Source: an uncultured Alphaproteobacteria bacterium
Lineage (GTDB): Bacteria; Pseudomonadota; Alphaproteobacteria; Bin95
Length of the DNA stretch: 64,000 nucleotides
Assembly (NCBI GenBank): GCA_963974445.1
Contig: CAXBDI010000001.1
Coordinates: 3,566-67,565 of the forward strand
Reading direction: 5' to 3'
Positions within the stretch are counted from its first letter, which is position 1; the number at the start of each line of letters is the position of its first letter. This document shows positions 1 through 64,000 of this stretch, one piece after another. The position numbers and the translations under genes are program-made. The notes beneath the pieces were generated by a model. That model did no database searches. It had not been told where the DNA came from and saw only the letters and a program-made list of their open reading frames with translations.

Positions 1-98
1 TTCCCGCCAATCACCTATAGCGACTACATCGTCTGGTGGTACGACGCGAACTACAACGCCAAGGATCAGGCCGACCTCGCCCAACAGGCGGCGGAGTA
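1..98 (+). CDS. 3' end of an unidentified upstream CDS (partial at window edge)
   Basis: Open frame from window start ends at TAG 96-98 (…DQADLAQQAAE*); no recognisable domain in 32 aa. Confidence 0.3.
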
Positions 99-103
99 GA
101 GCC

Positions 104-577
104 ATGGCCGCACCCACCTTCGGCGTCGCCGCCCGGTTTTTCGACGACTTCACGGTGGGCGAGACATTCACCTCCGGCGGTTTCACCTTCACCGAGGCAG
201 CGATCATCGATTTCGCCTGGCAGTTCGACCCGCAGCCCTTCCACACCGACGTCGACTTCGCTCGCGAGCATTCGATCTATGGCGGCCTGATCGCCAGCGG
301 TTATCACACGCTGAGCGTCTGCTTCCGCCTGGTGCATTCCATCGGCCTGTTCGCCGGCACCAATATCACTGGCCGAAACCTGGATGAGGTTCGGTTCAAG
401 CTGCCGGTCTATGCCGGCGATACGTTGCACGTCGCGGCAACGGTGCGCTCGCTGCAGCCGTCAGCCTCGCGCGCGGACCGCGGCTATGTCGGGATGGACT
501 GGGACGTGCGCAATCAGAAGGGCGAGTGCGTGCTGACCGCCAAGCCGGAGCATGTGGTGATGCGCCGCGGCGACTGA
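104..577 (+). CDS. MaoC-like (R)-specific enoyl-CoA hydratase / acyl dehydratase, hot-dog fold
   Basis: 157-aa ORF; sequence features (…FDPQPFHTD…, …ASGYHT…) typical of MaoC dehydratase family. Confidence 0.7.
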   Translation: MAAPTFGVAARFFDDFTVGETFTSGGFTFTEAAIIDFAWQFDPQPFHTDVDFAREHSIYGGLIASGYHTLSVCFRLVHSIGLFAGTNITGRNLDEVRFKLPVYAGDTLHVAATVRSLQPSASRADRGYVGMDWDVRNQKGECVLTAKPEHVVMRRGD

Positions 578-602
578 TGGAGTTCAGCCGCACGGCTGCT
601 TG

Positions 603-1106
603 TCAGCCCTCGGCCTTCGCCCTCATCAGCGTCAGCGCGTCCCGGACGGTGGCGAGGCGTATGGCGCTGCGGTCCCCCGGATAGACTTTGTGCAGGGTCT
701 CGGTTTCGCCGCCGCGCCGCGCTACGGCCAGATGCACTGTGCCCACCGGTTTCTCCGCCGAGCCGCCGCCGGGGCCGGCGACACCGCTGACGGCGACGGC
801 CACATCGGCGTCCTCTCCGGCAATCCGCAGCAGGCCCTCCGCCATTTCGGTGACGGTCTGCGGTGAGACTGCGCCATGGGCTTTCAATACATCCTGCGGT
901 ACGCCCAGAACCTCATGCTTCGCCTCGTTCGAGTAGGTGACGAAGCAGCGGCCGATGCAATCGCTGGAGCCGGAGATCTCCGTCAGCGCGCCGGCAATCA
1001 GGCCGCCGGTACAGGATTCGGCGGTGCTGCCACGCAGGCCGGCCCGACGCAACGCCTCCAGCGTATCGCTCGCGAGCACCACAATATCGTCTGGGAACAG
1101 GCTCAT
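603..1106 (-). CDS. CinA-family protein (nicotinamide-nucleotide amidohydrolase PncC-like, C-terminal domain type)
   Basis: ORF 603..1244; internal ATG at 1106 gives 167-aa product matching CinA C-domain (…RCFVTYSNEAKHEVLGV…, …AVSGVAGPGG…); the upstream 46 aa look non-coding. Confidence 0.65.
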   Translation of the reverse strand: MSLFPDDIVVLASDTLEALRRAGLRGSTAESCTGGLIAGALTEISGSSDCIGRCFVTYSNEAKHEVLGVPQDVLKAHGAVSPQTVTEMAEGLLRIAGEDADVAVAVSGVAGPGGGSAEKPVGTVHLAVARRGGETETLHKVYPGDRSAIRLATVRDALTLMRAKAEG

Positions 1107-1236
1107 GGCGGGGGAATCTCGTTTCGGAATGGTGGGCGACCGATTGCTCGCTGCTGGCGGGAATCCGCGCGACGGCGTCACTATCGCACCGGCCTCGAAC
1201 AGACCGCAAGCCTGCGGTAAATCACCGAAGATATCC

Positions 1237-1268
1237 GGTGTCACAAAAATTTCACTTTTTTGTCACGT
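1237..1268 (+). promoter_or_regulatory. Pho-box-like direct repeats (TGTCAC/TTTCAC/TGTCAC at 11-bp phase) upstream of pstS
   Basis: TGTCACaaaaaTTTCACtttttTGTCAC, three 6-mers spaced 11 bp, ~125 bp upstream of pstS start; matches PhoB-box architecture (7-bp repeats every 11 bp). Confidence 0.5.
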
Positions 1269-1392
1269 CGTTGAAGATCATCGAGCGTACGCAGCGTCGG
1301 AACGAGGTTCGGAACACCTCGTTCGTGAAATTCCTCGCTGCGCCATCCGGTTCCGATGGCTGACCGATCCGAACTTTGGAGAGTATCCCCCC

Positions 1393-2421
1393 GTGATAAA
1401 GCAACTCTTTGCCGCGACGGCCGTGGCGGCTGTGTCCGGCATGTTTCTGATGGGCGCCGCCGAAGCGCGCGACCAAATCCGGATCGTCGGATCCTCGACC
1501 GTTTTCCCGTTCTCGACCGCCGTCGCCGAGCAATTCGGTAAGACAACGCGCTTCAAGACCCCGGTCGTGGAAAGCACCGGCTCCGGTGGCGGATTGAAGC
1601 TGTTCTGCTCCGGTGTCGGCACCGATCATCCCGACATCGCCAATTCATCGCGGCGGATCAAGAAGTCCGAGGTCGAGCTGTGCAACAGCAATGGCGTGAC
1701 CGTGGTGGAGATCAAGATCGGCTATGACGGCATCGTGCTTGCCACCGCAAAATCAGGTCCGAATTTCGCGCTGACCCGCAAGCAGATCTTCCAGGCGCTG
1801 GCCGCCAAACTGCCTGGCCCGGATGGCAAGCTGATCGAGAACCCCTACACCAAGTGGTCCGAAATCGATCCGAAACTGCCGAACACCAAGATCGAGGTTC
1901 TGGGCCCGCCGCCGACGTCTGGCACGCGCGACGCCTTCGTCGAACTTGTAATGCGTGAGGGCGCCGAGCAATTCCCGCAGATCAAGGCGCTGGAAAAGAA
2001 CGAGCTCCGCGCTGTTTCCGACAGCATGCGCGAAGATGGCGCGTTCGTCGAGGCAGGCGAGAACGACAATCTGATCGTGCAGAAACTGGAAGCCAATCCG
2101 AATGCGGTCGGCATTTTCGGCTTCTCCTTCCTGGACCAGAACGCGGATAAGATGAAAGGCGCGACGGTCGACGGCAGTCAGCCGACATTCGAGAACATCG
2201 CCAGCGGCGACTATCCGGTTTCGCGCTCGCTGTTCTTCTATGTGAAGAAGGAGCATGTCGGCACGGTTCCGGGCATCGCCGAGTACGTGGCCGAGTTCAC
2301 CAGCGAGGACGCGGCTGGTGAGGAAGGCTATCTGGTCGACAAGGGTTTGATCCCGCTGCCGGCGGAAGAGCTGGCCAAGTTCCGTGAAGACGGTGCGAAC
2401 CTGACCCCGCTGAGCATGTAA
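1393..2421 (+). CDS. pstS: Phosphate ABC transporter substrate-binding protein PstS
   Basis: ORF 937..2421; GTG at 1393 preceded by GGAGAG gives signal peptide VIKQLFAATAVAAVSGMFLMGAAEA then PstS-family sequence (343 aa); heads pstSCAB-phoU-phoB operon. Confidence 0.85.
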   Translation: MIKQLFAATAVAAVSGMFLMGAAEARDQIRIVGSSTVFPFSTAVAEQFGKTTRFKTPVVESTGSGGGLKLFCSGVGTDHPDIANSSRRIKKSEVELCNSNGVTVVEIKIGYDGIVLATAKSGPNFALTRKQIFQALAAKLPGPDGKLIENPYTKWSEIDPKLPNTKIEVLGPPPTSGTRDAFVELVMREGAEQFPQIKALEKNELRAVSDSMREDGAFVEAGENDNLIVQKLEANPNAVGIFGFSFLDQNADKMKGATVDGSQPTFENIASGDYPVSRSLFFYVKKEHVGTVPGIAEYVAEFTSEDAAGEEGYLVDKGLIPLPAEELAKFREDGANLTPLSM

Positions 2422-2435
2422 ACACCCATTCGGCT

Positions 2436-2476
2436 GTAGGCGAAGCGTCCAGGCGCTTCGCCTACACCTTTTATTC
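2436..2476 (+). terminator. Intra-operon hairpin/attenuator between pstS and pstC
   Basis: GTAGGCGAAGCG-tccagg-CGCTTCGCCTAC perfect 12-bp stem followed by ACCTTTTATT; a common way to give pstS excess over pstCAB. Confidence 0.5.
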
Positions 2477-2512
2477 AGTCGATTTGTTCTCTAGTCATGC
2501 AGCGAATGTGGA

Positions 2513-3901
2513 TTGGTCTCTATGAGCGGTTTGTTTCTGGCAGGCATCGTTCTCGTGCTGGCCATGGCCGCCTATTGGTTGGGACGACGCCGGGCACTGG
2601 CGAGTGTCAGCGGCCGCATTCGCGACCTGCACTCTCTGCCGGAGTATTACGGATACTACGCTGCGGCCTGGTGCGCGATTCCGGCCTTGGCCGTGCTGAT
2701 CATTTGGAGCGTCTTTAGCGGCACTCTGGTCGAGGCGCTGGTAAAATCCTCGTTGCCAAGCACGGTCGGCTCGCTATCCGCCGATCAACTGTCGCTGTTC
2801 ATGTCCGATGTGCGCAACACTGTGACCGGCAACATCGTCTCGACGCCGACGCCGGAAGTGACCGCCGCGGCGGCGCATTATCAATCACTAGAGGCTCTCA
2901 GCCAATGGGCGCTGACGGTCGTCGGTCTGGCGCTGGCGGTGGCAGGGCTTTTATATGCCCGCCGGTCCATCGTGCCGCGCCTGCGCTCGCGCGAGCGGGT
3001 CGAGCAGGTGGTCATGGTGATCATGATCGGTGCATCGACCATCGCCATTCTGACCACCGTCGGCATCGTGCTCTCCCTGTTGTTAGAGGCGATGCGGTTC
3101 TTCGCGAAGGTGCCGATCACCGAGTTCCTGTTCGGTCTGGAATGGTCGCCGCAAACCGCAATCCGGGCCGATCAGGTTGGCTCCTCCGGTGCGTTCGGCG
3201 CAATTCCGGTGTTTGCCGGCACGCTGCTGATCACCTTCATCGCGCTCTCCGTCGCCGTCCCCATCGGTCTGCTGTCGGCGATCTACATGGCGGAATACGC
3301 CAGCCCGCGGGTGCGAGCCTTTGCCAAGCCCCTGCTGGAGATCCTGGCCGGCATCCCGACGGTCGTCTACGGGTTCTTCGCCGCGTTGACGGTGGCGCCG
3401 ATGATCCGCGGTTGGGGCGAGTCAGTTGGCCTCGACGTCAGTTCGGAATCGGCGCTGGCGGCGGGGATGGTGATGGGGATTATGATCATCCCTTTCGTGT
3501 CCTCCCTCTCCGACGACGTGATCACGGCGGTGCCGCGGGCGTTGCGCGACGGGTCTTACGGGCTGGGCGCCACCAAGTCGGAGACCATTATCCGAGTGGT
3601 CTTGCCCGCAGCATTGCCTGGCATCGTCGGCGCCGTGCTATTGGCGACCAGCCGGGCCATCGGCGAGACGATGATCGTCGTCATGGCCGCCGGCCTCGCC
3701 GCCAATCTGACCGCCAATCCGTTCGAGGCGGTGACCACCGTAACCGTGCAGATCGTGACATTGCTGGTCGGCGATCAGGAGTTCGACAGCGCCAAGACGC
3801 TGGCGGCGTTCGCGCTGGGGCTGGTGCTGTTTTTCGTCACGCTGGCGCTGAACGTGCTCGCGCTCTCGGTCGTCCGCAAATATCGAGAAAAATATGACTG
3901 A
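2513..3901 (+). CDS. pstC: Phosphate ABC transporter permease PstC
   Basis: 462-aa multi-TM ORF with ABC permease signature region (…EYASPRVRAFAKPLLEILAGIPTVVYGFF…); TTG at 2513, alternative ATG at 2522. Confidence 0.85.
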   Translation: MVSMSGLFLAGIVLVLAMAAYWLGRRRALASVSGRIRDLHSLPEYYGYYAAAWCAIPALAVLIIWSVFSGTLVEALVKSSLPSTVGSLSADQLSLFMSDVRNTVTGNIVSTPTPEVTAAAAHYQSLEALSQWALTVVGLALAVAGLLYARRSIVPRLRSRERVEQVVMVIMIGASTIAILTTVGIVLSLLLEAMRFFAKVPITEFLFGLEWSPQTAIRADQVGSSGAFGAIPVFAGTLLITFIALSVAVPIGLLSAIYMAEYASPRVRAFAKPLLEILAGIPTVVYGFFAALTVAPMIRGWGESVGLDVSSESALAAGMVMGIMIIPFVSSLSDDVITAVPRALRDGSYGLGATKSETIIRVVLPAALPGIVGAVLLATSRAIGETMIVVMAAGLAANLTANPFEAVTTVTVQIVTLLVGDQEFDSAKTLAAFALGLVLFFVTLALNVLALSVVRKYREKYD

Positions 3902-5699
3902 TGTCACTGGCAGGGCGGCTCCGCGCCGGGAGTTGAAAAAGCGTTCGACATCGGACGCCAACGTCCGCAAACGCCGAGCCCGGGAACGCCGCTTCCAGGC
4001 CTATGGGGTCGCCGCGCTGGGCTCGGCGATTGCGATGTTGGTGTTTCTGATGGTGACGATCGTCGGCAACGGCTATTCCGCCTTTTTCCAGCATGAGGTG
4101 GCGCTCAACGTCGATATCAACCGGGATCGACTGAACCTCGGTCCGTCGCCGGACGAGGACGCGCTGGCCAGAGCGTCTTATCGGCTGGTGGTCCGCGACG
4201 CCTTGAAAGCCGAGTTCGACACGGTGTCGGGGCGGCGGGAGTTGCGCACGCTCTATGGTTTCGTGTCGAACGGCGCGGATTTCGCAGTGCGCGACGCCGT
4301 ATTGGCCAATCCCGAAATCGTCGGAACCACGCAGCAAATTTGGATTAAGACATCCGACGACATCGACACTCTGCTAAAGGGTCAGATGTCGGATGTGGCG
4401 CGGTGGCAGCCGCAAAGCGCCGCCTCGGTCACCGGCACAACCGGCACTGTCACCATCACGGCGGGCGGCCAGGCTTTTGCGACCGTGCTGGAGCAGGTGA
4501 AAGCCCACTTGCAGGACGTCGCGGACGAACTGGCCGTGCGGCAAGCCCGGCTGGAAAGCATCGTCGAAGACCAGAAGGCCGCGGTTGCGGAGTTGACGCG
4601 CAGCAACTCTAACCCAGAGGAAGCCGCGCGCCTTGTGGGCGACATCGCCGCCAACGAGGCCGCCGCCAAGCAATTATCCGAGAGGATCGCCGGCCTGCGC
4701 CAGCGGGCGGCGGCTGCGGCGGGCAGTGAGGTTTTGGTCGCGGACCTGCCCAGCTATTTGGTGAAGATCAACGGCGGCCTCGTAAAGATCACCGAGGTCT
4801 CGGCTGGCGAGGCCAAGGGCGAGGCGCTGTTGCCGCTTCAACGCGGTACGCCAGCGCCGCAAGGCAGTTGGGAGATCGTGTCCTACCTGACGCCGGAGGC
4901 CGACCGCCGGGTCAAGGACATGGAAATCGCCTGGATCACCAAGCTGCAGGCGGAAGACCGGATCGAAGAGCGCTTCAACATCGCGTTTTTCCAGAACGGC
5001 GACAGCCGCGAGCCGGAGATTGCCGGCATCTGGGGCGCTGTCGTTGGCTCGTTCTTTACCCTGGTCACGACCCTGCTGATCAGCTTTCCAATCGGCGTGC
5101 TGGCGGCCGTCTATCTGGAGGAGTTCGCGCCACGCAACCGCTGGACCGACCTGATCGAGGTGAACATCAACAATCTGGCGGCGGTGCCGTCCATCGTCTT
5201 CGGGCTTTTGGGGCTCGCGGTCTTTCTGAACTTCTTCGGAATGCCGCGTTCGGCGCCGTTGGTCGGCGGCATTGTGCTGGCGCTAATGACCTTGCCGACG
5301 ATTATCATCGCCAGCCGGGCCGCTTTGAAGTCGGTGCCGCCGTCGATCCGGCAGGCGGCTTTGGGTATGGGCGCCTCGCGGCTGCAGACGATTGCGCATC
5401 ATGTGCTGCCGCTCGCGATGCCGGGCATTCTGACCGGTACGATCATCGGCATGGCCCAGGCCTTGGGCGAGACAGCGCCGCTGCTGATGATCGGCATGGT
5501 GGCGTTTATTGTCGATATTCCCGGCGGTTTCACCGATCCTGCAACGGTCATGCCGGTGCAGATTTATCTGTGGGCCGATAGTCCGGAACGCGCCTTCGTT
5601 GCCAAGACCAGTGCGGCGATCATGGTATTGTTGGCCTTCCTGATCGTGATGAATGCTATAGCGGTCGTGCTGCGCAAGCGCTTCGAGAACCGCTGGTAA
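3894..5699 (+). CDS. pstA: Phosphate ABC transporter permease PstA (long form, 601 aa)
   Basis: Start overlaps pstC stop (ATGACTGA); N-terminal TM then ~280-aa charged/coiled-coil insert, C-terminal PstA core (…EEFAPRNRWTDLIEVNINNLAAVPSIVFG…). Confidence 0.85.
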   Translation: MTDVTGRAAPRRELKKRSTSDANVRKRRARERRFQAYGVAALGSAIAMLVFLMVTIVGNGYSAFFQHEVALNVDINRDRLNLGPSPDEDALARASYRLVVRDALKAEFDTVSGRRELRTLYGFVSNGADFAVRDAVLANPEIVGTTQQIWIKTSDDIDTLLKGQMSDVARWQPQSAASVTGTTGTVTITAGGQAFATVLEQVKAHLQDVADELAVRQARLESIVEDQKAAVAELTRSNSNPEEAARLVGDIAANEAAAKQLSERIAGLRQRAAAAAGSEVLVADLPSYLVKINGGLVKITEVSAGEAKGEALLPLQRGTPAPQGSWEIVSYLTPEADRRVKDMEIAWITKLQAEDRIEERFNIAFFQNGDSREPEIAGIWGAVVGSFFTLVTTLLISFPIGVLAAVYLEEFAPRNRWTDLIEVNINNLAAVPSIVFGLLGLAVFLNFFGMPRSAPLVGGIVLALMTLPTIIIASRAALKSVPPSIRQAALGMGASRLQTIAHHVLPLAMPGILTGTIIGMAQALGETAPLLMIGMVAFIVDIPGGFTDPATVMPVQIYLWADSPERAFVAKTSAAIMVLLAFLIVMNAIAVVLRKRFENRW

Positions 5700-6554
5700 A
5701 TGGCGAGGGACTTAGACGTGAACATGACTGAAATGGCTCCGGCAGCCGCCGTCACCGGCAATTCCGACATCAGCCTGCCGATGCCCGAGCCGCTGGCCGC
5801 CCCGAAGGTGATCGCGCGCAAGGTGAATGTTTATTACAGCGGCGTTCAAGCCCTGTTCGATGTCGATCTCGATATCCTGGAACACCAGGTCACCGCGCTC
5901 ATCGGGCCGTCGGGATGCGGCAAGTCGACATTTTTGCGCTGCATCAACCGGATGAACGATGTCATCGACGGCTGTGTGACTGAGGGCGATATCCAATTGG
6001 ATGGCCGCAATATCCTCGCGCCCGGTGAGGATGTGGTGCAGTTGCGCCAGAAGGTCGGCATGGTCTTTCAGAAGCCGAACCCGTTCCCCAAGTCGATCTA
6101 CGAGAATATCGCTTACGGACCGAAGATCCACGGTCTGGCGAACGACAAGGCCGAGTTGGATGAGATCGTCGAGGTCAGCCTGGAGCGGGCCGGACTGTGG
6201 GAAGAGGTCAAGGACCGGCTGAATCAACCCGGCACCGGCCTCTCCGGCGGGCAGCAGCAGCGGCTTTGCATTGCCCGCGCCATCGCGGTCACGCCAGACG
6301 TTGTGCTGATGGACGAGCCCTGTTCCGCGCTCGACCCGATTGCCAGCGCCAAGGTGGAAGAGCTGATCGATGAACTGCGCGAGAAGTTCACCATCGTCAT
6401 CGTGACCCATTCGATGCAACAGGCGGCGCGCGTCTCGCAGCAAACCGCCTTTTTCCATCTTGGGAAACTGGTCGAGGTCGATCAGACCGAAAAGATGTTC
6501 ACCAACCCGACGGACGAGCGCACCCACGGCTACATCACCGGCCGCTTCGGTTGA
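5700..6554 (+). CDS. pstB: Phosphate import ATP-binding protein PstB
   Basis: Walker [10 protein letters not shown], signature LSGGQQQRL, Walker B VVLMDEP; PstB-specific C-terminus. Confidence 0.9.
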
Positions 6555-6621
6555 GGCCTAGCCTGTTGCCGCCGCAACCCATTAGGCTGGGCGGTTGGCT
6601 CTGGCATAGAAGGACGTTGCC

Positions 6622-7332
6622 ATGACACATGAATCTCACATCGTCAAAGCCTACACGGCGGAGATGGCGCAACTGGCGTCAATGATCGCCGAGATGGGCG
6701 GCTACTCCGAAGCGGCGATTGCGGAGGCGGTGCAGGGGCTGCGCCGGCGCGATAGCGCCCAGGCGCTGCGGGTCGTAGAGGGCGACCGGAAAATCGACGC
6801 GCTGGAGGCGCAGATTTCCGCCTTTGTCGTGCGGCTGCTGGCGTTGCGCCAGCCGATGGCGACCGACCTGCGCACCATCGTCGCCAGTCTCAAAACCGCC
6901 AGCGATCTGGAGCGGATCGGCGATTATGCCAAAAACATCGCCAAGCGCAGCCTGGTGTTGAACCGCACGCCGGTGACCGTGCCGATGGCCGGTATCGTCA
7001 ACCTCAGCCGCATGGTGGAGGCGATGCTGCATGACGTGCTGGATGCCTACGTCGCTGGCGACGCGGATGTGGCGGAGCAAATTCGCCTGCGCGACGAGGC
7101 CGTTGACGATGCCCACACCGATCTTTTCAGCGAGTTGATCAATTGCATGGTCGACGACCCGCGAACCATCTCGCCATGCACCCACCTGGTGTTCATCGCC
7201 AAGAACCTGGAGCGCATCGGCGACCACACCACCAATATCGCCGAGAATCTGGTATTCCAGGTGCGCGGCGAGCGCCTGGGCGACCGTCACGCGGCCGAGG
7301 AAGGCGAGACCGGTTTGCGGCTCGACCCATGA
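6622..7332 (+). CDS. phoU: Phosphate-specific transport system accessory protein PhoU
   Basis: 236 aa; two PhoU repeats (…DLERIGDYAKNIA… and …NLERIGDHTTNIAE…). Confidence 0.9.
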   Translation: MTHESHIVKAYTAEMAQLASMIAEMGGYSEAAIAEAVQGLRRRDSAQALRVVEGDRKIDALEAQISAFVVRLLALRQPMATDLRTIVASLKTASDLERIGDYAKNIAKRSLVLNRTPVTVPMAGIVNLSRMVEAMLHDVLDAYVAGDADVAEQIRLRDEAVDDAHTDLFSELINCMVDDPRTISPCTHLVFIAKNLERIGDHTTNIAENLVFQVRGERLGDRHAAEEGETGLRLDP

Positions 7333-7402
7333 TGGTGAGCATGGGGTGCCGCCAATCGACGGCGGGTGCTCCCTTATTGGTTGACTGCGGAGCCGGAGAG
7401 CG

Positions 7403-8113
7403 ATGAAGCCATTCATTCTGATCGTGGAAGACGACCGCCCGATTGTCGAGATGCTGCGATACAATCTGGAAGCCGCGGATTTCGACGTCGGGGTCGCAAT
7501 GGACGGCGACGAGGCGATGCTGGCTGTTGCCGAACGGCTGCCCGACCTGGTGTTGCTGGATTGGATGCTGCCCGGGATGTCCGGTCTGGAGATATGCCGC
7601 CAACTGCGGCGGCGCCGCGAAACGCGATCTCTGCCGGTTATCATGCTGACGGCGCGCGGCGAGGAGGTGGACCGGGTGCGCGGTTTGGAAAGTGGCGCCG
7701 ACGATTATGTCGTCAAGCCGTTCTCCCCCGGCGAGGTCGTGGCACGGGTGAGAGCGGTGATCCGCCGGGCGCATCCGGAGACCGATGCGGAGCAGTTGGC
7801 GTTTGCCGATGTCGAGATGGACCTGCTGTCCCATCGCGTACAACGTGCAGGGCGCAACCTGCACCTTGGCCCGACAGAGTTCCGGTTGTTACGCCATTTG
7901 ATGGAGCACCCGGGCCGTGTTTATTCGCGAGAACAACTTTTAGATGCAGTCTGGGGGCATAATGTTTACGTCGAATCCCGCACCGTCGACGTGCATATCC
8001 GAAGGCTTCGCAAGGCGTTAAATGCGGGTGGTGGCGCCGATCTAATCCGCACCGTCCGCTCTGCCGGCTATTCGCTAGACGATACTGATCCGCCCGGACG
8101 AACAAATGATTAA
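7403..8113 (+). CDS. phoB: Phosphate regulon response regulator PhoB (OmpR family)
   Basis: Receiver domain with DDxxIxE…LLDWMLPGMSG…; winged-helix C-terminus (…ESRTVDVHIRRLRKAL…); follows phoU. Confidence 0.9.
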   Translation: MKPFILIVEDDRPIVEMLRYNLEAADFDVGVAMDGDEAMLAVAERLPDLVLLDWMLPGMSGLEICRQLRRRRETRSLPVIMLTARGEEVDRVRGLESGADDYVVKPFSPGEVVARVRAVIRRAHPETDAEQLAFADVEMDLLSHRVQRAGRNLHLGPTEFRLLRHLMEHPGRVYSREQLLDAVWGHNVYVESRTVDVHIRRLRKALNAGGGADLIRTVRSAGYSLDDTDPPGRTND

Positions 8114-8579
8114 GGCATCCGTTCCGGCCTGGACAGGCGCCCTCGGTCGGGTCAAAAGAGGGCAGAATTCGGACGAGCGGGAAATCCACGGAGCCTGTGG
8201 ATAAGCCTGTCGACAACCGCCTGTGAACAAGCCTAAACCCGCAGAAACCTTTGGCTTTAACCATATTGCCTAAATTGTAGGCAATTCACGCTAACTGTCT
8301 GAAATAAAATGAGTTTTTTGTGACGGCAATGTTTCTGTGGAAGACGCTTGGCGACGCAGCGCGGATAAAAGGCTTGTGCAACCGACGTGTGTAAAACTTG
8401 TCGAGGCTCTCGCCCAAATTCATCGAATTAGCGGTGCGCCCTGGCGTCGTTGAGCGGCAGGAATCCGACGCTAGACGACGCAGCGTCGGTATGCGTCCCG
8501 CAGCGTATATCCAGACTTTTCGGCTAGCCGCTGAAGCTTCGATAGGCCGTCTGCGATGCGCCTCAGGACCACTACGGGG

Positions 8580-9443
8580 CTAAAGTTCTGGGTGACGCTG
8601 CTCGAACGCCCAAACCGCGGGGAACCCGACGAGATCGTTCATTTCGGCGAATGGTAGCATCGGTGTATCACTACCAATAGTTGCGCCGGTTTTTTTTAAG
8701 GTTTGGTAAACGCCGGCGCACGCTGCGGCGCTCGCCATGAACGCGCTGCCGGGGTGGATCGAGATCGAATAGCCCAGCGCCTGCAGCCGGTCGCGCGGCA
8801 ACACCGGGGTGCGGCCGCCTTCAACAATGTTGGCCAGTAAGGGTACGCCGCGGAAGCGCTCACCGATCTTGGCCATCTCCTCCTCGCTTTCCGGCGACTC
8901 GATGAACAGGATATCGGCGCCAGCCTCCGCATAAGCCTCGCCGCGGCGCATCGCCTCATCCAGGCCATGGTCGGTGCGGGCGTCGGTGCGGGCGACGATC
9001 AGAAAGTCCGCGGAATCGCGCGCATCCACCGCTACCCTGATCTTGCGCACCATGTCGTCCACCGGCACGACCCGCCTGCCGGGGGTGTGGCCGCAGCGTT
9101 TCGGGAACTCCTGATCCTCGATCTGAATGGCGGCGGCGCCGGCGCGCTCATAGCCTTTAACCGTGTGATCGACATTCAACAGCCCGCCGAACCCCGTGTC
9201 GGCATCGGCGATGAGCGGCGTCTTGGTCCCACGGGCAATCGTTTCCACCCGCCCGACGAGGTCGCGGTAGCTGGCGAGGCCGGCATCGGGAACGCCCAGA
9301 TAGGACGCGACGGTGCCGTAGCCGGTCATATACAACGCGGGAAAACCCATGCGGTCGGCGGAGAGCGCAGAGATCATGTCGAACACACCGGGGGCGACGA
9401 TGAACTCGCCGCTTGCTAAACGTTGGCGCAGGGTCATTGTCAT
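8580..9443 (-). CDS. Isocitrate lyase/PEP mutase family protein (2-methylisocitrate lyase / carboxyvinyl-carboxyphosphonate phosphorylmutase-like)
   Basis: ORF 8580..9629; product from ATG 9443 (MTMTLRQRLASGEF…, 287 aa) carries the family core …ADADTGFGG… and …KRCGH…. Confidence 0.7.
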   Translation of the reverse strand: MTMTLRQRLASGEFIVAPGVFDMISALSADRMGFPALYMTGYGTVASYLGVPDAGLASYRDLVGRVETIARGTKTPLIADADTGFGGLLNVDHTVKGYERAGAAAIQIEDQEFPKRCGHTPGRRVVPVDDMVRKIRVAVDARDSADFLIVARTDARTDHGLDEAMRRGEAYAEAGADILFIESPESEEEMAKIGERFRGVPLLANIVEGGRTPVLPRDRLQALGYSISIHPGSAFMASAAACAGVYQTLKKTGATIGSDTPMLPFAEMNDLVGFPAVWAFEQRHPEL

Positions 9444-9632
9444 TGGCTCGGGCTCACTTGCTGTGGGGTGAAGGTGCGCATTGTCGAAGCCTTCGCTGCC
9501 AATCGCAAGGCGCGATGCAGGACGCTTTTGCGTGGCGTGCCGGTTGCCTGGTGAATTGGAGGCTCGATATAAGGTGGCGCGTCCTGCGCTTAACATCTTC
9601 ACCGACAAAAACCTGAATATAGGGAACAACCG

Positions 9633-10181
9633 ATGAGCATTTCAGTCTTGGGACTATCCGGCAGCTTGCGCGCTGCCTCGTTCAACACCGCTGCCTTGCG
9701 GGCTGCGCAATCGCTGGCGCCGGAGGGCATGACCATTGAGATCGCCGACATTAGCGGCGTGCCGCTCTACAATGAAGAGGTTTACCAGCAGGGCTTCCCC
9801 GCTGCCGTGGAGGCGCTCCGCGAGAAAATCCGCGCGGCCGACGCTCTGCTGATCGCGACGCCGGAGTACAACTACTCGATCAGCGGCGTGATGAAAAACG
9901 CCATCGACTGGGCATCGCGGCCGCCATCGCAGCCGTTCGACGGCAAGCTCGTCGGCATCATCGGCGCGAGCGCCGGCCGGTTCGGCACCGCACGGGCACA
10001 GTACCACCTGCGGCAGGTGTTTGTGTTCCTGAACGGTCAGGTGTTGAACAGGCCGGAGGTGATGATCAGCAGTGCTGGCAATGCCTTCGACTCTGAAGGC
10101 AAGCTGAAGGACGAGTTCGCCACCAAAGGCATCGAAGACATGCTGGGCGCCATCGCCAAGGCCGTCGAAGCCCGGCGCTAA
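9633..10181 (+). CDS. NAD(P)H-dependent FMN reductase (flavodoxin-like fold)
   Basis: 182 aa; LGLSGSLR…N, …PEYNYSISGVMKNAIDW…; family signature. Confidence 0.8.
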   Translation: MSISVLGLSGSLRAASFNTAALRAAQSLAPEGMTIEIADISGVPLYNEEVYQQGFPAAVEALREKIRAADALLIATPEYNYSISGVMKNAIDWASRPPSQPFDGKLVGIIGASAGRFGTARAQYHLRQVFVFLNGQVLNRPEVMISSAGNAFDSEGKLKDEFATKGIEDMLGAIAKAVEARR

Positions 10182-11026
10182 ATCTGCGCCAACAACAGGC
10201 TGGCGGCGGACACTTGGCCGGTTCCGCCGTTGGCTATGTTGGTCAGCAGCGCCAATGCGCCGCCCGCCGCACCGGCATCGACCGCTGTGCCGCCGCTGCT
10301 TTGAGACAACGCCAGGAAGCGGCGGATCAGTGTTTCAGTGTTGTCAGGGTCCGCGAACGCCGCCGGGGAGCCGGTTCCGCCGAACAGGGTGCGCGTCCGT
10401 TCGCGCAGGATATCGCGCTGCCGGTCGATATCCAACAGCGCGAAGGAATCAGGCAATCCGTAGGCTCCTTCCACCACCCGGCGCAGCGGCAGTTCGCCCA
10501 TCACCTGGAACCAGCCTGCATTCTCGACCGCACCGCCGGAGGCGACCCCGCCGATTCGCCGTTCGAAATTGAGCGCAAGACGTAGCGTGTTGTCGGAGGC
10601 GCCGACGGCTTCCTCCAGCGTTTGTCGCAGGAATGCCGCTTCGATCTCGCTTTTGAACTTGGTAAGAACGATACGGCTGCCGCCGATATTGCCGAAACCC
10701 ACCCCCTTCGCCAGCGCTTGAAACTGCGGATTGCGCAGCCGATTGGCGAACGACGCGGGGTCGTCGGTGCCTTGCTCTATGATGCGCTGTAGCAGGGCGG
10801 TCTTGCCGATCTCGCTTTGCAGGCCATAGGCGGTGAGCACGACCTTGGTCAGGCGATAGTCTTTCAGCAATGCCTCGGGTGAGGTCGCCTTGCTGATGTT
10901 ATCGCGAAAATATTGCAAGTCGCGCATCACTTGCGGCGAGGTGGCAATCAGATTGAGGTTGTCCTCCATACGGCGTTGCAGGAACGAAAAGCCCTGCACG
11001 CCACCGAACGGTACAGAGACTATCAT
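10178..11026 (-). CDS. DUF1217-family flagellar-associated protein
   Basis: ORF 10178..11125; ATG 11026 (MIVSVPFGG…) overlaps flbT stop (ATGA); sequence pattern and position next to flbT/flaF typical of DUF1217 genes in alphaproteobacterial flagellar clusters. Confidence 0.5.
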   Translation of the reverse strand: MIVSVPFGGVQGFSFLQRRMEDNLNLIATSPQVMRDLQYFRDNISKATSPEALLKDYRLTKVVLTAYGLQSEIGKTALLQRIIEQGTDDPASFANRLRNPQFQALAKGVGFGNIGGSRIVLTKFKSEIEAAFLRQTLEEAVGASDNTLRLALNFERRIGGVASGGAVENAGWFQVMGELPLRRVVEGAYGLPDSFALLDIDRQRDILRERTRTLFGGTGSPAAFADPDNTETLIRRFLALSQSSGGTAVDAGAAGGALALLTNIANGGTGQVSAASLLLAQI

Positions 11027-11472
11027 GTCGGCTGCGCCGGTTGGGGTTCGCGCGCGGCAGCCTTCGCGCCGGACGCCGGCTGGCGCAGCAGCAAATCTTC
11101 GTATGGCAAAAGCTTGCGCATGCATTGCAGCGCGCGGTAGAAATTGCCTGCCGTCGCGGCCGATAGCGCCTCCTCCGTCAATTGGCGGCCGTCTCGGTTG
11201 GTGAACACCTGCTGCAAGGCCCGCACCCCTTGGCCGAATTCGCGCAGGGCGTCTTCGTCGGTCACTTCACCGGCGACGGCCAGTTGCGCAATGTAGCAGA
11301 CCTGCTTGGTCGGCGTATTCACCTCCTGCGGATGGATCGCATCGCGCAGGCGCAGGATTTTGGTGTTGGGGGTTTTGATCCGCAGCTCGATCTTGCTCTG
11401 CCCGTTCTGAACGACGGCGCCATTGATCAAAACTTGCTCGTTAGGGCCCAATTTCAGTCGCAGACCGGTCAT
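11023..11472 (-). CDS. flbT: Flagellin synthesis regulator FlbT
   Basis: 149 aa; MTGLRLKLGPNEQVLINGAVVQNG…RIKTPNT…ILRLRDAIHP matches FlbT family; paired with flaF. Confidence 0.8.
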   Translation of the reverse strand: MTGLRLKLGPNEQVLINGAVVQNGQSKIELRIKTPNTKILRLRDAIHPQEVNTPTKQVCYIAQLAVAGEVTDEDALREFGQGVRALQQVFTNRDGRQLTEEALSAATAGNFYRALQCMRKLLPYEDLLLRQPASGAKAAAREPQPAQPT

Positions 11473-11876
11473 GGCAGGGTGTTTCCTGGCGGCACCTCGG
11501 TCGGATGCGGCTGGATGCCACGCAAACCGTCCATAACGGCGCGGTTGACATCGACAATCGGCTGAACGCTGGCATGGCCGCGCAGCACTTTGGCGGCGTG
11601 CTGGCGCACGAACGCCGCCAGGGACAGCAGCCCGGCGCGCAATTCGGGCGATAGTGCGTTGTCGTCGTTGACGACGTCGCCGGTGATCGCATCCCAGAGG
11701 CGGCGGTTGTCGTGCAGTGCCTGCACCAGATCGTTGAATCCGGCTTTGCCTTTGCGCTCGGCGGCCGAAAGTGCGGCGGATGTGCGGGCGAAGACCTGGT
11801 ATTCAATCCCTCGCTCGGTCGTCGCGCCTTTTTGCGCTTGACCGTAAGCGGCTATTGCTTGGGCGGAAGCATCCAT
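11469..11876 (-). CDS. flaF: Flagellar biosynthesis regulator FlaF
   Basis: ORF to 11912; start 11876 (MDASAQAIAAYGQ…) or 11912; …DNRRLWDAITGDVVNDDNALSPELRAGLLSLAAFV… is FlaF-like; stop overlaps flbT start. Confidence 0.75.
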   Translation of the reverse strand: MDASAQAIAAYGQAQKGATTERGIEYQVFARTSAALSAAERKGKAGFNDLVQALHDNRRLWDAITGDVVNDDNALSPELRAGLLSLAAFVRQHAAKVLRGHASVQPIVDVNRAVMDGLRGIQPHPTEVPPGNTLP

Positions 11877-11940
11877 CGTTTCGGAGCCCTCAGACATTCG
11901 TGGGGGTGACAAGCGGGCCTACTGGCCCTGGAGGGGCAGA

Positions 11941-11981
11941 AATGGAGTGGCGGGCGGGCGGGCCGAAGCTATGGCCTGCCC
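11941..11981 (-). terminator. Putative hairpin terminator downstream of flagellin gene
   Basis: GGGCGGGC…GCCCGCCC 8-bp GC stem just 3' of the flagellin stop on the minus strand; no clean U-tract, so weak call. Confidence 0.3.
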
Positions 11982-11998
11982 GCCCAACCAACGTTCGC

Positions 11999-13213
11999 CT
12001 AGCGGAACAGCGCCAGGATGTTCTGCGGCGCCTGGTTGGCGATGGAGAACGACTGGATGCCCAACTGCTGCTGCACCTGCAGCGACTGCAGCCGAGCCGA
12101 CGCTTCCTGAAGGTCGGCATCGACCAGCGCGCCGATACCGTTGTTCAGGTTGGCGATCAGCGAGGTGACGAAGTCGTTCTGGATTTCCAGACGGCTCTCG
12201 CCCTGGCCGAACACGGCGGCTGCATCGACGGCGGTGTTGATCAGCCCCTCGATATCGGTTAGCGCCGTATTGGCACCAGCCTCGGTCGAAACGTCGATCG
12301 AACTGAGCCCACCCAGACCGCCGCCGGCCGTGCCGCCGGATGTGCCGGTTTCGGCCAGCAAGGTAACGGCGTTGGTGGCATTGTTGTTGGTGAAGGTAAT
12401 GACGGCCGAATCGGTTGTCACGTCAGCGGCAGGCGCCAGCGTGAACGCGAAATCGGTGATGCCGAGGCCATCGAGTTGCGTCTGCAACTGTGTGGCGACG
12501 GTATTGATCGTGTCGCCATCGCGGGCGACGTAGGCCACGGAATACGCTGTAGCGTTGTAGGTAAAGCCGACCTGGAACCCGTCGCCTTCATCGACCGCGG
12601 AAACGCTGCCGTCGAGGGTGATAGTCTGCGTGCCGCCAGCCGCCGCGACGCCTGTGCCGCCGACAGCGGTGATGGCGGGATCGGCGCCGGTGCCCAGCGC
12701 CTGAACCGATGTCTGCAGGTCCTGTTTGGCGACTGAAATTTTGTTGGCGGTGACCGAACCATCCGCGGCGCGGTCGAGTGACGCCAGGACATCGACCTCG
12801 CCGCCGCCCTTGATCAGGTTCAGACCGTTGAACTGGGCTGCGTTGACGATGGAGACGATTTGGTTGCGGAGTTGCGCGATGTCGTCCTGAATGACAGAAC
12901 GATCGACGTTGTCTTCCTGTGACTTGACGATCCGGCCTTTGATGTCGACCAGCAGATCGGATATGGCCTCGGTCGCGCTGCGGGCCACGGCGACCGTGGA
13001 GGAGCCGAGCGCCAGGGTCTCGCTGATGGCGCGGAAGCCCGAAACGTCGGACTTCATGATCGTGGTGATGGAGAACACCGCGGCGTCGTCCTTGGCCGTC
13101 GCGACTTTCTTACCGGTGGAGATCTGATCCTGGACCTGGCCCAGGTTTTTGTTGATGCTGCGCAACGTCTGCAGGGCAGTCGTTGCAGCAGTGTTAGTCA
13201 ATACGCTAGCCAT
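11999..13213 (-). CDS. Flagellin
   Basis: 404 aa; conserved N-terminal (MASVLTNTAATTALQTLRSINKNLGQVQDQISTGKKV) and C-terminal (…LQSLQVQQQLGIQSFSIANQAPQNILALFR) flagellin domains with variable central region. Confidence 0.9.
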   Translation of the reverse strand: MASVLTNTAATTALQTLRSINKNLGQVQDQISTGKKVATAKDDAAVFSITTIMKSDVSGFRAISETLALGSSTVAVARSATEAISDLLVDIKGRIVKSQEDNVDRSVIQDDIAQLRNQIVSIVNAAQFNGLNLIKGGGEVDVLASLDRAADGSVTANKISVAKQDLQTSVQALGTGADPAITAVGGTGVAAAGGTQTITLDGSVSAVDEGDGFQVGFTYNATAYSVAYVARDGDTINTVATQLQTQLDGLGITDFAFTLAPAADVTTDSAVITFTNNNATNAVTLLAETGTSGGTAGGGLGGLSSIDVSTEAGANTALTDIEGLINTAVDAAAVFGQGESRLEIQNDFVTSLIANLNNGIGALVDADLQEASARLQSLQVQQQLGIQSFSIANQAPQNILALFR

Positions 13214-13239
13214 TTTCGTGTTTCCTTTGCGGGTCAGGA

Positions 13240-13318
13240 GCGTTCGCCCCTTCGGAAGGTTGCGAGGGGGCGTTCGCCCCTTCGGAAGGTTGCAAGGGGC
13301 ATTCGCCCCTTCCGGGGA
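13240..13318. repeat. 30-bp tandem repeat (2.6 copies) in flagellin upstream leader region
   Basis: GCGTTCGCCCCTTCGGAAGGTTGCGAGGGG / GCGTTCGCCCCTTCGGAAGGTTGCAAGGGG / CATTCGCCCCTTCCGGGGA; junctions form GGGGCGttCGCCCC palindromes. Confidence 0.8.
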
Positions 13319-13468
13319 TTGCCGACGTTGTTCTTACGTCGGCGGCAAGCAAAGGGTGGGGTGAGGTGTCGCCTCACATCAGGGGCCTTTGCACGTCAGC
13401 AGCAAAGACAAACCCTGCTGCCGCGTGCGCCTTCTGGCGCGGACATCTCAGAGCCGCCAAAGGCCCGG

Positions 13469-13496
13469 CTATCGGGCGGTAAGCGGATCGGATTTG
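13469..13496 (-). promoter_or_regulatory. Candidate sigma-28-like promoter for flagellin (CAAA-N15-GCCCGATAG on minus strand)
   Basis: Reverse complement reads CAAA tccgatccgcttacc GCCCGATAG, close to TAAA-N15-GCCGATAA; implies a ~245-nt leader containing the tandem repeats. Confidence 0.3.
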
Positions 13497-13571
13497 CAGG
13501 ACAGTACAGGTGGCGGCCTAATAACAGATGAAAACGGCTATCGGGAATTGCAGATGTTTTCTGCAAGATAT

Positions 13572-13973
13572 TCAGGCAAGCCGGTTGTAGTGACCTTCGC
13601 CGGCATCGATTGCCTTCGGCTTGCCGGTATCGCCGGATTGCTGGGCCCCCGGATAGGTTTCCGAGACCTCACGAATGGCGCTGGAGATCAGGCGGGCGCC
13701 GCGTAGCGCACCACGCAACACCATCTCGTTCCGCGCGGCGGCGTCAAGCATGCGCTCGAAGCCATCGCGCAGTTGCTGGCGGTCGTCCGCGCTGGCCGCG
13801 TGGGCCAGGTGACCGGCGGCCGGCGTGGCGGCCAACAGGCGATCGATCACGGCGGATTTGCGGTCGGGATCGACAGTGCCATCGGCCTCGCCGGCGAGGA
13901 TCGCTTCCGTCTCGCGCGTCAGCCGCGATTCCGTTTCGGCCAGCAGGCGCAGCAGGTCGTTCAGGCTAGCCAT
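13572..13973 (-). CDS. Hypothetical protein in flagellar cluster (133 aa)
   Basis: In-frame ATG 13973 inside ORF 13572..14210 (MASLNDLLRLLAETESRL…); ATG overlaps stop of FlgJ-like gene (ATGGCTAG); upstream 79 codons of the track ORF are Arg-rich and implausible. Confidence 0.45.
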   Translation of the reverse strand: MASLNDLLRLLAETESRLTRETEAILAGEADGTVDPDRKSAVIDRLLAATPAAGHLAHAASADDRQQLRDGFERMLDAAARNEMVLRGALRGARLISSAIREVSETYPGAQQSGDTGKPKAIDAGEGHYNRLA

Positions 13974-14286
13974 GCGGGTTCTCCCCGGCGGCGGCGCGTA
14001 CGATTGCTTCGGCGAGGCCGAGGCTGCCGGTTTCGGCGATTTTTTCGGCATAGGCGCGCGACAGGAACGAGGAGAACGCCGATTCCCCTTCGCCGCCGCC
14101 AAACCCGTCCGGCACTTTCCCAAGCCCCGCCTGCTGCAGCATCTCCGCGACGAACATCGCCTCGAACGCCTGTGCCGCCCGGCGGATGCCGGCGCGGTCA
14201 TCGGCGCCAACCGCGCTCCCAGTCTTCGCCGCGGCGCCTGAGGTGGGAAGCGGGTGCGGTTGATGCGGACTCAGTCCAATCGCCAT
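13966..14286 (-). CDS. Rod-binding protein (FlgJ N-terminal domain-like)
   Basis: 106 aa; …AAQAFEAMFVAEMLQQAG… matches the FlgJ N-terminal rod-binding domain. Confidence 0.65.
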   Translation of the reverse strand: MAIGLSPHQPHPLPTSGAAAKTGSAVGADDRAGIRRAAQAFEAMFVAEMLQQAGLGKVPDGFGGGEGESAFSSFLSRAYAEKIAETGSLGLAEAIVRAAAGENPHG

Positions 14287-14462
14287 TGCGCAAGCCTTTT
14301 GTGTCAGAGGCGGTATAGATTCCGATCCTAACCATGACTTTCTTTAGGATGGAGTTAACGTTTCCTAGAGGCGCCCCGGTTGAGACTTCTGTATCGGCAA
14401 TGGGCGCTCATGATTTATTCAATAATTGCCGTCTAAGATGGGCAGTCGCGTAACCTGTACGT

Positions 14463-16238
14463 TTGCTATGCCGTATAGCAGGAAGACTTTTCCTCTTGGC
14501 CACAGAAATACCATCGATTGCGCCTGCCAAATCCGCTGTCCCCGCCGGCGCGCCCGCGCCGGCGAAGGGCGTCAGCGCCAATCCGGCCTCGAGGTTCGGT
14601 CAATTGCTGGCCGATGGCGAGGCGGAGGATGGCCGCCGGCCCGTGCCGCCTTCGGCTAAACCCGATGCGCCCCTTACCGATACCCTGAAGAACGAGCCGC
14701 CGGGCACCGCACCGGTGCAGCCGCCAGCCAATGACATCGCCGTCGAGAACCCGGACCTTGAAGACTCCGACAGTGAGGTCGGCTTGCCAGCGGTTGGTGG
14801 CGACAGCCGCACGCCGCCAAATGTGCAGGTGCCGCTGGCCGGGGCCGATGTTCCTGTCCTCGGGGTTCCTGTCCTCGGGGCGGGCTCTGCGCAGGGTGCT
14901 GAGCCTGTAGGGCGGCGGGTTGAGGCGCCAGCCGCCCCACCACTGCCCGATCAGCCACCGCAACCGGAGCCTCTGGCACGCCAGAACGGGCAACCGGAAA
15001 CAATGCCCATCGACCCGGCGCTCGCCAGCGATGGCACTGAGCCTTCAAATTCCATATCTCCAGTATCTGACCACTCTGAGCGGGCCAGCTCCGTATCGGC
15101 GCAAAACGCTGCCGCCGTCAACGCAAGCACGCCTCCTGCGTCCGCAGATACCGCGACCGAGCCGCCTCGCCAACCACAAACATCCGAGCCTTCGGTCGGG
15201 CTGAGGACGGTGTCGCCTTTGCCCGGCAATGCTGAAGTCGTCCAGGAGACTGCCGCGAAGCCGCTGGGCGTACCGGTGCGAACTGAGCCGCCGCCACGTC
15301 AGCCTGGTCAAGGTAATGGGCAATCGATCAATGCGGCATTGCCGCCGCTGGCCCTACCGCTTGAGCCGGACGCCGCCCGGCCCGTGTCGGCGTCGGTCCG
15401 CCCAGATCCGGCCTCGGCGACCCTTGCGCCGCAAGCGCCTGCGCCCATCTTTACGCGCCCGGTCGAGCGGTCGCATGTGGGCCAGGCGGTTCTCGCCGGC
15501 CTTGCCGTCAACGTCGTTGAGCCAAACCGCACGGCAAAGCCGGACCGGACCGCCGGCAGGCTACCGGAGCTCAACTCAATCCGATTTGAAGTGCCGACAC
15601 CCACGCCGCAATCGACGCCATCGCCGGCCGTGCAGGCCCCAGTATCGGCCTTCACGGGCGATCCGTCAGTGTTGACCTTAACGCCAGGTCCGGTTCCGCG
15701 CGTCACCGATGGTGGTCTGCCCGCCGACGTCCTGGAAGGCGGGCGGCCTCTTCCCGAGGCTAGAGACAGCAGCCGCTCTGCGACGGTGGCCGGTCCGCAA
15801 AGCGTTCGCGATGTCCCGCTGTCGATTGCCAGGGCCGCTCTCGATGGCGCTACTGACCTGACGCTCAGGCTAAGGCCGCCGGAACTGGGATATCTGACGA
15901 TCCGCATTCACTTCGCCAATGGGCAGATCCAAGTGGATGTCAACGCCGATCGCCCAGAAACTCTGTATTTGCTGCAACGGGAGGCCGATGGCTTTGAGCG
16001 GGCATTGCGTCATGCCGGCCTCGACCTGCGCGATGGCGGCCTGCAATTCGGCTCGAATGGTGACACTGCCCGGCATCGTACCGGTGCGTCGGGCGCCTGG
16101 ACCGGCACAGCCCGCGATGGCGGCGGCGAGGCGGCGGAAGGCGACAAATACACGCCGGGCGATGCCAAAACGGCGGTGGCGCAACCGCAGTATCGGCCGG
16201 GCGGCGGGCCGCTCGGTGCGCTCGATATCCGGCTATAA
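14463..16238 (+). CDS. fliK: Flagellar hook-length control protein FliK (Pro/Ala-rich)
   Basis: 591-aa Pro/Ala-rich ORF; C-terminal Flg_hook-like segment …LRLRPPELGYLTIRIHFANGQIQVDVNADRPETLYLLQREADGFERALRHAGLDL…; first codon TTG, true start uncertain (no in-frame ATG for >100 codons). Confidence 0.65.
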   Translation: MLCRIAGRLFLLATEIPSIAPAKSAVPAGAPAPAKGVSANPASRFGQLLADGEAEDGRRPVPPSAKPDAPLTDTLKNEPPGTAPVQPPANDIAVENPDLEDSDSEVGLPAVGGDSRTPPNVQVPLAGADVPVLGVPVLGAGSAQGAEPVGRRVEAPAAPPLPDQPPQPEPLARQNGQPETMPIDPALASDGTEPSNSISPVSDHSERASSVSAQNAAAVNASTPPASADTATEPPRQPQTSEPSVGLRTVSPLPGNAEVVQETAAKPLGVPVRTEPPPRQPGQGNGQSINAALPPLALPLEPDAARPVSASVRPDPASATLAPQAPAPIFTRPVERSHVGQAVLAGLAVNVVEPNRTAKPDRTAGRLPELNSIRFEVPTPTPQSTPSPAVQAPVSAFTGDPSVLTLTPGPVPRVTDGGLPADVLEGGRPLPEARDSSRSATVAGPQSVRDVPLSIARAALDGATDLTLRLRPPELGYLTIRIHFANGQIQVDVNADRPETLYLLQREADGFERALRHAGLDLRDGGLQFGSNGDTARHRTGASGAWTGTARDGGGEAAEGDKYTPGDAKTAVAQPQYRPGGGPLGALDIRL

Positions 16239-16265
16239 CCTTCGATCCAGACGGAGCACTACCTC

Positions 16266-16946
16266 ATGGAAACCACAGCCGCATCCTCGGCCAACGCTAC
16301 ACTTCGCACCCAGGCCGACACCCTGGTCAAACAGAACGCCGGCGAGGATTTCGACAAATTCCTGCGGCTGATGACCGAGCAATTGCGGAATCAAGACCCT
16401 CTCAATCCCGCCGATCCGACGGAATTCGTCGCCCAGTTGGCGACTTTCTCGTCGGTGGAGCAGTCAATCAAGTCGAACGAGAAACTCGATCAGTTGATCG
16501 CCGCCACCGTCGGCCTCGCCAACTACAGCGCCACGAACCTGATCGGCAAGGCAGTGGAATCGCAAACCGGCCAGGTGCGCGCGACCGGGCAACCGCTGGA
16601 GTTCGCCTATGAGCCGGTCGCGGACGCAACTCGGGCCGTCGCGCAGGTCCGCGACGCGAATGGCGGTTTGATCAGGGATATCCCGTTGACCCTGGGCAGC
16701 GAGCGCCAAACTGCAATCTGGGACGGGAAATCAAAGGACGGCTCGGCGGTTACCTCCGGCGTCCACGCGATCGAAATCCTTCACTACAAGGATGAAGACC
16801 TGATTGCCCAGGCGCCGGCGACCACACAGAGCACCGTCACTGAAATTGTGCTCGACCCGGCTGGCGCGTTGCTGACGCTCGCCAACGGCAGTGTCGTCCG
16901 CGCCGATGAGGTTCGGGCTGTCAGGGCCGGTGAGGCCGGTGGATGA
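16266..16946 (+). CDS. flgD: Flagellar hook assembly/capping protein FlgD
   Basis: …DFDKFLRLMTEQLRNQDPLNPADPTEFVAQLATFSSVEQ… is the FlgD signature. Confidence 0.85.
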   Translation: METTAASSANATLRTQADTLVKQNAGEDFDKFLRLMTEQLRNQDPLNPADPTEFVAQLATFSSVEQSIKSNEKLDQLIAATVGLANYSATNLIGKAVESQTGQVRATGQPLEFAYEPVADATRAVAQVRDANGGLIRDIPLTLGSERQTAIWDGKSKDGSAVTSGVHAIEILHYKDEDLIAQAPATTQSTVTEIVLDPAGALLTLANGSVVRADEVRAVRAGEAGG

Positions 16947-16963
16947 TGGCCGCCACCTGAGGC

Positions 16964-17443
16964 TTAGCGGTCCTGCTTTAGGAAATCGCTGATCAGCACG
17001 GCGTTGACCGAATCGCCGATGATCTCCCTGGCGGCGTTAAGCAGGCGTCCGCGCAATTCCGTTTGCGTATCCGGCGCGAATATGTCCTGCGAAAACGCCC
17101 CTTCGGCAGCCATATTGAACAGGATTTTCAGGAAGGCGTCGCGGACGCGAGGCTCGCGCCTGAACGCCTGTTCGGTCGTTCCGTCGGCAAGCTCCAACTG
17201 CAAATTGGCAACGATCAGGCCGCTAACTTGTCCATTCGACTGCACCGGAATGACGAATTGCGAATTGAATTTGAAGTATTCGAACGTCGTCGGCGTCGAT
17301 GGGCGCGCGGATTTCATCAGGGCATCGGCCTCGCCCTGATGGTCGCCGCCCTTGCCTAGCAGGACGCCCGCGACGGCGCCGCCACCAAGTGCCAGAATTC
17401 CGGCAATCGCGATCACTAAGGGTTTCATAGGCATGCCTTCCAA
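16964..17443 (-). CDS. fliL: Flagellar basal body-associated protein FliL
   Basis: 159 aa; N-terminal TM (LVIAIAGILALGGGAVAGVLL) then FliL-like periplasmic domain (…FEYFKFNSQFVIPV…); alternative starts at 17434/17428. Confidence 0.75.
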   Translation of the reverse strand: MEGMPMKPLVIAIAGILALGGGAVAGVLLGKGGDHQGEADALMKSARPSTPTTFEYFKFNSQFVIPVQSNGQVSGLIVANLQLELADGTTEQAFRREPRVRDAFLKILFNMAAEGAFSQDIFAPDTQTELRGRLLNAAREIIGDSVNAVLISDFLKQDR

Positions 17444-17452
17444 CTCATCTGC

Positions 17453-18190
17453 CTAAAACGGCAATACGCGGTCCAGCACTTGCTGGCCGTAGCGCGGCTG
17501 TTGCAGGTCGGTGATCTGGCCACGGCCGCCATAGACCACCCGCGCCTCCGCAATTTTCTCATAGCTGATCGTGTTTTGCCGCGAGATATCCTCCGGGCGG
17601 ACGACGCCGGATACCTGCAGGTCGCGCAGTTCGAAGTTCACCCGCACCTCCTGGCTGGCATAGATCACCAGATTGCCGTTCGGCAGCACGTCGGTCACCG
17701 TGGCGGCGACCTTTAATTCGATGGTCTCCTCGCGGCTCACCGAGCCGGTACCGCCGCTTGCGGAGTTGCTGTTGGCCGCGACCAGGGTCGAGACGTCGGC
17801 GGCGTTCGGCAAAATGCGCTGAATTTGCTGCTCGAACCCAAGTAGATTTGGCACGCCCAGGCTTTCGTTAGCAGTGCGGCTGCGGTTGGTGCTATTGTCG
17901 ATTTGCGCCTTGTCATTGATTTCGACCGTCACCGTGAGGATATCGCCGACGGTCCGGGCGCGGCGGTCGCCGAACAGCGAGCGCGGCCCCGATTGCCAGA
18001 GCGACGCCGTGGTCGCCGGCCGGTCGATAGGCTTTGGCGGGACGTTCATTGCCGCCGCCGCCGGCGCAGCGATGCGCGTGCGCGACTCGCCGGCAGGCGA
18101 CATCGTCGGCTCTTTACCCAGATGGTCCAGGTTGCTGCAGGCGCCCAGGCCGAGCGCAACCAAGACGGAGAGCGCGTTACGAACCGACAT
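17453..18190 (-). CDS. flgH: Flagellar L-ring lipoprotein FlgH
   Basis: ORF to 18220; start 18190 gives lipoprotein signal MSVRNALSVLVALGLGAC; FlgH core (…DILTVTVEINDKAQ…, …NGNLVIYASQEVRVN…). Confidence 0.85.
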   Translation of the reverse strand: MSVRNALSVLVALGLGACSNLDHLGKEPTMSPAGESRTRIAAPAAAAMNVPPKPIDRPATTASLWQSGPRSLFGDRRARTVGDILTVTVEINDKAQIDNSTNRSRTANESLGVPNLLGFEQQIQRILPNAADVSTLVAANSNSASGGTGSVSREETIELKVAATVTDVLPNGNLVIYASQEVRVNFELRDLQVSGVVRPEDISRQNTISYEKIAEARVVYGGRGQITDLQQPRYGQQVLDRVLPF

Positions 18191-18653
18191 CGACGGTCTC
18201 CGGGCCGGCGATGCGGCCATAGATCGTGCGGCGGGAATCCAGGTTCATCACCCGGATGATCTGGCCCATGCCGCCTTGCTCCAACGCCCGGCCGACCGTG
18301 GTGAGTACAATAGCGCCCTGGCGGAACCGCAGGATGACGCGGGCATTACGTTCGACCAGGGTGATGGGGCCGATCTCCAACTGGCGGATGGGGCGGTCCG
18401 GATACAGGCTGCGCTGCGCCTCCTTGCCGACCACCGCTGCGAGCGATTGCAGGACGTCGGCGGCGGGCCGTAGTGGCACCGGCTTCAGGGCGACATCGCC
18501 GGCGGCGATCACCGTGCCGACCGGAATGGTGCGGGTCGGCGTCACGACCTGCGGTCCGGCTGGCTTAGCCGGTTCCGCCGCCACAGCCGCCCCGCCTGCC
18601 AACCCGATGCAGGCAATGGCGATGGCGGGCAGCATGCGGAATCCTCGGCGCAC
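18177..18653 (-). CDS. flgA: Flagellar P-ring assembly chaperone FlgA
   Basis: 158 aa, signal peptide; …IAAGDVALKPV… and C-terminal …GMGQIIRVMNLDSRRTIYGRI… typical of FlgA; overlaps flgH start by 14 nt. Confidence 0.7.
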   Translation of the reverse strand: MRRGFRMLPAIAIACIGLAGGAAVAAEPAKPAGPQVVTPTRTIPVGTVIAAGDVALKPVPLRPAADVLQSLAAVVGKEAQRSLYPDRPIRQLEIGPITLVERNARVILRFRQGAIVLTTVGRALEQGGMGQIIRVMNLDSRRTIYGRIAGPETVDVGS

Positions 18654-18655
18654 GG

Positions 18656-19441
18656 CTATCGGACCTGGTTGGCCGCGGCCAGCATCTGGTCGGATGCAGT
18701 AATCACCTTGGAGTTCATTTCATAGGCCCGCTGGGCTTCGATGAGCTGGGTGATTTCTGCCACGATATCCACCGACGATTGCTCCAGATAGCCTTGGCGC
18801 ATGGAGCCGCGGCCCTCGGTGCCGGCATCGCCGACCTGTGCGTTGCCGCTGGCCAGCGTGGCGGTGAACAGGTTGCTGCCCCGCGCCTCCAGCCCCTTTT
18901 CGTTGATGAAGGTCGCCAGCGTGATCTTGCCCAGTTCCTGCGGCACCTGATTGTTGTCGAAATTCGCAAAGACCTGACCGTCCGCATTGATACTGATGCT
19001 GCGGGCGTCGACCGGCACGGTGATCTGCGGCACCAGGGGATAGCCCTCGGACGTGACGATCAGACCGTCTGCCGATAATTTCAGGCTGCCGTCGCGGGTG
19101 TAGGCGCTGTCGCCGGAGGGCAGTTCCACCTCGAACCAGCCGCGGCCCTCCAGCGCGATGTCGAACTCGCCGTTGGTCTGGCGCAGCGTGCCTTGGGCCG
19201 ATTGCATCGAGACCGCCGACGTCCGCGTGCCGAGGCCCAGTTGAATGCCGGCGGGCACAACGGTTCCGGTGTCCGACGAGACGTCGCCGGCCCGCTGCGC
19301 CTGCTGGTACAGCAGGTCGGCGAACTCGGCCCGGCGCATGCTGTAGCCGGTGGTGCCGACGTTGGCGATATTGTTGGCGATAACCTCGACCCGGGTTTGC
19401 TGGGCCAGCATGCCGGTAGCGGCGATTTCAAGTGCGCGCAT
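18656..19441 (-). CDS. flgG: Flagellar basal-body rod protein FlgG
   Basis: 261 aa; N-terminal MRALEIAATGMLAQQTRVEVIANNIANVGTTGY and C-terminal …EITQLIEAQRAYEMNSKVITASDQML… rod-protein motifs. Confidence 0.9.
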   Translation of the reverse strand: MRALEIAATGMLAQQTRVEVIANNIANVGTTGYSMRRAEFADLLYQQAQRAGDVSSDTGTVVPAGIQLGLGTRTSAVSMQSAQGTLRQTNGEFDIALEGRGWFEVELPSGDSAYTRDGSLKLSADGLIVTSEGYPLVPQITVPVDARSISINADGQVFANFDNNQVPQELGKITLATFINEKGLEARGSNLFTATLASGNAQVGDAGTEGRGSMRQGYLEQSSVDIVAEITQLIEAQRAYEMNSKVITASDQMLAAANQVR

Positions 19442-19484
19442 GGCGTTCGAGCCTCCTTCTTGCGATGGATGATGGTGGGATGGT

Positions 19485-20225
19485 CTAAGCGGTGTTGCCG
19501 ACGATGTCGGTGACGCTGGTGATACGGTCGTGTTCCGCCTGCAAAACGTTCTGCCCCAGTTCGTAGGCCCGCTGGATCTCGATCATCCGAACCAGTTCAA
19601 CCACCGGATTGACGTTGGACGTTTCGAGAAAGCCTTGCGCGAACCGCGGCCGTTGAATAGCGATCAGCGGCGGTTGAACGGCGGGCAGCGGCTCGTCGGT
19701 GCGGAACAGGCCATTGCCGATACGCTCCAGCCGCGCCGCCTGCGTGTCGAACAACCCCAACTGGCCAATGGTACGGCCGTCGGCGGAGAGCGTTCCATCG
19801 GCGGCGATGGCGATCCGGGTGGCGTTCTGCGGTATTTGCACGGGCGCGCCGCCCGCATCCAGCACCCGTTCGCCGGTCAGCAGCGCAAGCTCGCCGGCGG
19901 GGTTGACTGCGAAGCGGCCGTCGCGGGTGTAGACTGTCTCGCCATCGCGATCGACCGCGATCAGGCCCCGCCCCAGAATAGCGACGTTCAAGGGATCGCC
20001 TGTTTCCGCGATGCTGCCCTCGCTCATGTCGGTAAAGGTCGCCGGGTCCGAACTCATCGAGAGCTTTTGGCCGGATTCCGGCAGTCGCTCGATCACCTCC
20101 GCGAACAGCGTGCCTTCGCGCTTGAAGCCCGTGGTGCTGGAGTTGGCGATATTATTGGCGACCACGTCCATCTGGCGTTGCAAAGCGGTCTGGCGGGCGA
20201 TGGTGACATAGACGGAATTTTCCAT
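19485..20225 (-). CDS. flgF: Flagellar basal-body rod protein FlgF
   Basis: 246 aa; …VTIARQTALQRQMDVVANNIANSSTTGFKRE… and C-terminal …MIEIQRAYELGQNVLQ…. Confidence 0.85.
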   Translation of the reverse strand: MENSVYVTIARQTALQRQMDVVANNIANSSTTGFKREGTLFAEVIERLPESGQKLSMSSDPATFTDMSEGSIAETGDPLNVAILGRGLIAVDRDGETVYTRDGRFAVNPAGELALLTGERVLDAGGAPVQIPQNATRIAIAADGTLSADGRTIGQLGLFDTQAARLERIGNGLFRTDEPLPAVQPPLIAIQRPRFAQGFLETSNVNPVVELVRMIEIQRAYELGQNVLQAEHDRITSVTDIVGNTA

Positions 20226-20232
20226 TACGGCC

Positions 20233-22821
20233 TCACGATCCGGGCGAAGGGGCTGGAAACAACTGGCTGACCTGCTGGCTGCGGGTCAGCACCGCCGATA
20301 TGACATCGGGAAGGGTTAAATTGTCCGGAAGAGGCGGCGCATTCAGAGCCGCTGCGGCATCGCCGAAACCGGCCGCGGCGGCGATCTGCATGGCCCGTCC
20401 GGCCTGGTTACCCAATGGTTCGGTGCCGCCCGCCATGTAACCGGCTGCCAGCGCCCGCAGCGCGACATCGCCGTCGCCGGGCTTCAGGTCTTGGCTGTCG
20501 ATAGTGGCCAGCGCGGTCCGATAGGCCGCCGCGGTGCGGCTCCAGTCGCCGTTGGCCCACAGCAGTCCGGCGGCTATTTCAGCCGCTCGCCCTGGATTTT
20601 CCGGCTTGTCCATTGCAACTGCGGCGGCGTCGGCATAGCGGCCCAACTGCGCCAGTGCCCGACGGCGCAGATCGGCGGTTGGCTGATCGCCGGCCTCGGC
20701 TTTGTCCAACGTCGCCAGCGCTTCCGCAGGATAGCCGGCGCGCAGGCGGGCTTCGGCCAGCATCGTCTGCAACCGGGGATCCGCCTCGGGTTTTGCCGCC
20801 ATCGACGCGACGATGCGCTCGGTCACGGAAGGCAGCCCGGCCGCCAGCATGCGCGACGCCATATGCTTGAGAATGGCCTGGCTGTCGCGGTCTTCGGCCA
20901 ATTGGTGACGATAGTCGGTGTAGAGTTGCAGCGCCGTGGCGTCATCGACGGCGCCGGGCTTCAGCAACGCCTTCTTTAGAAGCGCCCGGGTCTTGGCGTC
21001 GACCGGGGCACGGCTGACCGACTCCGGCAGCCGCTGCGCTGCGCCGCGCAGCTCTTCGAGTGCGGTGGCGACATCGCCGCTGGCCGCGTGCAGATCGGCC
21101 GCCAGCAACGCGACCGGCAACAGGCGTGAGTCGCCGCGGTAGTCGAACAAAGCGCCGCGGACGGCGTCCTTCGCCCAGTCTGGCGGTGGCTCGCCCTTGG
21201 CCAAGGCGTCCTCGATTAGTGCCAGCCGCGCCAGCCGCCGATTTTCCGGCGCACCTTCGATCGCTTGCGACAGATACCAATTCGCCCGGTCCTTCTGCCC
21301 GAGCAGCAGCGCCAGCCGGCCTTGCAGTAAGGCGATCCTGTCAGCGACCGCCTGGGCGGGGGCTGGGTCCGGCGCATCCAGAAACTGGCTCGCAAGGTCT
21401 GCGTCGGCCTGATACAACGCCATCTCCGCCAATTGCAGGGCCAGGACGGTTCGGGGATGCTGCGCGAACTGGGCGAGCGGAAGGACCGCCTCCTTGGCCG
21501 CCCGCGCTGCCAGCCCGCCGAAGCCGTGTGCGTTCAGCAACGCCGCCCGCCAGACTGCGATATCGCGGCGGCAGGGATCTTCGCGCAGCAGCGCATCGCC
21601 CGCCTCCTGACCGCGGCCCAGCAGAATGAGAACGGCATCGACGAGCGCCGGCGATGGCGTGTTGCCGGCGGATAGATAGGCCAGCGCCTCCTGCGTCAGT
21701 CCGTGCGAGAGGTAAAACATCGCCATCTGGCTGACGGCCGCGACACGCTCCAACCCGATGAGCGCCGCGCGCTGGGCGCCGATGGCCCGGGAGAAGTTGT
21801 CACCGCGCCGGTCGATCGCATTCCAGTCGATCAGCGGCGGCTGTATCTGGCCCTCGCAAACCCATGCCGTTGTGTCGATCGGTAACAGGGGCGATGCCAT
21901 GGCGGCGTCTGCTGCGACAGGGCTGTCGGCACGGCTGGGCGGCGGATCGGCTGCGGGTTGCGGTTTGGGTTGCGGCGCGACCTGCACATTCGTGATGTTG
22001 GCAGGCGGCTTGTCGCCGTCCGTGGCGGGCTGTTCGGCATCGGCCTCGCCCGGCCGCTTCATGAAGCCGTGGCGCGCCGCCCATTCCAGCGATTGCCGCA
22101 GCTTGCTGATCTCGTCGGCTGCCAGGGTTCCGTCGGCGGGCGGAGTGAAGCGGGCGGTCGCCGCGGCAGTCTCGTCGCCCGTTGCCGGACCGGGCCGCGG
22201 GGCATTCGAGGGGGCGCCGTCGCCCCCGCTTTGCCCGGCGATTGCCGAGCCATCGTCGGGCCGACGGCCGGCTGGGCGTGGCCGCGGAAAGGGGCCCGCG
22301 ATAGCCGCTATTTGTGCCGCCGGGCCGGCCAGTGACGCGGGCGGCGGTTGCGGTGCTGCGTTTGCGGCTGCCCGTGCCGGGGTGGCGGAGGACGTGGCCT
22401 CGGCTGGTTTGACGGCCTCTTTGTCCCGAACTTCCACCAGCACCCGCTGATTGGCGTCGAGTGCGATGGAGGCGGCGCAATCGCAGGTGAAGCGCAAAGC
22501 GAAGGCCGCGCCATTCGGCCGGTCTTCCGGTCCGGCGAAGGTGATGCGGCTGGCCCGGCGGCGCGGATAGACCTCGTCGAACGCAAACCTGATGTTGGCG
22601 CCCGGGAACAGCACCGTTATCTGGCGGTCGGATTGCTCCACCCTGAAACCGCCGGTGGGCGTGAAGTTGAACGCGACGCGCGAGCTTGCGCCGACATCGC
22701 CGGCGCTGACCCTGACCAGCGTGGACCGGCCGTCTTCGGGCTCCGCCGCAATCGATGGCGCAGCGCAGAACAGACTTGCTGCGATCCAAAGGCCGGCCAG
22801 TGCGAACGGATATCCCAGCAT
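20233..22821 (-). CDS. Large secreted TPR-like/Ala-Pro-rich protein embedded in the motA-flgF operon (uncharacterised)
   Basis: 862 aa; signal peptide MLGYPFALAGLWIAASLFCAAPSIAAEP; ~120-aa beta-rich N-domain, ~170-aa Pro/Ala linker, ~500-aa Ala/Leu-rich helical repeats; 3-nt gap to motA stop and 7-nt gap to flgF start. Confidence 0.55.
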   Translation of the reverse strand: MLGYPFALAGLWIAASLFCAAPSIAAEPEDGRSTLVRVSAGDVGASSRVAFNFTPTGGFRVEQSDRQITVLFPGANIRFAFDEVYPRRRASRITFAGPEDRPNGAAFALRFTCDCAASIALDANQRVLVEVRDKEAVKPAEATSSATPARAAANAAPQPPPASLAGPAAQIAAIAGPFPRPRPAGRRPDDGSAIAGQSGGDGAPSNAPRPGPATGDETAAATARFTPPADGTLAADEISKLRQSLEWAARHGFMKRPGEADAEQPATDGDKPPANITNVQVAPQPKPQPAADPPPSRADSPVAADAAMASPLLPIDTTAWVCEGQIQPPLIDWNAIDRRGDNFSRAIGAQRAALIGLERVAAVSQMAMFYLSHGLTQEALAYLSAGNTPSPALVDAVLILLGRGQEAGDALLREDPCRRDIAVWRAALLNAHGFGGLAARAAKEAVLPLAQFAQHPRTVLALQLAEMALYQADADLASQFLDAPDPAPAQAVADRIALLQGRLALLLGQKDRANWYLSQAIEGAPENRRLARLALIEDALAKGEPPPDWAKDAVRGALFDYRGDSRLLPVALLAADLHAASGDVATALEELRGAAQRLPESVSRAPVDAKTRALLKKALLKPGAVDDATALQLYTDYRHQLAEDRDSQAILKHMASRMLAAGLPSVTERIVASMAAKPEADPRLQTMLAEARLRAGYPAEALATLDKAEAGDQPTADLRRRALAQLGRYADAAAVAMDKPENPGRAAEIAAGLLWANGDWSRTAAAYRTALATIDSQDLKPGDGDVALRALAAGYMAGGTEPLGNQAGRAMQIAAAAGFGDAAAALNAPPLPDNLTLPDVISAVLTRSQQVSQLFPAPSPGS

Positions 22822-22824
22822 CGG

Positions 22825-23706
22825 TTATGCCGCCAACGGCACGACGCCGCTTTTGACGGCGTCCAGTGCTTCTTCGATTTCCAGGAAGGATGGCTGGACA
22901 TGCGCCGGGACGCTCTTCCGCCCGACCTCAATGCAAATATTTGGCTGATGCCGGTTCAGATACGCGACAAAGACGTCGCGGATCAGGTTATAGAAACGCG
23001 CTTCTTCCTCGTGGATCGCTCGTATTCTGGCGGCGAGCGGGCCGACGACGCCGTATGACAGAAATACACCCAAAAACGTGCCGACCAATGCGCCGCCGAT
23101 CATTTTGCCCAGAATTTCCGGCGGTTGGTCGATGGAGGCCATGGTCTTGATCACACCCATCACCGCGGCGACGATGCCCAACGCCGGCAGGCCGTCGGCC
23201 ATTGTTTGCAGTGCGGTGGATGTCGCAAGAATCTCTTCGTGATGCTTGTCCAGATCGCGGCCCATGACATCGTCGAGTTGATGCGGGTTGTCGAAACTCA
23301 TACCGACCGCGCGCAGATAGTCGCAGATCATGCCGATGGCATGATGATCGTGCAAAATATTCGGGTAGCGATTGAAGATGGTGGAATCGTGGGGGTTTTC
23401 GATATGCGATTCGACCGCCATGGGGTTGGCGCGGCTCAGGCGCACCAACTCGAACAGCAAGCAGAGCAAGGCCGTATAATCCGCCTTCTTCCACTTGGCG
23501 CCCTTCAGCGCCTTGCCCAGGTCCTTGCCCGTTTGTTTGAGGACGGTGACGCCGTTCGCGATCATGTAAGCGCCAATTGCGGCGCCGCCGATGATCAGGA
23601 ACTCGAAGGGCAAGGCTTTCATGATGATATCGAGCTTGCCGCCGGCCGCTACATAGCCGCCGAACACACTTCCCAGCACCACCATCACGCCGATGATCGG
23701 CAGCAT
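22825..23706 (-). CDS. motA: Flagellar motor stator protein MotA
   Basis: ORF to 23736; start 23706 (MLPIIGVMVVLGSVFGGY…); four TM segments and conserved C-terminal plug/helix region of MotA. Confidence 0.85.
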   Translation of the reverse strand: MLPIIGVMVVLGSVFGGYVAAGGKLDIIMKALPFEFLIIGGAAIGAYMIANGVTVLKQTGKDLGKALKGAKWKKADYTALLCLLFELVRLSRANPMAVESHIENPHDSTIFNRYPNILHDHHAIGMICDYLRAVGMSFDNPHQLDDVMGRDLDKHHEEILATSTALQTMADGLPALGIVAAVMGVIKTMASIDQPPEILGKMIGGALVGTFLGVFLSYGVVGPLAARIRAIHEEEARFYNLIRDVFVAYLNRHQPNICIEVGRKSVPAHVQPSFLEIEEALDAVKSGVVPLAA

Positions 23707-23811
23707 TGTCGTCCCCGTTTCAATTTCCAGTAACAAGACCGGCGCAGCGGCGGCAGGCCGTCACGCTGGCGCGATGATGGCGCAAAAGCCTTAATAGGAC
23801 GCTGCAACCAA

Positions 23812-24651
23812 TCATTTTTGGCGCACGGCGCTGGATTTACCGGCCAGCAACAGGCTGATCGCATAGGCGTTTTGCGGCTCCATGTTTGCCATGATTTGCG
23901 CAGAACTGTTTTGGCGCATCCTGCGGACGAAGCCGGCACCGATTTCCGGCGGCATCTGGTCGAAGATCAGGGCCGCCTGTTTCGGTTTCATTTTCTCGTA
24001 GATCGAAACCAGTTGCATCGCCTCCTCCTCCGCCACGGCTCCCGCCTTACCGAACGCTGACTCCAACGCGGACTGTTGGCGGGCCAGTTCCCCGAGTTGG
24101 GCCGCGACGCGCTTTTCCGTCACTTCCAATTCGCGCCGGCGGGTATCCAGGCGCATGGCCATGGCCGAGAGTTCCTGCTCGCGCTCCAGCGCTGCGGCGA
24201 GGAACGCGCCATCGATACAGCGCTTGTCGTCATTCATGCCGCTCACGCCCATAGATTTCCCCGACGGGAGCATTTCGGGCGAGGCCGTGCCGGACTCGCC
24301 GGCCGTCACTGGCGGCGGCGTTTTTGCAGCGGCTTCGGGGCCGGTCGGCGCTTCGGCATCGCTGCCGTTGGCCGGCATGGCTTGCACAGCGTCTTGCGGC
24401 ACCGATGCGGCAATATCGCCGGGGTTGGTGTCGCTGGCTGCATAGGCGCTGCTTGAGAGGGCATCGGCAATCTCTTGGCGGAGGCCGTTCGCCCGCAGAA
24501 CCGCGGAGGCGAGGAAAATGCAGGCGATGAGATAGAGCGCGCTGGAGCTACGCTGCCTGGCCCGGCGCGCCAGTTGTGCGATACGTGGGGCGGTCGTGCC
24601 GGTTTTGGCGGAAGCGCGGCGGTTAGGGCGCTGGGTCGGTGTGTCAGTCAC
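23812..24651 (-). CDS. MotE/FlbB-like flagellar protein (C-terminal MgtE_N-like domain)
   Basis: 279 aa; N-terminal TM, Pro/Ala-rich spacer, coiled coil, C-terminal …LVSIYEKMKPKQAALIFDQMPPEIGAGFVRRM… resembling the MgtE_N domain of MotE/FlbB-type proteins. Confidence 0.45.
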   Translation of the reverse strand: MTDTPTQRPNRRASAKTGTTAPRIAQLARRARQRSSSALYLIACIFLASAVLRANGLRQEIADALSSSAYAASDTNPGDIAASVPQDAVQAMPANGSDAEAPTGPEAAAKTPPPVTAGESGTASPEMLPSGKSMGVSGMNDDKRCIDGAFLAAALEREQELSAMAMRLDTRRRELEVTEKRVAAQLGELARQQSALESAFGKAGAVAEEEAMQLVSIYEKMKPKQAALIFDQMPPEIGAGFVRRMRQNSSAQIMANMEPQNAYAISLLLAGKSSAVRQK

Positions 24652-25282
24652 TCACCGCCCTCTCACTCACCGCCGCAGCGCTGCCATTGAGATGGCGCGA
24701 GCGCATCGGCATGACATCCGGCAGCGGGTCCTCCCCAGCGCCGCCCATCCCGACACCAGCCTCGGCTTGACCCTGCATCACGGCTTCCAGCAGCAATATC
24801 TCGGTTTCGTCTTCGTAGTAGCGCGGACAAGATGCCTGATCTGGGGATGCCTCGAACCCGTCCGCCGCCGTATCGGCATCCGCAGTCTGGCCGGCCTGCC
24901 GGCGGCTGTCTCTGGCCGCGTTGACGGCACTCCGCAGGTGGCCGATGATCTGGCGGGCATCGGTTAATTTTCGATCCAGAACCGCCAATTGGTCCGTGCC
25001 ATCCTCCAGAAGGGCGGCAGTACGCTCGGCGATGGCGCGTGCTTCCTGCAAATGCTGCTCCAGCGCTTCCGACTCGGTTCGAGCCGCTGCCCGTGTCTGG
25101 CTGAGGCTGGAGTTGAGCCGCTCTACCGCCTTCACCATGTCGGCGACGCCCTTGCCGACACCCTGGTCGGCGCTGGCCAGTCGGCGGACGCGGCGCGACA
25201 GCACGATGCAGTAGAAGCACGCGGTCAAGCTGGCGGACAATAACCCGCCGTCGACCAGAATATTCAACGCATCCATAATCAC
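24644..25282 (-). CDS. Hypothetical membrane-anchored coiled-coil protein (flagellar cluster)
   Basis: 212 aa; N-terminal TM (MIMDALNILVDGGLLSASLTACFYCIVL) then predicted coiled coil; 8-nt overlap with downstream gene. Confidence 0.4.
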   Translation of the reverse strand: MIMDALNILVDGGLLSASLTACFYCIVLSRRVRRLASADQGVGKGVADMVKAVERLNSSLSQTRAAARTESEALEQHLQEARAIAERTAALLEDGTDQLAVLDRKLTDARQIIGHLRSAVNAARDSRRQAGQTADADTAADGFEASPDQASCPRYYEDETEILLLEAVMQGQAEAGVGMGGAGEDPLPDVMPMRSRHLNGSAAAVSERAVSD

Positions 25283-25354
25283 CTCCCGGGCGTTAGAATC
25301 GGGCAGCCGGCACCGGACGGCGGTGGCGTCGCCTGCCCCGTGTCGCTGTTGGGT

Positions 25355-25852
25355 TTAGCGCAGCAGAAACTCCGCGATCAGCACCGCTTTCACCGCCTCA
25401 TCGCCGGTCACCAACCGCACCCGGCGTAGCATCTCGGCCCGCAGCCGCTCCATCGCCAGGATCGATGAGACATCGCGCTCGTCCACCGCCCGCAAAAAAA
25501 TGTTCAGCGTATCGACAATCCGCGGTTCCGCTTGCCGGACGCTCTCGGCGGACTTGGGGTCGATTTCCAGGTGCAGTTTCGTGCGCAGGAACTGCGCCGT
25601 GGCGCCACCGCCCAGCGGGATGGTGAATTCCGGCAGGCTGTGAAACGTCGGCGGTGTTTGGTTGATATTTTTGGTGTCCTGTTGCGGGTCGAGGTTGTCG
25701 GCATCGCTTTGGCCGACGAAGGGGATGGGGATCAGGCCCATCATCCCAGCGGCAAACCCGCCGCCGCCGCCCAGGACGATGACGGCCAGCAACACGATAA
25801 GCCCTTTTGCGCCGCCCTTTTTGGGAGGCCCTTCGGCAACGACTTCTGTCAA
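25355..25852 (-). CDS. FliL-like flagellar basal body-associated protein (second paralog)
   Basis: 165 aa; TM (LIVLLAVIVLGGGGGFAAGMMGL) then …FHSLPEFTIPL… and …LHLEIDPKSAE…, the FliL-family pattern. Confidence 0.5.
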   Translation of the reverse strand: MTEVVAEGPPKKGGAKGLIVLLAVIVLGGGGGFAAGMMGLIPIPFVGQSDADNLDPQQDTKNINQTPPTFHSLPEFTIPLGGGATAQFLRTKLHLEIDPKSAESVRQAEPRIVDTLNIFLRAVDERDVSSILAMERLRAEMLRRVRLVTGDEAVKAVLIAEFLLR

Positions 25853-26010
25853 GGTACACCTACCCGCCTTTTCTTGTGTTTGGCGGACAATACAGCCGGC
25901 ACCTAAACGGGTTATTAATCTAACTAAATCACGATCTTGGTGGATGCTTTATAGAAGCAGCAGGTCCTGATGGATCAACCTGTAGCCAATCTAGCCAGAA
26001 GGCGGTTCGA

Positions 26011-27648
26011 GTGAGCATGGAACGGCTCGTCGAAAATTTGCAGAAGCTTGGAGCCGGGCGCCTTGTAGCGCTCGGCCTCGGCGTGGCTGCAACCATTGCG
26101 GTGGTCGGATTCCTTGCCATTTCCACGACCCGGCCTGATTTCGCACCGCTGTATTCCGGGCTCGACGCGAAGTCCGCCGGCGAAATCGCGGCGCGTCTGG
26201 ATAGTCTGGGCATTCCCTACGAGGTCTCGGGCACCACTCTGCTGGTGCCGGCTATGGCGCGCGACCGGGCGCGCATGACCCTGGCGGGGGAGGGGCTGCC
26301 GCGTCAAGGCCAGGCCGGATACGAACTGCTCGACAATCTGGATGGCTTCGGCGTCACCGCCGATATGTTCGACGCGACCTACTGGCGGGCGAAGGAGGGC
26401 GAGCTGGCTCGCACCATCACCGCGCTCGACAATGTGCAAAGCGCCCGCGTTCATATCGCTCGGCCCACCCGCACCGCCTTTTCGCGCGAGCGTGTGGCGC
26501 CGTCGGCCTCCGTTGTCGTGACCACCGGCAGCGGCGCGCAGCTGAGCCGGCGGCAGGCATTCGCCGTCCGTCATATCGTCGCGCTCGCGGTTAAAGCGCT
26601 CGATCCCGGCCGGGTGACGGTGATCGACAGTTTCAACGGCCTGGTGCTCGGCCCGGACGAGGGCGAGGACGGCATGAGCGCCGACGACGCCCGCATCGCG
26701 CGGGAGGCGCGCATCCGCAGCGAGTTGGAGGCTCTGCTGAGTGCTCATGTCGGCGCTGGGCGAGTGCGCGTCAGCGTGGCGGTGGAGACCGACAACGAAA
26801 CCGAGTCCGTCACCGAACGGGTATTCGATCCCGAAGGCCGCGTCGCTATCCATAGCGACACGACCGAATCCTCGGAAAATACAGTCGAGCCGGCTGACGG
26901 CGGCGCCGAGGGCGCGGTCGGTGTCGGCGGCAACTTGCCGGAGGGGCAGGGGCAAGGCGGCGGGGCGGCCGGTTCCAGCCAAAAAACCAGCACCAAGGAA
27001 CGGGTCAACTACGAAGTGTCGGAAGTTCGGCGCGAGCGGCGCAAGCTGGCCGGCGCGATCAAGCGAATTTCCGTTGCCGTGCTGGTCGATGGTACGCTGG
27101 CGACCGATGCGAACGGCGAGACTGCCTGGCAGCCGCGTTCGGCTGAGGATCTGGATACCATCGGCAAGCTGGTGCGCTCGGCCATCGCATTCGATGCGGA
27201 GCGCGGCGATGTCGTCACCGTCGAAAACCTGCAATTCGCCATTTCCGCCCAGGACGAGACCACCCCGGCGAACAGCGGCCTGTTAGGCGCATTTGCCGGA
27301 AACCTGGTCGATTTGGTCGAGATATTGGGGCTCGTCGCTATCGTTGCGCTGCTGATGTGGTTCGTGGTTCGGCCACTGACCAGCGGCCGGGCGTTCGAAT
27401 CGCCGGCGGACGAACCGCTGGCCCTGCCCGAGCGCGAGGCGGCGGACGCCGGCGACGACCCGGCGGAGGAAGCTGACGACGCCGAGTTCACCGAGGCCGC
27501 CAATGAAGATAGCGGCCCGATCGAAGCATTGCCTGCCAACAACAGCCACGTGGCGCGCCTGCACACTGTCGTCGACGATCACCCGGACGAATCCTTCGCG
27601 CTCATCCGCAAATGGCTGCACGAGACCGATGAGGAGGAGGCGGCATGA
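26011..27648 (+). CDS. fliF: Flagellar M-ring protein FliF
   Basis: 545 aa; N-terminal TM, …LDSLGIPYEVSGTTLLVPAMARDRARMTLAGEGLP…, C-terminal TM and acidic tail; GTG 26011 or ATG 26017. Confidence 0.9.
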   Translation: MSMERLVENLQKLGAGRLVALGLGVAATIAVVGFLAISTTRPDFAPLYSGLDAKSAGEIAARLDSLGIPYEVSGTTLLVPAMARDRARMTLAGEGLPRQGQAGYELLDNLDGFGVTADMFDATYWRAKEGELARTITALDNVQSARVHIARPTRTAFSRERVAPSASVVVTTGSGAQLSRRQAFAVRHIVALAVKALDPGRVTVIDSFNGLVLGPDEGEDGMSADDARIAREARIRSELEALLSAHVGAGRVRVSVAVETDNETESVTERVFDPEGRVAIHSDTTESSENTVEPADGGAEGAVGVGGNLPEGQGQGGGAAGSSQKTSTKERVNYEVSEVRRERRKLAGAIKRISVAVLVDGTLATDANGETAWQPRSAEDLDTIGKLVRSAIAFDAERGDVVTVENLQFAISAQDETTPANSGLLGAFAGNLVDLVEILGLVAIVALLMWFVVRPLTSGRAFESPADEPLALPEREAADAGDDPAEEADDAEFTEAANEDSGPIEALPANNSHVARLHTVVDDHPDESFALIRKWLHETDEEEAA

Positions 27649-28298
27649 TCGGCTCCACCGTGCGCCTCCAAGATTTCGAGCTGGAGGCCAAGGCGGCACT
27701 GACAGAGACCGCCACCTATGGGCAGGCGGAGGTCGATGCGATTCGGCGCAGCGCCTTCGCTGCCGGGCGGGCCGACGGCCAGGCCGCCGCCGCAAAAGCC
27801 GCTGCTGCGGCCGATGCCGACCGGCTCACCGCTGTCGACCGCATGGTTCAGCAGGCCGCCGACCTCAGTCAGGAGGTCGATGTGCTGCTGGACCAGAGCC
27901 TGGATCGCCTGGAGAGCGTTCTGCGCGCCGCGCTGACCATCGCGCTGCCGGCCGTGGCTGCCAGCGAGGCGATGGATCGACTCTCCGCGGCCTTGCACGA
28001 GGCCGCGGCTGCCGTGCCGCTGCCCTCCATCGAGGTGATCGCGTCACCCGCAACGGTGGAGAGGTTGCGCGCTTGCACCGCCGCTCTGCCTGCCCGCCTT
28101 ATGCTGACCGCCGACGAAGGCATCGCCGACGGCGCCGCACGGTTGCGCTGGCAATCCGGCGGCGCCGATTTTTCCCCGAACGCGGCTGTGGCAGCAATCG
28201 AACAGGCGCTGGAAACATTCCTTGGCCGTCCGGATCACCCCGGCAGCGAGGCCAGCGTCGCCCCCCCGCCAAACCGAAAGACCCATACCGATGCATGA
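27645..28298 (+). CDS. Hypothetical protein, possible FliH-like flagellar assembly protein
   Basis: 217 aa, Ala-rich, coupled to fliF (ATGA overlap) and overlapping fliN start; position matches fliH in many fliF operons, but sequence support is weak. Confidence 0.35.
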   Translation: MIGSTVRLQDFELEAKAALTETATYGQAEVDAIRRSAFAAGRADGQAAAAKAAAAADADRLTAVDRMVQQAADLSQEVDVLLDQSLDRLESVLRAALTIALPAVAASEAMDRLSAALHEAAAAVPLPSIEVIASPATVERLRACTAALPARLMLTADEGIADGAARLRWQSGGADFSPNAAVAAIEQALETFLGRPDHPGSEASVAPPPNRKTHTDA

Positions 28299-28686
28299 TG
28301 ACACCGATGGCCGCGACGCCGACGATACCGACGGTCCCGAGGTCGAGGCGGAAGTCGTCGATGCGGAGGAGATCGACGACGATCAGTCCGCCGCCGACGC
28401 CGAGACCCTTGCTTCGCAGGCGCAGGAGCCAAACTCACGCCGAGCCATATTCTCCGTACCGGTCGAAGTCGTGGTTTGTGTCGGCAAAGCGCTGCCGCCC
28501 ATCGGCGAACTCATCAATATGCGCCGCGACGCCATCATCGTGCTCGACCGGCGCATCGATGACCCGGTCGATATCCGCATTGGCGACCGGGTCATCGCCC
28601 GCGGCGAATTGCAGGAGTTGGAGGATGGCTCTGGCCGGTTGGGCGTGCGAATGACGGAAATCGTGGATGGCGTGTTCGGACGATAG
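28291..28686 (+). CDS. fliN: Flagellar motor switch protein FliN
   Basis: ORF from 28222; ATG 28291 (MHDDTDGRD…); C-terminal SpoA domain …IFSVPVEVVVCVGKALPPIGELINMRRDAIIVLDRRIDDPVDIRIGDRVIARGELQEL…. Confidence 0.8.
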   Translation: MHDDTDGRDADDTDGPEVEAEVVDAEEIDDDQSAADAETLASQAQEPNSRRAIFSVPVEVVVCVGKALPPIGELINMRRDAIIVLDRRIDDPVDIRIGDRVIARGELQELEDGSGRLGVRMTEIVDGVFGR

Positions 28687-28691
28687 CGGCG

Positions 28692-29438
28692 ATGCGATTC
28701 GTTTCCATAGCGCACGCGATGATGGGTTTGGCGGCCGCCGCCGTGGTGCTGGCAGTGCCCGCAGCCGCTGCGGCGCAGTCGATCAACATCGATCTGGGGG
28801 CGGAGGGACAATTGACGCCCCGCCTGATTCAATTGTTCGTCATTATCACGGTGCTCAGCCTTGCGCCCGGTATCCTGATGATGGCGACCACTTTTCCGTT
28901 CATGGTTACGGTGCTGTCGATCCTGCGCCAGGCTATCGGCGTGCAGCAGGCGCCGCCGAACATGATGATGGTCAGCCTGGCGCTGTTCCTCACGCTGTTC
29001 GTGATGGAGCCGGTATTCAATCAGGCCTGGCAGGAAGGCGTGTCGCCTTACATGGAGGCGAATATCACCGAGGAGCAAGCGCTGGAGCGCACGATTGCGC
29101 CCTTTCGCGTCTTTATGGAAGCGCGGGTCAAGGACAACCACAGCGGCCTGATGATGGAATTGGCTGAGGCGCGGATCGGCGACGATGGCCGCATCCCGCT
29201 CTCGGCATTGCTGCCTGCCTTCATGATTACCGAGATCGAGCGGGCGTTTCAGTTCGGCTTCATCGTCTTCCTGCCGTTTTTGGTGATCGACATCGTCGTT
29301 GCGTCGATCCTGATGGCCATGGGCATGATCATGGTGCCGCCGGTGATGATCGCGTTGCCGTTCAAACTGGCGTTCTTTACCGTCAGCAACGGCTGGGAAT
29401 TGATTGCCGGCGCCATGGTGCGGAGCTACGGCGGATGA
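28692..29438 (+). CDS. fliP: Flagellar export apparatus protein FliP
   Basis: 248 aa; signal peptide then conserved FliP segments (…LFVIITVLSLAPGILMMATTFPFMVTVLSILRQAIG…, …GFIVFLPFLVIDIVVASILMAMGMIMVPP…). Confidence 0.9.
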   Translation: MRFVSIAHAMMGLAAAAVVLAVPAAAAAQSINIDLGAEGQLTPRLIQLFVIITVLSLAPGILMMATTFPFMVTVLSILRQAIGVQQAPPNMMMVSLALFLTLFVMEPVFNQAWQEGVSPYMEANITEEQALERTIAPFRVFMEARVKDNHSGLMMELAEARIGDDGRIPLSALLPAFMITEIERAFQFGFIVFLPFLVIDIVVASILMAMGMIMVPPVMIALPFKLAFFTVSNGWELIAGAMVRSYGG

Positions 29439-29746
29439 GCGCCCGCGGCCAACCTCACCGGTCTCGCACGACGGCGCCGGCCGCCGACACCTTGAGCGAC
29501 ATGGTGTCCGCCATCGCCAGACAGGCGCGGGCGGACGGTCTGCCCATCGCTGGCGCCGATGCCCGCGGTTTGGCGCAACTGATGCAGCATCTGGGGTTCG
29601 ATGCGCCGGGCCTGGCCCCGGCGGGCCCGGTCATGGCGCGGCTTCTGGCGGAAATACTGGTGCTGACCGGCGCGCCGTCTCAGCCGCCGCCGCGGCCGAA
29701 GTCAACGGGGCCGACGGATGAAATCACAGGGAAATCGGCTCTATGA
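29435..29746 (+). CDS. Hypothetical protein (103 aa) between fliP and fliG
   Basis: Start overlaps fliP stop and stop overlaps fliG start (both ATGA-type), implying cotranslation; no recognisable domain. Confidence 0.35.
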   Translation: MSARGQPHRSRTTAPAADTLSDMVSAIARQARADGLPIAGADARGLAQLMQHLGFDAPGLAPAGPVMARLLAEILVLTGAPSQPPPRPKSTGPTDEITGKSAL

Positions 29747-30816
29747 GCGATCTGACTGTTTCCGACCTACGCAACCCGTCTATGCCAGGCAGTCTGACAA
29801 CCCGGCGGCCTCTCAATCCTGACGAGAAGGCCGCGATCATCGTCTACAGCTTGGGGCCGGAACGGGCCAAACAGGTGCTCGACCGAATGGACGAGAGCGA
29901 TTACCGCCGCTTCGCTCAGGCGATGAACCGGCTCGGTACGGTCGACGCCGCAACGGTCGAGGACGTATTGACGGAGTTCGCAACCAGCGTCAGCGAACCC
30001 AACACCATGCGCGGCGGGACGGCCGAAACCCGACGGTTCATGGCGCGGTTTCTCGATGCCTCCTACGTCGATCAATTGCTGGGCGATATCAGCGGGCCGG
30101 CCGGCCGCGATATCTGGGAGAAGCTGTCGAACACGTCGGAGCATCACCTGTTTGCCTACCTCAGCAACGAGCAGCCGCAGTCGGTCGCTGTCATCCTCAG
30201 CCGGATCACCGCCAGCAAGGCGGCACAGGTGCTGATGCTGTTTTCCGATGAAAAGGCAAAAGAGATCGTGCGGCGGATGAGCCGGATCGGCAATATCGAT
30301 CGCAGCATTATGAAACAGCTGAAAACGACCCTTCAGCAGGATTTTCAGGCGGTCCTGGAAAAGCAGCGGGGCATCGGCCGGCCGCACGATCTGATTGGCA
30401 GCATGTTCAACCAAATGCCCACGGACAAGGTCGGGCCGTTGATGGAAGCCTTGCAGGCCAGTGACCCGGAAGCGGCTGAAAAAGTTCAGAAAATGATGTT
30501 CACTTTCGCCGATTTCAGCACACGCGTCAGCTCGGCCGATCTGCAGAACGTGATCAAGAATTGTGAGCATGAAACGCTGGTGCAGGCATTGACGCTCGCC
30601 AAGCGCAATGCGCCGGAAATCATGGAGTATTTCTTCAACAACATGTCGAAACGCGTCGCCGGTCAAATGCAGGAGCAAATCGACGAGGGCGGCCCGGTTC
30701 GGATGAAAGACGCGCAGGCCGCACAACAGGAGATCGTCCGCGTTGCGCAGGTCCTTGCGAAGTCCGGCGAGATCCAACTCACGGACGGCGACAGCGAGGA
30801 TGACCAGGTCCTCTGA
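29743..30816 (+). CDS. fliG: Flagellar motor switch protein FliG
   Basis: 357 aa; FliG middle and C-terminal domains (…SEHHLFAYLSNEQPQSVAVILSRI…, …MMFTFADF…, C-terminal …EIVRVAQVLAKSGEI…). Confidence 0.9.
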   Translation: MSDLTVSDLRNPSMPGSLTTRRPLNPDEKAAIIVYSLGPERAKQVLDRMDESDYRRFAQAMNRLGTVDAATVEDVLTEFATSVSEPNTMRGGTAETRRFMARFLDASYVDQLLGDISGPAGRDIWEKLSNTSEHHLFAYLSNEQPQSVAVILSRITASKAAQVLMLFSDEKAKEIVRRMSRIGNIDRSIMKQLKTTLQQDFQAVLEKQRGIGRPHDLIGSMFNQMPTDKVGPLMEALQASDPEAAEKVQKMMFTFADFSTRVSSADLQNVIKNCEHETLVQALTLAKRNAPEIMEYFFNNMSKRVAGQMQEQIDEGGPVRMKDAQAAQQEIVRVAQVLAKSGEIQLTDGDSEDDQVL

Positions 30817-30840
30817 TAGGGGGCCTGTCGCAGCCATGCC

Positions 30841-31455
30841 ATGACAGACCGCATCGACCGCTGGTTGGCATTTGCACACGAACGCTCGGCGGTGCTGTCT
30901 GCAACCCTGCGCCGCGGTATGGCCACAGGCTTGTCGCCGCAGCGGCTGGCACAATGGGGCGAACGGCTGCGAGCAATGCAGGGACAGGCGGCTCTGTTGC
31001 TACCGCAATCGTCCGCGGCGACTGAGACCGGCGACGGCGGAGACGAGATGGCGGCGCTCGGCGGCCTGCCGCGCTATCCCGGTTGGAGCCGCCGCGACTG
31101 GCGGCCTCAGGCGTCGGGGCCTGTGCAATGCTTAACGGTGCACCGCCAAATGGAGCCTGACCCCGAAGACACCGACGATTCACCCAGCGACAACGGCACA
31201 CCATGGCGGTTCGAGCTTGTGGCCGCGTTTGGCGAGGACCGCCAGGCAACGGTGGTCGGGCGTCTCGACCGCGATGCATTGCGGCTGTTGGTGCGCTCGG
31301 ACCAGCCGCTCGGTCCCTCCGCCCGCGCGCACTTGGAACAACTCGTCCGCCGGATGCGGTTGTCGGGCGAGCGTCCGGTTTTGCTGCGTTTCGATGTTGC
31401 GATACGGCCAGATGCACTGCCCGCGCGCCGCGAAGGCGTCGACCGCCGGGCCTGA
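30841..31455 (+). CDS. Hypothetical protein (204 aa) after fliG
   Basis: Open frame with acceptable composition directly after fliG; no recognisable domain; Arg-rich in places, so coding status uncertain. Confidence 0.3.
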   Translation: MTDRIDRWLAFAHERSAVLSATLRRGMATGLSPQRLAQWGERLRAMQGQAALLLPQSSAATETGDGGDEMAALGGLPRYPGWSRRDWRPQASGPVQCLTVHRQMEPDPEDTDDSPSDNGTPWRFELVAAFGEDRQATVVGRLDRDALRLLVRSDQPLGPSARAHLEQLVRRMRLSGERPVLLRFDVAIRPDALPARREGVDRRA

Positions 31456-31488
31456 GCCGTATGTTGGATCGAGTGAGGGGTGGAGGGG

Positions 31489-31562
31489 TGGAGGCGCGAA
31501 CCGGAATCGAACCGGTGTACGAGGATTTGCAGTCCTCTGCATCACCACTCTGCCATCGCGCC
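31489..31562 (-). tRNA. tRNA-Cys (GCA)
   Basis: Reverse complement folds as GGCGCGA/TCGCGCC acceptor, short D-arm, anticodon stem GAGGA/TCCTC with loop CTGCAAA (anticodon GCA), T-arm ACCGG-TTCGATT-CCGGT, discriminator U, encoded CCA. Confidence 0.85.
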
Positions 31563-31897
31563 TCACTGTCGTTGAACGCCATCGCCAGCATCCACCAACC
31601 GGACCCGGGTGCATAGAGCCGAGAGCCGGAAGGGTCAAGGCATTCCTCTATATGGCGCGCCCGCCAGCCGGCGCTAACGGCGAAACAGCGGGCAGCGGGC
31701 TTGGTATTCACTCGGTGGCGCCGAACAGCCGCCGCCGTTACGCCGCCGCAAGGCAGCGGTCCTGCAAAAAAATCGGGTGCGTTTGCGGCCTGTCTATAGT
31801 ATTCGCCATAGACAGGAAGTCGGCGCTTAGCAATGGCTTCCGGGTGCGTCGGGCGATCCTGGAGATCGCGCCGCCGTGGCACTTCCTCTCGATCATC

Positions 31898-32572
31898 ATG
31901 GATCTGATGCCCGCTATGACCAATTTTGCCATCGCCCGCCGTAATATGGTGGATAGCCAACTGCGCACCAGCAAAGTCACCGACGAGCGCTTGGTGGCGG
32001 CAATGGCGGCCATCCGGCGGGAGGAGTTCGTGCCCGCCAGCCGGCGTCCGGTCGCCTATGTCGATGAGGCGTTGCCGGTGGCTCCCGGTCGTTACCTGCC
32101 GGCGCCGTTGGTGGCAGCCCGCCTTTACCAGATGGCAACACCGACGCCGGACGATCTTGTGCTGTTGGTCGGTGCCGGCACCGGCTACGGCGCGGCGGTG
32201 CTGGGCCGCCTGGTCAGTGCCGTCGTCGCCCTTGAGTGCGACAACGAACTGGCAGCCATGGCGGAGCAGGCGTTGGCCGCCGCCGAGATCGACAACGTTA
32301 TCGTGGCGGAGGGGCCGTTGGAGGAGGGGTGGGAGAAACAAGCGCCCTATGACATCATTGCCTTTGAAGGGGCGATTGCCGAGGTGCCGGAGGCGATCCT
32401 GTCGCAACTGGCGCCGAACGGCCGTATCGTCGCTGCGATGATCGGGGCGAATGACATTCCGGTCGCGACCATTTTGTGGAAAACCCCCACCAGTGTTGCG
32501 GCCGAGTCGGTGTTCGATGCTAATATCCCGACATTACCTGGATTCGAGCGGGTACGGGAGTTTGAATTTTGA
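31898..32572 (+). CDS. pcm: Protein-L-isoaspartate O-methyltransferase
   Basis: Within ORF 31217..32572; candidate starts 31898/31907/31916; …LLVGAGTGYGAAVL… SAM-binding motif and PIMT C-terminus; 5' part of the track ORF is Arg-rich and non-coding. Confidence 0.8.
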   Translation: MDLMPAMTNFAIARRNMVDSQLRTSKVTDERLVAAMAAIRREEFVPASRRPVAYVDEALPVAPGRYLPAPLVAARLYQMATPTPDDLVLLVGAGTGYGAAVLGRLVSAVVALECDNELAAMAEQALAAAEIDNVIVAEGPLEEGWEKQAPYDIIAFEGAIAEVPEAILSQLAPNGRIVAAMIGANDIPVATILWKTPTSVAAESVFDANIPTLPGFERVREFEF

Positions 32573-33948
32573 ACCGTTTTCTGACTGTTAGTGCGATAGG
32601 CTTGGGTTTTGCGGTCTGCATCCCGAATCTGGCCGCGGCACAGACGCTGTTGGAAACATTCGCCGCCGCCTATTCGACCAACCCCAGCTTGGAGGCACGA
32701 CGCGCCCAGTTGCGGGGCGCCGATGAAAACGTCAACCAGGCACTCAGTCTGTGGCGTCCGACGGTAACCGCCAGCGGATCTGCCGGTGTCGGCTATTTCC
32801 GTTCGACCCCGTCCTCAAACCCCGAACAGGTTCGCACACCGACCCAATTGCAGTTGGAGTTGAACCAGCCGCTATACCGGGGCGGTCGCAATGCGGCGTC
32901 GCTGTCTCAAGCCGAAAACGCAGTCTTGGCCGAGCGTGCCGGCCTTATGGTGGTGGAGCAGAGCGTCTTTCAGCAGGCTGGCACCGCCTTTATGAATGTA
33001 GTGCGCGACCAGGCGGTGGTGGAACTGAATGTCAGCAACGAAGAGGTGTTGCGCCGCCAATTGCAGGCAACACGCGACCGCTTCGAGGTGGGCGAGGTCA
33101 CACGGACAGATGTCAGCCAGGCGGAAGCACGGCTGTCGCGGGCTATCGCCGACCGCCGGTCAGCCGAAGGCGATCTGGAGACCTCGCGCGCCGACTACGA
33201 GCAGGTGGTCGGCATGGCGCCGGGGATACTGGTGCAACCGGCGGTGCTGCCGAACTTGCCGAGATCGCGCCGCGAAGCCATCGAGCGCAGCCAGGTCGAT
33301 AATCCCGAGGTAATCCAGGCGATCTTCACCCACCTCTCCGCCACGCACAATGTCGACGTGATCAACGGTGAGAGGTTGCCGAGCGCCTCTCTGGTCGGGC
33401 AATTGCAGCGTAACGCCGATACGTCGCAGTTCGTCCAAAAAGCCTACAATGCCCAGGCGACCGCGCAGGTGGTGATCCCGCTGTATCAGTCCGGCTCCGT
33501 GCGCTCGCGCGTGCGCCAGGCGAAGCAGGTGGCCTCGCAACGGCTGATCCAAATCGAGGAGGCGCGCCGTGCCGCCATCGAAAGCGCCACCGCCGGGTGG
33601 GAGCAGCTTTCGGCTACCCGCAACCGCATTCAGGCGTTGGAGGCGGAGGTCCAGTCACAGGAAATCGCCCTCGACGGCGTCAAGCAGGAGGCTCTGGTGG
33701 GCACCCGCACCGTGCTCGAAGTGCTGAATGCGGAGCAAGAGTTGCTGAACGCCAAGGTTAATCTGGTGGCGGCGCGACGCGACGAGGTTGTGGCCGCCCT
33801 GTCGCTCGCTTCAGCCGTCGGCTTGCTGGCCGCCGAACCATTGGAACTGGACGTGCCGCGCTATGACGTGCGCGCGCACTACGAGCGGGTTCGCGGCGCC
33901 TGGTTCGGCACCGACGTCGGCAGCCCGTGGCGCCCGACCGACCAGTAG
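32569..33948 (+). CDS. tolC: TolC-family outer membrane efflux protein
   Basis: 459 aa, signal peptide, two OEP repeats (…LSLWRPTVTASGSAGVGYF…, …RFEVGEVTRTDVSQAEARL…); conserved pcm-tolC synteny. Confidence 0.85.
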   Translation: MNRFLTVSAIGLGFAVCIPNLAAAQTLLETFAAAYSTNPSLEARRAQLRGADENVNQALSLWRPTVTASGSAGVGYFRSTPSSNPEQVRTPTQLQLELNQPLYRGGRNAASLSQAENAVLAERAGLMVVEQSVFQQAGTAFMNVVRDQAVVELNVSNEEVLRRQLQATRDRFEVGEVTRTDVSQAEARLSRAIADRRSAEGDLETSRADYEQVVGMAPGILVQPAVLPNLPRSRREAIERSQVDNPEVIQAIFTHLSATHNVDVINGERLPSASLVGQLQRNADTSQFVQKAYNAQATAQVVIPLYQSGSVRSRVRQAKQVASQRLIQIEEARRAAIESATAGWEQLSATRNRIQALEAEVQSQEIALDGVKQEALVGTRTVLEVLNAEQELLNAKVNLVAARRDEVVAALSLASAVGLLAAEPLELDVPRYDVRAHYERVRGAWFGTDVGSPWRPTDQ

Positions 33949-33968
33949 CCGCAGAAGGACCCCACACG

Positions 33969-34457
33969 ATGACGGACAATCTGCGCGATCTCGATCCTAA
34001 TCTGTCCGCCAGAATCCGCCGGCTGGCTGCAGGAGGCTCCGAGACCGATATGGCGAAAGACGGGAAGCCGTTGGAACTGACAGCCGTCGCCGCACCCGAT
34101 GAAGAGCCGTTGTTGCTGACCGAGCGGGCAAGCGGTGCAGCCTCGGCGAGCGCTGGCCGGGAGGCGCAGCGGCAACCCCCACTACGGCCAACCGCCGCGA
34201 GCCCTGCCGATCACTCGATCAGCGGCACGCTTGCGAAACTCGATGCGCGCAAAGCAGATCTGGAGGCTGGCAACCGCCCCAACGCCATCAAAGCCGCCAC
34301 CCCCACCGTCTCTGACCGGCCGCTCGACGAACTGGTCCTGGAGGCTGTCCGCCCGATGGTTGCCGATTGGCTCGACGGTAATTTGGAGCGGATCGTCCGC
34401 GAAGAGGTGGCGAAGGCCGTGGCTGCCCGTCAGGGCGACGACAGGGCGGCCGACTAA
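33969..34457 (+). CDS. DUF2497-family protein
   Basis: ORF from 33927; ATG 33969 (MTDNLRDLDPNL…); C-terminal …LDELVLEAVRPMVADWLDGNLERIVREEVAKAV… typical of DUF2497 proteins found between tolC and valS in Rhizobiales-like genomes. Confidence 0.6.
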   Translation: MTDNLRDLDPNLSARIRRLAAGGSETDMAKDGKPLELTAVAAPDEEPLLLTERASGAASASAGREAQRQPPLRPTAASPADHSISGTLAKLDARKADLEAGNRPNAIKAATPTVSDRPLDELVLEAVRPMVADWLDGNLERIVREEVAKAVAARQGDDRAAD

Positions 34458-34593
34458 GCGGCGCCCGGCCGACCTTAACGTCCGACGGCCCCTGCCGGGA
34501 GCGCCTCATGCCGCGGCGAAAAAATCCGGCAATCCGGTTATTGTCCGCGCTTCATCCGGCTCGTTTCACACTTCGAGCCGCAGGAGAGCTGTC

Positions 34594-37275
34594 ATGCCCG
34601 ACACCATCACGCCCGCCGATAAGGCTCCGCTCGACAAAACCTTCGCGTCTGCGGAAGTCGAGGCCCGCCACTATGCGGCCTGGCAGAAAGCCGGCGCTTT
34701 CGCCGCCGACCCACAGTCGAACAAAGCGCCCTACACCATCATCATGCCGCCGCCGAACGTCACCGGCAGCCTGCACATGGGCCATGGCCTGACCTTCACC
34801 CTGCAAGACGTGCTGATCCGCTATCACCGCATGGCCGGCCGCGACGCGCTGTGGCAGCCGGGCCAGGACCACGCCGGCATCGCGACGCAAATGGTGGTGG
34901 AGCGGCGACTGGCGGAGCAGGGCGTCACGCGCCAGGACCTGGGCCGCGAGGCCTTCATCGACAAGGTGTGGGAGTGGAAGGCGGAGAGCGGCGGCACAAT
35001 TTCCAACCAGTTGAAGCGCTTGGGTGCGTCTGCCGACTGGCCGCGCGACCGCTTCACTATGGACGAAGGCGTCTCCAAAGCCGTCCGCAAGGTGTTCGTC
35101 GATCTCTATAAGGAAGGCTTGATCTACAAGGACCAGCGGTTGGTCAACTGGGACCCGGCGCTGGAGACCGCGATCAGCGATCTGGAGGTCGAGCAGCAGG
35201 AGGTCAAAGGCCATCTCTGGTATTTCAAATACCCGGTGGAGGGCCAGCCCGACCGCTTCCTGACCGTCGCCACCACTCGGCCCGAGACGATGTTGGGCGA
35301 TACCGCCGTCGCCGTGCATCCCCATGACGAGCGCTACCAGGATCTGATCGGCAAGCATTGCATCCTGCCCATCGTCGGACGTCGTATTCTGATCGTCGCC
35401 GACGACTATGCCGATCCGGAGACAGGCTCCGGCGCGGTGAAAATCACGCCCGCCCATGATTTCAATGACTTCGAGGTGGGACGCCGGCACGATCTGGAGA
35501 TGATCAACGTCCTCGACCGCAAGGGTTGCCTGAACGAGAACGCACCGCCGGCCTACCAGGGGCTCGACCGGTTCGAGGCACGCAAAAAGGTCGTGGTCGA
35601 GATCGAAGAACTGGGTCTCTTGGAGAAGACCGAACCGCACACGCACCAGGTGCCTTATGGCGACCGCGGCGGCGTGCCGATAGAGCCCTACCTGACCGAA
35701 CAATGGTATGTGGACGCCGCAACCCTGGCGAAACCGGCCATCGAGGCGGTGGAGACCGGGCGCACCAAGTTCGTGCCGGAAAACTGGTCCAAGACCTATT
35801 TCGAGTGGATGCGCAACATCCAGCCCTGGTGCATCAGCCGCCAACTCTGGTGGGGCCACCAAATCCCGGCCTGGTACGGGCCGGACGGCGAAATCTTCGT
35901 GGCGGAAGACGAAGACGGCGCCAAGGCGCTGGCCCGCACCCACTATGGCGAGGACAAGCCGATTGAGCGCGACCCGGACGTGCTCGACACCTGGTTCTCG
36001 TCCGGGCTCTGGCCGTTCTCGACCCTCGGCTGGCCGGACAAGACGCCGGAGTTGGAGCGCTACTACCCGGGCGACGTGCTGGTCACTGGCTTCGACATCA
36101 TCTTCTTCTGGGTCGCCCGCATGATGATGCTGGGCATCCACTTCATGGGCGACGTGCCGTTCCGCACCGTCTATATCCACGCGCTGGTCCGCGATGAGAA
36201 GGGCCAGAAGATGTCGAAATCCAAGGGCAATATCATCGACCCGCTGGAGGTCATCGACGAATACTCCGCCGACAGCCTGCGCTTCACGCTGGCCGTGATG
36301 GCGGCGCAGGGCCGGGACATCAAACTGGCCAAAAACCGCGTGGAAGGCTACCGCAATTTCGGCACGAAACTCTGGAATGCCGCGCGTTTCTGCGAGATGA
36401 ATCAGTGCGCATTGCCCGCGGACTTCGACCCGACAGCGGTCTCTCAGACCGTCAACAAATGGATCATCGGCGAGACGGCGCGTGTTGTTGCCGAAACCGC
36501 CAAAGGCATCGAGGCGTACAAGTTTAACGAGGCGGCAGGCGGCCAGTATCAGTTCGTCTGGAACACCTTCTGCGACTGGTACCTGGAATTCATCAAGCCG
36601 ATCCTGAACGGTTCCGACGCCGCCGCGATTGCCGAGACGCGGGCGACGGCGGCGTGGGCGCTGGATCAGATCATGCTGATGCTGCACCCGTTCATGCCCT
36701 TCATTACCGAAGAGTTGAACGAGCATTTCCGCTTCGTGCCGGACCGCCCGCTGATCTCCGCCGCATGGCCAGATTTCGGCGACACCCTGGCGGTGACGGA
36801 TGCCAAGGCGGAGATGGACTGGGTCGTCCGCCTGATCACCGAAGTCCGCGCCGTGCGGGCGGAGACGAACGTGCCGGCGGGCGCGAAAATCCCCGCCCTG
36901 GTGCAAGGCGCAAATGCCGAGACTCTGGCGCGCCTGGGCCGGCACAACGACTATATCCTGCGCCTCGCCCGCCTGACCGGTGTGCAGCCGGCAGACGCCA
37001 TGCCGAAAGGCGCGGTGCAGATCGTCCTTGACGAGGCGACGTTTGCGCTGCCGCTCGCGGATATTATCGACATTGCAGCGGAGCGGGATCGGCTCGCCAA
37101 GGCCATCGAGAAGACCGAGAAGGAAATCGGCGGCATCGACAAACGCCTCTCCAACCCCGGGTTTCTCGCCAAGGCCGATCCGCAGGTGGTCGAGGAAACC
37201 CGCGACAAACGGGCCGCACTGGCCGAACAACGCGACAAGCTCGCCGCCGCGGTCACCCGTCTGGCGGAGATGTAA
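34594..37275 (+). CDS. valS: Valine--tRNA ligase
   Basis: ATG 34594 after GGAGAG; HIGH motif (PNVTGSLHMGHG), KMSKS (KMSKSKGN), C-terminal coiled coil; 893 aa. Confidence 0.95.
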   Translation: MPDTITPADKAPLDKTFASAEVEARHYAAWQKAGAFAADPQSNKAPYTIIMPPPNVTGSLHMGHGLTFTLQDVLIRYHRMAGRDALWQPGQDHAGIATQMVVERRLAEQGVTRQDLGREAFIDKVWEWKAESGGTISNQLKRLGASADWPRDRFTMDEGVSKAVRKVFVDLYKEGLIYKDQRLVNWDPALETAISDLEVEQQEVKGHLWYFKYPVEGQPDRFLTVATTRPETMLGDTAVAVHPHDERYQDLIGKHCILPIVGRRILIVADDYADPETGSGAVKITPAHDFNDFEVGRRHDLEMINVLDRKGCLNENAPPAYQGLDRFEARKKVVVEIEELGLLEKTEPHTHQVPYGDRGGVPIEPYLTEQWYVDAATLAKPAIEAVETGRTKFVPENWSKTYFEWMRNIQPWCISRQLWWGHQIPAWYGPDGEIFVAEDEDGAKALARTHYGEDKPIERDPDVLDTWFSSGLWPFSTLGWPDKTPELERYYPGDVLVTGFDIIFFWVARMMMLGIHFMGDVPFRTVYIHALVRDEKGQKMSKSKGNIIDPLEVIDEYSADSLRFTLAVMAAQGRDIKLAKNRVEGYRNFGTKLWNAARFCEMNQCALPADFDPTAVSQTVNKWIIGETARVVAETAKGIEAYKFNEAAGGQYQFVWNTFCDWYLEFIKPILNGSDAAAIAETRATAAWALDQIMLMLHPFMPFITEELNEHFRFVPDRPLISAAWPDFGDTLAVTDAKAEMDWVVRLITEVRAVRAETNVPAGAKIPALVQGANAETLARLGRHNDYILRLARLTGVQPADAMPKGAVQIVLDEATFALPLADIIDIAAERDRLAKAIEKTEKEIGGIDKRLSNPGFLAKADPQVVEETRDKRAALAEQRDKLAAAVTRLAEM

Positions 37276-37300
37276 ACCGGTCGCGCGCAAGGCGGGGCCT

Positions 37301-38029
37301 TCAGGCCGCCAACGCGTTCTCCGGCAGAAAGACCGAGGGGGCGAGCGGGCCGAACTCCACATCGGAGTAGACGAGGGAGGTGATCTCGCCGCCGCGGCTG
37401 ATCGAAATCTGCCTGATAATTTTGCCGTCGAACGCTGCGTCGCGGTACTGCATCAACGCTGTCTTCAGGACCGTATCATCGACCGGCGTGCGCATTTCGA
37501 TGTTGACCGCGGTCCCGGTGGTGCGGTCGACGGTCAGAATGACCTTGTCATAGGTCGCCTGCCGCGAGCGCGCGACCAGCGTGAACACCAGCAGGTTACC
37601 TTCGCTCTGCGCGTCCGCAACCGAATAGTCGCTGGTCCAACGGTCCGACGCAATATCGCCGAGCGCCGCCGATCCCAGCAGATGCTCGCGTGGCGTCACT
37701 GGACGCACCAGCAACGCATCGGGATCGACAAACCACATATTGCGTCCGCGCCGCAGGATCCGCTGTCCGTTGGCGCGCGCCGGGCTGAGATACTCCGCCA
37801 GAAAATCGCCGCCTCGGGTCTGCACGAACAATGCCTCCGGAGCACCGCGCGGCGGCGTTATGGTCAGCGTCCAGGACACGCCACGCCGCGCGGCGCCCCG
37901 ATGCACGTCAGCGGCGGCCAAAACTGCCGAATGGTCGGATGCCGCCGACGCCCAGCCCGGTATTGCGGCGGTGGAGACCGCGCCGAGAGCTAGCCTGTGC
38001 AGCAATGTCCGTCGCCGCATGCCTGCCAT
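37301..38029 (-). CDS. Periplasmic LolA-like / outer-membrane lipoprotein-sorting-like protein with Tat-type signal
   Basis: ORF to 38068; ATG 38029 gives MAGMRRRTLLHRLALGAVSTAAIPGWASAA (twin-arginine signal); LolA-fold-like beta-rich sequence; adjacent to liv permease cluster. Confidence 0.45.
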   Translation of the reverse strand: MAGMRRRTLLHRLALGAVSTAAIPGWASAASDHSAVLAAADVHRGAARRGVSWTLTITPPRGAPEALFVQTRGGDFLAEYLSPARANGQRILRRGRNMWFVDPDALLVRPVTPREHLLGSAALGDIASDRWTSDYSVADAQSEGNLLVFTLVARSRQATYDKVILTVDRTTGTAVNIEMRTPVDDTVLKTALMQYRDAAFDGKIIRQISISRGGEITSLVYSDVEFGPLAPSVFLPENALAA

Positions 38030-38071
38030 CTTTCCTCCCCAGCCCGCCGGGCTTTGCAACCGCGGCACGCC

Positions 38072-38410
38072 TCAGTGCTCACGATAGGCGAACAAGCCGG
38101 CGCGCTCGTACAGCCACGGGTACTGGGTCACCATCATGTTGACCCTGGTCAGACGATAGGCGATCAGGGCGACGGCGATCAACACGGCCGCATCGATCAG
38201 ATAGCCCGATAGCAGCAACATGCGCCCATCGAACAGCGCATAGATGAAGAACCGCGTCGTCACCGCCATCAGCATGGCATAGCCGACCGCCTGCCAGGCA
38301 GGCCGCCAGGTGCGGGCGATGGCTTGCCCCATCATGAAGGCCGTGCCGCCCGCCAACACCACCGTAATGCCCAGGAAAACGTCCCAACGGGTGCCGAGCA
38401 AGGCTTCCAT
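38072..38410 (-). CDS. Small integral membrane protein (three predicted TM helices)
   Basis: 112 aa; start overlaps livF stop (ATGA-type coupling); hydrophobic helices; family unknown. Confidence 0.45.
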   Translation of the reverse strand: MEALLGTRWDVFLGITVVLAGGTAFMMGQAIARTWRPAWQAVGYAMLMAVTTRFFIYALFDGRMLLLSGYLIDAAVLIAVALIAYRLTRVNMMVTQYPWLYERAGLFAYREH

Positions 38411-39132
38411 CAGTGCCCTCCCTCCAGATAGGCGGCGCGGACCTCCGGGTTGGCCAGCAGCTCCTTGCCGGTGCCGGAAAGGGTGATGACGCCGTTCACC
38501 ATTACATAGCCCCGATGCGCCAGGCGCAGGGCGTGAAAGGCGTTTTGCTCGACCAGAAACACCGTCATGCCGCGCTCCTTATTGACGGCGCGGATGGCGT
38601 TGAAAATCTGCTTGACGATGATCGGCGCCAGGCCGAGCGACGGCTCGTCGAGCAGCAACAGCTTCGGCTCGCTCATTAGGGCACGGGCGATGGCCAGCAT
38701 CTGCTGCTCGCCGCCGGAGAGCGTGCCGCCGCGTTGCCCGCGCCGCTCGGCCAGCCGCGGGAACAGGCCGAATGCCGCGTCGAGGTTGGTCTGAAACCGG
38801 TCCTCCGGCGCGGTGATCGCGCCGAGTTGCAGGTTCTCGAACACCGTCATCTTGGGGAAAATCCGGCGGCCTTCGGGCGCGTGGGCAATGCCGCGGCGGA
38901 CGATGGCGAAGGTTTGCGCCGCCGTGATGTCTTCGCCCAGAAACCGCACCTTGCCGGACCGCGCCCGCGGGTTGCCGCAAATCGTCATCAGCAGGGTGGA
39001 CTTGCCGGCGCCGTTCGCACCAATGAGGGTGACGATCTCACCGGCGTTGACCGTCAGATCGACGCCATGCAGCGCCTGGATGTTGCCATAGAAGGTCTCG
39101 ACGCCTTCGATCTCCAGCATGGTGTCGGTCAT
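38410..39132 (-). CDS. livF: Branched-chain amino acid ABC transporter ATP-binding protein LivF
   Basis: Walker A GANGAGKST, signature LSGGEQQML, LivF-type length (240 aa). Confidence 0.85.
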   Translation of the reverse strand: MTDTMLEIEGVETFYGNIQALHGVDLTVNAGEIVTLIGANGAGKSTLLMTICGNPRARSGKVRFLGEDITAAQTFAIVRRGIAHAPEGRRIFPKMTVFENLQLGAITAPEDRFQTNLDAAFGLFPRLAERRGQRGGTLSGGEQQMLAIARALMSEPKLLLLDEPSLGLAPIIVKQIFNAIRAVNKERGMTVFLVEQNAFHALRLAHRGYVMVNGVITLSGTGKELLANPEVRAAYLEGGH

Positions 39133-39977
39133 GGCTGCATCTGTCCGTCGGGGTCGGGCAGATCGATGTCTTCCAGTTCGTCGTCATCGTCGGCGCCCAG
39201 ATAGGCACGGATGACGGCGGGGTCGTTGCGAACGACGTCGGGCGTGCCATCCGAAATCTTGCGGCCATAGTCGAGCACGACGATGCGGTCAGAAATTCCC
39301 ATGACGACGCTCATATCGTGTTCGATCAGCAGTATGCCGATGCCGTGCTCGTCGCGGATGCCTTGCAGCAGCAGGTTGAGATCGTAGCTCTCGCGCGGGT
39401 TCAGGCCGGCGGCCGGCTCGTCGAGGCAGAGCAGCGATGGGCGGGTGCACATCGCCCGCGCGATCTCCAGCCGCCGCTGGTCGCCATACGGCAACTCGCC
39501 GGCATCGGTATCGGCGCGCCGGGTCAGGCGCACCCGGTCCAGCCAATAGCGCGCCAACTCGACCGCCTCCCGCTCCGCCGCCCGGTAGGATGGCAGCCCG
39601 AACAGGCCCGCGAACGAGAATTTCGATGCCTGCATCAATTCCGTATGCTGCGCCACCAGCAGGTTCTCCAGCACGCTCATGCGCTGGAACAGCCGTATGT
39701 TCTGGAAGGTGCGGGCGACGCCGGCGTGGCGGGAAATGTCGAACCCCTCCATGCGCTCCAGCCAAAAATCGTGGCCGTCGCGGTGCAGGCCGAGACGCCC
39801 GACCGTCGGCTTGTAGAAGCCGGTCAGGCAGTTGAACACCGTAGTCTTGCCGGCGCCGTTCGGGCCGATAATGGCGGTGATCTGGCCGCTTTCGGCATCG
39901 AACGACAGGTCGTCGATGGCCGTCAGGCCGCCGAAGCGCATGGTCAAATGCTCGACGTTCAGCAGAGGGGCGCTCAT
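39129..39977 (-). CDS. livG: Branched-chain amino acid ABC transporter ATP-binding protein LivG
   Basis: Walker A GPNGAGKTT, LivG-specific C-terminal extension; 282 aa. Confidence 0.85.
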   Translation of the reverse strand: MSAPLLNVEHLTMRFGGLTAIDDLSFDAESGQITAIIGPNGAGKTTVFNCLTGFYKPTVGRLGLHRDGHDFWLERMEGFDISRHAGVARTFQNIRLFQRMSVLENLLVAQHTELMQASKFSFAGLFGLPSYRAAEREAVELARYWLDRVRLTRRADTDAGELPYGDQRRLEIARAMCTRPSLLCLDEPAAGLNPRESYDLNLLLQGIRDEHGIGILLIEHDMSVVMGISDRIVVLDYGRKISDGTPDVVRNDPAVIRAYLGADDDDELEDIDLPDPDGQMQP

Positions 39978-41251
39978 GGCGTCACGCCCTGCTTACTGTA
40001 CTTGCCCTCGTTCAGCTTGATCGTCGGATTGCGCCGGCTCAACAGACCGCGCGGCCGCCAGACCATGATCAGCACCATGCCGGCACCGAAGAACAACATG
40101 CGGTATTCCTGCAATCCGCGGAACCACTCCGGCAGGCCGATCATCACGATGGCGGCGATGACCACGCCGACCTGGCTGCCCATGCCACCCAGGACGACGA
40201 TGGCCAGGATGATGGCGCTTTCGATGAAGGTGAAGCTTTCCGGGCTGATGAAGCCCTGGCGCGTCGCGAAGAACGCGCCGGCAAAGCCGCCGAACATCGC
40301 GCCGATGGCGAAGGCCGACAGCTTGACCGTCGTCGGGTTCAACCCCAACGCCCGGCTGGCGATCTCATCCTCGCGCAGTGCCTCCCACGCCCGGCCAATC
40401 GGCAGGCGGCGCAACCGCAACGTCACCCAGTTGGTGATCAGCGCCAGGATCAGGATGAGATAGTAGAGAAAGATCAGCCGGTGCATCGACGAGTATTCCA
40501 GGCCGAAAAACTCGTGGAACGCCGGATCGCCGCCGCGGGAAAACTCCAGCCCGAACAATTCGGGCCGCGGAATGCCGGAAATGCCGTCCGGCCCGCCAGT
40601 GACCTGATACCAGTTCAGCAGGATAATGCGGACCATCTCGCCAAAGCCGAGGGTGACGATGGCCAGATAGTCGCCGCGCAGGCGCAGCACCGGAAATCCC
40701 AGGATCACGCCGAAAGCGCACGCGAACAGACCGGCGAACGGCAGCGCCATCCAGAAGCTGAAGTCCGCGTGCATGGCCAGCATGACGAACGAGTACGCGC
40801 CGATGGCATAGAATGCGACATAGCCAAGGTCGAGCAGTCCGGCCAGCCCGACAACGATGTTCAGGCCCCAGCCCAGCATCACATAGATCAGCACCAGCGT
40901 CGCCAGATCGACCACGGTGCGGTTGGCAAACGGCAGAAATGGCATGACGACCGCGAATGCGATAGCCGCCAGAGCGATCCATGGCATCACGGTATGGAAG
41001 CCCTCGCCCAGGAACGAGACGCCACGCGTGGCGACATTGCCGCTGCCGGCACCCTTACGCGTCCGCCAGGCGATCAGACCCAGCCGGCCGGCGAACACGG
41101 CGACACCGATGCCGGCGACCCACAGCATGCGGGTGTCGAGGGCCAGTCCGTTGCCGGTCTCTACCGTCTGAAAACCGACCAGCGGGATCGCCAACAGGAT
41201 CGCCAGGAAGGCGGTGATGCCGGCTTCCTTCAGCGCGCTCTCGCCCGGCAT
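39974..41251 (-). CDS. livM: Branched-chain amino acid ABC transporter permease LivM
   Basis: ORF to 41620, but first 123 codons are Arg/Gly-rich; ATG 41251 (MPGESALKEAGITAFLAILLAIPLVGF…) overlaps livH stop (ATGA); 425-aa permease. Confidence 0.85.
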   Translation of the reverse strand: MPGESALKEAGITAFLAILLAIPLVGFQTVETGNGLALDTRMLWVAGIGVAVFAGRLGLIAWRTRKGAGSGNVATRGVSFLGEGFHTVMPWIALAAIAFAVVMPFLPFANRTVVDLATLVLIYVMLGWGLNIVVGLAGLLDLGYVAFYAIGAYSFVMLAMHADFSFWMALPFAGLFACAFGVILGFPVLRLRGDYLAIVTLGFGEMVRIILLNWYQVTGGPDGISGIPRPELFGLEFSRGGDPAFHEFFGLEYSSMHRLIFLYYLILILALITNWVTLRLRRLPIGRAWEALREDEIASRALGLNPTTVKLSAFAIGAMFGGFAGAFFATRQGFISPESFTFIESAIILAIVVLGGMGSQVGVVIAAIVMIGLPEWFRGLQEYRMLFFGAGMVLIMVWRPRGLLSRRNPTIKLNEGKYSKQGVTP

Positions 41252-42165
41252 CAGACCTTCTCCACTTCCGGGCGGCCCAGCAGGCCGGTCGGCCGGAACA
41301 GCAGCACCAGCACCAGGATGGCGAAGGCGGCGACGTCTTTGTATTCCGTGGTGAAGTAGCCGGCCCAGAACGCCTCGATCAGGCCGATCAGCAGCCCGCC
41401 CAGCATGGCGCCCGGCAGGGAGCCGATGCCGCCCAGCACCGCCGCCGTGAAGGCTTTCAAGCCCGCGAGGAAGCCGATGAAAAAGTCGATGACGCCATAA
41501 TAGAGCAGGAACATCATGCCGGCGATCGCCGCCAGCCCGGCGCCGGTGACAAAGGTTAGGGAGATGGTGCGGTCGACATCCACCCCCAGCAGCCCGGCCA
41601 TGGTGCGGTCCTGCTCGCACGCCCGTTGCGAGCGGCCGAAACTGGAGCGCTCGATCAGCATCCAGAACGCCACCATCAGCGCCAGCGTCAATCCTACGAT
41701 CAGCATTTGCATGTAGGATAGCACGACGGTGAAGCCGTCCCGCTCCATCAACACCACGCCGCCGGAGATGATCGGTTGCAGCGTCTTCACCCGCGCGCCC
41801 TGCAGCAATTGCACATAGTTCTGCAGGAAGATCGACATGCCGATGGCGCTGATCAGCGGCGCCAGCCGGAACGAGCCGCGCAACGGCCGGTAGGCCAGCC
41901 GCTCCACCGTCCAGCCATAGGCGGCAGTGAAGATCATCGATGTGGCCAGCATGATCAGCAGCAGCAGCGGTACGAACGCGATGCCGGTCGCCGTCACCGC
42001 CAAAAAGGCGATCAGGGCGACGAACGCGCCGATCATGAACACCTCGCCATGGGCAAAGTTGATCATGCCGATAATGCCGTAGACCATGGTGTAGCCGATG
42101 GCGATCAGTCCATAGATCGATCCCAGCGTCAGCCCATTGATCAACTGTTGCGCAAAATACTCCAT
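41251..42165 (-). CDS. livH: Branched-chain amino acid ABC transporter permease LivH
   Basis: 304 aa, MEYFAQQLINGLTLGSIYGLIAIGYTMVYGIIGMINFAHGE… LivH-type N-terminus. Confidence 0.85.
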   Translation of the reverse strand: MEYFAQQLINGLTLGSIYGLIAIGYTMVYGIIGMINFAHGEVFMIGAFVALIAFLAVTATGIAFVPLLLLIMLATSMIFTAAYGWTVERLAYRPLRGSFRLAPLISAIGMSIFLQNYVQLLQGARVKTLQPIISGGVVLMERDGFTVVLSYMQMLIVGLTLALMVAFWMLIERSSFGRSQRACEQDRTMAGLLGVDVDRTISLTFVTGAGLAAIAGMMFLLYYGVIDFFIGFLAGLKAFTAAVLGGIGSLPGAMLGGLLIGLIEAFWAGYFTTEYKDVAAFAILVLVLLFRPTGLLGRPEVEKV

Positions 42166-42420
42166 GGAGCCTTGCGATCCTGTTCTGTATGTGACGGGGC
42201 CGTCGAGGGCCGGATGTTAGTCGGCCGCCGCAACCCTTCTCGATACCGGTGATCCATTAAAGCCTATGGCTGTGCTCCGAAACAGAAAAACAATCGACAC
42301 ACCGCCGTCACGCGCCGGGCTGAGCAAGCCGCCGCACGATATTGTGACCGGATACCCCATACCGTTGCCACCAACCCCTCCCATTTTCAAACCTCGACTA
42401 TTCAAGAGGATCACCCGAGA

Positions 42421-42677
42421 TATGCGGTTACGGCAATTGGCTTTGACGGCGGCTGCCCTGCTTCTGAGCGGGCCGGCGCTCGCCCAGGCGGATGGTTTGA
42501 AGACGGCGGTACGCCGATTGTCGAGGCCAGCACCTTCTATCCGGCAGAAGGCTATCACCAGGACTATTACGTTAAGAACCCGCTCAGTTATCGCTACTAT
42601 CGCTGGGGTTGCGGCCGCAACCAGCGGGTCGAGGAGTTGTGGGGCGAGGCGGCCTATACCGGCATCCCGAATCATTG
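42421..42677 (+). pseudogene. msrA: Remnant of peptide-methionine (S)-S-oxide reductase MsrA (signal peptide fused out of frame to C-terminal ~60 codons)
   Basis: ATG 42421 with strong RBS (AAGAGGA) encodes signal peptide MRLRQLALTAAALLLSGPALAQADG; a different frame from ~42500 encodes …GGTPIVEASTFYPAEGYHQDYYVKNPLSYRYYRWGCGR…*, the conserved MsrA C-terminus; the catalytic N-terminal region (GCFWG) is absent. Confidence 0.4.
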
Positions 42678-42807
42678 ACTCTAGCCAGCCGACTAAAGTG
42701 CTAGCGGCCCGGCGCTCTGTGAGTGGCTTTGCAGCGCGAAATCCGGCTATAGTGCGTGGCTGAAACCCAATTCTTGGACAACGTTCCAACCGGAAGGCAT
42801 CGCCACT

Positions 42808-44037
42808 ATGAACCAGACTGTACAAGCACCGGCTCCCACCGCATCCGGGAAATCCGCGTCGAAATTGCCGCCATTCGACTGGGCCGATCCGCTGATGCTC
42901 TATGGCGGGCTCTCCGAAGACGAGCGCATGACATACGACATGGCCAAGCGCTTCGCCGATGAGGAATTGCTGCCGGGCGTGCTGGAGGCGAACCGCAACC
43001 AGACCTTCGACCGTGGTATTTACAAGAAATTCGGCCAAGCTGGCTTCTTGGGAATCGGGTTGGAGGGCTATGGCTGCCCCGGCGGCACCGCCGTCATGTA
43101 CGGCCTGGTCGCCCGCGCGATTGAGGGCTGCGACAGCGCCTATCGCAGCGCCATGAGCGTGCAGTCGTCACTGGTGATGTATCCGATCTACACCTACGGC
43201 ACCGAAGACCAGAAGAACCGCTTTCTGCCGAAGTTGGCGAGCGGCGAGTTCGTCGGCGCGTTCGGCCTGACCGAGCCGGACCACGGCTCCGACGCTGGCG
43301 GCCTGAAAACCCGGGCGAAGAAGGTGGACGGCGGCTGGCAGTTGAACGGCGCCAAGATGTGGATCACCTCCTCGCCCATCGCCGACGTGTTCGTCATCTG
43401 GGCCAAGGACGACAACAACGACATCCGCGGCTATATCGTCGAACGCGGCATGGAGGGCCTGTCGACGCCGAAGATCGAAGGCAAGTTCTCGCTGCGCGCC
43501 TCGCCGACCGGCGAGATCGTCATGGACAACGTGTTCGTGCCCGATGCGAACTACATGCCGAACACAAAAGGCCTGGGCGGGCCGTTCGGTTGCCTGAACA
43601 AGGCGCGCTACGGCATTTCCTGGGGCGCGATGGGTGCGGCTGAAAGCTGCTTCCATGCCTCCCGCGAATACACCATGGACCGCAAGGCGTTCGGCCGGCC
43701 GCTCGCTGCCAACCAGTTGATCCAGAAGAAACTGGCGGACATGCTGACGGAGATCACGCTGGGGCTGCAAGCCTCGTTGCAACTCGGCCGCCTGATGGAC
43801 GAGGGCGCCGCGGCGCCGGCGGCGATCAGCCTCGTGAAGCGCAACAATTGCTGCAAGGCGCTGGATATCGCCCGGGTCGCCCGCGACATGCATGGCGGCA
43901 ACGGCATCCACGACGAATACCACGTCATCCGCCACATGATGAACCTGGAAGCTGTCAACACCTACGAGGGCACCCAAGACGTGCATGCCCTGATCCTTGG
44001 CCGCGCCATCACCGGCATGCAGGCGTTCGGCGGGTAA
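42808..44037 (+). CDS. gcdH: Glutaryl-CoA dehydrogenase
   Basis: 409 aa; acyl-CoA dehydrogenase fold with GcdH-type motifs (…[19 protein letters not shown]…, …[18 protein letters not shown]…). Confidence 0.85.
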
Positions 44038-44074
44038 AGAGGGAAGCGGCGGCGTCTCGAACGCTGCCCGTTGT

Positions 44075-45628
44075 TCAGGGGCGCAGGCCGAAGCGGCGCT
44101 CGCCGGGGGTGCGCAACGGCGCTGCCAGGTTTGCGAACTCCTCCAGCAGGCCGCGGGTCTTGCGCGGGTCGATGATTTCCTCGATCCAGAAAGCCTCCGC
44201 TGTGCGGAATGGTGAGCGCATTTTTTCGAGCCGCTCCTGAATGGCCGCCAACTCGGCCGCCGGGTCGTCGGCGGCGTTGACCTCCGCCCGGTAGGCCGCT
44301 TCGATACCGCCTTCCAGGGGCAACGAGCCCCAGAATCCGCTGGGCCAGGCATAGCGCATTGCCAGCCGCCCGACCGGCACATGCGCACCGCCGGCGACGC
44401 CGAAGGCGTTGCGCACGACGATGGCGCACCAGGGCGTCGTCGATTGGTTGATCGCCGCCATCGCCCGCACGCCATGGCGGATCGTGCCAGCCTCCTCCGC
44501 CTCCTTGCCGATCAGGAATCCGGGGCAGTCCGCCAGATAGATCACCGGCAGGTGAAATGTCTCGGCCAAGTCTACATGGCGCACGATCTTCTGGCAGGCG
44601 TCCGAGGTCCAGGCGCCGCCGTAGTGATAGGGGTCGCTCGCCAGGATGGCGACCGGCCAGCCGTCGATCCGGGCCAGGCCGGCGATGATCGAGCGGCCAA
44701 AGTTCGGCGCGATCTCAAAGAAAGTGCCCTCGTCGACCATCCGGGTGATGATCGGGCGCATGCGGTAGGCCTGCCGCCGGGCCTTCGGCACCGCCTGCAT
44801 TAGCGGCTCCTGATCGAGGGCCGGGATCGGTTCGGCCCGCGGTGGCGCCTCGTAGACTGAATTCGGCAGGTAGGAGAGGAAGCGCCGCGCGGCCTCGAAC
44901 GCCTCCGCCTCGTCGGCGACCGCGTTGTCAACGCCGCCGGCCCGCGTCTGTACGCGCCAGCCGCCCAACTCGGTCTTCGAGAGGTCCTGGCCGATACCCT
45001 TCACCACCGGCGGTCCGGCGACGAACATCGCCGAGGTGTCCTTGGTCATCACCGAGAAATGGCTGGCCGCCACCCGCGCCGCGCCCAGGCCCGCCACCGA
45101 GCCGAGGCCGAGCGCCACCACCGGCACCGTCGCCAGATTGGCGGCGACCAAATCGAAACGGCTGGAGGTGCCTTGCCCGCCCGGCAGGTTGGCCCGGCCC
45201 GTGGTCTCGATGGTACGCACCGAGCCGCCGCCGCCGGAGCCCTCGATCATGCGGATGATCGGCAGCCGCAACTCGTTCGCCATTTGCTCGGCAAGCTGCG
45301 GCTTGGCCTTGATCGTCGCATCGGCGGAGCCGCCGCGCACGGTGAAGTCGTCGCCGCACACAACCACCGGGCGACCGTTGATCTTGGCCCGCCCGAACAC
45401 GCAGTTGGAGGCCGTGAGGTGGACCAGATCATTGTTCGCGTCGTATTCCGCCTTGCCGGCAATGGCGCCGAGCTCGTGGAAGGAGCCGGGATCGGCCAGT
45501 TGATCCACCCGCTCGCGCACCGTCAGGCGGCCGCCATCGTGCTGGCGTTTGATCTTGTCGGCGCCGCCCATTTGCCGGGCCATGGCCTCACGCCGCGCAA
45601 GTTCGTCCAGTTCTGGCTGCCAGGTCAT
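44075..45628 (-). CDS. Acyl-CoA carboxylase carboxyltransferase subunit (PccB/MccB family)
   Basis: 517 aa; two crotonase-like carboxyltransferase halves (…IEGSGGGGSVRTIE…, …GGAWTSDACQKIVRHVDLAETFHLPVIYLADCPGFLIG…). Confidence 0.75.
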   Translation of the reverse strand: MTWQPELDELARREAMARQMGGADKIKRQHDGGRLTVRERVDQLADPGSFHELGAIAGKAEYDANNDLVHLTASNCVFGRAKINGRPVVVCGDDFTVRGGSADATIKAKPQLAEQMANELRLPIIRMIEGSGGGGSVRTIETTGRANLPGGQGTSSRFDLVAANLATVPVVALGLGSVAGLGAARVAASHFSVMTKDTSAMFVAGPPVVKGIGQDLSKTELGGWRVQTRAGGVDNAVADEAEAFEAARRFLSYLPNSVYEAPPRAEPIPALDQEPLMQAVPKARRQAYRMRPIITRMVDEGTFFEIAPNFGRSIIAGLARIDGWPVAILASDPYHYGGAWTSDACQKIVRHVDLAETFHLPVIYLADCPGFLIGKEAEEAGTIRHGVRAMAAINQSTTPWCAIVVRNAFGVAGGAHVPVGRLAMRYAWPSGFWGSLPLEGGIEAAYRAEVNAADDPAAELAAIQERLEKMRSPFRTAEAFWIEEIIDPRKTRGLLEEFANLAAPLRTPGERRFGLRP

Positions 45629-45886
45629 AAAGTGCGGTCCCGCTGCAATAAGGTGAAGTCGATGGCCATTTTAGATGGCTCAAGGCGTTACACCAGATCA
45701 TTTTGCCCAGCCATGCGGCAAGTGCATAGCTGGGCGGCGATAATTGCTCTCCAATTGAGCGGCAATTCTGTCATTGTTAAATTGCGTTGTCGGTTGACGG
45801 CAGCGTTGTTCGGTGATCTGCGCTGCTTCTTGCGGCTCTCGATCCGGACGCGTCTCCCAGACGTTAAGCCTCCCTGTTCTGACTTC

Positions 45887-45927
45887 GCCGGGCCTCTTGC
45901 ATAAGAGGTCCGGCCTTTTCTTTTTGG
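45887..45927 (+). terminator. Rho-independent-like terminator in the pgi leader
   Basis: GCCGGGCCTCTTgcatAAGAGGTCCGGCC imperfect hairpin followed by TTTTCTTTTTGGGG, ~100 bp upstream of pgi start and 260 bp downstream of a divergent gene start. Confidence 0.35.
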
Positions 45928-46027
45928 GGATGGGCCCGCAGCGGCGAACCTCTCCGCCGACGTGCGCGCGAATCGGTAGTATGATAAGCTCATAATATCA
46001 TAGCCCGCGATAGCCGAACCAACGAGG

Positions 46028-47341
46028 ATGCCGCCGACAATGTACACGCAGACCATTGACGGTTGTATGGCTGACGTCATCGGCGACGCCGGATTGACGC
46101 CCGCCCAGCTAAACGAATGGCTCGCCAAGGCGGATTGGGGCCTCGGCCTGTTGCGCAAGGGCCACCGCGACGGTTCTCTGCCGCTGGTGCTGCTGCCGGA
46201 ACGGCGCGACGATGTTCCGATGATCGAAGATCGGGCCTCCCATCACCGCGAGCGGGCGGACACGGTCGTTGTCTTGGGAACCGGCGGCTCCAGTCTGGGC
46301 GGACAGGCGCTGTATTCGCTGGCCGATGCCGGCTTCGGGCCGAGCGGCGATTCTCCGCGCATCGTCTTTCTCGACAATATCGATCCGCACACCTTCGACC
46401 ATCTGTTCCGCAGCGTCGACCTGGCGCGAACCGACTTCATCGTCATCTCGAAGTCCGGCGGTACCGCTGAAACCTTGGCGCAGGCGATTGTCTGTATCGA
46501 GGCCCTGCTGGAAGGTGAGGACGAAGCCAATATCGGCGACCATTTCACCGTGATTACCGAGCCGAAACCGTCGCCACTCTCCACGTTGGCGCAGCACTAC
46601 GGCATGGCTGTCCTGCCGCACGACCGTGGCATAGGCGGGCGCTATTCTGCTCTCTCCGTCGTGGGGCTGTTGCCGGCGGCGATAGCCGGGCTGGACCCTG
46701 TCAATATCCGCTCCGGCGCGGAATCGGTGGTGGCCGATATCCTGTCGGGCGACCGCTGCCCCGCGGCCCTTGGCGCGGCGGTGCAGTGCGGGCTGACAAA
46801 GGTTAGCGGCGTCACCGCCTCCATTCTGATGCCGTACAGCGACCGGCTGGCGGCGCTTGGCCTCTGGTATCGCCAATTGTGGGCCGAATCGCTGGGCAAG
46901 AATGGCGAAGGCACGCTGCCGGTGCGGGCTGTCGGGGCCGTCGATCAGCACAGCCAGCTTCAGCTTTATCTGGACGGGCCGCGCGACAAGCTGTTTTCCG
47001 TCGTGCAAGGCCCCGTCGCCGGCACGGGGCGGGTGATGCGCGCCGCGTTGGCGGGTGACAAGGGCGACCTCGGCTACCTCGACGGGCGCAGCATGGGCGA
47101 CCTGTTCGATGTTATGCAGCGCGCGACACCGGACACGCTGATCAAGAATGGCTGTCCAACCCGTATCCTGTCGCTGGATCGGGTGGACGAGGATGGGCTG
47201 GGCGCTTTGCTGATGCATTTCATGGCGGAAACGATCATCGCCGCCGGCATGCTGGGCGTCGATCCCTTCGACCAGCCGGCGGTGGAGCAGGGCAAGGTGT
47301 TGGCGCGTCAATACCTCGGCGAGATTGCGCCGCGCCGGTAA
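46028..47341 (+). CDS. pgi: Glucose-6-phosphate isomerase (short bacterial type)
   Basis: 437 aa; SIS-domain motifs …VVLGTGGSSLGGQAL… and …GGRYSALSVVGL… matching the PGI signature GG[RK]YS. Confidence 0.7.
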   Translation: MPPTMYTQTIDGCMADVIGDAGLTPAQLNEWLAKADWGLGLLRKGHRDGSLPLVLLPERRDDVPMIEDRASHHRERADTVVVLGTGGSSLGGQALYSLADAGFGPSGDSPRIVFLDNIDPHTFDHLFRSVDLARTDFIVISKSGGTAETLAQAIVCIEALLEGEDEANIGDHFTVITEPKPSPLSTLAQHYGMAVLPHDRGIGGRYSALSVVGLLPAAIAGLDPVNIRSGAESVVADILSGDRCPAALGAAVQCGLTKVSGVTASILMPYSDRLAALGLWYRQLWAESLGKNGEGTLPVRAVGAVDQHSQLQLYLDGPRDKLFSVVQGPVAGTGRVMRAALAGDKGDLGYLDGRSMGDLFDVMQRATPDTLIKNGCPTRILSLDRVDEDGLGALLMHFMAETIIAAGMLGVDPFDQPAVEQGKVLARQYLGEIAPRR

Positions 47342-47350
47342 GGTTCGCAT

Positions 47351-49186
47351 ATGCCCATGAGCATCCGCCTCCTGCCCGAAGTTCTGGTCAATCAAATCGC
47401 CGCCGGCGAGGTGATCGAACGCCCGGCTGCCGTCGTCAAGGAGTTGGTCGAGAACGCGCTTGACGCTGGCGCCTCGCGCATCGAGGTGACGATCCGCGAC
47501 GGCGGCAAGGCGCAGATTTCCGTGCGCGACGACGGACGTGGCGTGACGGCGGACGAGTTGGCGCTGGCAGTGCAGCGGCACGCGACCTCGAAACTGCCGG
47601 ACGACGACCTGGTCCATATCCGCACCCTCGGCTTTCGCGGCGAGGCGCTGCCGTCTATTGGCGCGGTGGCGCGGCTGTCGATAGTCTCACGTACGGCGGA
47701 TGCCGACGACGCCTGGTCTGTGGCGGTCGAAGGCGGGCGGGTCGGCGAGATCGCGCCGGCAGCCCTGACCCATGGCACGCTGGTGGAGGTGCGCGACCTG
47801 TTCTTCGCCACGCCGGCCCGGCTGAAATTCCTGAAGACCGCCCGCGTCGAAAGCGGCCAGGCGCAGGACCATTTGCGCCGGCTGGCGATGGCCTCACCCG
47901 CGGTCGCCTTCCACTTGCGCGATGAGACGCGGGACTTGCTGAAGCTGCCAGCCTGCGCCGGACCGGAGGCGCAGAAGGCGCGGCTTGCCGCCGTCTTGGG
48001 CCGTGATTTTGGCGCCAATGCCGTTCCGGTCTTGGCGGAGCGTGAGGGTTTGCGCCTCTCCGGCCAGATCGGCCTGCCGACCTATCACCGTGCCACCACC
48101 GCCAGCCAGTACCTGTTCGTCAATGGCCGGGCGGTGCGCGACCGGCTGCTGCTCGGCGCGCTGAAGGGCGGCTATGAGGATATGATCCCGCGTGGGCGCT
48201 ATCCCGTGGTCGCCCTGTTCATCGACGTGGATGCGGAGGCGGTGGACGTCAACGTGCATCCGGCCAAAGCGGAAGTACGCTTTCGCGACGCCGCGGCGGT
48301 GCGCGGGCTGCTGGTGGCCGGCGTGCGCCAGGCACTCGATGCGGCCGGGTTTCGGGCGTCGGCGACTGTCGGCGCGGCCACACTCGGCGCATTCCGACCG
48401 GGCGGTGGTGGCGGCGGTTCGGCGGGTGCTGGCAGCCTCGCCCACCTGTTCTCTCCGCAATACAGGGCGACGGCGTTGCCGCAGGCGGTGGCGGAGCAGG
48501 CCGCCGCGTTTCAGGCCCCGCAGCCGGTCGCCGGCAGCCCGCTGGCAGCCCCCGCCGCCGGTGACAACGTCGCCGATCTCGCGGGCGCCGGCACACCGCC
48601 TGAGGACTTCCCCCTCGGCGCGGCCAGGGCGCAGGTGCATGGCACCTATATCGTCGCTCAGACCGGCGATGGCGTCGTCATCGTCGACCAGCACGCCGCG
48701 CACGAGCGCCTGGTGCTGGAGCGCATGAAGAAGGCACTGGCGAACGGCGGCGTCGCCCGTCAGGCGCTGCTGCTGCCGGAGGTGGTGGAGTTGGAACCCG
48801 CCGCAGCCGACCGCCTGATCGACCGCAGTCACGAACTGGCTGACCTCGGCCTGGTGATCGAGGCGTTCGGCCATGGCGCTGTGGTGGTGCGGGAGACGCC
48901 GGCGCTGCTGGGCCATACCGATTGCGCTGGCCTGGTCCGCGATCTTGCCGACGAACTCGCCTCCTGGGACTCGACCCACGGCTTGCAGAATAGGCTGGAC
49001 GCAGTCGCCGGCACCATGGCCTGTCACGGCAGCGTCCGCGCCGGGCGCAGCCTCAACATGGCGGAGATGAACGCCTTGCTGCGCGAGATGGAGGTCACGC
49101 CCCACTCCGGCCAATGCAACCACGGCCGCCCGACCTATGTCGAGTTGAAGCTGGCCGATATCGAGCGGCTGTTCGCACGGCGGTGA
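47351..49186 (+). CDS. mutL: DNA mismatch repair protein MutL
   Basis: 611 aa; GHKL ATPase N-terminus (…[28 protein letters not shown]…), variable Ala/Pro linker, C-terminal dimerisation domain (…[11 protein letters not shown]…). Confidence 0.9.
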
Positions 49187-49219
49187 AAGGCAGAGCCATA
49201 TCGATTGGAAACCCTTCCA

Positions 49220-49365
49220 TTTCTTCCCGGACTTGATCCGGGATCCATGCCAGAGCGGTTATTCCGAGTCCGGACTTGCACTTGGCTCTCAGGCGTGGAC
49301 CCCGGGTCAAGCCCGGGGAGGAGAGAAATGATGGATGGGTGGAGGACTTCAGTCCCGGGCTAAGG
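49220..49365. repeat. Cluster of REP-like palindromic units (CCCGGRCTTGAYCCGGG-type) downstream of mutL
   Basis: CCCGGACTTGATCCGGG, CCGGACTTGCAC, CCCCGGGTCAAGCCCGGGG, GTCCCGGGC in alternating orientation within ~150 bp; a related unit CCCGGACTTGAACCGG occurs near 54645. Confidence 0.5.
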
Positions 49366-49439
49366 CGCGATAGCCAGCGGCATCGCAGCTTTGTATGCTA
49401 GCGTCGAGAGGGATTTTTCAACGGGTGAGGAACGATCAA

Positions 49440-50354
49440 ATGACAGAGCGTCTCGGGTTTATCGGATTGGGCGCTATGGGCTTGCCGATGGCGAAGCGGC
49501 TGTTGGGCGGCGGCTATCCGCTGTTGGCCTTCGACCAGAACCCCGCAGCTCTGCAAGCTCTGGTCGATGCGGGCGCCGAGGCTGCGACCTCCATCAAGGA
49601 CGTGGCCGATCAGGTGGAATGCGTGCTGGTCAGCCTGCCGACGCCGGATGTGGTTAAGACGGTGGCGCTCGGCGAGGGCGGCGTTTGTACCGGCAGCCGG
49701 GTCAAGACCTTCATCGACCTGTCGACCACCGGCCCGCGCATGGCCGAAAGCATCGCCACCGGCCTGGCCGAGCACGGCATCACTCAGATGGATTCGCCAG
49801 TCTCCGGCGGCGTCGGCGGCGCGGAGAAGGGCACGCTGGCGGTCATGGTCGCGGGGCCGGAGGCGCTGTGGGACCGCTACCAGCCGGCGCTCGCCTATAT
49901 CGGCAAGCCCTTCTTCGTCGGCGAGACCCCCGGCCACGGCCAGATGATCAAGCTCTTGAACAACTACCTGTCGGCCACCGCCATGGTCGCGACGGCGGAG
50001 GCGTTCGTCGTCGGCGCCAAGGCCGGGCTCGACCCGGATGTGATGGTCGAGGTGATCTGCGCCGGCAGCGGCATGAACACGGCGGTGCGCGACAAGTTCC
50101 CGAAATCCATCCTGACCCGCAATTTCGACTACGGCTTCCGCACCGAGTTGATGCACAAGGACGTCAAGCTCTGCATGGAGGAGGCGGAGGCGCTGGGCGT
50201 GCCGATGTGGGTCGGCCAGCCGGTGAAGCAGTGGTGGTCGTACTCCCTGGCCCGCGGCGGCAACCAGGAGGATTTCACCCACATGGTACGCTACATGGAG
50301 GAGCAGGCCGGCGGCGTCGAAATCCGCTCGCGCCGCAACGCGCCCAAAGGCTGA
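49440..50354 (+). CDS. NAD(P)-dependent oxidoreductase, 3-hydroxyisobutyrate dehydrogenase (HIBADH) family
   Basis: ORF from 49395; ATG 49440 after GGTGAGGA; Rossmann motif GFIGLGAMG, HIBADH-family core. Confidence 0.75.
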   Translation: MTERLGFIGLGAMGLPMAKRLLGGGYPLLAFDQNPAALQALVDAGAEAATSIKDVADQVECVLVSLPTPDVVKTVALGEGGVCTGSRVKTFIDLSTTGPRMAESIATGLAEHGITQMDSPVSGGVGGAEKGTLAVMVAGPEALWDRYQPALAYIGKPFFVGETPGHGQMIKLLNNYLSATAMVATAEAFVVGAKAGLDPDVMVEVICAGSGMNTAVRDKFPKSILTRNFDYGFRTELMHKDVKLCMEEAEALGVPMWVGQPVKQWWSYSLARGGNQEDFTHMVRYMEEQAGGVEIRSRRNAPKG

Positions 50355-50481
50355 TGGCGGGCGAGCCGCATCGCGCGGCGCATGAGGACGACGACGCTCT
50401 GCCGTCGCTGGAGGCGGCGGCTGGATCGGCCTGCCATAGGCTGAGTGCGCTGGTTTGTGTCGGCGCTCACAAACAGTGGCT

Positions 50482-51144
50482 TCAACCGAGCAACCGCACG
50501 CGGATCTCCGCCGCCAACTCCTCCCAACTTTCAGCCTGGTGATGGGCCGTCGGAATGTGTCCCTGCAACGCCCGCAGCCGCGGATGGCTGGAGAAGTGCA
50601 GGCGGTGCACAGCCTCCGCATGTTCCGCTACGCTTTCGTGGTGGTGGCCGATATCGTCGATGAAGGCGGCGGGCGCCTGCACCTGCGCCGCCAGCATACG
50701 CACGGTAGGCCCCTTCAGGCCGGCGTTGGCGATGATCGGGTAGGCCATGCCGTTGCGTTCCAGGGCCCGGGCGCGGTCGTTGCGCTGCGCCAGCGGCAGG
50801 TTTGAGAGCACCAGCACCTGCACACCGTCGGCGGCCAGCGCCTCCAATGCCGCAGCGGCTCCCTCGACCGCCGGTATCGTCGACGTGCGTTCCTGGAAGA
50901 AGGTGTTGATCAGCAGCCGCACTTCGGCAGGCGAGAGCGCGCCGTCATCGCTGGGCCGGCGGATGTTGCCGGTCAGCGCGAACGACTTCCAGTCGTAATA
51001 ATGGCCCTGTTCCTCCACATAGCCGACGAACGCCGCCATGAAGTCGAACAGTACCTCGTCTGCGTCGGAGATCAGCAGGGGCCGGCCTGGGTCGAGGCGC
51101 AGTTCCGCCAATTGTGAGGCAACGTCTGGGTGCAGGTCACTCAT
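50482..51144 (-). CDS. HAD-superfamily hydrolase-like protein
   Basis: ORF to 51528 but first 128 codons Ala/Arg/Gly-rich; ATG 51144 (MSDLHPDVASQL…) gives 220-aa protein with HAD motif I-like LISDADEVL; start overlaps stop of DUF454 gene. Confidence 0.45.
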   Translation of the reverse strand: MSDLHPDVASQLAELRLDPGRPLLISDADEVLFDFMAAFVGYVEEQGHYYDWKSFALTGNIRRPSDDGALSPAEVRLLINTFFQERTSTIPAVEGAAAALEALAADGVQVLVLSNLPLAQRNDRARALERNGMAYPIIANAGLKGPTVRMLAAQVQAPAAFIDDIGHHHESVAEHAEAVHRLHFSSHPRLRALQGHIPTAHHQAESWEELAAEIRVRLLG

Positions 51145-51626
51145 GGTGTCCGATCTTTGGGAGTGTCGCGCTTGCGCGGGCCGTTTGGCCTGGTGGAAAT
51201 CCATACCGATACCGTCGCCAGGATCATGCCGATCAGCACCAGCCCCCAGAACGGCACCGCGCCGCGCTGCACCAGCCCGATCATCGCCAGGGTCATCGCC
51301 AGCACCGCCATGACCTTGGCCCAGAGCGGGATGGCGCCATGCTCCTGCCAATCGCGCAGCAGCGGCCCGAACATACGGTTGTGATAGAGCCATCCGTGCA
51401 ACCGCACGCTCGACCGGGCGAATGCCCAGGCGGCGACCAGCAGAAACGGCACCGTCGGCAGTAGTGGTAGAAACGCGCCGAGCGCCGCCAGCCCGACCGC
51501 CAGCCAGCCAATGCCAAGCAGCAGCCACTTTCCCGGCCCGGTGAGGGGTTTGGCCAAAGTGGTCAAGCCAAAGGCCGGGCTCTCATACAGACCGTCACTC
51601 GCCGTGACTTCCGAATACCTCGACAT
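51141..51626 (-). CDS. DUF454 (YbaN-like) inner membrane protein
   Basis: 161 aa; hydrophobic helices with YbaN-like core (…LLGIGWLAVGLAALGAFLPLLPTVPFLLVAAWAFARSS…). Confidence 0.6.
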   Translation of the reverse strand: MSRYSEVTASDGLYESPAFGLTTLAKPLTGPGKWLLLGIGWLAVGLAALGAFLPLLPTVPFLLVAAWAFARSSVRLHGWLYHNRMFGPLLRDWQEHGAIPLWAKVMAVLAMTLAMIGLVQRGAVPFWGLVLIGMILATVSVWISTRPNGPRKRDTPKDRTP

Positions 51627-52188
51627 ATTTCTCCGGCTCCGGCCGTTTTTTCGCCGGTACCTTGTCGGCTGGTGTGCCCAGGTAGAGGAAGGCGACGATG
51701 GCGTCCTCTTCCTTCAGCCCGAAAAACGCCTTCACCTTTGGGTCGTAGGCGTTGTCGCCGGTCAGCATGACGCTGCCATAGCCTTTGGCCTGCGCCGCCA
51801 GTTGCAGGGTCAAGGCTGCCTGCCCGGCAGAGACGATCTGCTCCAGATGCGGCACCTTCGGATGCGGTTTGGTGCGGGCCAGTACTGCGACGACAACGGG
51901 CGAGCGCATGGCTCGTTTGCGCTCGGCCTCCAAAGACTCTTCCGCGGCATCCGGCTTGCGGGCCTTCAGCGCATCGGCGAAGACCTCGCCCATCCGGGCC
52001 CGATCATCTCCGCGCAGCACGACAAAGCGCCAGGGCCGCACCGTGCCGTGATCCGGCACGCGGGTCGCGGCTTCGAACATTTCGGCCAAATCGGCATCGC
52101 TGGGGCCCGGCTCGGTCATGAACCGGGGCAGGGTCGAGGCGCGCTCTTTCAACAGGGTGAGGGCATCCATCGGCAGGCTCTCCTTCAC
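51595..52188 (-). CDS. Nitroreductase-family protein
   Basis: 197 aa; nitroreductase-fold sequence (…RPWRFVVLRGDDRARMGEVFADALKAR…, …AAQAKGYGSVMLTGDN…). Confidence 0.6.
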   Translation of the reverse strand: MKESLPMDALTLLKERASTLPRFMTEPGPSDADLAEMFEAATRVPDHGTVRPWRFVVLRGDDRARMGEVFADALKARKPDAAEESLEAERKRAMRSPVVVAVLARTKPHPKVPHLEQIVSAGQAALTLQLAAQAKGYGSVMLTGDNAYDPKVKAFFGLKEEDAIVAFLYLGTPADKVPAKKRPEPEKYVEVFGSHGE

Positions 52189-52285
52189 AAGCTTGGGTGT
52201 CGCGGCGAACAGAAGCGCCTATAATCGCCGGAAATGCGCGAAGGGCAATGCCGGCGCGCAACCGATAGCCGAGGACCCGCCGCCC

Positions 52286-53506
52286 GTGACTCAAATCGCA
52301 CCTCCGCAAGGCCCCATGAAGGGCGTTCGCGTCGTCGACCTGACCACCGTCATGTTCGGCCCCTACTGTACACAGATCCTGGGTGAGATGGGGGCCGACA
52401 TTATCAAGGTCGAGGGGCCGGAAGGCGATATCTCGCGCCAGGTCGGCGCGTCGCGCAGCCCGACCATGTCCGCGGCGTTCCTGATCAAAGGCCGCAACAA
52501 GCGCAGCCTCGTACTCGACCTGAAGCAGGAGGCGGCGCGGGACGCGCTCTATAAGCTCTGCGCGACCGCCGACGTCTTCATCCACAACATGCGGCCCAAA
52601 GCCGCCGCCCGCCTCGGCATCGCCTATGAGGACATCGCCCGCGCCCGGCCCGACATCGTCTACTGCAACGCCATCGGCTTCGGGCCGGAGGGGCCCTATG
52701 CGGACAAGCCGGCTTATGACGACCTGATTCAGGGCCTGTCTGGCCTCGCAGCCCTCACCGGCATGGTAACGGGTGAGCCGCGGTTCGCGCCGTCGGTGGT
52801 CGCCGACAAGACCAGCGGCCTGTTTGCGCTCTATTCGATCTGCATGGGCCTGTTCCATCGCGAGCGCACCGGCGAGGGCCAGCGCATCGACGTGCCGATG
52901 TTCGAGACCTTCGCCAGCTTCGTCATCAACGAGCATATGCAGGAGCGCTTCTTCGTGCCGCCGAAGGGCGAGGCCGGCTATGTGCGGCTACTGTCGCCCT
53001 ACCGCCGGCCGCACAAGACCGCGGATGGCTATATCTGCATGATGCCGTATTCGACCAAGCACTGGGTCGCCTTCTTCAATCTGGCCGGGCGCCCGGATTT
53101 GGCGGCGGACGAGCGCTTCCAGACCATGCCGGGGCGCACCAAAAATATCGGCGAACTGTATCAGCACCTCTCGGAGATCATGCCTACCCGCACCACCGCC
53201 GACTGGCTGGAAGTGCTGGCGGAGGCGGACGTGCCGTCCGCGCCGATGAACACGCCGGAAGACCTGTTCACCGACCCGCACCTGACCGCCGTCGGCATGT
53301 TCCCGGAAAGCGAGCACCCGAGCGAGGGCAGGGTGCGGCATATCAAGGTGCCGGTGACCTTCTCGAAAACGCCCGGCGGCCTGTCCCGCCACGCGCCCCG
53401 GCTGGGCGAGCACAGCCTCGAACTGCTGCGCGAGGCCGGACTTTCCGAAGACGAGATCGAGGATTTAGTCGCAAAACGGGCCACGAGCCAAGCGAACGCC
53501 TCGTAG
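52286..53506 (+). CDS. Family III CoA-transferase (CaiB/BaiF/Frc family)
   Basis: ORF from 52118; GTG 52286 after GAGGA gives MTQIAPPQGPMKGVRVVDLTTVMFGPYCTQILGEMGADIIKVE…, the canonical family-III N-terminus; alternative ATG 52316. Confidence 0.8.
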   Translation: MTQIAPPQGPMKGVRVVDLTTVMFGPYCTQILGEMGADIIKVEGPEGDISRQVGASRSPTMSAAFLIKGRNKRSLVLDLKQEAARDALYKLCATADVFIHNMRPKAAARLGIAYEDIARARPDIVYCNAIGFGPEGPYADKPAYDDLIQGLSGLAALTGMVTGEPRFAPSVVADKTSGLFALYSICMGLFHRERTGEGQRIDVPMFETFASFVINEHMQERFFVPPKGEAGYVRLLSPYRRPHKTADGYICMMPYSTKHWVAFFNLAGRPDLAADERFQTMPGRTKNIGELYQHLSEIMPTRTTADWLEVLAEADVPSAPMNTPEDLFTDPHLTAVGMFPESEHPSEGRVRHIKVPVTFSKTPGGLSRHAPRLGEHSLELLREAGLSEDEIEDLVAKRATSQANAS

Positions 53507-53578
53507 CACTTAGATGCTTTCGGCGTTGCGTGGCATTACAATGTGCGGGTTGGCAATGTGCGGCTTGCGATGACCTAA

Positions 53579-53613
53579 GCCAAAAAAACCAAAGTCACAG
53601 TGCGATTGTGACC
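53579..53613 (-). terminator. Rho-independent terminator for the PRC-barrel gene
   Basis: Minus strand reads GTCACAATCGCACTGTGAC hairpin followed by TTTGGTTTTTTTGG, 60 nt downstream of the gene's stop. Confidence 0.5.
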
Positions 53614-53678
53614 TTGGCCTTATCCTGCGGCCCGGGCGGCACGACACTGCCCGGACCGCAAAGCTTTGGATGCGTCGG

Positions 53679-54311
53679 CTACTGGTTTGCAGGCGCGCCC
53701 GAGCGCGGCGGAACAGGGTTGGCGCCCGTTCCCGTGTTTTGCCGGGCAGCGTTGCGCGCGCGCTCCGCTTCCTGCTCGCTCTTTATCGCTTCGACCGTGC
53801 GAAATTCCGGCATTTGCTTGAGTTCGTCAGCAGTCGCTGCAATATGGAGGGTCATACTGCCTTCGGAAGATTCCCGTTTCATGCTCTCCCATGGCAATCC
53901 GACCTGCTTACTGCCGATGCCGAGAAAGCCGCCCACCGACACGACTACGCTCTCAACCTTGCCATCTTTGTCAATTGCCAGATTTTTGACATTGCCAACC
54001 GCTTCGCCTTGATCGTTCACGACGCTCGATCCGATCAAGTCTCCGGCCAGAAACTGGCTAGGCCGCTGTTCGGTTACCGGCTGTACAGAGGCCGTTCCGG
54101 TCATGCCCGGCGTACCCGCTTTGCCAGCACCTACGTCCTTTTGGTCAGGCATCGCAGGCGTTTGCTTATCAGACTCCATTTGGCCCTGCGGGGCGGATTT
54201 ATTTTGAAGCTCTTGATCTGTCGCTTTTTCATTCTGAGCATACGCAGGCAGCGCAAGGCCCAGAGCGAGAGCCAAAGCAGAAGTCGTTGTTATTTTCTGA
54301 AGAGAGGTCAT
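53679..54311 (-). CDS. PRC-barrel domain protein, secreted
   Basis: 210 aa; signal peptide MTSLQKITTTSALALALGLALPAYA; …LAGDLIGSSVVNDQGEAVGNVKNLAIDKDGKVESVVVSVGGFLGIGSKQV… is a PRC-barrel motif; lower GC than neighbours. Confidence 0.6.
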   Translation of the reverse strand: MTSLQKITTTSALALALGLALPAYAQNEKATDQELQNKSAPQGQMESDKQTPAMPDQKDVGAGKAGTPGMTGTASVQPVTEQRPSQFLAGDLIGSSVVNDQGEAVGNVKNLAIDKDGKVESVVVSVGGFLGIGSKQVGLPWESMKRESSEGSMTLHIAATADELKQMPEFRTVEAIKSEQEAERARNAARQNTGTGANPVPPRSGAPANQ

Positions 54312-54871
54312 GACATCACTCCTGTTATGTTAGCCGCTCTACCCGCACATTTTGCGCGGTGCAGGCGGCCACCGGTCGCAAGATTGATCCGAGCAACCGT
54401 GGTAGCAGGTTACATCGTGAGACCGAAAACGCGTTTCAAGATAAGAAAATTAAAATGAAACAGAACTCGTCGCGTGGGTCTTTGGCCGCTATCGCCACTA
54501 CCTCACCTGCCGCAACCGTGTGGTCGATGTAGCCCGCTTTGGCATCCCGGCCGAGGCCGCGGTTGGCTTCGCCTGCATCGCACCCGCCAATCCTTCCTCT
54601 ATCGCGGAGGGATGGCGAGCGCCTTTCCGTCAGCATTCCCGCATTTCCCCGGACTTGAACCGGTATCCACGTCGAGAGGCGATGCCAAGCTGGCGATCTT
54701 TGCCTGAGCCCTGACAGACCGCGCCCTCTGCGGACGGTTGCTTGATTTGCATCAGTGTGCCCCTATCGCCGGCTGTGCGAGACTGGCGGCTGTCCCAAGC
54801 TACTGAATCCCAGTGGTTCGAACCATTCGGATGGTCGCGGTTCGTTGTGCGACCCTCATCATCTCTCCTGG

Positions 54872-54955
54872 CGTCATTGCGAGCCGACGGCGAAGCAACC
54901 CAGGAAATATTGCAACCGGCACAAGCGTTTATCTGGGTTGCTTCGTCGCCTGCGG
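54872..54955. repeat. Degenerate copy of a Bradyrhizobiaceae-type palindromic intergenic repeat (GTCATTGCGAGC…GAAGCAA…CCAG hairpin)
   Basis: GTCATTGCGAGCCGACGGCGAAGCAACCCAG – 29-nt loop – CTGGGTTGCTTCGTCGCC…GATGAC; 13-bp perfect inner stem; lies in a 734-bp non-coding gap. Confidence 0.45.
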
Positions 54956-55045
54956 CTCCTCTCGATGACGGCGGTGGCGTGTCGGCGACGATTCGGATAA
55001 GGACTCATTATGTTTCGCTCGCACCACTAGGCTAGAGCCGCAACC

Positions 55046-56392
55046 ATGACGCAACCGTCACCGGAAACGACGATCCAGGTTTCGCGCCAGCGCTTCAAGC
55101 TGCGGGTTTGGATCACCAGTCGACTTTGGGCGCAGGTCGTGGCCGGCATGGTGCTGGGCTTCGGCCTCGGCTTGCTGTTGAGCGACAGCACCGGCCTGAT
55201 ATCGCCGAAAATGGCGGAGCTGATCGGCCTCTGGCTGGCCTTGCCCGGCCAGATTTTTCTGGCCCTGATCGCCATGGTGCTGGTGCCGCTGATCTTCTCC
55301 TCGATCATTGGCGGCCTGAACGGCGCCGGCTCCGGCGCCGAATTGCGGGCGGTTGGGCTGCGGCTCGCCGGGTTTATCCTGATGACCACCGGCGCCGCTG
55401 CAGCCTCTGGCGTTGTCCTGGCGAAGTGGTTACAGCCGGGCGCGGCCTTGCGCACCTTCGCCAGCACCACGGTCACGCCGCCCGCCAATGGCGTCGCCGA
55501 GGGTCCGCCGGTCGAGGAGACGGTGCGTACTCTGCCAGACCTGATCGCCAACGTGCTGCCGACCAACCCCACCGCCTCCATCGTCCAAGGCGACATGCTG
55601 GCGGTGGTTGTGTTGGCGCTGTTGGTCGGTGTTTCCATCACGCAAATCGACCGCAGGCGCGCCGAGCCATTTCTGGCGTTGATGGACGCGTTTTTGTCGA
55701 TCTCGATGAATATCGTCAAATGGGCGATGTTCCTGGCGCCGTTCGCGGTCTTCGGCCTGATGGCGCAGTTGGTGATGCGCATCGGCTTCGAGACGCTGAT
55801 CGGCATTTCCGGCTATGTCGGAACCGTATTGCTGGGCCTGGGCCTGCTGTTCGTTCTGTATCTGGCGGTTGTCTGGCTGCTCGCCCGGGTCAGTCCGATG
55901 CAGTTCGCAGACGCGGCGGCCGGCAATCTGTTGCTGGCATTTTCGACCTCCAGTTCGTCCGCGGTGATGCCGGTCACCATCCAGACATCGCGCCGGCTGG
56001 GCGTGCCGGAGAGCATCGCCAACCTGGTCATTCCGCTTGGTGCGACGATGAACATGGCCGGCACCGCGCTCTACCAGGCGGTCGCCATTCTGTTCCTGGC
56101 GCAATTGGCGGGGGTGGAACTGACGACGACGCAAACTCTGGTGGTCACCGGCACACTGGTGGCCTCAAGCATCGGCGCGCCCGGCACGCCCGGCGTCAGC
56201 ATCGCCATCCTGATCAGCGTCGCCACCAGCATGAATATCCCGGTGGAGGGGATGGTCATCATCCTCGGCGTCGACCGGCTGCTGGACATGTGCCGCACCG
56301 TGGTCAACGTCACTGGCGATCTGGTGGCCGCGGTGCTGTTGCGCGATACCGCGGCGGTCGCCGACGATGGTGCGGTATCGACACACCCTTAA
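55046..56392 (+). CDS. Dicarboxylate/amino acid:cation symporter (DAACS family)
   Basis: 448 aa; 8+ TM helices and DAACS signature region (…AFSTSSSSAVMPVT…, …IPLGATMNMAGTALYQAVAILFLAQ…). Confidence 0.85.
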   Translation: MTQPSPETTIQVSRQRFKLRVWITSRLWAQVVAGMVLGFGLGLLLSDSTGLISPKMAELIGLWLALPGQIFLALIAMVLVPLIFSSIIGGLNGAGSGAELRAVGLRLAGFILMTTGAAAASGVVLAKWLQPGAALRTFASTTVTPPANGVAEGPPVEETVRTLPDLIANVLPTNPTASIVQGDMLAVVVLALLVGVSITQIDRRRAEPFLALMDAFLSISMNIVKWAMFLAPFAVFGLMAQLVMRIGFETLIGISGYVGTVLLGLGLLFVLYLAVVWLLARVSPMQFADAAAGNLLLAFSTSSSSAVMPVTIQTSRRLGVPESIANLVIPLGATMNMAGTALYQAVAILFLAQLAGVELTTTQTLVVTGTLVASSIGAPGTPGVSIAILISVATSMNIPVEGMVIILGVDRLLDMCRTVVNVTGDLVAAVLLRDTAAVADDGAVSTHP

Positions 56393-56601
56393 TAAGATCA
56401 ACCAGTTACAGATGCGACTGGTTTCTCGATAGTCCGGATGTGCAACAGAAAATATCGCAATCAAGAGGCTGGAGCCCAAAAGCACTCCCATATTGACGCC
56501 TGTCATTATCAGACAGATTGTATGTGTTACAAACTGGCGCGCTGCCAAATGTTCGTCCCAGAGTATCTCTGCCGTATACGGGAATCGAAAGAGTGAGGGA
56601 T

Positions 56602-57366
56602 ATGGTCAATTTCTCCGGTCAATCTGTAACGAACATCATACCAAAAGAAAAGAGTACGGCGTTAGTTCAAAAGTTAGGCGGTCTTGTATCGTTATCGGAG
56701 AAAGAAATCTCGTTTCTGAAGAGCTTGCAGCGCAATACATTCAGTGTAGAAAAAGGCGGTGAGTTCATCCGTGATGGGGAAACATGGGATAAAACTTTCA
56801 TCCTTCAGAAGGGTTGGGCGATCCGATACGTCATTCTCAGTTCGGGTCGGCGGCAAATTTTGGGATTTGTACTGCCCGGCGATATTCTGGGCCTCCACAT
56901 CAATTTTTGCAGGACAGCATCGTATTCTGCCTCAGCCCTGACGCCCATCCAACTCGCGGTAGTGGACCCGGCCGGGATAATGGAGATTTGCGAGAAATAC
57001 CCGCTCCTCGGCGCCGGCCTCAACTGGTGTACCGCGCGCGAGTTCGCGATTCTGGGCGATCACGCGGTGCGGCTCGGACGCATGTCCGCGCTGGAGCGTC
57101 TGGCGCATCTCTTCTTGGAGCTTTGGTATCGAGCCGATTTGGTCGGGGAGATAAAGGGCGATTGGATGGCGCTACCGATGACTCAGGAAGATCTGGCGGA
57201 TACACTGGGGCTTAGTTTGGTCCATCTGAATCGGACACTCCGCAAAATGCGGCATGAGAATTTGATATCTCTCGTGAAGCATCATGTCAGATTAAATAAC
57301 ATCGAAAAATTAATGTCCATGACTGAATTCAATACGAGCCATTTAGAGGAATTTAGCACATCATAG
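56602..57366 (+). CDS. Crp/Fnr-family transcriptional regulator
   Basis: ORF from 56518; ATG 56602 after GAGGGA; cNMP-binding-like domain then HTH (…QEDLADTLGLSLVHLNRTLRKM…); AT-rich 5' half. Confidence 0.8.
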   Translation: MVNFSGQSVTNIIPKEKSTALVQKLGGLVSLSEKEISFLKSLQRNTFSVEKGGEFIRDGETWDKTFILQKGWAIRYVILSSGRRQILGFVLPGDILGLHINFCRTASYSASALTPIQLAVVDPAGIMEICEKYPLLGAGLNWCTAREFAILGDHAVRLGRMSALERLAHLFLELWYRADLVGEIKGDWMALPMTQEDLADTLGLSLVHLNRTLRKMRHENLISLVKHHVRLNNIEKLMSMTEFNTSHLEEFSTS

Positions 57367-57371
57367 CCAGA

Positions 57372-57620
57372 TCATTTAAGTTTTACAGAATTTCCATTCA
57401 CCATAAGAATTTTTAATTTTTCGGCAACCCTCTTGTTTATTATGTCGCCGTAATCGCAGTAGGCGGTTTGGTGGGCGTCGATGGCGGCATAAAAAGCTTC
57501 ATCGACCTCATCGCCGGACAAAACGCCTTTTTCCATGAGTTGCAGCAGCAGCGCTTCGACCAAACTGAGCGCACTGATTCCAGCGACCGCTGCATCCGCG
57601 CCGGTATCCGACTTGATCAT
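57372..57620 (-). CDS. Small hypothetical protein (82 aa), convergent with the Crp/Fnr gene
   Basis: ORF to 57671; ATG 57620 with GGAGG at -6 (MIKSDTGADAAVAGISALSLVEALLLQLMEKGVL…); acidic, helical; no recognised domain; low GC. Confidence 0.4.
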   Translation of the reverse strand: MIKSDTGADAAVAGISALSLVEALLLQLMEKGVLSGDEVDEAFYAAIDAHQTAYCDYGDIINKRVAEKLKILMVNGNSVKLK

Positions 57621-58075
57621 TCCTAACCTCCAATAAGGCCTGCGACCGCCCACCAACTTAACGGTCAACACGCGTGATGATAATTGGTTCCATCGGTCGT
57701 GAAAAGTACCTTCAATTAATCAAAAGAACTCATAACAGTTTACGGTGACACTCCATTCAGCGCCCGGGCGTTGATGATAATCATTCTAAGAACGCAAGGT
57801 GCCGGTATGGCGCGTGGTTTGGCCGGTTCGTTCGAAGCATTTGCTTTTGCCGCCGCATGGCCACAGTGATGGCGACCGTAACGTGTCCTCGCCGCAAACT
57901 CTGGGCCTCGTGTGCCTTGAAAAGCCAACTTGGGGAGGTGTGGGCCATTTTGCACCTTGGCTTTTCGGGCGCAAATGAGGGCGCGCCCGCAGCTTCGCTG
58001 TTGCAATACGCCCTCATTGACTCGCCGAACGGGGTTGATGTTGTCCAACGCCGGCCGTGCAGGAACAGGCAGCGC

Positions 58076-58861
58076 TTACTTGCCCTTCCAGTTCGGCGCA
58101 CGCTTCTCGGCGAAGGCTTTCGGACCTTCGATATAGTCTTCCGATTCGCCCATCGCCTTGTAGGCCGGATAGGCGACCTGGTTGCGGATGGCGTTGGCGA
58201 CTGATGTCTCGTCGAGCCCCATATAGACGCCCTGTTTCGACGCGCGGATCGACATCGGCGAGCATTCCAGGATGGTCTTGGCCCAGCGTTTCGCAGCCTC
58301 TAAGGCCTGGCCGGTCGGCACGACCTCGTTGACGAAGCCCAACTCCTTACCTTCCGCAGCCGAGACGCGGCGGCCGGTCAGGATCATGCCCATTGCCTGC
58401 TTCAGCGGAATGTGACGCGGCAGGCGGTGGATGCCGCCCGCGCCGGCGGCGAGGCCGACCCGCGGCTCCGGCAGGGCGAAGGTAGCGTTTTCCGCCGCGA
58501 TAATCAGATCGCAGGCCAGCGCGGTCTCGAAGCCGCCGCCCATGGCCCAGCCGTTAACGGCGGCGATGATCGGCTTGGTCTGGTCATAGCGGTTGGTGAT
58601 ACCGGCAAAGCCACTGTCCGGGCGATGGCGCGGGCCGCCCGCCGCCTGGTACTTCAGATCGTTGCCGGCGGAGAACGCCTTGTCGCCCGCGCCGGTGATG
58701 ATGGCGATCCACTGCTCCGGGTCGTCGCGGAAGTCGGTGAAAACCCGGTCGAACTCCCAATGCGCCGGCGGATGCAGGGCGTTGTAGACCTCCGGCCGGT
58801 TGATCGTGACGATGGTGAGCGGCCCGTCGCGCTCGACTTTCAGGAACTCGTTCTTGGCCAT
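58076..58861 (-). CDS. Enoyl-CoA hydratase/isomerase (crotonase family)
   Basis: ORF to 59032 but first 57 codons Arg-rich; from MAKNEFLKVERDGPLTIVTINRPEVYNAL…, 261 aa with crotonase oxyanion motifs (…AVNGWAMGGGFETALACD…); start coordinate ±1. Confidence 0.85.
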   Translation of the reverse strand: MAKNEFLKVERDGPLTIVTINRPEVYNALHPPAHWEFDRVFTDFRDDPEQWIAIITGAGDKAFSAGNDLKYQAAGGPRHRPDSGFAGITNRYDQTKPIIAAVNGWAMGGGFETALACDLIIAAENATFALPEPRVGLAAGAGGIHRLPRHIPLKQAMGMILTGRRVSAAEGKELGFVNEVVPTGQALEAAKRWAKTILECSPMSIRASKQGVYMGLDETSVANAIRNQVAYPAYKAMGESEDYIEGPKAFAEKRAPNWKGK

Positions 58862-58941
58862 GCGGCGTATCCTCCGGTTATTCGCTTGAGATGAGGCCCA
58901 TGGTGCCGCGCTTTCGGCCCGGCGGCAACGGTGTCTGAACC

Positions 58942-60288
58942 TTATGCCCGCTCGACGCTGCGCAGCAACCTGGGCCAGAACAGCCAGAGCGTGACGCCTC
59001 GCAATGAAAAGAAGAACAGCAGGCAGAGCCAAAGCCCGTCATTGCCGCCGCCCCAACGCTCGACAAGCCAGAGCGACAGGAGGTAGGCCGCAAAGCTCAT
59101 CAGCATCGCGTGCCGCATCAGCCGGTTTTGGGTTGCGCCCAGAAAGACGCCATCCATGACGAACGCGACGAAGGACACCAGCGGGAACGCGACTGCATAG
59201 GGCAGGTACTCCAGGGCCAGCGCCTGCACCTCCGGGATGCCGGTCAGCAGTTGAATGCCCAGCCAGCCGAGCCCGCCCCAGGCCACTGCCAGCACCAGCG
59301 CGATACCCAGCGACCAGCGGAGCGCGGCGAAGGTAGCGGCTCTGACCCTATCGCGATTGCGCTCGCCATAGGCCGTACCGACTAGCGCCTCCGCCGCGTG
59401 GGCGAAGCCGTCCATGGCGTAGGTGCCGATCATCACCATCTGGTAGAGCACCTGGTTCGCCGCCAGCGCCACATCGCCCTGCATGGCGCTCTTGTTGATG
59501 AAGATCGCCAGGCCGGTGATCAGGACCAGGGTGCGGATGAAGATATCGCGGTTGACCGCCATCATCCGCTTGATGCGCGTCCAGTCGAGCACACGGGTGC
59601 GGCCGTGGCCGGAAGGCATCTGCGCCAACCTTCGGCGCACATAGTAGAACGCCACGGCGATGGCGGCGTATTCGGCGATGACGGTGGCGGCGGCGACCCC
59701 CTCCACACCCCAGCCGAAGCCGAGGACGAACACCAGGTCGAGCGTGATGTTCAGGCCGTTCGAGAACAGTTGCAGATAGAGCGGGATCCGCCCGTCCTCC
59801 AGCCCATAGAACCAGCCGATGGCGACGAACATGGCCAGCGCCGCCGGCGCGCTCCACAGCCGGATCGCCAGATAGGCGGCGGTCTGCGTCTCCACCGCCT
59901 CGCTGCCGCCCAGCGCCCAAAGGCCGGTGCTGACGATCGGACCCTGCAAGACGACGATCGCCAGGCCCAGCACTCCGGCGAGCAGCAGGGCGCGCGCCAG
60001 GATGTTGCGCACCTCGCCCCAACCGGGCCCCTCGGCCAGGCCGCGGCCCACCCCAACCGCCTGCGCCGTCGGCCCGGTGGTGCCCATGCGCAGGAAGTTC
60101 AGGCTGGCGTGCACATAGGTGTAGATGACGGTGCCCAGTGCTACGCCGCCCAGAAACGCTGGGTCCGGCAGGTGCCCGACCACGGCAGTATCCACCGCCC
60201 CCAGCAGCGGCACGGTGGCGTTGGAGACAATGATCGGCAGCGCCATCCGCCTGAGACGGCGGTCGGTGGAGGCTTCGGCAAGGCTCAT
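58942..60288 (-). CDS. MATE-family efflux transporter
   Basis: 448 aa, 12 predicted TM helices, MatE repeats (…LPIIVSNATVPLLGAVDTAVVGHL…). Confidence 0.8.
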   Translation of the reverse strand: MSLAEASTDRRLRRMALPIIVSNATVPLLGAVDTAVVGHLPDPAFLGGVALGTVIYTYVHASLNFLRMGTTGPTAQAVGVGRGLAEGPGWGEVRNILARALLLAGVLGLAIVVLQGPIVSTGLWALGGSEAVETQTAAYLAIRLWSAPAALAMFVAIGWFYGLEDGRIPLYLQLFSNGLNITLDLVFVLGFGWGVEGVAAATVIAEYAAIAVAFYYVRRRLAQMPSGHGRTRVLDWTRIKRMMAVNRDIFIRTLVLITGLAIFINKSAMQGDVALAANQVLYQMVMIGTYAMDGFAHAAEALVGTAYGERNRDRVRAATFAALRWSLGIALVLAVAWGGLGWLGIQLLTGIPEVQALALEYLPYAVAFPLVSFVAFVMDGVFLGATQNRLMRHAMLMSFAAYLLSLWLVERWGGGNDGLWLCLLFFFSLRGVTLWLFWPRLLRSVERA

Positions 60289-60573
60289 CGGCGGACGGCT
60301 ACCCGGATGCGGTTCACATCCACCACCAAACTCCGCCGGATGCCGGATGACAAGCGCCGATCACCCCCGGCGCGCCATCGCCGCACGCGCCGCGCGGTTG
60401 GCACTTCCCCCACCCCTTGCCTCGGGCTTGGCCCGGGACCCATGGCTGAGTCTAGACCGCAGAGCCCGGCGAGGGAGGGGCTGGATTATGGCTTGCCCAT
60501 CGCCGCCAGCACGATCTCCAGGTTCCGCCGCACATTCTCCGTGCGCGGATGCCCCGCCGGCAGCGTCGCCTCT

Positions 60574-61372
60574 CAGAGCCTGATTCGAAACTAACCAAAC
60601 GTTTTCAACTTCTTGAGAGATGGCGGGTGACGCGTCGGATGTGGGCGATGAGCATCCAGGCTTGGGCACTCGCGATGGATTGTTCCCAATCCTTTGACAG
60701 GCGGCGACAGCTTCCAGCACATCCGGCGCGCCGTCACGATCCTGAATACCGGCGCTGTGGACCTCGAGGCCGACGAGCAATCCGATCGTGTCGGTCACGA
60801 TATGGCGCTTGCGCTCCTTGATCCTCTTGCCCCGTTGCCCGACAAGCGAATGGAACATTCGCTGAGAGGGGCGTCATACCCCCTAACTCCCCCACTTTCC
60901 GTGGTTTTGACGCTCTGGCTGTCGATGATACCCGCCGTCGGCTGAGCTTTGCGCCCGGCGGCCAGACGCGCCGCCTCGACAAGCTTGCGGTTCATCTCAT
61001 CGAGCAGGCCGTCATTGCGCCAAGCGCAAAAATAGCCCCGGACCGTGGAGACCGGCGGGAAGTCGTTGGGCAACATGCGCCATTGGCAACCGGTTGTCGC
61101 GATGTAGAGAACCGCGTCCAACACGTCACGCAAACGCGTCGTGCACGGCCTACCGGTTGTCTTGCGCAGGGGCATCGGGCATCAAGGGTTCAATCAGCGC
61201 CCATTCCTCATCGGTCAAATCACTTGCGTATTTGTCGTCTACTCGGTCCTGTTGGCGGCGGGTGAGTTCAGTCCAGGCCGTGGGGATCTCCGTTCAGCTT
61301 TACAACCAAACTGAATCACAACCTGCTGAACTCACTCAAATAGTTTTAAATCAGGCTCTAAGAGAGCCGCTA
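60574..61372 (-). mobile_element. IS5-family (IS427/IS1031-like) insertion sequence remnant, ~0.8 kb, transposase disrupted
   Basis: Imperfect terminal IRs AGAGCCTGATTCGAAACTA (left) and TAGTTTTAAATCAGGCTCT (right, reverse complement). Transposase fragments in three frames: …(T)AWTELTRRQQDRVDDKYASDLTDEEWALIEPLMP (ACG where ATG is expected), then MPLRKTTGRPCTTRLRDVLDAVLYIATTGCQWRMLPNDFPP…IIDSQSVKT…, then …[35 protein letters not shown]…, and a C-terminal …[33 protein letters not shown] joined out of frame. Confidence 0.6.
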
Positions 61373-61603
61373 TCGCTCAAATCTCTGTCTCACAAAACTG
61401 TACACCGGGGGAGTGTGAGAGACACCGATGATGGTCTCGAAAAGCTAGCTCAGGTGACCGAATGGCGGGATAGCAGCGTCTTCTCCCCTGCTGAGCATGT
61501 GGCGCTCGAACTGGCAGCCGCGGTTGCATTCGAGAACTTTCGCAGCAAGTTCAATCCCGTATTCGGGATCGAATCACAAGGGATGTGCCTTTTGCCGGAC
61601 TGA
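61373..61603 (+). pseudogene. C-terminal fragment of a carboxymuconolactone decarboxylase (AhpD/CMD)-family gene abutting the IS
   Basis: …GLEKLAQVTEWRDSSVFSPAEHVALELAAAVAF… matches the CMD-family mid/C-terminal helix pattern (GE..RL..L..WRE…FS..E.AAL.LAEAVT); N-terminal catalytic CxxCxxxH part missing; begins at the IS right IR. Confidence 0.35.
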
Positions 61604-61807
61604 CGTTCAACGGCTGCATCCGGATAGCGCAGACGCTTGTCGTCCACCTTTTGTAGAAGCCATCGTTGCAGATCAGCCCACGTTACGCTCGAACGTGTCG
61701 TCATGGATGGAAGCGCATCGTTAGCGCATGAATCGGGTGGCCAGCCTGACCGCCAAACCGCTCCAATGGCAGCCGGCTTTTCATTGCCCGCAAGATTTGG
61801 AAGCAAC

Positions 61808-62292
61808 ATGACGATGCACCCTAACCCCGGCAAGACTTTCGGGACCGTCAGCCCGGAAAGGCGGCGAGGCATGACCGGTCTGGAATTTGTTCAAGGGCTT
61901 GCCGACGGGACCTTGCCTCTCAATACCATCGCTGAAACACTCTGCTACGACATCGTCGAGGCGACGGAAGGGCGCGTCGTCATCACGGCGCTTCCCAACG
62001 GCGCCCATCTCAACCCAGCCGGCACTGTACATGGCGGCCTGGCGGCGACACTGCTGGACAGCGCCATGGGCCTTGCCATCCAAACCCTTTTGGACGCAGG
62101 CGTCGGTTCGACGACCGTCGAATTCAAGATGTCCTTCATCCGGCCGATCTTGCCGGAACGGGCCTAATCAAAGCGGTAGGCGTCGTCTTGAATTGCGGGC
62201 GCCGGGTCGGGACGGCGGACGGACGCATCACCGACGCCGAAGGGCGGCTGCTCGTTCACGGCACAACGACCTGCCTGATCATGGGCAGATAG
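61808..62292 (+). pseudogene. PaaI-family (hot-dog) thioesterase, interrupted by a frameshift near 62150
   Basis: ATG 61808 (MTMHPNPGKTFGTVSPERRRGMTGLEFVQGLADGTLPL…NPAGTVHGGLAATLLDSAMGLAIQT…) stops at 62167 (…FIRPILPERA*). Another frame continues …LAGTGLIKAVGVVLNCGRRVGTADGRITDAEGRLLVHGTTTCLIMGR*, the conserved thioesterase C-terminus. Confidence 0.5.
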
Positions 62293-62298
62293 GCGGAA

Positions 62299-63531
62299 AT
62301 GAAAACTTTGCACCGTCGGCCGGTGCTTATCATCACGGTGCTATCGCTTGGCTTATTTCTGAGCCAGGTCGCCATTATGGCCGTGCCTGCGGTAATCGTT
62401 GAATTGGCCAGCCAATGGTCGCTCAATGCCGCACAGATCGGATGGTTAGGAGGCATCTATTTCGCTGGGTACGCAACCGGACTGCCGTTTGTTTCCGGCG
62501 CTGCAAATCGGGTCGACGGTCGGGCGGTCTATGCGGTTTCGGCGGTGATTGCGGCATTGGCATCCTTTGCCTTCGCTGTCATCGCAACTGAATTTTGGTC
62601 GGCCGTTGTCTTGCGGTTCATTGCTGGTATCGGTTTTTCCGGCATTCACGTCCTTGGCATGAAGCTTATGGTTGACCGACTGGAAGGTTCCACCAAGGCT
62701 CGGGCCGCCGGGCTCTATAGCGCGGCCTATGCAACCGGGACGGCCGGGTCATACCTGATCGCCGGGATGCTCAGCGGCGCGTATCGGTGGCAAGCTGCTT
62801 TTGTGGCGGCTGGAGCCGGGGCGATACTGTCACTACCTCTTCTGATGTTGATCGGTGCCCCGCTCGAAGGGAACGAGATACGATCGAGCCGCTGGTTCCC
62901 TGATTTTCGGGCGGCAATGAAGAACCCGGAAGTCGTCCGCTATGTTATTGCTTATGCGGGCAACACCTGGGAAGTTTTTGCGATCCGGGTGTGGTTCATC
63001 CCTTTTCTTGCATTCAGCGCTGGGTTGCACGGTGACACGGCATCAAGTTTAGAACCAACTGTCCTGGCTGGTATTTCAGTATTAATCTCTGTTCCCGTCA
63101 ATATTTTCTTTTCCGAATTGGCTCTTCGCTTCGGGTCCGAGAAAATTGTGCGCCTTGTTTCGCTTTCATCAGTCTGCGTTGGCTTAATATTGGGATGGCT
63201 TGCAGCAGGCCCATACGCTCTCGTTCTCATCCTGCTCTTGATCCACGGCGCAACCAGCTTTGGCGATGCAGGAACGATCAATGGCGGCGTGGTCGCAGCA
63301 TCGACGCCGGACAATCGCGCCGCGGTGCTGGCCCTGTTTAACCTGTTCGGTTTCGTCAGCGGGTTTCTCGGACCGTTTGCCGTAGGGCTGGCCTTGCGCA
63401 GCGCAGGTGGCCAGACAGATGCATCGGCGTGGTTTTGGGCCTTCGCGGTGATGGCCGCGGGTTCGGTGGTTTCGGCAGCCGCCATGAGAAAACGAAGGCG
63501 AACTCTGCCTACGCGACGAGGGTCTGTATGA
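62299..63531 (+). CDS. MFS transporter
   Basis: 410 aa, 12 predicted TM helices, MFS-like motifs; follows thioesterase remnant. Confidence 0.8.
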   Translation: MKTLHRRPVLIITVLSLGLFLSQVAIMAVPAVIVELASQWSLNAAQIGWLGGIYFAGYATGLPFVSGAANRVDGRAVYAVSAVIAALASFAFAVIATEFWSAVVLRFIAGIGFSGIHVLGMKLMVDRLEGSTKARAAGLYSAAYATGTAGSYLIAGMLSGAYRWQAAFVAAGAGAILSLPLLMLIGAPLEGNEIRSSRWFPDFRAAMKNPEVVRYVIAYAGNTWEVFAIRVWFIPFLAFSAGLHGDTASSLEPTVLAGISVLISVPVNIFFSELALRFGSEKIVRLVSLSSVCVGLILGWLAAGPYALVLILLLIHGATSFGDAGTINGGVVAASTPDNRAAVLALFNLFGFVSGFLGPFAVGLALRSAGGQTDASAWFWAFAVMAAGSVVSAAAMRKRRRTLPTRRGSV

Positions 63532-64000
63532 TGAGTCCCGACGGCCCCGATAGCGCAAAAGCGTGGCGCATGGTGGCGGTCGCATTCGTCGCTGGCTTCG
63601 TGGTGTTCGGTGTCGTCTACAGCTTCGGCGTTTTTCTGCAACCCATGGCCATGGAATTTGGAGCCAGTGGCGTCGCCACATCTGCGATTTATTCAATTGC
63701 CAGCGTCATTTGGTACATGCTTGGGCCAGTCACCGGGCACCTGAGCGATCGCTTCGGCCCTCGCATTATTGTCGGAACTGGCGCGGCCGCGATGGGCATC
63801 GGCCTCGCATCGACCGCCATTATCGACCATTTGTGGATCGGCTACCTCACCTACGGTCTCGGCGTTGGCATCGGTGCTGCCTGTGCCTATGTGCCCACAC
63901 TCGCGAGCCTTGGCGGTTGGTTCACACACAAACGCAATGTTGCGTTCGGCATCGCAGCGGCTGGAACGGGATGCGGCATGTTAGTTGTGCCGCCGTTATC
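63528..64000 (+). CDS. MFS transporter (5' part, runs off the window end)
   Basis: Start ATGATGAGT overlaps previous stop; TM-rich MFS N-terminal half (…GHLSDRFGPRIIVGTGAAAMGIGLAS…). Confidence 0.7.
   Translation, partial: MMSPDGPDSAKAWRMVAVAFVAGFVVFGVVYSFGVFLQPMAMEFGASGVATSAIYSIASVIWYMLGPVTGHLSDRFGPRIIVGTGAAAMGIGLASTAIIDHLWIGYLTYGLGVGIGAACAYVPTLASLGGWFTHKRNVAFGIAAAGTGCGMLVVPPL

Follow-up and report, generated by a model that had tools for sequence, protein, structure and literature searches.

The flagellin gene module and its predicted promoter

The window analysed here, a stretch of 64 kb, carries on its minus strand a DUF1217-FlbT-FlaF-flagellin module transcribed in the order flagellin, flaF, flbT and DUF1217. 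The flagellin gene (11999-13213; 404 aa; ATG start codon at 13213-13211) encodes the Pfam Flagellin_N and Flagellin_C domains and is the only one of its kind in the window, where a tblastn search returned no second flagellin. It is followed by flaF (11469-11876; 135 aa; Pfam FlaF, E between about 6e-32 and 8e-32), called with the same length in L001, another assembly of the same species, then by flbT (11023-11472; 149 aa; Pfam FlbT, E 4e-33), which shares the overlapping start and stop codons ATGA with the end of flaF, and by the DUF1217 gene (10178-11026; 282 aa; Pfam DUF1217, E 4e-38; limits as called in L001), whose ATG overlaps the flbT stop codon. The AF2 model of FlbT (pLDDT 84) shows five beta strands followed by a four-helix bundle. 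The module has the same synteny in all relatives examined. The Pfam assignments confirm the annotation given in a preliminary description of this DNA, and the minus-strand order bears out its placement of flaF and flbT downstream of flagellin. The "~350-bp leader" of that description corresponds to the intergenic region upstream of flagellin (13214-13571, minus strand; 358 nt); the 5'UTR predicted below is about 281 nt long.

A CtrA-box-like element, TTCATCTGTTATTAG (TTCA-N7-TTAG; 13518-13532, minus strand), is the only match in the window and is conserved in all ten leaders of the clade, while low-GC relatives carry TTAA-N7-TTAG or TTAA-N7-TTAT in its place. The CtrA consensus is TTAA-N7-TTAA near -35 (PMC6180460), with which the window box agrees at six of the eight specified bases. 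Alignment A4 revealed an invariant TA downstream (13494-13506 spans this dinucleotide, with its A at 13505, and the predicted start at 13495/13494, both A); counted from the box, the invariant A comes after 13 nt, and position 23/24 is a purine. In R. sphaeroides the distance from the CtrA site to the transcription start is 23-24 nt and the A at -11 is invariant, and in P. inhibens no gene depends more strongly on CtrA than fliC. By analogy, we infer a CtrA-type promoter with a start near 13494, from which a 5'UTR of about 281 nt, including the repeats, would be transcribed. A sigma-28-type promoter was also considered but set aside: two occurrences of CCCGATAGCCG (13545-13535 and 13476-13466) are similar to the GCCGATAA -10 consensus, but neither is conserved in relatives. 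A scan of 11800-14000 for sigma-70 sites found none.

Architecture of the flagellin leader

The predicted 5'UTR (13214-13494, minus strand) contains five hairpins (P1-P5) besides the repeat array, and its minimum free energy has a z-score of -8.6. RNAalifold detected compensatory change at 11 base pairs of the leader hairpins. Across the ten related sequences of this small covariation set, from which the tested structure was itself derived, 94.4% of alignment cells were paired against 33-51% in controls with the pairing partners slid, with a covariation score of 0.286 against at most 0.086 in those controls. Structure prediction, which the preliminary description had proposed as a check, returned a structured leader. 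Two results bear on its suggestion that the repeats belong to the mRNA and do not lie upstream of the transcription start: since the hairpins upstream of the array show compensatory changes and the conserved CtrA-type box predicts a start at about 13494, a start downstream of the repeats is unlikely.

From the 5' end, P1 (13445-13493) is closed by the helix AUCCGA/UCUGAGAU, with two pairs changed on both sides and 95% paired, and has a variable top with an insertion specific to the window. P2 (13427-13440), GCGCC-AGAA-GGCGC with a CAGAAG loop, is invariant in the clade, and of 30 flagellin leaders from several orders 27 have a hairpin with an AGRA loop, with 7.9 expected. P3 (13395-13422; GGCAGCAG...CUGCUGAC) consists of two helices in which four pairs have changed on both sides. 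P4 (13361-13377; GUGAGG-CGACA-CCUCAC) was recognized by folding, and relatives carry different self-complementary sequences at its position. P5 (13321-13343; GCCGACGU-AAGAACA-ACGUCGGC) is an inverted repeat with five of seven pairs changed on both sides.

Interspersed with the hairpins are three mutually complementary 7-mers. A GCAAAGG box at 13386-13392, identical to the one at the ribosome-binding site, is a candidate anti-anti-SD, and a CCUUUGC box at 13349-13355, complementary to both, is a candidate anti-SD. The ribosome-binding site itself (AAGGA, 13227-13223) lies in the block GCAAAGGAA (13222-13230), invariant in all ten leaders. The upstream GCAAAGG box is conserved in the nine long leaders, and RNAalifold pairs it with CCUUUGC. 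Because the three 7-mers never vary, their pairing is beyond the reach of covariation, and the CCUUUGC match, taken in one sequence alone, is marginal (p about 0.05-0.1). The 63% group (L027 and L036-L038) carries neither the CCUUUGC box nor the upstream GCAAAGG box. Pairing with the anti-SD could not be extended to other orders, where AGGUGA/UCACCU and GCGAAGG/CCUUC had seemed by eye to covary: beyond the clade, shuffling gave no significant result, and the pairing is a hypothesis for the clade only. A conserved upstream ORF was likewise discarded, as the ATG of the GAGAUGCC block, which opens 16 codons in the window, is ACG or ACA in L011, L012 and L030. No Rfam family matched the leader, the sole hit being engA at chance level (E 0.3, with 23 bits where the gathering score is 46), and a search of nine related loci gave no matches. 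Databases offer no description of this long, conserved and folded leader, which probably contributes to the control of flagellin translation.

The tandem array and its hairpins

Tandem Repeats Finder delimited an array of 2.6 copies of a 30-nt unit at 13236-13312 on the minus strand (89% matches, score 126), and a separate repeat search placed the copies at 13237-13266, 13267-13296 and 13296-13325. The unit length and copy number agree with those first noted, with slightly different limits (13240-13318 in the preliminary description). The 2.6 units yield three GGGGCGAAYGCYCC hairpins, each predicted to fold into a 5-bp stem with a GAAY tetraloop: copy 1, GGGGCGAAUGCCCC (GGGGC-GAAU-GCCCC; 13296-13309), copy 2, GGGGCGAACGCCCC (GGGGC-GAAC-GCCCC; 13267-13280), and copy 3, GGGGCGAACGCUCC (GGGGC-GAAC-GCUCC, with a G.U pair; 13237-13250), all on the minus strand. 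Copy 3 is the nearest to the ribosome-binding site, ending 9 nt before AAGGA and 23 nt before the ATG at 13213. The repeats lie in the leader directly before the ribosome-binding site, in keeping with the earlier placement of the hairpins right in front of the start codon. The copies have diverged by 10-30%, copies 2 and 3 differing at three of 30 positions, with the hairpin retained in each. Within the 64-kb window the 23-nt core of the repeat occurs only at the array (0.00 matches expected from shuffles), and no further copies of the unit were found there even when 2-3 mismatches were allowed.

In 12 of the 13 leaders of a family-level group, the AUG is preceded at 31-37 nt by a hairpin with a GC-rich stem and a GAAY loop, and copy 3 occupies the position of the relatives' single hairpin. 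The stems include GGGGC/GCCCC, GGAGC/GCUCC, GGGC/GCCC, CGGCAU/GUGCCG and GCGGCG/CGCCGC; all fold, the loop is always GAAY, and the stem sequence differs between species with pairing preserved. This conservation of position and loop, with stems that change and yet pair, substantiates the earlier view of the repeated unit as a structured element of the leader. Copy 3 and the hairpins of L029 and L030 contain G.U pairs, which would be A-C mismatches on the opposite strand, indicating that the hairpin acts as sense-strand RNA. L029 is a locus of the cultured relative Futiania mangrovi (GCA_024158125.1); its homologous hairpin has a GAAC loop, and it also carries a P2-like hairpin and a TTCA-N7-TTAG box.

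A role in DNA, as the operator of some DNA-binding protein or as a dispersed repeat of REP or MITE type that inserted here, is suggested by the arms, which form a 6+6 inverted repeat (the near-palindrome GGGGCG-AA-CGCCCC), and by the location of the array between promoter and gene. It is extremely improbable given that the compensatory and G.U substitutions keep pairing only in the sense-strand RNA, that species agree in where the hairpin sits relative to the AUG, and that some 185-260 nt separate the array from the predicted promoter upstream of it; nor does the 64-kb window hold another copy, let alone the many dispersed copies of a REP or MITE. We give almost no credence to the hairpins being transcription terminators or attenuators: they are GC-rich stem-loops ahead of a coding region, but no copy is followed by a U tract (UUGCAA, CUCGCA and UGACCC come next), and a minus-strand terminator scan of 13214-13571 found none.

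Copy number proved variable. The window assembly has three hairpin copies, whereas L001 and L002, other assemblies of the same species with an identical flagellin, have two, being one unit shorter; they otherwise differ from the window by five mismatches in about 7.2 kb (L001) and four in about 4.3 kb (L002). Single copies occur in L003, L007, L008, L012, L030, L033, L027 and L036-L038, and L011 has none, though flaF, flbT and DUF1217 are present. A pattern scan of metagenomes returned five loci, one of them (L033) in the clade. Repetition is therefore neither conserved nor a designed property of the leader, copy number varying from 0 to 3 among close relatives, and the hairpin before the Shine-Dalgarno (pre-SD hairpin) cannot be essential, since L011 lacks any copy. 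As copies 2 and 3 differ at 3/30 positions and the genomes by only five mismatches in about 7.2 kb, the array is older than the strain split.

All the sequences are metagenome assemblies, those with the three-copy and two-copy alleles being built from short reads, and assemblers often err on tandem repeats whose unit is close to the k-mer length, so a single real allele whose 30-nt repeat was collapsed or expanded by the assemblers could account for the difference. This is very unlikely, considering that the array, at about 77 nt, is below typical read length, that the copies are distinguishable (three differences in 30 nt), that two records assembled separately, one of which was seen in three samples, show the two-copy form with a clean recombinant junction, and that copy number varies between species too.

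Folding predictions for one to four copies left the alternative pairings at about 0.30 and about 0.67 and access to the ribosome-binding site at 0.52-0.53, so the extra copies are predicted to be neutral for that access. Three and two copies occur as a polymorphism between assemblies of one species, which would suit a contingency (phase-variable) repeat if copy number changed expression; folding predicts no change in access. Conversely, all three copies have retained hairpin-compatible sequence, perhaps a sign that their number is of consequence and that the extra copies are not dispensable.

Proposed role of the leader and comparison with known systems

The genes directly downstream of flagellin, flaF and flbT, make FlbT a candidate ligand. 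FlbT acts through the flagellin 5'UTR, and FlbT and FlaF govern post-transcriptional flagellin control in Caulobacter and Brucella, FlbT being reported as a repressor in the former and an activator in the latter. Reportedly, association of FlbT requires a loop in the transcript. The pre-SD hairpin is one candidate FlbT site, a reading weakened by L011, which has flbT without the hairpin; the CAGAAG-loop hairpin and the GCAAAGG boxes are candidates for FlbT/FlaF at least as good. Recognition of flagellin mRNA by FlbT is still listed as unresolved in a review (PMC4347634).

In its strongest form, this reading makes the array a multi-site operator in which each hairpin binds FlbT or an FlbT-flagellin complex, the three sites acting cooperatively for stronger repression and copy number being adaptive. 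The gene order and the action of FlbT on the 5'UTR in Caulobacter fit such an operator, as do a constant GAAY loop on varying stems, typical of a sequence-specific protein site, and a hairpin kept by all three copies despite their 10-30% divergence. We nevertheless regard it as doubtful: L011 retains flbT, flaF and DUF1217 without a hairpin, one copy suffices in relatives and a two-copy allele circulates in the same species, and the GAAY loop is confined to the family-level group whereas FlbT occurs across orders, where the shared element is instead the AGRA-loop hairpin (P2).

The explanation that we favor, and hold to be somewhat more probable than all others together, is that the array amplifies a conserved cis-acting hairpin within a structured, CtrA-transcribed leader that serves post-transcriptional flagellin control. 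The 30-nt repeat would have arisen when, in this species alone, a single conserved cis element of the leader was amplified in tandem, namely a short GC-rich hairpin with a C(GAAY)G cap found in a family-level group of marine Alphaproteobacteria. The 5'UTR, which would be transcribed from the CtrA-type promoter, folds into a string of hairpins (P1-P5), as the covariation shows, and the three complementary 7-mers could switch the ribosome-binding site between occluded and free states. The array would have grown from one to three copies on the branch leading to the window species, the copies then diverging by 10-30% with each hairpin retained, and an exact 30-nt slippage deletion would have produced the two-copy allele of the other assemblies. 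The hairpin would act in RNA, within post-transcriptional flagellin control, and the extra copies would be dispensable or at most tune the level of expression.

A bolder and rather unlikely extension holds that the leader represents an undescribed riboregulator family of marine Alphaproteobacteria, in which CCUUUGC would alternate between the ribosome-binding site and the upstream decoy, an FlbT complex would set the balance through the YCAGRA (P2) and GAAY loops, and 0, 1, 2 or 3 copies would alter the strength of repression. If it is true, slippage would generate heritable variation in flagellin output between strains; should the extra copies prove neutral, the array is a slippage polymorphism of the ordinary sort, set in a leader of interest. 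The covariation-supported architecture provides a small set of invariant targets for mutation (the CAGAAG loop of P2, the GAAY hairpin and the three 7-mers), a YCAGRA-type loop hairpin recurs in flagellin leaders of several alphaproteobacterial orders, and the otherwise homologous leaders with 0, 1, 2 and 3 pre-SD hairpins form a natural allele series, a ready-made experiment.

Among described systems, the fljK 5'UTR of Caulobacter crescentus (with FlbT, FlaF and FljJ) resembles this locus in having flaF and flbT beside flagellin, control through the 5'UTR and structures near the ribosome-binding site. It differs in that flagellin genes are RpoN- and FlbD-dependent in Caulobacter while the window promoter looks CtrA-dependent, and in that the fljK leader is much shorter than the leader of about 281 nt described here, with its six or more hairpins and tandem array. 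No FljJ-type regulatory paralogue is visible in the window, which has one flagellin gene only. As counterparts of the fljK stem-loop, both the pre-SD GAAY hairpin and the P2 AGAA hairpin are conserved as candidates, with L011 keeping flbT in the absence of the former.

The fla1-type cluster of Rhodobacterales, fliC-flaF-flbT-CP1 (fla2 in R. sphaeroides), which is under CtrA control, shares the order flagellin-flaF-flbT plus one more conserved gene and, by prediction for the window, a CtrA-type promoter architecture with the box near -35, the A at -11 and the start 23-24 nt after the box. Its box is TTAA-N7-TTAA and that of the window TTCA-N7-TTAG. CP1 and DUF1217 occupy the same cluster position, the CP1 paper making no mention of DUF1217, and the papers on the fla1-type cluster do not describe a structured flagellin leader. 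The flg-Rhizobiales motif of Rfam (RF01736), a candidate cis-regulatory RNA that precedes flagellar genes of Alphaproteobacteria, matched neither the window at E ≤1 nor nine related loci at E ≤0.5.

A functional analogy with CsrA-FliW, acting on the hag and flaA leaders of Bacillus and Campylobacter, has already been drawn in the literature. The regulator here does not belong to the CsrA family by fold or sequence. In the CsrA-FliW system the flagellin leader has several sites for a repressor, including one at the ribosome-binding site, and repression is relieved upon flagellin secretion; the two GCAAAGG boxes of the window leader resemble this two-site arrangement.

Gene module and predicted transcript start

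The flagellin gene (11999-13213, minus strand, ATG at 13213) is the only one within the 64-kb window and was identified by Pfam together with flaF (11469-11876), flbT (11023-11472) and a DUF1217 protein gene (10178-11026), all on the minus strand. The last three overlap successively by 4 nt (ATGA), which suggests that they are translationally coupled. The flagellin stop codon is followed by a GC-rich hairpin (GGGCGGGCAGGCC...GGCCCGCCCGCCC; 11913-11998, minus strand), which has no clear U tract and may be a partial terminator between flagellin and flaF-flbT-DUF1217. Directly upstream of the leader, a 133-aa ORF (13572-13973, minus strand) had no Pfam match, and its synteny is conserved in all relatives; a faint FlgN hit in its counterpart at one comparison locus (L040) suggests that it may encode a FlgN-like chaperone. 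The gene of a Rod-binding-domain protein is also upstream of flagellin on the minus strand, and those of FliK and FlgD are divergent from the module. The FliK-like gene (14463-16238) contains a 15-nt perfect tandem repeat of 2.1 copies (GTTCCTGTCCTCGGG; 14850-14880, plus strand), which duplicates VPVLG within the proline-rich part of the encoded hook-length protein. The source organism is an uncultured marine alphaproteobacterium whose flagellin is found in identical form on a Tara Oceans scaffold; its closest relatives are MAGs (flagellin identity 70-76%) and its closest named organisms are Futiania mangrovi and Parvularculaceae (~55%).

The intergenic region 5' of the flagellin ATG spans 358 nt and includes the only TTMA-N7-TTAG site of the window, TTCATCTGTTATTAG (13532-13518), a box conserved in all ten distinct leaders of our alignment (A4). 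At the corresponding place, low-GC relatives have TTAA-N7-TTAG or TTAT, which we likened to the CtrA consensus TTAA-N7-TTAA (PMC6180460). Mapped starts of R. sphaeroides fla2 promoters follow the CtrA site by 23-24 nt and have an invariant A at -11; fliC is the most strongly CtrA-dependent gene of Phaeobacter. The window has an invariant A at 13505, 13 nt past the box, and A again at the 23rd and 24th positions past it (13495 and 13494). From the CtrA-like box, the R. sphaeroides spacing and the CtrA dependence of Phaeobacter fliC, we infer that transcription would start near 13494, giving a 5'UTR of ~281 nt in which the repeats would occupy roughly +185 to +258. This predicted start, together with covariation upstream of the repeats, makes a start downstream of them, the outcome named in the preliminary description as refuting its reading, appear unlikely. 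A conserved sigma-28-like promoter was considered and rejected, none being conserved. An exact 11-nt direct repeat, CCCGATAGCCG, resembling the sigma-28 -10 consensus GCCGATAA, occurs twice, 69 nt apart (13535-13545 and 13466-13476, minus strand), one copy just upstream of the CtrA-like box and the other within an insertion in the loop of P1 (the 5'-most of the predicted leader hairpins P1-P5) that sister species lack.

The hairpin array and its copy number

The tandem repeat with hairpins that the preliminary description had noticed ahead of the flagellin start was confirmed by TRF, which reported 2.6 copies of a 30-nt unit at 13236-13312 (89% matches); the core of the unit occurs nowhere else in the window (0.00 matches expected by chance), within which dispersed copies of the unit were not found. 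Written as mRNA, the array is CCGGAA-GGGGCGAAUGCCCC-UUGCAACCUUCCGAA-GGGGCGAACGCCCC-CUCGCAACCUUCCGAA-GGGGCGAACGCUCC-UGACCC-GCAAAGGAA-ACACGAAA-AUG, in which GGGGCGAAUGCCCC, GGGGCGAACGCCCC and GGGGCGAACGCUCC each form a hairpin of five base pairs capped by a GAAY tetraloop. On the plus strand, a mechanical ORF of 71 aa (13149-13364) runs antisense to the start of flagellin and contains the repeated peptide VRPFGRLRG/VRPFGRLQG; it was dismissed as a wrong-strand reading of the repeat and is not a gene.

The leaders of sister species contained no tandem repeat and had instead one hairpin in the corresponding position, just 5' of the ribosome-binding site (pre-SD hairpin). Its sequence was GGGGC-GAAY-GCCCC in L008 and L033, GGAGC-GAAC-GCUCC in L012, with a compensatory G-C to A-U change, and GGGC-YGAAC-GCCC in L003, L007 and L038, with similar forms in L027 and L030; it was absent from the leader of L011, a close relative of L012. 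At ~55% flagellin identity the stems differ and the loop core is the same, as in Futiania (CGGCA-UCGAACG-UGCCG), L028 (GCGGCG-UCGAAUG-CGCCGC) and the related hairpin of L039 (CGGCG-UCGAAUG-CGCCG). A GAAY-loop hairpin was found 31-37 nt 5' of the AUG in 12 of the 13 leaders of the group. The stems of copy 3, L029 and L030 include G.U pairs and so remain paired only in the sense-strand RNA. The pre-SD hairpin is an element of the RNA whose position is conserved. By eye, flagellin leaders of other orders also have a GC-rich hairpin just 5' of the ribosome-binding site, with A-rich loops (e.g. AAA, AAAAC, GAAAAAA).

Two other assemblies code for a flagellin identical to that of the window, from which they differ by 5 mismatches in ~7.2 kb and 4 in ~4.3 kb, respectively, and their leaders equal that of the window minus exactly one 30-nt unit. 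Copies 2 and 3 of the array differ at 3 of 30 positions; since duplication after the strains split would have given identical copies, the three-copy array probably predates the split, and a precise deletion by slippage, with its crossover inside GGGGCGAACGC, best accounts for the two-copy allele. Hairpin multiplicity is species-specific and polymorphic, and the tandem repeat is an amplification, with those same properties, of the conserved pre-SD hairpin. The earlier interpretation was supported as regards a structured leader element, conserved at the RNA level with its loop kept and its stems varying but paired, and not supported as regards the repetition, sister species being single-copy and the same-flagellin assemblies one unit shorter.

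A folded leader with a candidate anti-SD switch

The leader region is predicted to fold much more stably than shuffled versions of it (z-score -8.6), and in A4 variable hairpins are separated by invariant blocks, namely P2 (GCGCC-AGAA-GGCGC) with its flanks (13440-13427), GUGCAAAGGCC (13394-13384), CCUUUGC (13355-13349) and GCAAAGGAA with the ribosome-binding site (13230-13222), all on the minus strand. RNAalifold predicted P1, P2, P3 and P5 as well as pairing of GCAAAGG with CCUUUGC, and 11 of the base pairs persist despite substitutions in both partners. In the structure restricted to these helices, itself derived from the same small set of ten related sequences, there were 11 such pairs (1-5 when the 3' partners were slid by 1-3 columns), standard pairs filled 94.4% of cells (33-51% when slid) and the covariation score was 0.286 (at most 0.086 when slid). 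Rfam had no family match in the window or in nine related loci, the leader contained no terminator, and a conserved upstream ORF was rejected, none being conserved. Judged from these comparisons, the pre-SD hairpin lies in a putative flagellin leader of the FlbT/FlaF type that is supported by covariation and had not been described before.

CCUUUGC is complementary to two GCAAAGG boxes, one upstream and one at the ribosome-binding site, and in individual folds either box could be its partner at comparable probability. For the box at the ribosome-binding site the pairing probability was 0.31 in the window, 0.89 in L003 and 0.01 in L030; for the upstream box it was 0.67, 0.09 and 0.99, respectively. 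This arrangement looks like a switch between anti-SD and anti-anti-SD pairing, although a 7-nt complement in a single sequence is only marginally improbable and the pairing is beyond a covariation test because the boxes never vary. The leaders of the group at 63% flagellin identity (L027 2326-2500; L036-L038) have lost one whole block of ~100 nt that comprises the upstream GCAAAGG box, P4, CCUUUGC and P5; retained are the promoter box, hairpins P1-P3, the ribosome-binding site and the pre-SD hairpin. Joint loss of both partner boxes is a prediction of the switch model, not proof of it. The leader of this group is a natural 'switch-less' version.

Of 30 flagellin leaders, which come from several orders and are not independent sequences, 27 contain a hairpin with AGRA in its loop, as in P2 and usually as YCAGRA; dinucleotide shuffles give an expectation of 7.9. 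The YCAGRA-type hairpin is a candidate order-spanning recognition element. Across several alphaproteobacterial orders (L013-L040), small hairpins of this type lie 75-225 nt 5' of the flagellin AUG, for example UGUCAGAAUGACA, GGCAAGAAUGCC, GCUCAGGAGAGC and AUCAGGAUGAU.

A possible role in post-transcriptional control, and FlbT

Each unit folds locally, so that going from 1 to 4 copies alters neither the predicted folding nor the predicted access to the ribosome-binding site. We infer a role for the pre-SD hairpin in controlling flagellin after transcription, with any extra copies being dispensable or having no more than a modulating effect. Possibly, FlbT binds each hairpin as an operator, in keeping with the conserved GAAY loop and the retention of the hairpin in all three copies; L011, however, has flbT and flaF yet no pre-SD hairpin, and it is the P2-type loop, not the GAAY loop, that has an order-wide distribution. 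What makes the locus interesting is chiefly how the leader is built and the natural series of copy numbers, rather than the repeat itself. A link of FlbT to CsrA was sought and none was established. In known systems, FlbT binds the fljK 5'UTR and acts jointly with the flagellin FljJ, FlaF is a flagellin secretion chaperone, and in Brucella FlbT has been reported as an activator.

Follow-up and report, generated by a model that had tools for sequence, protein, structure and literature searches.

A gene directly after motA in an alphaproteobacterial flagellar operon probably encodes a MotK/FssB-type periplasmic motor protein

Examining 64,000 nucleotides of an uncultured alphaproteobacterial genome (hereafter the window), we found that the 862-aa protein encoded immediately after motA (hereafter X; 20233..22821, minus strand) is probably a MotK/FssB-type, PflA-like periplasmic accessory protein of the alphaproteobacterial fla2-type motor, and very probably a motor component that resides in the periplasm and associates with the stator. 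Its homology to MotK and FssB is drawn from shared operon position, from the taxonomic families that the papers on these proteins name, and from intermediate sequences. The preliminary description of this locus had proposed a new flagellar component, a claim that falls because proteins with this domain plan, encoded at this position, have already been published as MotK (PMC10954123, 2024) and FssB (PMC7885107, 2021); X is probably a divergent member of this known family (MotK, FssB, PflA-like) rather than a new motor component.

The gene itself is real and conserved, as a full-length homologue exists at 48% identity (P0002) and homologues at 41–48% identity fill the same slot in related MAGs. 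Both of its tight junctions were confirmed on the sequence, as first described: the motA TAA (22825–22827) is followed by 3 nt (‘ccg’) and then by the ATG of X at 22821, while 7 nt (‘ggccgta’) separate its TGA (20233–20235) from the flgF ATG at 20225. A generic TPR protein or annotation artefact, present in a flagellar operon by chance, might be suspected given that X matches no curated family (none in Pfam or NCBIfam at threshold, the top match being TPR_14 at E 0.0016) and is rich in Ala and Pro in a region of 56–75% local GC content, where long spurious ORFs are common (e.g., one of 419 aa antisense within fliF). We give this reading almost no probability, and consider it effectively refuted by conservation and synteny: several MAGs carry a full-length homologue in this slot, the 320 family members share seven invariant residues, the fold is predicted with confidence, and all ten of the contexts looked up are flagellar. 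Conservation likewise rules out a spurious ORF.

Upstream of X, the minus strand carries, in order, fliL, a pflI-like gene, a motE-like gene and motA. The fliL gene (25355..25852, minus strand; PF03748, E 9e-13) stands first in the putative operon and is divergent from its neighbour fliF (26011–27648, plus strand). The pflI-like gene (24644..25282, minus strand) encodes a DUF6468 protein (E 2.6e-4) with a TM helix and a coiled coil, and a DUF6468 gene occupies the same position in two related loci (L029, L030). The next gene (23812..24651, minus strand) is a motE/flgY-type E-ring candidate by the criterion of PMC13023049, combining an N-terminal TM helix, a coiled coil and a C-terminal MgtE_N-like domain (E 1.2e-4, below cutoff); relatives have MgtE_N-type genes at its position. 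The stator gene motA (22825..23706, minus strand; TIGR03818, 363 bits) encodes 293 aa when read from the ATG of the public gene call (locus L002). Directly downstream of X, with gaps of at most 43 nt, lie flgF, flgG, flgA, flgH and a second fliL paralogue (16964..20225, minus strand), with FlgF identified by TIGR02490 (183 bits, cutoff 178.5) and FlgG, FlgA, FlgH and FliL confirmed by profile matches. The original view of an exported protein within a tightly packed flagellar operon is supported.

Searches of the surroundings were otherwise negative. The 64-kb window yielded no motB (phmmer with two MotB queries), and no PflB, PflC, PflD or FlgP partners were seen there. A scan for the CtrA box (TTAA-N7-TTAA) gave no perfect match and three one-mismatch matches, not significantly more than the 2.06 expected, and scanning the operon for promoters and terminators found nothing at gene boundaries. 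X itself has no OmpA or MotB_plug match (Pfam/NCBIfam), which rules it out as a MotB-like stator anchor and agrees with the earlier statement that it is not MotB.

The Rhizobiales framing of that description was not borne out. The nearest MotA relatives come from unclassified Alphaproteobacteria MAGs (86% identity) and then from Roseovarius (64%), the window locus matches a Paracoccaceae fla2-type cluster in gene order, and a Paracoccaceae plasmid has the same eleven-gene order as the window.

We modelled X with AlphaFold2 on a 55-sequence alignment (mean pLDDT 81.8), replacing an earlier and poor model from a two-sequence alignment (pLDDT 55). Together with residue composition, this model bore out the four-part plan of signal peptide, beta N-domain, Pro/Ala linker and TPR-like repeats. 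Residues 1–26 (22744..22821, minus strand) are predicted to be a Sec signal peptide, having a hydrophobic core and the cleavage motif IAA|E: the N-terminus, MLGYPFALAGLWIAASLFCAAPSIAA, appears signal-peptide-like by eye with cleavage before EP, and the model places a hydrophobic helix at residues 4–19. Because the protein’s own sequence and the typical signal peptides at the N-termini of family members agree, X is predicted to be exported by Sec to the periplasm. The N-domain that follows (residues 34–133; 22423..22722, minus strand) was delimited by the model, invariant columns and BLAST matches, and is predicted to be beta-sandwich-like with nine strands (block pLDDT 84–95, except for one block of 76 at residues 81–90); its family-invariant residues are R48, R92, C113 and C115, the latter two forming a CxC.

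Whether this domain resembles AMIN was evaluated by profile comparison. Six of ten family N-domains gave sub-threshold matches to AMIN (PF11741) or AMIN-like (PF24837) at E 0.002–0.18, with the best among relatives reaching 18.4 bits against a gathering cutoff of 27; X itself gave no Pfam match to either at E<=10, and comparing the N-domain profile with the AMIN domain of E. coli AmiC by hhalign was negative (1.8% probability). These matches weakly suggest that the N-domain may be AMIN-like, and we infer that it corresponds to the AMIN-like domain of MotK.

The Pro/Ala-rich linker (residues 137–330; 21832..22413, minus strand; 23% Ala, 18% Pro) is predicted to be mostly disordered, with pLDDT below 50 at residues 137–228 and 259–299. 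Within it lies a conserved amphipathic helix at residues 235–252, LRQSLEWAARHGF (22066..22119, minus strand), modelled as helical over residues 235–250 (block pLDDT 71–84) and containing the most conserved eight-column stretch of the family in an alignment conservation scan. The C-terminal part is a predicted TPR-like solenoid (residues 341–855; 20257..21801, minus strand) of about 29 helices, or about 14 repeats, with block pLDDT mostly above 90 across the helical repeats (~341–852). E378 and C417 are invariant in the solenoid and complete, with C322 and the four N-domain residues, the set of seven family-invariant residues.

To place X among its relatives, we built a family profile seeded with X and one close relative, which recovered 320 cluster representatives at E<=1e-3. 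In all ten contexts looked up, the family gene lay beside motA, motE or motB, a motA-seeded scan added ten further motA-adjacent copies, and no examined context fell outside flagellar loci, so that the refutation envisaged in the preliminary description, orthologues lying mainly elsewhere, did not materialise. One connection to a named taxon was to the “hypothetical protein” at the motK position of the collinear plasmid (Paroceanicella profunda, Paracoccaceae), which matched the X profile with 99.1% probability (E 8e-19), matched the N-domain at 29–30% identity in tblastn/BLASTP (E 3e-6 against 7.3 Gb), and aligned with high confidence over linker helix 235–252. Homologue searches started from X, from the 55-sequence profile and from P0153 returned 2, 11 and 14 matches, respectively, with no named MotK or FssB among them, probably because low-complexity words swamped the searches. 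No PDB sequence was matched by X alone, and a profile search of PDB sequences returned generic TPR proteins only, with no PflA-level sequence link.

We compared X with the characterised proteins, beginning with MotK. The Fla2 operon of Cereibacter sphaeroides reads fliL2-pflI-motE-motA2-motK, and MotK (RSWS8N_12065, UniProt Q3IY86, 652 aa) combines a Sec signal, an N-terminal beta (AMIN-like) domain of ~100 residues and eight strands, proline-rich disorder and TPR-like helices; its deletion leaves cells flagellated but paralysed, and it binds MotE and MotB2 (PMC10954123). X likewise is the last stator-related gene of a fliL-pflI-motE-motA series and, compared by description, shares the predicted Sec signal, N-terminal beta domain, Pro-rich disorder and TPR-like helices. 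The taxonomy agrees as well, as MotK belongs to a Paracoccaceae/Roseobacteraceae family found after motA and we found the same arrangement in Paroceanicella, a Paracoccaceae MAG and Roseovarius. The two differ in length (862 versus 652 aa), the linker of X being much longer at ~190 aa, and in that the operon in the window continues into flgF-flgG-flgA-flgH-fliL; the Mot- phenotype and the binding of MotE and MotB2 are known for MotK, whereas X is known from its sequence.

FssB of Caulobacter crescentus (CC_2058/CCNA_02137, UniProt Q9A6M9), whose deletion also yields flagellated, paralysed cells (PMC7885107), is similarly a secreted TPR protein encoded in a fliL-fliM-pflI-CC_2059(motE) neighbourhood. 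In the window, motA alone stands between X and the MgtE_N-like gene, and the MotE-like protein carries a TM helix at its N-terminus, a feature also reported for CC_2059. Long forms of the X family (1148–1220 aa) keep exactly the order fliL-fliM-DUF6468-motE-X; one directly follows a motE-type gene (L029), while cheY and cheZ intervene in another (L030). Compared by description, the Caulobacter gene differs in directly following motE, with motA elsewhere, whereas motA intervenes in the window. In the MotK study, BLAST revealed no similarity of MotK to CC_2058 (PMC10954123), and MotK and FssB are now regarded as PflA homologues that partner a MotE/FlgY E-ring (PMC11870540; PMC13023049).

PflA itself, which forms the proximal-disk spokes of Campylobacter jejuni and Helicobacter pylori, works with the FlgY E-ring and serves as a scaffold for stators; the predicted plan of X matches its signal peptide, N-terminal beta-sandwich, unstructured linker and TPR superhelix (PMC12222027, PMC12054838), with 16 TPR repeats in PflA against ~14 in X. 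X has no detectable sequence similarity to PflA. With Foldseek, X matched chain K of 9HMF, a model of the C. jejuni scaffold (E 1.3e-4, 942 columns, TM ~0.2), a match outranked by many generic TPR proteins and no better than that to many unrelated TPR solenoids. The beta domains may also differ in role, as the beta-sandwich of PflA binds PflB, whereas the beta domain of MotK is proposed to bind peptidoglycan.

A fourth comparison, with MotC of Sinorhizobium meliloti, bears on how X might act. MotC is periplasmic, TPR-rich, needed for rotation and MotE-dependent, and some X-family members directly follow motB-like genes, the position of motC; compared by description, it differs in having no N-terminal AMIN-type domain, whereas MotK has one (PMC13023049). 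In Rhizobiaceae, moreover, motE is located between flgI and flgH. The earlier statement that X is not MotC stands at the level of detectable sequence, and is softened by the published view of MotC as a relative of MotK, as well as by those family members right after motB. X could be read as a soluble MotC-type periplasmic regulator of MotB that switches stators on and forms no fixed spoke, with MotE as its stabilising chaperone. The description of S. meliloti MotE as chaperone of the TPR protein MotC, encoded after motB (PMC13023049), would fit, as would the post-motB family members and the loss of stator-associated proteins from purified basal bodies (PMC10954123). We judge such a regulator unlikely, since MotE-sfGFP is found at the flagellar structure with no need of MotK or stators, FlgY and PflA are visible in situ as a ring and spokes, and a folded beta domain, long linker and 14-repeat solenoid suit an architectural element over a diffusible factor.

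Returning to X as a MotK/FssB-type protein, we consider it possible, yet on balance doubtful, that MotK-type proteins (after motA, Rhodobacterales), FssB-type proteins (after motE, Caulobacter-like order) and proteins at the MotC position (after motB) make up one alphaproteobacterial family of >300 clusters united by sequence, where predicted structure had been their sole link until now. Under this tentative proposal, the family would be defined by features not described before, namely the invariant CxC of the beta domain, the two further invariant cysteines C322 and C417 at the solenoid base and the conserved amphipathic linker helix (L..L.RAA.QGL), and it is through these that the stator scaffold would actually dock or be locked by disulfides.

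The genes on the other side of X bear on whether it serves the rod or rings. With 7 nt between X and flgF, and with flgFGAH-fliL downstream both in the window and in six other loci (flgF-flgG-flgA-flgH-fliL order in L008, L009, L011, L013, L014 and L031), X could be a factor that assembles or scaffolds the rod or the P/L ring. Such a role seems very unlikely, as the operon stops after X in four loci of Roseovarius-type and Paracoccaceae-type (L004, L006, L012, L015), with flgFGAH elsewhere or on the other strand, the invariant neighbours of the family are motA, motE or motB and not the ring genes, and the characterised relatives of X build complete filaments. Of the periplasmic scaffold first proposed around the stator or the P/L rings, the stator part is thus the best reading, while the ring part is unsupported because these operons end with no flgFGAH behind X; since the flgFGAH neighbourhood is not conserved, we rejected a P/L-ring scaffold role.

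A role in placing rather than powering the flagellum was weighed as well, given that a polar positioning or landmark protein of the FimV/HubP type would have a comparable plan of peptidoglycan-binding domain plus TPR. The adjacent DUF6468 gene resembles PflI, which is implicated in Caulobacter flagellar positioning, and AMIN domains localise periplasmic complexes, which could apply to a possibly AMIN-like N-domain. Deletion of fssB or motK, however, causes paralysis rather than misplacement, and X is tightly coupled to stator genes, so that we hold a landmark function to be highly improbable.

For X as a MotK/FssB-type stator scaffold, a mechanism may be proposed on the strength of the characterised relatives. 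X would be exported by Sec, and its TPR solenoid would form a radial periplasmic arm binding the periplasmic portion of MotB as well as the MotE/FlgY-type ring protein, whose gene lies two genes upstream. The beta domain at the N-terminus may anchor this assembly to peptidoglycan or to a partner, and the assembly would recruit MotA/MotB stators and hold them active and unplugged around the rotor, such that loss of X would be expected to give flagellated but paralysed cells.

The finding is a useful annotation that reveals no new kind of motor component. Naming X is useful because the family carries the public label “hypothetical protein” (e.g., WP_138578638.1) and has no Pfam or NCBIfam model. 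The family profile, the seven invariant residues and the linker helix provide concrete targets for mutagenesis in tractable systems (C. sphaeroides, Caulobacter, Paroceanicella), and recognising X as a MotK/FssB-type stator scaffold would correctly name a gene probably essential to rotation in many alphaproteobacterial fla2-type motors.

Examining the sequence junctions between motA and flgF, we found, as the preliminary description had reported, an open reading frame of 862 codons with an ATG start (20233–22821, minus strand) that is tightly coupled to both neighbors: 3 bases separate the motA stop codon (TAA, 22825–22827) from this ATG, and 7 bases separate its own stop codon (TGA, 20233–20235) from the flgF start codon, also ATG. 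Curated models identified MotA (TIGR03818, 363 bits) and, downstream, FlgF, FlgG, FlgA, FlgH and a FliL paralogue; upstream of motA lie a protein with a sub-threshold MgtE_N match, then a DUF6468 protein, then FliL, and fliF runs divergently on the opposite strand. The minus-strand run (fliL, DUF6468, MgtE_N-like, motA, the 862-aa gene, flgF, flgG, flgA, flgH, fliL2) has intergenic gaps of no more than 105 nt, and a scan found no terminator-like site at any of its gene boundaries. Its two FliL paralogues (16964–17443 and 25355–25852, both minus strand) bracket an eleven-gene operon, recall the FliL/MotF pair of S. meliloti, and recur at the compared loci L008, L009, L011, L013 and L014 as well as on a Paroceanicella plasmid. 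The whole flagellar cluster (about 10178–31455) is flanked on one side by pstSCAB-phoU-phoB (937–8113) and on the other by a PCMT-domain gene and an outer-membrane efflux (OEP) gene.

The 279-aa protein at 23812–24651 (minus strand), to which public gene calls assign no Pfam family, combines a transmembrane helix at the N-terminus with a coiled coil and an MgtE_N match below threshold (E 1.2e-4), and by these sequence features matches the published recipe for the E-ring proteins MotE, FlgY and CC_2059, including the extra transmembrane segment reported for CC_2059. The 212-aa DUF6468 protein (24644–25282, minus strand; transmembrane helix plus coiled coil) takes the position of pflI, the flagellar positioning gene of Caulobacter, and DUF6468 fills the same slot at loci L029 and L030. 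Probing the whole 64-kb window with two MotB sequences taken from related loci, we found no MotB homologue; the motB of this motor must be encoded elsewhere. A 419-aa frame lacking a family match (25975–27234, minus strand), antisense to fliF (26011–27648, plus strand), is a spurious long frame of a type common in GC-rich DNA. The C. sphaeroides fla2 system is CtrA-dependent; here, one-mismatch CtrA-type boxes (TTAA-N7-TTAA) occur in the fliF/fliL divergent intergenic region (25904–25918) and upstream of fliK (14344–14358), and the window total of 3 against 2.06 expected is not significant alone.

Comparing the 862-aa protein with Pfam and NCBIfam, we obtained no model at threshold (top match TPR_14, E 0.0016), and its architecture was read from an AlphaFold2 model built on 55 aligned family members (mean pLDDT 81.8), an earlier model from a two-sequence alignment having been poor (pLDDT 55). 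A hydrophobic N-terminal helix (residues 4–19), in a sequence ending IAA|E, would fit a Sec signal peptide. It is followed by a nine-strand beta domain (residues 34–133; block pLDDT 84–95 except one block of 76 at 81–90), a linker region (residues 137–330: 23% Ala, 18% Pro) with disordered segments at 137–228 and 259–299 and an isolated helix at 235–250, and a solenoid in which about 29 helices make up some 14 pairs (residues 341–852; block pLDDT mostly >90). AMIN or AMIN-like Pfam matches, all sub-threshold, were found in 6 of 10 relatives and none in the protein itself, and a profile comparison of the family N-domain with the E. coli AmiC AMIN domain was negative; any resemblance of this domain to AMIN is weak.

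A word-index search returned only the protein itself and one homologue of 48% identity, also encoded directly after motA, and an exhaustive HMMER search of 1.84 billion proteins with a profile of these two sequences recovered 320 cluster representatives (E<=1e-3), of which 99 reached E<=1e-10. Most representatives are 750–1200 aa long, with collinear N-domain and solenoid matches. Across the 55 aligned members, R48, R92, C113, C115, C322, E378 and C417 are invariant, and the linker helix is the most conserved short stretch (WAARHGF here, consensus RAA.QGL). Among the invariant cysteines (codons at about 22483–22485, 22477–22479, 21856–21858 and 21571–21573), C113 and C115 make a CxC motif within the beta domain, and C322 and C417 lie at the solenoid start, where DSSP places isolated strand or bridge residues (327 and 418) beside them; speculatively, the four may form periplasmic disulfides.

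The preliminary description had proposed a new component, and published proteins already account for the gene. In the Cereibacter sphaeroides Fla2 operon (fliL2-pflI-motE-motA2-motK), MotK is a 652-aa protein that combines a signal peptide and an N-terminal region of eight strands, modelled on the AmiC AMIN domain, with a TPR-like helical region and disordered stretches rich in proline; it binds MotE and MotB2, and delta-motK cells carry paralysed flagella (PMC10954123). The MotK authors note that motA or motE is followed, in Paracoccaceae, Roseobacteraceae and Caulobacteraceae, by large periplasmic genes with AMIN-like N-termini (PMC10954123), and Caulobacter FssB (CC_2058) is a secreted TPR protein needed for stator activity, its mutant flagellum being paralysed (PMC7885107). 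MotK, MotC, CC_2058 and spirochaete FlcB are regarded as structural homologues of PflA, and MotE, CC_2059, FlbB and FlgY, whose C-terminal domain is of the MgtE_N type, as the E-ring partner bound by these homologues (Feng and colleagues, PMC11870540; a 2026 review, PMC13023049). In C. jejuni, PflA combines an N-terminal beta-sandwich, an unstructured linker and a 16-TPR superhelix into radial spokes that position stators (PMC12222027), a domain plan shared by our protein. Foldseek aligned the model over 942 columns to 9HMF chain K (773 residues, a C. jejuni scaffold model; E 1.3e-4), the longest alignment among the matches listed and spanning enough for both domains, with a score no better than that of generic TPR proteins. 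Operon identity and domain plan, together with taxonomic families and intermediates, lead us to take the protein as a divergent new member of the MotK/FssB (PflA-like) family, with MotK, FssB and MotC compared by published description.

All family contexts that we looked up were flagellar and stator-related, rather than mainly outside flagellar loci. The order (fliL)-(pflI-like)-(MgtE_N)-motA followed by the family gene holds for five relatives (P0002, P0007, P0013, P0014, P0153) and for the protein's own public contig. Two long members, of 1148 and 1220 aa, sit in the Caulobacter-type order fliL-fliM-DUF6468-motE, with cheY and cheZ preceding the family gene at L030, and two further genes directly follow motB-like genes. 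The latter two, distant members at L032 (6438–7001, 7001–9424) and L033 (2872–6107), thereby occupy the MotC-type position; at L032 the N-domain is a separate 158-aa frame directly before the TPR gene (HMM i-E 7e-4), suggesting a split or frameshifted architecture. Tblastn of plasmids matched one record, pD4M1D of Paroceanicella profunda D4M1 (Paracoccaceae), which carries the same eleven genes in identical order. Its counterpart (883 aa, WP_138578638.1, annotated "hypothetical protein") shares 29% BLASTP identity in the N-domain (E 1e-14 pairwise; 3e-6 against 7.3 Gb) and aligns with the family profile over 647 columns (99.1% probability, E 8e-19).

A genome scan seeded with the window MotA returned 20 loci, and a family gene immediately follows motA in 10, including Roseovarius, Hyphomonas and Paracoccaceae MAGs; none was found adjoining motA in Tagaea, Henriciella, a Sphingomonadaceae MAG or a Caulobacterales MAG. 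In the four nearest loci (L008–L011, unclassified Alphaproteobacteria MAGs), identity to the window is 86% for MotA and 41–48% for the 862-aa protein, which thus evolves much faster than its stator. One cyanobacterium-labelled assembly (L017; JAYGHB010000002.1, Halotia wernerae UHCC 0503) carries a motA 52% identical to ours, with a score indistinguishable from the alphaproteobacterial Tagaea loci, and is probably a contaminant contig.

Stator and E-ring genes are constant neighbors of the gene. The proposal of a periplasmic stator-associated scaffold was right in kind; its link to the P/L rings and the Rhizobiales framing of the locus we consider mistaken. By the example of characterised relatives, the protein would be exported by Sec, its solenoid would form a radial arm binding the membrane-anchored MotE-type protein (23812–24651) and the periplasmic part of MotB, and its beta domain would anchor the assembly to peptidoglycan or a partner. 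Such a complex would recruit stator units or keep them active, so that loss of the protein should paralyse the flagellum. A more speculative idea draws on PflA, whose linker binds PflB: the conserved helix in the linker of our protein may likewise serve for docking. The analysis also yields a useful sequence profile and invariant residue set for a family still unnamed in public databases.

Follow-up and report, generated by a model that had tools for sequence, protein, structure and literature searches.

The three accessory genes located upstream of motA in the window (the whole stretch of DNA analysed, 64,000 nucleotides) very probably form the first part of a CtrA-type, class-II-like operon, fliL-pflI-motE-motA-motK, served by a shared CtrA-like site and organized as in the Fla2 system of Cereibacter (Rhodobacter) sphaeroides and in the 'fla1-type' clusters of Rhodobacterales, with the roles for their products that are proposed below. 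The window simply adds another copy of a motor-accessory module that is already known; the module is no invention of this lineage.

All three open reading frames listed in the initial annotation were found on the minus strand, at positions 25355-25852 (165 aa, the canonical fliL and first gene of the operon), 24644-25282 (212 aa when read from a GTG) and 23812-24651 (motE, 279 aa, with a GTG start), and the coordinates bear out that they run in the direction of motA (22825-23706) and away from the divergent fliF (26017-27648). Their composition is of the coding type (GC3 of 0.72-0.76 against GC2 of 0.43-0.53 across the trio), the NCBI, ENA, Logan and Tara assemblies contain independent calls of identical products of 165, 210, 279 and 862 aa, and dN/dS values against three relatives range from 0.17 to 0.47. 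Because dS against the nearest other species was saturated, less distant pairs from other parts of the family were compared for the middle gene, and nine of them gave a median dN/dS of 0.25, which fell to 0.12 within the first 95 codons. All three genes thus show purifying selection. Polymorphisms within the species are uninformative on selection, the three other contigs of the species being 99.97-100% identical. The three frames are genes, not chance open reading frames. The start of the middle gene is most likely the ATG at 25276, so that the gene (24644-25276) encodes 210 aa rather than the 212 aa read from the GTG at 25282, because this ATG is preceded, at a distance of 6 nt, by the Shine-Dalgarno sequence GGGAGG, the homologs begin at the Met that it encodes, and every gene caller picked it. 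The GTG start of motE lies over the stop of the pflI-like gene with an overlap of 8 nt, and the gaps amount to 78 nt between fliL and pflI, 105 nt between motE and motA, and 3 nt between motA and motK.

The distribution of the cluster was analysed by means of a genome scan with a hand-made degenerate DNA pattern for the motif DG.L...YC..L..R...G.G, which had been checked beforehand on the window and on the collected loci. The scan yielded 111 matches, one of them (L027) by chance, from ca. 110 species-level genomes; the pattern is narrow, so that it samples part of the DUF6468 family, and Caulobacter and Cereibacter were not returned. Of the related loci, 86 span all four genes, and in every one of these the order fliL-pflI-motE-motA was colinear; nearly all come from Rhodobacterales or alphaproteobacterial MAGs. 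In 107 of 107 loci fliL preceded pflI on the same strand, and fliF was divergent and upstream of pflI in 91 of 91. The same order appears in three alphaproteobacterial MAGs and two more distant MAGs, as well as on the RefSeq plasmid pD4M1D of Paroceanicella profunda. The closest relatives are marine alphaproteobacterial MAGs, of which the nearest share only ca. 50-70% identity, and named Rhodobacterales share much less. An origin in Nitrobacteraceae or Rhizobiales, as had been suggested, finds no support in these results, since no related locus was found there and the genus-named or order- or family-labelled matches examined were all from Rhodobacterales.

These data also bear on the proposal that the trio forms a stator or chaperone module specific to one lineage. 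Such a reading could draw on the RefSeq label 'hypothetical protein' carried by the pflI-, motE- and motK-like genes (as on pD4M1D), and on the few matches found by word-index protein searching; a search of this kind with a 76-sequence profile gave only 17. Against it stand the 86 colinear loci, the 629 DUF6468 cluster representatives that a clade profile search retrieved, sharing the N-terminal 95 residues, and the published descriptions of the operon in C. sphaeroides, Paracoccaceae, Roseobacteraceae and Caulobacter, where C. crescentus has it without motA (PMC10954123), as well as in Phaeobacter inhibens. The lineage-specific reading is refuted by the distribution data, and we regard it as having next to no probability.

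The 164-bp intergenic region between fliL and the divergent fliF (plus strand; the product matches Pfam YscJ_FliF, the MS-ring protein, in an identical contig) contains a CtrA-box-like site at positions 25904-25918, TTAATAACCCGTTTA on the fliL strand, which corresponds to TTAA-N7-TTAA with one mismatch. Over the entire window such sites are not significantly enriched, with 3 found against 2.1 expected. In the related loci, however, 89 of 89 regions between fliF and fliL contained a site with at most one mismatch; the density there was 4.5 per kb, compared with 0.069 per kb elsewhere in these loci, an enrichment of ca. 65-fold. One shared CtrA site has been shown experimentally to drive both fliF2p and fliL2p in R. 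sphaeroides (PMC6180460), and by analogy CtrA may bind at 25904-25918 in the window. A scan of the coding strand for sigma-70 promoters rendered nothing relevant, and no terminator-like site was found on that strand from fliL to motA. Further downstream, flgF-flgG-flgA-flgH and a second fliL probably belong to the operon as well.

The product of motA (22825-23706, minus strand) is a stator subunit of 293 aa that matches TIGR03818 MotA1 with 362.9 bits (cutoff 303.8) as well as Pfam MotA_N and MotA_ExbB; no motB was found within the window. Downstream lies a gene for a MotK-like protein of 862 aa (20233-22821, minus strand), in which a signal peptide with cleavage after SIAA and a Pro/Ala-rich disordered region (residues ca. 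136-330) are visible in the sequence. Between them there appears to lie an AMIN-like beta domain (ca. 27-135) whose CxC is invariant, and the C-terminal part would be helical and TPR-like. In 65 of 65 loci the gene next after motA carries this N-terminal domain, and a profile of this domain matches the AMIN repeats of Myxococcus xanthus PilQ with E=3e-4, with weak Pfam AMIN or AMIN-like matches in 7 of 25 members. As for the TPR-like part, it reaches 19.4 bits with TPR_14 (cutoff 23.5), while one relative scores 38.6 bits with TPR_19 (cutoff 25). Judging from this predicted architecture, the protein appears to match the description of MotK in PMC10954123.

The protein encoded at 25355-25852 matches Pfam FliL (PF03748) over residues 71-163 (49.1 bits, cutoff 24.6, E=9e-13) and NCBIfam PRK12785 with 71.4 bits, under the equivalog cutoff of 197; on these profile matches it is classed as a member of the FliL family and not as an equivalog of the PRK12785 clade. 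A single N-terminal transmembrane segment is predicted at residues ca. 17-40 (hydrophobic segment 13-43), preceded by lysines and followed by acidic residues, with a short cytoplasmic N-terminus and a periplasmic C-terminal domain. The window holds a further FliL-family gene at the end of the flgF-flgG-flgA-flgH block (FliLb, 16964-17443, minus strand, 154-159 aa), whose product scores 35.1 bits with Pfam FliL and 16 bits with PRK12785 and shares 28% identity with the first FliL (E=1e-9). The same slot is occupied in a more distant genome (locus L118) by a 40%-identical protein with no Pfam FliL match, and on pD4M1D of Paroceanicella by a gene annotated as 'FliL family'; in P. inhibens, the second fliL likewise adjoins flgH, and 4 transposon mutants in it were immotile (PMC11974857). 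The initial annotation recognized two FliL copies, but took the gene at 25355 as the second one. This copy is the canonical FliL and that at 16964 the divergent one, because of the stronger FliL matches of the former and its synteny with the characterized FliL2 of C. sphaeroides.

The middle protein matches Pfam DUF6468 (PF20072) with 21.5 bits and E=2.6e-4, below the cutoff of 26.9, and homologs at 43-71% identity carry precomputed PF20072 assignments. It starts with an N-terminus of 5 residues, followed by a transmembrane segment (6-26), an RRVRR stop-transfer sequence, a helical or coiled-coil region (ca. 35-125), an acidic low-complexity linker and a C-terminal motif, LLL(E/D)...DPLPDV.P, which is invariant in the alignment of the clade. 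At the level of sequence, a coiled coil at residues 38-125 is indicated solely by sub-threshold Pfam matches to coiled-coil families. Hence, of the earlier description of this protein, the single transmembrane segment and the coiled-coil-like helix hold, whereas the lack of any family match does not, given its DUF6468 homologs and the 629 representatives. There are no K/R residues before the transmembrane segment and four (RRVRR) directly after it, so that most of the protein is predicted to lie in the cytoplasm. In the C. sphaeroides paper the gene in the slot between fliL and motE is named pflI (PMC10954123), and Caulobacter PflI is described as a bitopic protein with a cytoplasmic C-terminus that is involved in flagellar placement and recruited by TipF (PMC3792480). 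The window protein can be considered a probable DUF6468 member with the position and the predicted topology of PflI. The identity of the gene with motF of R. sphaeroides Fla1 was rejected, since that MotF is bitopic but faces the periplasm, which is the opposite topology, and fliO and fliJ were rejected on account of wrong position and architecture.

A role of the trio as stator-associated or chaperone proteins, as initially proposed, is partly supported, in that these flagellar accessory genes share their transcription with motA and the FliL and MotE families are associated with the stator or the collar (PMC10954123, PMC13023049), but a role as periplasmic stator chaperone is unlikely for the PflI-like protein because its bulk is predicted to be cytoplasmic. 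It could also be the case that the DUF6468 protein acts here as an assembly or structural part of the basal body, for instance as a membrane tether to the C-ring or to the export gate, and not as a positioning factor. All genomes sampled have retained the gene in its place between fliL and motE, the window copy is devoid of the Pro-rich region and has a different, clade-invariant C-terminal motif, and P. inhibens CP2 mutants secrete FlgH alone and are devoid of flagella (PMC11974857); those insertions, however, may have polar effects on motE, motA, motK and the rod genes, and the only dedicated functional study of the family, that of Caulobacter PflI as summarized in PMC3792480, found flagella misplaced rather than lost. 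We consider such a structural role somewhat unlikely and favour placement by a PflI-like protein.

The way in which this PflI-like protein is recruited may nonetheless differ from that in Caulobacter, because it lacks the Pro-rich region that Caulobacter PflI needs for TipF-dependent localization: its Pro content beyond residue 95 is 4%, against a median of 11% among 99 family members. It might be, although this is rather doubtful, that a single motor contains two non-redundant FliL proteins, the divergent copy after flgH serving a separate step such as release of the MotB plug, similarly to FliL and MotF of Sinorhizobium meliloti, and that the window clade has exchanged the Pro-rich, TipF-responsive tail of PflI for an invariant DPLPDV docking motif. 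If this were true, the exchange would imply a different coupling of basal-body placement to the cell pole. The post-flgH FliL copy is regarded as fast-evolving in this two-paralog reading.

The 279-aa product of motE (23812-24651, minus strand), membrane-anchored and of the MotE/FlgY/FlbB "E-ring" family, was said to end in an MgtE_N-like domain, and does so: its C-terminus scores 23.0 bits with Pfam MgtE_N (PF03448), slightly below the cutoff of 25.9, and the fold was confirmed by a structure model. This AlphaFold model was built from an alignment of 18 sequences, a single-sequence run having been poor (pLDDT 57). The protein comprises a basic cytoplasmic N-terminus, a signal anchor or transmembrane segment (36-54) with a possibly cleavable ASA site, and a disordered linker (72-139), followed in the structure model by a single long helix (140-220) and a four-helix ARM-like (MgtE_N) domain (223-278). 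The hydrophobic segment (34-57) is preceded by a flank with eight K/R residues. Cys145, conserved in all long-form clade members of the alignment, occupies a position analogous to that of Cys20 of mature C. sphaeroides MotE and of Cys53 in S. meliloti. The score with NCBIfam collar_FlbB (NF047368) is 10.1 bits against an equivalog cutoff of 110, so that the protein is not a spirochaete-type FlbB.

In C. sphaeroides, MotE and MotK are periplasmic and polar, are required for rotation and bind MotB2, and MotE forms a disulfide dimer (PMC10954123). MotE has been identified as a homolog of the E-ring proteins FlgY and FlbB, with a C. crescentus member of 264 aa, CC_2059, bearing a transmembrane segment, and a ring of alphaproteobacterial MotE is a putative structure (PMC13023049). 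An alternative is that MotE is not a structural part of the motor and does no more than help its TPR partner, MotC or MotK, to fold in the periplasm; in the window, the large MotK-like partner gene lies two genes downstream of motE. Homologs are labelled 'MotE (MotC chaperone)' by JGI, and the original work on S. meliloti, as reported in PMC13023049, found that MotE binds MotC and that MotC is destabilized upon loss of MotE. In C. sphaeroides, however, the dependency is reversed, MotE needing MotK and not vice versa, and MotE-sfGFP reaches the flagellated pole without MotK, MotA2 or MotB2. In addition, the modelled architecture of the window protein, with a membrane anchor, a long linker, a dimerizing helix and an ARM-like domain, is that of the ring-forming FlgY and FlbB, including the transmembrane CC_2059. 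A function exclusively as a chaperone is decidedly improbable, and a structural role for MotE is preferred.

The following mode of action can be proposed for the module. A single CtrA-like site between fliF and fliL would activate the synthesis of the MS-ring and the expression of the operon together. The PflI-like protein, predicted to face the cytoplasm, would act early, marking or organizing the site of basal-body assembly by analogy with Caulobacter PflI, and no action on the stator from the periplasm is predicted for it. From knowledge of its family, FliL would be a single-pass membrane protein that surrounds the MotA/MotB stator units with its periplasmic domain and sustains their activity. 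MotE, either anchored in the inner membrane or released from it, would probably dimerize through the long helix of its modelled fold and its conserved Cys, and its ARM-like C-terminal domain might be the building block of a periplasmic E-ring or spoke around the MS-ring. Together with MotK, as a peptidoglycan-binding AMIN/TPR protein, it would recruit or stabilize MotB-containing stators.

The module and its gene order have already been published and partly characterized, so that the cluster has little discovery value in itself. Its analysis is of some practical use, since the pflI-, motE- and motK-type genes still carry the label 'hypothetical protein' in RefSeq, and it ties together four sets of names, namely CP2/CP3/CP4, pflI/motE/motK, DUF6468/COG3334 and those of the E-ring literature. 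Moreover, because the operon and its CtrA-like box are invariant over ca. 110 species-level genomes, including a divergent marine clade, the data support the idea that PflI and the E-ring/MotK scaffold were already present in the ancestral polar motor of the alphaproteobacteria.

The link to the named PflI, MotE and MotK proteins, as proposed here, rests on synteny, on homology to genes of Paracoccaceae and on the statements of the corresponding papers. The C. sphaeroides Fla2 operon, fliL2-pflI-motE-motA2-motK (Velez-Gonzalez et al. 2024, PMC10954123), resembles the window in its gene order, divergent fliF, overlapping or tight spacing and one CtrA-like box (Rivera-Osorio et al. 2018, PMC6180460). 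The two MotE proteins share the long helix, the C-terminal COG3334/MgtE_N domain and a Cys just before the helix, but the window protein has 279 aa with a long basic N-terminus, a transmembrane or signal anchor and a disordered linker of ca. 70 residues, whereas that of C. sphaeroides has 185 aa and a cleaved signal peptide. The MotK-like protein of the window would coincide with MotK of C. sphaeroides in signal peptide, AMIN-like N-terminal domain, Pro-rich disordered region and helical TPR-like part, and differs in length (862 aa in the window against 652 aa). The window also differs in apparently having one flagellar system and in belonging to a marine alphaproteobacterium.

In Caulobacter, PflI has the N-terminal transmembrane segment, the coiled coil and the cytoplasmic C-terminus that are predicted for the window protein (PMC3792480), CC_2059 (264 aa) is a long, transmembrane MotE as in the window, and a large AMIN-type protein is encoded downstream. 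On the other hand, motA lies elsewhere, fliM is part of the cluster, and the C-terminal domain of PflI is Pro-rich and needed for TipF-dependent localization, whereas the window protein is Pro-poor and carries DPLPDV instead. The 'fla1-type' cluster of P. inhibens, with fliF divergent from fliL-CP2-CP3-motA-CP4 and a second fliL beside flgH, is dependent on the CtrA phosphorelay and agrees with the window in all gene positions and in having two fliL genes in one cluster; P. inhibens requires CP2, CP3 and CP4 for motility (PMC11974857). The preprint, of 2025, describes CP2-4 as enigmatic, Rhodobacterales-specific and acquired within that order, whereas the clade of the window also has them. Transposon mutants of CP2 and CP3 are without flagella, not merely paralysed or with misplaced flagella (PMC11974857), a phenotype that fits neither that of Caulobacter PflI nor that of C. 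sphaeroides MotE, and polar effects on motA or on the downstream rod genes are possible.

FlgY of Campylobacter and Helicobacter, FlbB of Borrelia and YlxF of Bacillus share with the window MotE an N-terminal transmembrane or signal segment, a long helix, an ARM-like MgtE_N domain and a TPR partner encoded nearby (PMC13023049, PMC12054838), but their sequence similarity to it is negligible and their partners are PflA/PflB or FlcA-D. S. meliloti, finally, has two FliL-family proteins, FliL and its paralog MotF, per flagellar system, with one of the two genes immediately after flgH as a further likeness (PMC9541039), and a MotE with the conserved Cys that is needed for rotation (Eggenhofer 2004, as cited). 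It differs in that motE lies between flgI and flgH, the partner of MotE is MotC and not MotK, and motF is located after fliR.

Three ORFs lie on the minus strand ahead of motA (22825-23706, minus strand) and divergent from fliF (26017-27648), as had been described in the initial annotation: a FliL-family ORF of 165 aa (25355-25852), a middle ORF first called as 212 aa from a GTG (24644-25282), and an ORF of 279 aa (23812-24651). Downstream of motA are an 862-aa ORF (20233-22821, minus strand), then flgF, flgG, flgA and flgH, followed by another FliL-family gene (16964-17443). The window has a GC content of 63.5% and many of its long ORFs are spurious, but the trio has a codon composition of coding type (GC3 of 0.72-0.76), its products have been called independently and identically in several public assemblies, homologs are found for its proteins, and dN/dS values of 0.17-0.47 against three relatives indicate purifying selection. 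Unlike many of the long ORFs, therefore, these are genuine genes. The window is also matched by a Tara Oceans scaffold. Absence of purifying selection on the 212-aa frame, which had been considered, is contradicted by median dN/dS values, in nine closer species pairs, of 0.25 for the gene and 0.12 for its first 95 codons. The middle gene, encoding one TM segment and a coiled coil, is thus real as annotated except for its length, since its start is almost certainly the ATG at 25276, which gives 210 aa: GGGAGG is found six bases upstream, all homologs begin there, and gene callers concur.

The 165-aa protein matches Pfam FliL with 49 bits (cutoff 24.6), in agreement with its original domain call, and the positive-inside rule predicts a single TM segment near the N-terminus, with the C-terminal domain in the periplasm. 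Judging from its sequence it is the canonical FliL, and the initial annotation had taken the wrong gene for the extra copy. The paralog after flgH (16964-17443 in the window; 17109-17768, 17264-17902 and 19804-20328 in the more distant loci L118, L119 and L120, respectively) keeps its position across distant lineages and is fast-evolving; the L118 ortholog, 60 aa longer and sharing 40% identity across the C-terminal 100 residues, has lost the Pfam FliL match. Sinorhizobium meliloti, with FliL and MotF, provides a precedent for two FliL paralogs in one motor.

The 210-aa protein, for which no family match had been claimed, appears from its homologs to belong to DUF6468 (PF20072). Its own score is 21.5 bits, below the cutoff of 26.9; its closest homologs carry the domain, and a clade profile search retrieved 629 cluster representatives from 1.84 billion. 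The first ~95 residues (TM helix, YC.VLSRR motif and coiled-coil start) are common to all 629. With no K/R before the TM segment and RRVRR after it, a cytoplasmic C-terminus is predicted. The C-terminal half is variable and acidic, and in the clade of the window it closes with the motif LLL(D/E)...DPLPDV.P, which is invariant there.

The 279-aa protein scores 23.0 bits against Pfam MgtE_N, slightly below the cutoff of 25.9, and its homologs carry PF03448 and the JGI name MotE. It has a basic N-terminus, a hydrophobic anchor (residues 36-54), a disordered linker and then C145, which is conserved in all long-form relatives. An AlphaFold model built with 18 homologs, with pLDDT >95 for residues 150-270, shows a single helix of 80 residues leading into a four-helix bundle, bearing out the MgtE_N-like C-terminus previously noted. 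The protein is a MotE, and its architecture matches that of the MotE/FlgY/FlbB E-ring family.

The 862-aa protein is MotK-like, with a signal peptide, a beta-rich domain of ~110 residues that bears an invariant CxC, a disordered stretch rich in Pro and Ala, and a helical C-terminal part, in which TPR matches are weak and exceed the cutoff in one relative. In 65 related loci its N-terminal domain is likewise encoded directly after motA; some members match Pfam AMIN or AMIN-like weakly, and the domain profile matches the AMIN repeats of Myxococcus xanthus PilQ (E=3e-4). In an alignment of 25 diverse members (residues ~27-135), the C-x-C motif and two arginines are invariant. This is not a known feature of canonical AMIN domains, and it could be a disulfide or a metal site.

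Conservation was analyzed by scanning one genome per species with a degenerate DNA pattern derived from invariant N-terminal residues of the DUF6468 protein, checked beforehand on the window and known loci, neighbouring genes being identified by ORF-level HMM searches. The scan yielded 111 loci, one of them a chance match; the others belong to Rhodobacterales (Paracoccaceae, Amaricoccus, Limibaculum, Thermohalobaculum, Albimonas, Pikeienuella, Rhodovulum and others) or to MAGs, and a placement in Nitrobacteraceae/Rhizobiales finds no support among these loci. fliL was found upstream on the same strand in 107/107 loci, motE downstream in 97/97, motA downstream in 89/89 and fliF divergent in 91/91, and the order fliL-pflI-motE-motA was complete in all 86 loci spanning the four genes. 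Three 'Alphaproteobacteria bacterium' MAGs (~50-70% protein identity) have a gene order identical to that of the window, and the cluster recurs on plasmid pD4M1D of the isolate Paroceanicella profunda, where RefSeq annotates two genes as 'FliL family' and the three accessory genes as 'hypothetical protein'. The alphaproteobacterial fliF/fliL/pflI arrangement also appears in L042 (CAYGRU010000016.1), a contig binned as the actinobacterium 'Candidatus Planktophila' and probably mis-binned.

The 164-bp fliF/fliL spacer holds a putative CtrA box with one mismatch, TTAATAACCCGTTTA (25904-25918). This site alone is not significant, as CtrA-box-like sites number 3 across the window against 2.1 expected. 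A CtrA-like site (TTAA-N7-TTAA, <=1 mismatch) is, nonetheless, present in 89/89 related fliF-fliL spacers, where such sites are ~65 times as dense as elsewhere in those loci; nearly all depart from the consensus at exactly one position of one half-site (TTTA or TTAG), and only 1/89 is perfect. In Rhodobacter sphaeroides one CtrA site located in this spacer serves to activate fliF2p as well as fliL2p, with a site-to-TSS spacing of 23-24 nt (PMC6180460); if the same spacing applies, the fliL leader in the window would be ~28 nt. A second site, TTAGGATGGAGTTAA (14344-14358), occupies the spacer from which the rod-binding (FlgJ-like) gene and fliK diverge, so that two of the three sites in the window are in divergent flagellar promoter regions.

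The flagellar cluster (12000-31500) is partial, comprising flagellin, flgJ-like, fliK, flgD, the second fliL, flgH/A/G/F, motK, motA, motE, pflI, fliL, fliF, fliH-like, fliN, fliP and fliG genes, flanked (1-11000 and 32500-64000) by the housekeeping genes pstSCAB-phoU, ValRS, MutL and PGI. motB, fliM, flhA/B, fliI and flgB/C/E/I/K/L are absent from the 64-kb window and must be located elsewhere in the genome. The fliF operon includes two further ORFs that match no family, one of 217 aa between fliF and fliN (27645-28298, plus strand), a slot annotated fliH in Phaeobacter inhibens, and one of 103 aa between fliP and fliG (29435-29746, plus strand; 82 aa in the related locus L001). A conserved ORF of ~200 aa with no Pfam match directly follows fliG (30841-31455, plus strand; 2252-2866 in L004 and 1-556 in L001). 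By position it might be the counterpart of P. inhibens CP1, which adjoins fliG and is needed for flagellation (PMC11974857).

Family and fold identities, predicted topologies, operon layout, conservation and the regulatory motif come from the present analysis, and cited work suggests how the products would act. FliL would ring the stators, MotE dimers would surround the MS-ring with a periplasmic ring or with spokes, and MotE together with peptidoglycan-anchored MotK would recruit or activate MotAB. The PflI-like protein would act from the cytoplasm at an early stage, in the choice or organisation of the site of assembly. The stator association proposed for FliL and MotE agrees with the family literature. 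What remains of interest is the conserved second FliL and the clade-specific PflI tail.

The comparison with published systems leaves no room for the lineage-specific module that had been suggested. The gene order is exactly that of the Cereibacter sphaeroides Fla2 operon, fliL2, pflI, motE, motA2, motK (Velez-Gonzalez et al. 2024, PMC10954123), to whose proteins those of the window are likened by position and published descriptions. That operon is stated to be conserved in Paracoccaceae and to have a CtrA site upstream of fliL2, with distant MotK homologs in Roseobacteraceae and Caulobacter; its MotE and MotK are periplasmic, polar and MotB2-binding, and are needed for rotation, not assembly (PMC10954123). 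In a 2026 review MotE is identified with FlgY/FlbB and expected to build the E-ring jointly with a TPR partner, a role that for alphaproteobacterial MotE is so far a prediction (PMC13023049). The MotE of the window is, like that reported for Caulobacter CC_2059, a long TM-bearing form, and its C145 coincides in position with the stabilising-disulfide cysteine of C. sphaeroides and S. meliloti MotE. The TipF-recruited flagellar placement factor of Caulobacter, PflI, is a bitopic protein that has a coiled coil and, on the cytoplasmic side, a proline-rich tail (PMC3792480), and the PflI-like protein of the window differs in having no such tail. In P. inhibens, fliL-CP2-CP3-motA-CP4 and a second fliL adjoining flgH are all required for motility; CP2-4 were termed enigmatic, and the CP2 and CP3 mutants are devoid of flagella, possibly through polar effects (PMC11974857). 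The trio is, therefore, a further instance of a known, published module.

Follow-up and report, generated by a model that had tools for sequence, protein, structure and literature searches.

We identify, within a 64,000-nucleotide stretch of DNA from an uncultured marine alphaproteobacterium (the window), a locus between livH and gcdH that we take, with a probability of about 0.93, to be a pseudogene of a stand-alone, Sec-exported MsrA, disabled by one 358-nt internal, frame-shifting deletion. The ancestral gene comprised about 204 codons and encoded a peptide-methionine (S)-S-oxide reductase. A single deletion took most of its PMSR domain, together with the cysteine motif, and joined the signal peptide and the residues DGLKTAV out of frame to the end of the gene. 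No product with reductase activity is possible from such a locus; the residual open reading frame, if expressed, would yield a signal peptide followed by nonsense residues. Two or more diverged marine lineages apparently have the deletion in common, and what is left of the gene is now free of protein-level constraint. The features of the locus are collected in Table 1.

Table 1. Features of the msrA remnant and its surroundings (window coordinates).
Feature	Coordinates	Strand	Basis or remark
livH-type branched-chain amino acid ABC permease, upstream neighbour	41251–42165	−	Pfam PF02653
Putative Shine-Dalgarno-like AAGAGGA	42404–42410	+	read from sequence; 11 nt 5′ of the ATG
5′ msrA remnant, codons 1–29 and two bases of codon 30	42422–42510	+	translation
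Residual 113-codon ORF: signal peptide, 5 native residues, 83 out-of-frame residues	42422–42763	+	translation
Deletion junction, 1-nt ambiguity	42510–42511	+	codon-level comparison with L103, L090 and L085
3′ msrA remnant, last 55 codons and TGA	42511–42678	+	frame differs from that of the start codon
Unusually conserved block: last 39 nt of remnant and 90-nt spacer	42640–42768	+	window versus L082
Glutaryl-CoA dehydrogenase-type acyl-CoA dehydrogenase (gcdH), downstream neighbour	42808–44037	+	Pfam PF02771, PF02770, PF00441

Direct reading places the msrA start codon, ATG, at 42422–42424. In frame 1 from 42422, the DNA encodes MRLRQLALTAAALLLSGPALAQADGLKTAV, followed by Arg/Ser/Ala-rich residues up to a TGA at 42761–42763. 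In the frame of 42424, it encodes ...TPIVEASTFYPAEGYHQDYYVKNPLSYRYYRWGCGRNQRVEELWGEAAYTGIPNH (in a fuller reading, ...GGTPIVEASTFYPAEGYHQDYYVKNPLSYRYYRWGCGRNQRVEELWGEAAYTGIPNH) up to a TGA at 42676–42678, and it is here that the last 55 MsrA codons, TPIVEASTFYPAEGYHQDYY...GIPNH, are kept. The two parts together amount to 257 nt, and no single uninterrupted reading frame holds both. The 3′ part has no usable start codon: the sole start-type codon in its frame is a TTG at 42637, 13 codons ahead of the stop, and the nearest upstream in-frame stop is at 42250. In the 5′ part, the putative signal peptide MRLRQLALTAAALLLSGPALA/QA is followed by DGLKTAV, the first mature residues. By inspection, this signal peptide has a basic n-region (R2, R4), a hydrophobic core (LALTAAALLLSG), and ALA/QA as a putative signal-peptidase I site. 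All intact homologues have the same layout, and from this common pattern we infer that the ancestral protein was exported. An earlier note on this DNA had reported the signal-peptide start and the out-of-frame MsrA C terminus, both of which we see; the AAGAGGA that it took for a ribosome-binding site is also present, and its interval for the remnant was one base off at each end.

Judged by profile and sequence searches, the C-terminal part is unmistakably related to MsrA, far beyond chance. In particular, Pfam PF01625 matches it with an E-value of 4.3e-6 at profile positions 125–152 of 153, with a fragment score of 27.5, above the gathering score of 23.7; an exhaustive phmmer search returned 1254 matches, all of them MsrA C-termini (best E-value 1.4e-20), with homology starting at the Thr of TPIV; and tblastn with the syntenic intact MsrA as query gave E-values of about 2e-21 to 2e-23. 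The window copy fails as a full-length PMSR domain above the curated cut-off, the TIGR00401 score being 27.7 bits, where the cut-off is 108.1, with a match confined to positions 120–152 of 153. None of the motifs CFW, GCF, FWG, and FWC is encoded in the six frames of the livH–gcdH interval (42166–42807). With the 62-aa fragment as query, an initial search for homologues yielded no more than five partial matches; a profile search recovered the intact family, with many members of 202–213 aa. The nearest member by C-terminus, P0323, is 78% identical and is not syntenic. When the fused remnant was aligned as one sequence, MAFFT placed the signal peptide in mid-MsrA, which we reject as an alignment artefact.

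The neighbouring genes livH and gcdH served as synteny anchors: graded relatives were found by a GcdH protein search, and their contigs were then compared. Three contigs (L090, L091, and L092; GcdH 87% identical) have the window's layout, livFGMH(−), msrA(+), gcdH(+), with an intact 203-aa MsrA, and a further one (L085; GcdH 86% identical) carries an intact 205-aa MsrA directly before gcdH. TIGR00401 scores the L085 protein at 174 bits and the L090 protein at 180 bits, over a profile span from position 2 or 3 to 152 (cut-off 108). Over the last 55 residues, the window is identical to each of these two proteins at 37 positions (67%), and the two are identical to each other at 40; the C-terminal part is up to 78% identical to other family members. 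A scan of GTDB genomes (species representatives) with GcdH gave a best identity of 73% among the matches listed, and this msrA stands upstream of gcdH in none of the best relatives among the matches listed. The homology of the retained parts, together with the livH–msrA–gcdH synteny, indicates that the window locus descends from an exported msrA. Within the 64-kb window, no other MsrA or MsrB was found.

Alignment to the intact orthologues delimits the deletion to 42510/42511. The family pattern is a signal peptide, AQA(K/Q)ELKTA(V/I/T)FAGGCFWCVESDFD, ..., LG..(I/P)(V/A)TPIV(D/E)A..FYPAE.YHQDYY, and intact members reading ...ELKTAVFAGGCFWC...IVTPIV... fix the junction. Specifically, the window's LKTAV (42497–42511) matches the N-terminus ELKTAVFAGGCFWC of intact members; since LKTAV stands just before FAGGCFWC in intact members, the window's LKTAV is the native N-terminus, while TPIVEAS is native C-terminal MsrA sequence. 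At the DNA level, TTGAAGACGGCGGT in the window matches CTGAAGACGGCGGT in L103, with 13 of 14 bases matching up to the break (window TTG AAG ACG GCG GT/A CGC CGA versus L103 CTG AAG ACG GCG GTG TTT). Relative to the exported family, the window copy lacks the third base of codon 30 through codon 149 (GGCFWCVESDFD...DPTD..GQFCDRG), that is, 119 codons and 1 nt, or 358 nt (3n+1), and the catalytic GGCFWC motif falls within the missing codons 31–149. The retained and lost lengths fit an ancestral gene of about 615 nt. The comparison bears out the proposal, made in the earlier note, that an internal deletion inactivated an exported MsrA with loss of the catalytic region; the sizes given there need revision, since the loss exceeds the roughly 100 codons proposed and the C-terminal remainder is 55 codons and not about 60. 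An alternative junction at 42492/3, taken from the point at which contig L096 diverges, was rejected, because the native LKTAV that precedes FAGGCFWC lies beyond it and because it would put 'GG' before TPIV in place of the hydrophobic IV/IA conserved in all homologues.

A contig from another TARA sample, L082, provides a diverged copy of the remnant: its GcdH is 99% identical to that of the window, and its neighbouring genes are about 3–4% diverged. The first base of the contig corresponds to 42502, and its sequence there is GACGGCAGC followed directly by ACGCCGATT, so that N-side sequence abuts the Thr codon; on these nine bases upstream of the break, L082 appears to have the same junction. 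Between window and L082, gcdH has a dS of 0.12, a dN of 0.0043, and substitutions by codon position of 4:1:31; the carboxyltransferase gene has 0.17, 0.0017, and 4:0:58; and the 55-codon MsrA remnant has 0.19, 0.040, and 3:3:5. The codon-position bias of the two flanking genes pooled (8:1:89) is thus lost in the remnant (Fisher p = 8e-4), and the remnant's dN is about 10–20 times theirs (p = 2e-4). In L082, invariant family residues have changed (YHQDYY to YHQDHC, CGR to CRR), and the stop codon has become CGA. These patterns, from 11 substitutions only, point to relaxed constraint on the remnant relative to the neighbouring genes. The NG86 omega in the MsrA frame is 0.2 and not 1, an estimate from the same 11 substitutions (5 nonsynonymous, 6 synonymous; binomial p = 0.017); part of the divergence may predate inactivation, or the constrained 3′ block described below may bias the estimate. 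All four of the polarisable nonsynonymous changes belong to the L082 branch, the window's branch having none, which leaves some uncertainty in the timing of inactivation relative to the split.

These data also qualify the age of the lesion, which had been called recent. At the scale of the clade the word holds: the distance between the remnant and intact orthologues is no greater than its tree position would lead one to expect. The deletion is young relative to the divergence from msrA-keeping relatives. At the strain level it does not hold if L082 shares the junction; on that reading, the flanking dS of 0.12–0.17 means that the deletion predates the split.

The 3′ end of the remnant runs into a block in which the window and L082 differ at 2 of 129 nt. 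The 129 nt just before it hold 12 differences, and neutral change at the local rate would be expected to give about 12–19 in the block (P ≤ 3e-4). This block may be a candidate gcdH promoter or leader. The 3′ remnant could, in that case, persist through its overlap with gcdH control sequence, a reading that would add to the pseudogene and not replace it. We regard this overlap as possible and on balance doubtful: the low divergence just ahead of the gcdH start argues for it, but it is drawn from one diverged comparator only, the block has no Rfam match or fold signal, and a promoter scan of 42100–42900 revealed no sigma-70-like site. Moreover, in the msrA-less relatives L083 and L086, gcdH is expressed from different spacers, which have at most a brief TAGTGCG-like motif in common. 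Given the outcome of the same scan, and upstream DNA that does not align with that of relatives, the earlier statement that the msrA promoter remains intact is not supported.

Several contigs break off near the junction. A 2-kb TARA contig from the same population (L096) follows the window as far as 42492, with 1 mismatch over 327 nt, after which the two are entirely different, and contig ends cluster nearby: L095 ends at 42485, L096 ends 31 nt past 42492, and L082 begins at 42502. A local structural variant or assembly-graph branch could lie near the junction. The abrupt divergence and the clustered ends would be accounted for if the deletion were still polymorphic, with L096 representing the start of an intact allele in the same population. 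We consider such polymorphism improbable. In particular, the L096 tail (..AQAD-SQRALARAGL) lacks LKTAVFAGGCFW, which an intact allele would require since the window retains LKTAV; the tail matches none of the intact msrA compared; and among the intact MsrA returned from the 90%-clustered protein database, identity to the remnant did not exceed 78%. The tail itself (L096:1-31, reverse complement, corresponding to the window from 42493 onward) consists of 31 unrelated bases, CTCACAGCGGGCTCTGGCGCGCGCAGGACTG.

The residual 113-codon ORF might instead be a genuine small secreted protein, born of the rearrangement and kept by selection. It has a good start context and a signal peptide, and it is open both in the window and in L082 as far as that contig reaches. 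Purifying selection on the short ORF is not what we observe, however: the frame-1 omega is 0.8 (10 nonsynonymous versus 5 synonymous changes). The post-junction part is also out of frame, rich in Arg, Ser, and Ala, and without a Pfam family; long spurious ORFs are usual in DNA so GC-rich; and gene callers made no call in the msrA interval in public assemblies. We therefore consider a selected small protein very improbable.

Independent assemblies argue that the pseudogene's lesion is genuine and was not introduced in sequencing or assembly. A 70.6-kb TARA Oceans metagenome scaffold (L001), reported from three samples, is 100% identical to the window over 13.2 kb. An independent Logan assembly of a different run (L094) is base-for-base identical over 42166–43021, junction included. 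These sequences, together with the apparent L082 junction, reproduce the deletion. That a metagenome assembler collapsed a locus which is intact in the genome is scarcely credible, even though the source sequence is a metagenomic scaffold and three contigs (L095, L096, and L082) have an end no more than about 30 nt from the junction region, as an assembly-graph branch could bring about, since no collapse-causing repeat is visible and the L082 remnant carries degenerative changes in addition to the same abutment. A scan of JGI metagenomes with a 34-nt conserved spacer pattern gave 0 matches; the lineage seems absent from that collection.

The loss of msrA at this position is not confined to the window. 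A neighbour-joining GcdH tree places the window and L082 with a clade of 399/400-aa proteins that has no msrA beside gcdH; the msrA-bearing loci (L090, L085, and L084) form the sister clade, and more distant relatives have gcdH in unrelated contexts. On the 5.16-Mb circular contig ctg7572_18x_c, msrA (L084:3248-3870; GcdH 86% identical) is frameshifted at about codon 135 by a 25-bp perfect tandem duplication, AGCGAGCAGCGGCAGTTGGCGGAAG; in its signal peptide, a repeat is expanded in frame by 6 nt. The duplication appears to have disabled msrA independently. In two further relatives (L083 and L086; GcdH 86–90% identical), livH and gcdH are adjacent, 368 and 255 bp apart, with no detectable msrA DNA between them (L083:3633-4000, L086:3746-4000); msrA is removed completely in both. 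We discount a weak MsrA-like match in the L086 spacer (residues 92–106, E-value 0.07–1.4): its position is within the conserved livH leader, stops break it in L083, and it resembles MsrA only in FW..PT. Across the deletion, the L084 duplication, and the loss in L083 and L086, msrA has been disabled or removed at least two times, and probably three. Stepwise gene loss is thus visible in one clade, from an intact gene through internal deletion or frameshift to complete removal.

Repeated loss, if true, would mean that this clade can dispense with MsrA for periplasmic methionine-sulfoxide repair, and it hints at the same for envelope repair in these uncultured marine bacteria. Tentatively, and as a reading that we hold to be less likely than not, one might suppose that exported MsrA has been lost repeatedly and independently, that periplasmic repair is dispensable, and that the 3′ stump has been taken over as gcdH control sequence.

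Among known systems, the retained parts resemble most closely the exported MsrA family (PF01625/TIGR00401; P0323, P0295, P0363, L090, and L085). In that family, the signal peptide ends in ...AQA, as does the window's, and is followed by (E)LKTAV; the tail is TPIV..FYPAEGYHQDYY..YRYYRW.CGRNQRVEELWG..GIP.H, 67–78% identical to the window's. The E. coli MsrA is cytoplasmic; it lacks a signal peptide, carries a GCFWG motif, and ends in a different tail that contains Cys. It shares the PMSR domain, and the remnant aligns to its residues 172–198 (tblastn, 52% identity, E-value 0.02); the present family differs from it in its CFWC and in a longer tail, ...CGRNQRVE.LWG. The proteins of Neisseria and H. 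influenzae are periplasmic or surface fusions of MsrA and MsrB (plus thioredoxin) from host-associated bacteria, whereas the window's ancestor was a single-domain protein, now dead. According to passages of the cited papers, the MsrAB fusions of Neisseria (PilB) and Haemophilus influenzae are exported and repair envelope proteins (PMC9404787, PMC6210582, PMC6372556).

The locus is an ordinary pseudogene, precisely delimited. Like other bacterial pseudogenes made by deletion or frameshift, it has a functional homologue, a disabling lesion, a lost codon-position bias, and removal in sister lineages; its only particular feature relative to them is that, in a single clade, three different lesions have struck the same gene. 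In annotation, the appropriate label for the interval is msrA pseudogene, and not small secreted protein or partial MsrA, and no exported MsrA should be ascribed to the lineage at this locus. The pseudogene opens no larger question.

Three further observations concern the remnant and its surroundings. A perfect 16-nt palindrome, GGTTGCGGCCGCAACC, with a NotI site, lies inside the remnant at 42607–42622; as an element it was rejected, being a by-product of the W-G-C-G-R-N codons, broken in L082 by a G-to-C change, and probably coincidental. In three contigs whose GcdH is 90% identical by BLASTP (L097–L099), gcdH stands amid transposase genes (DDE_3, IS66, DDE_Tnp_1_assoc) and adjoins neither livH nor the carboxyltransferase gene; in some members of the clade, then, the neighbourhood is rearranged. 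Of RNA genes, the window yielded just one, a tRNA-Cys (GCA) at 31489–31562 on the minus strand.
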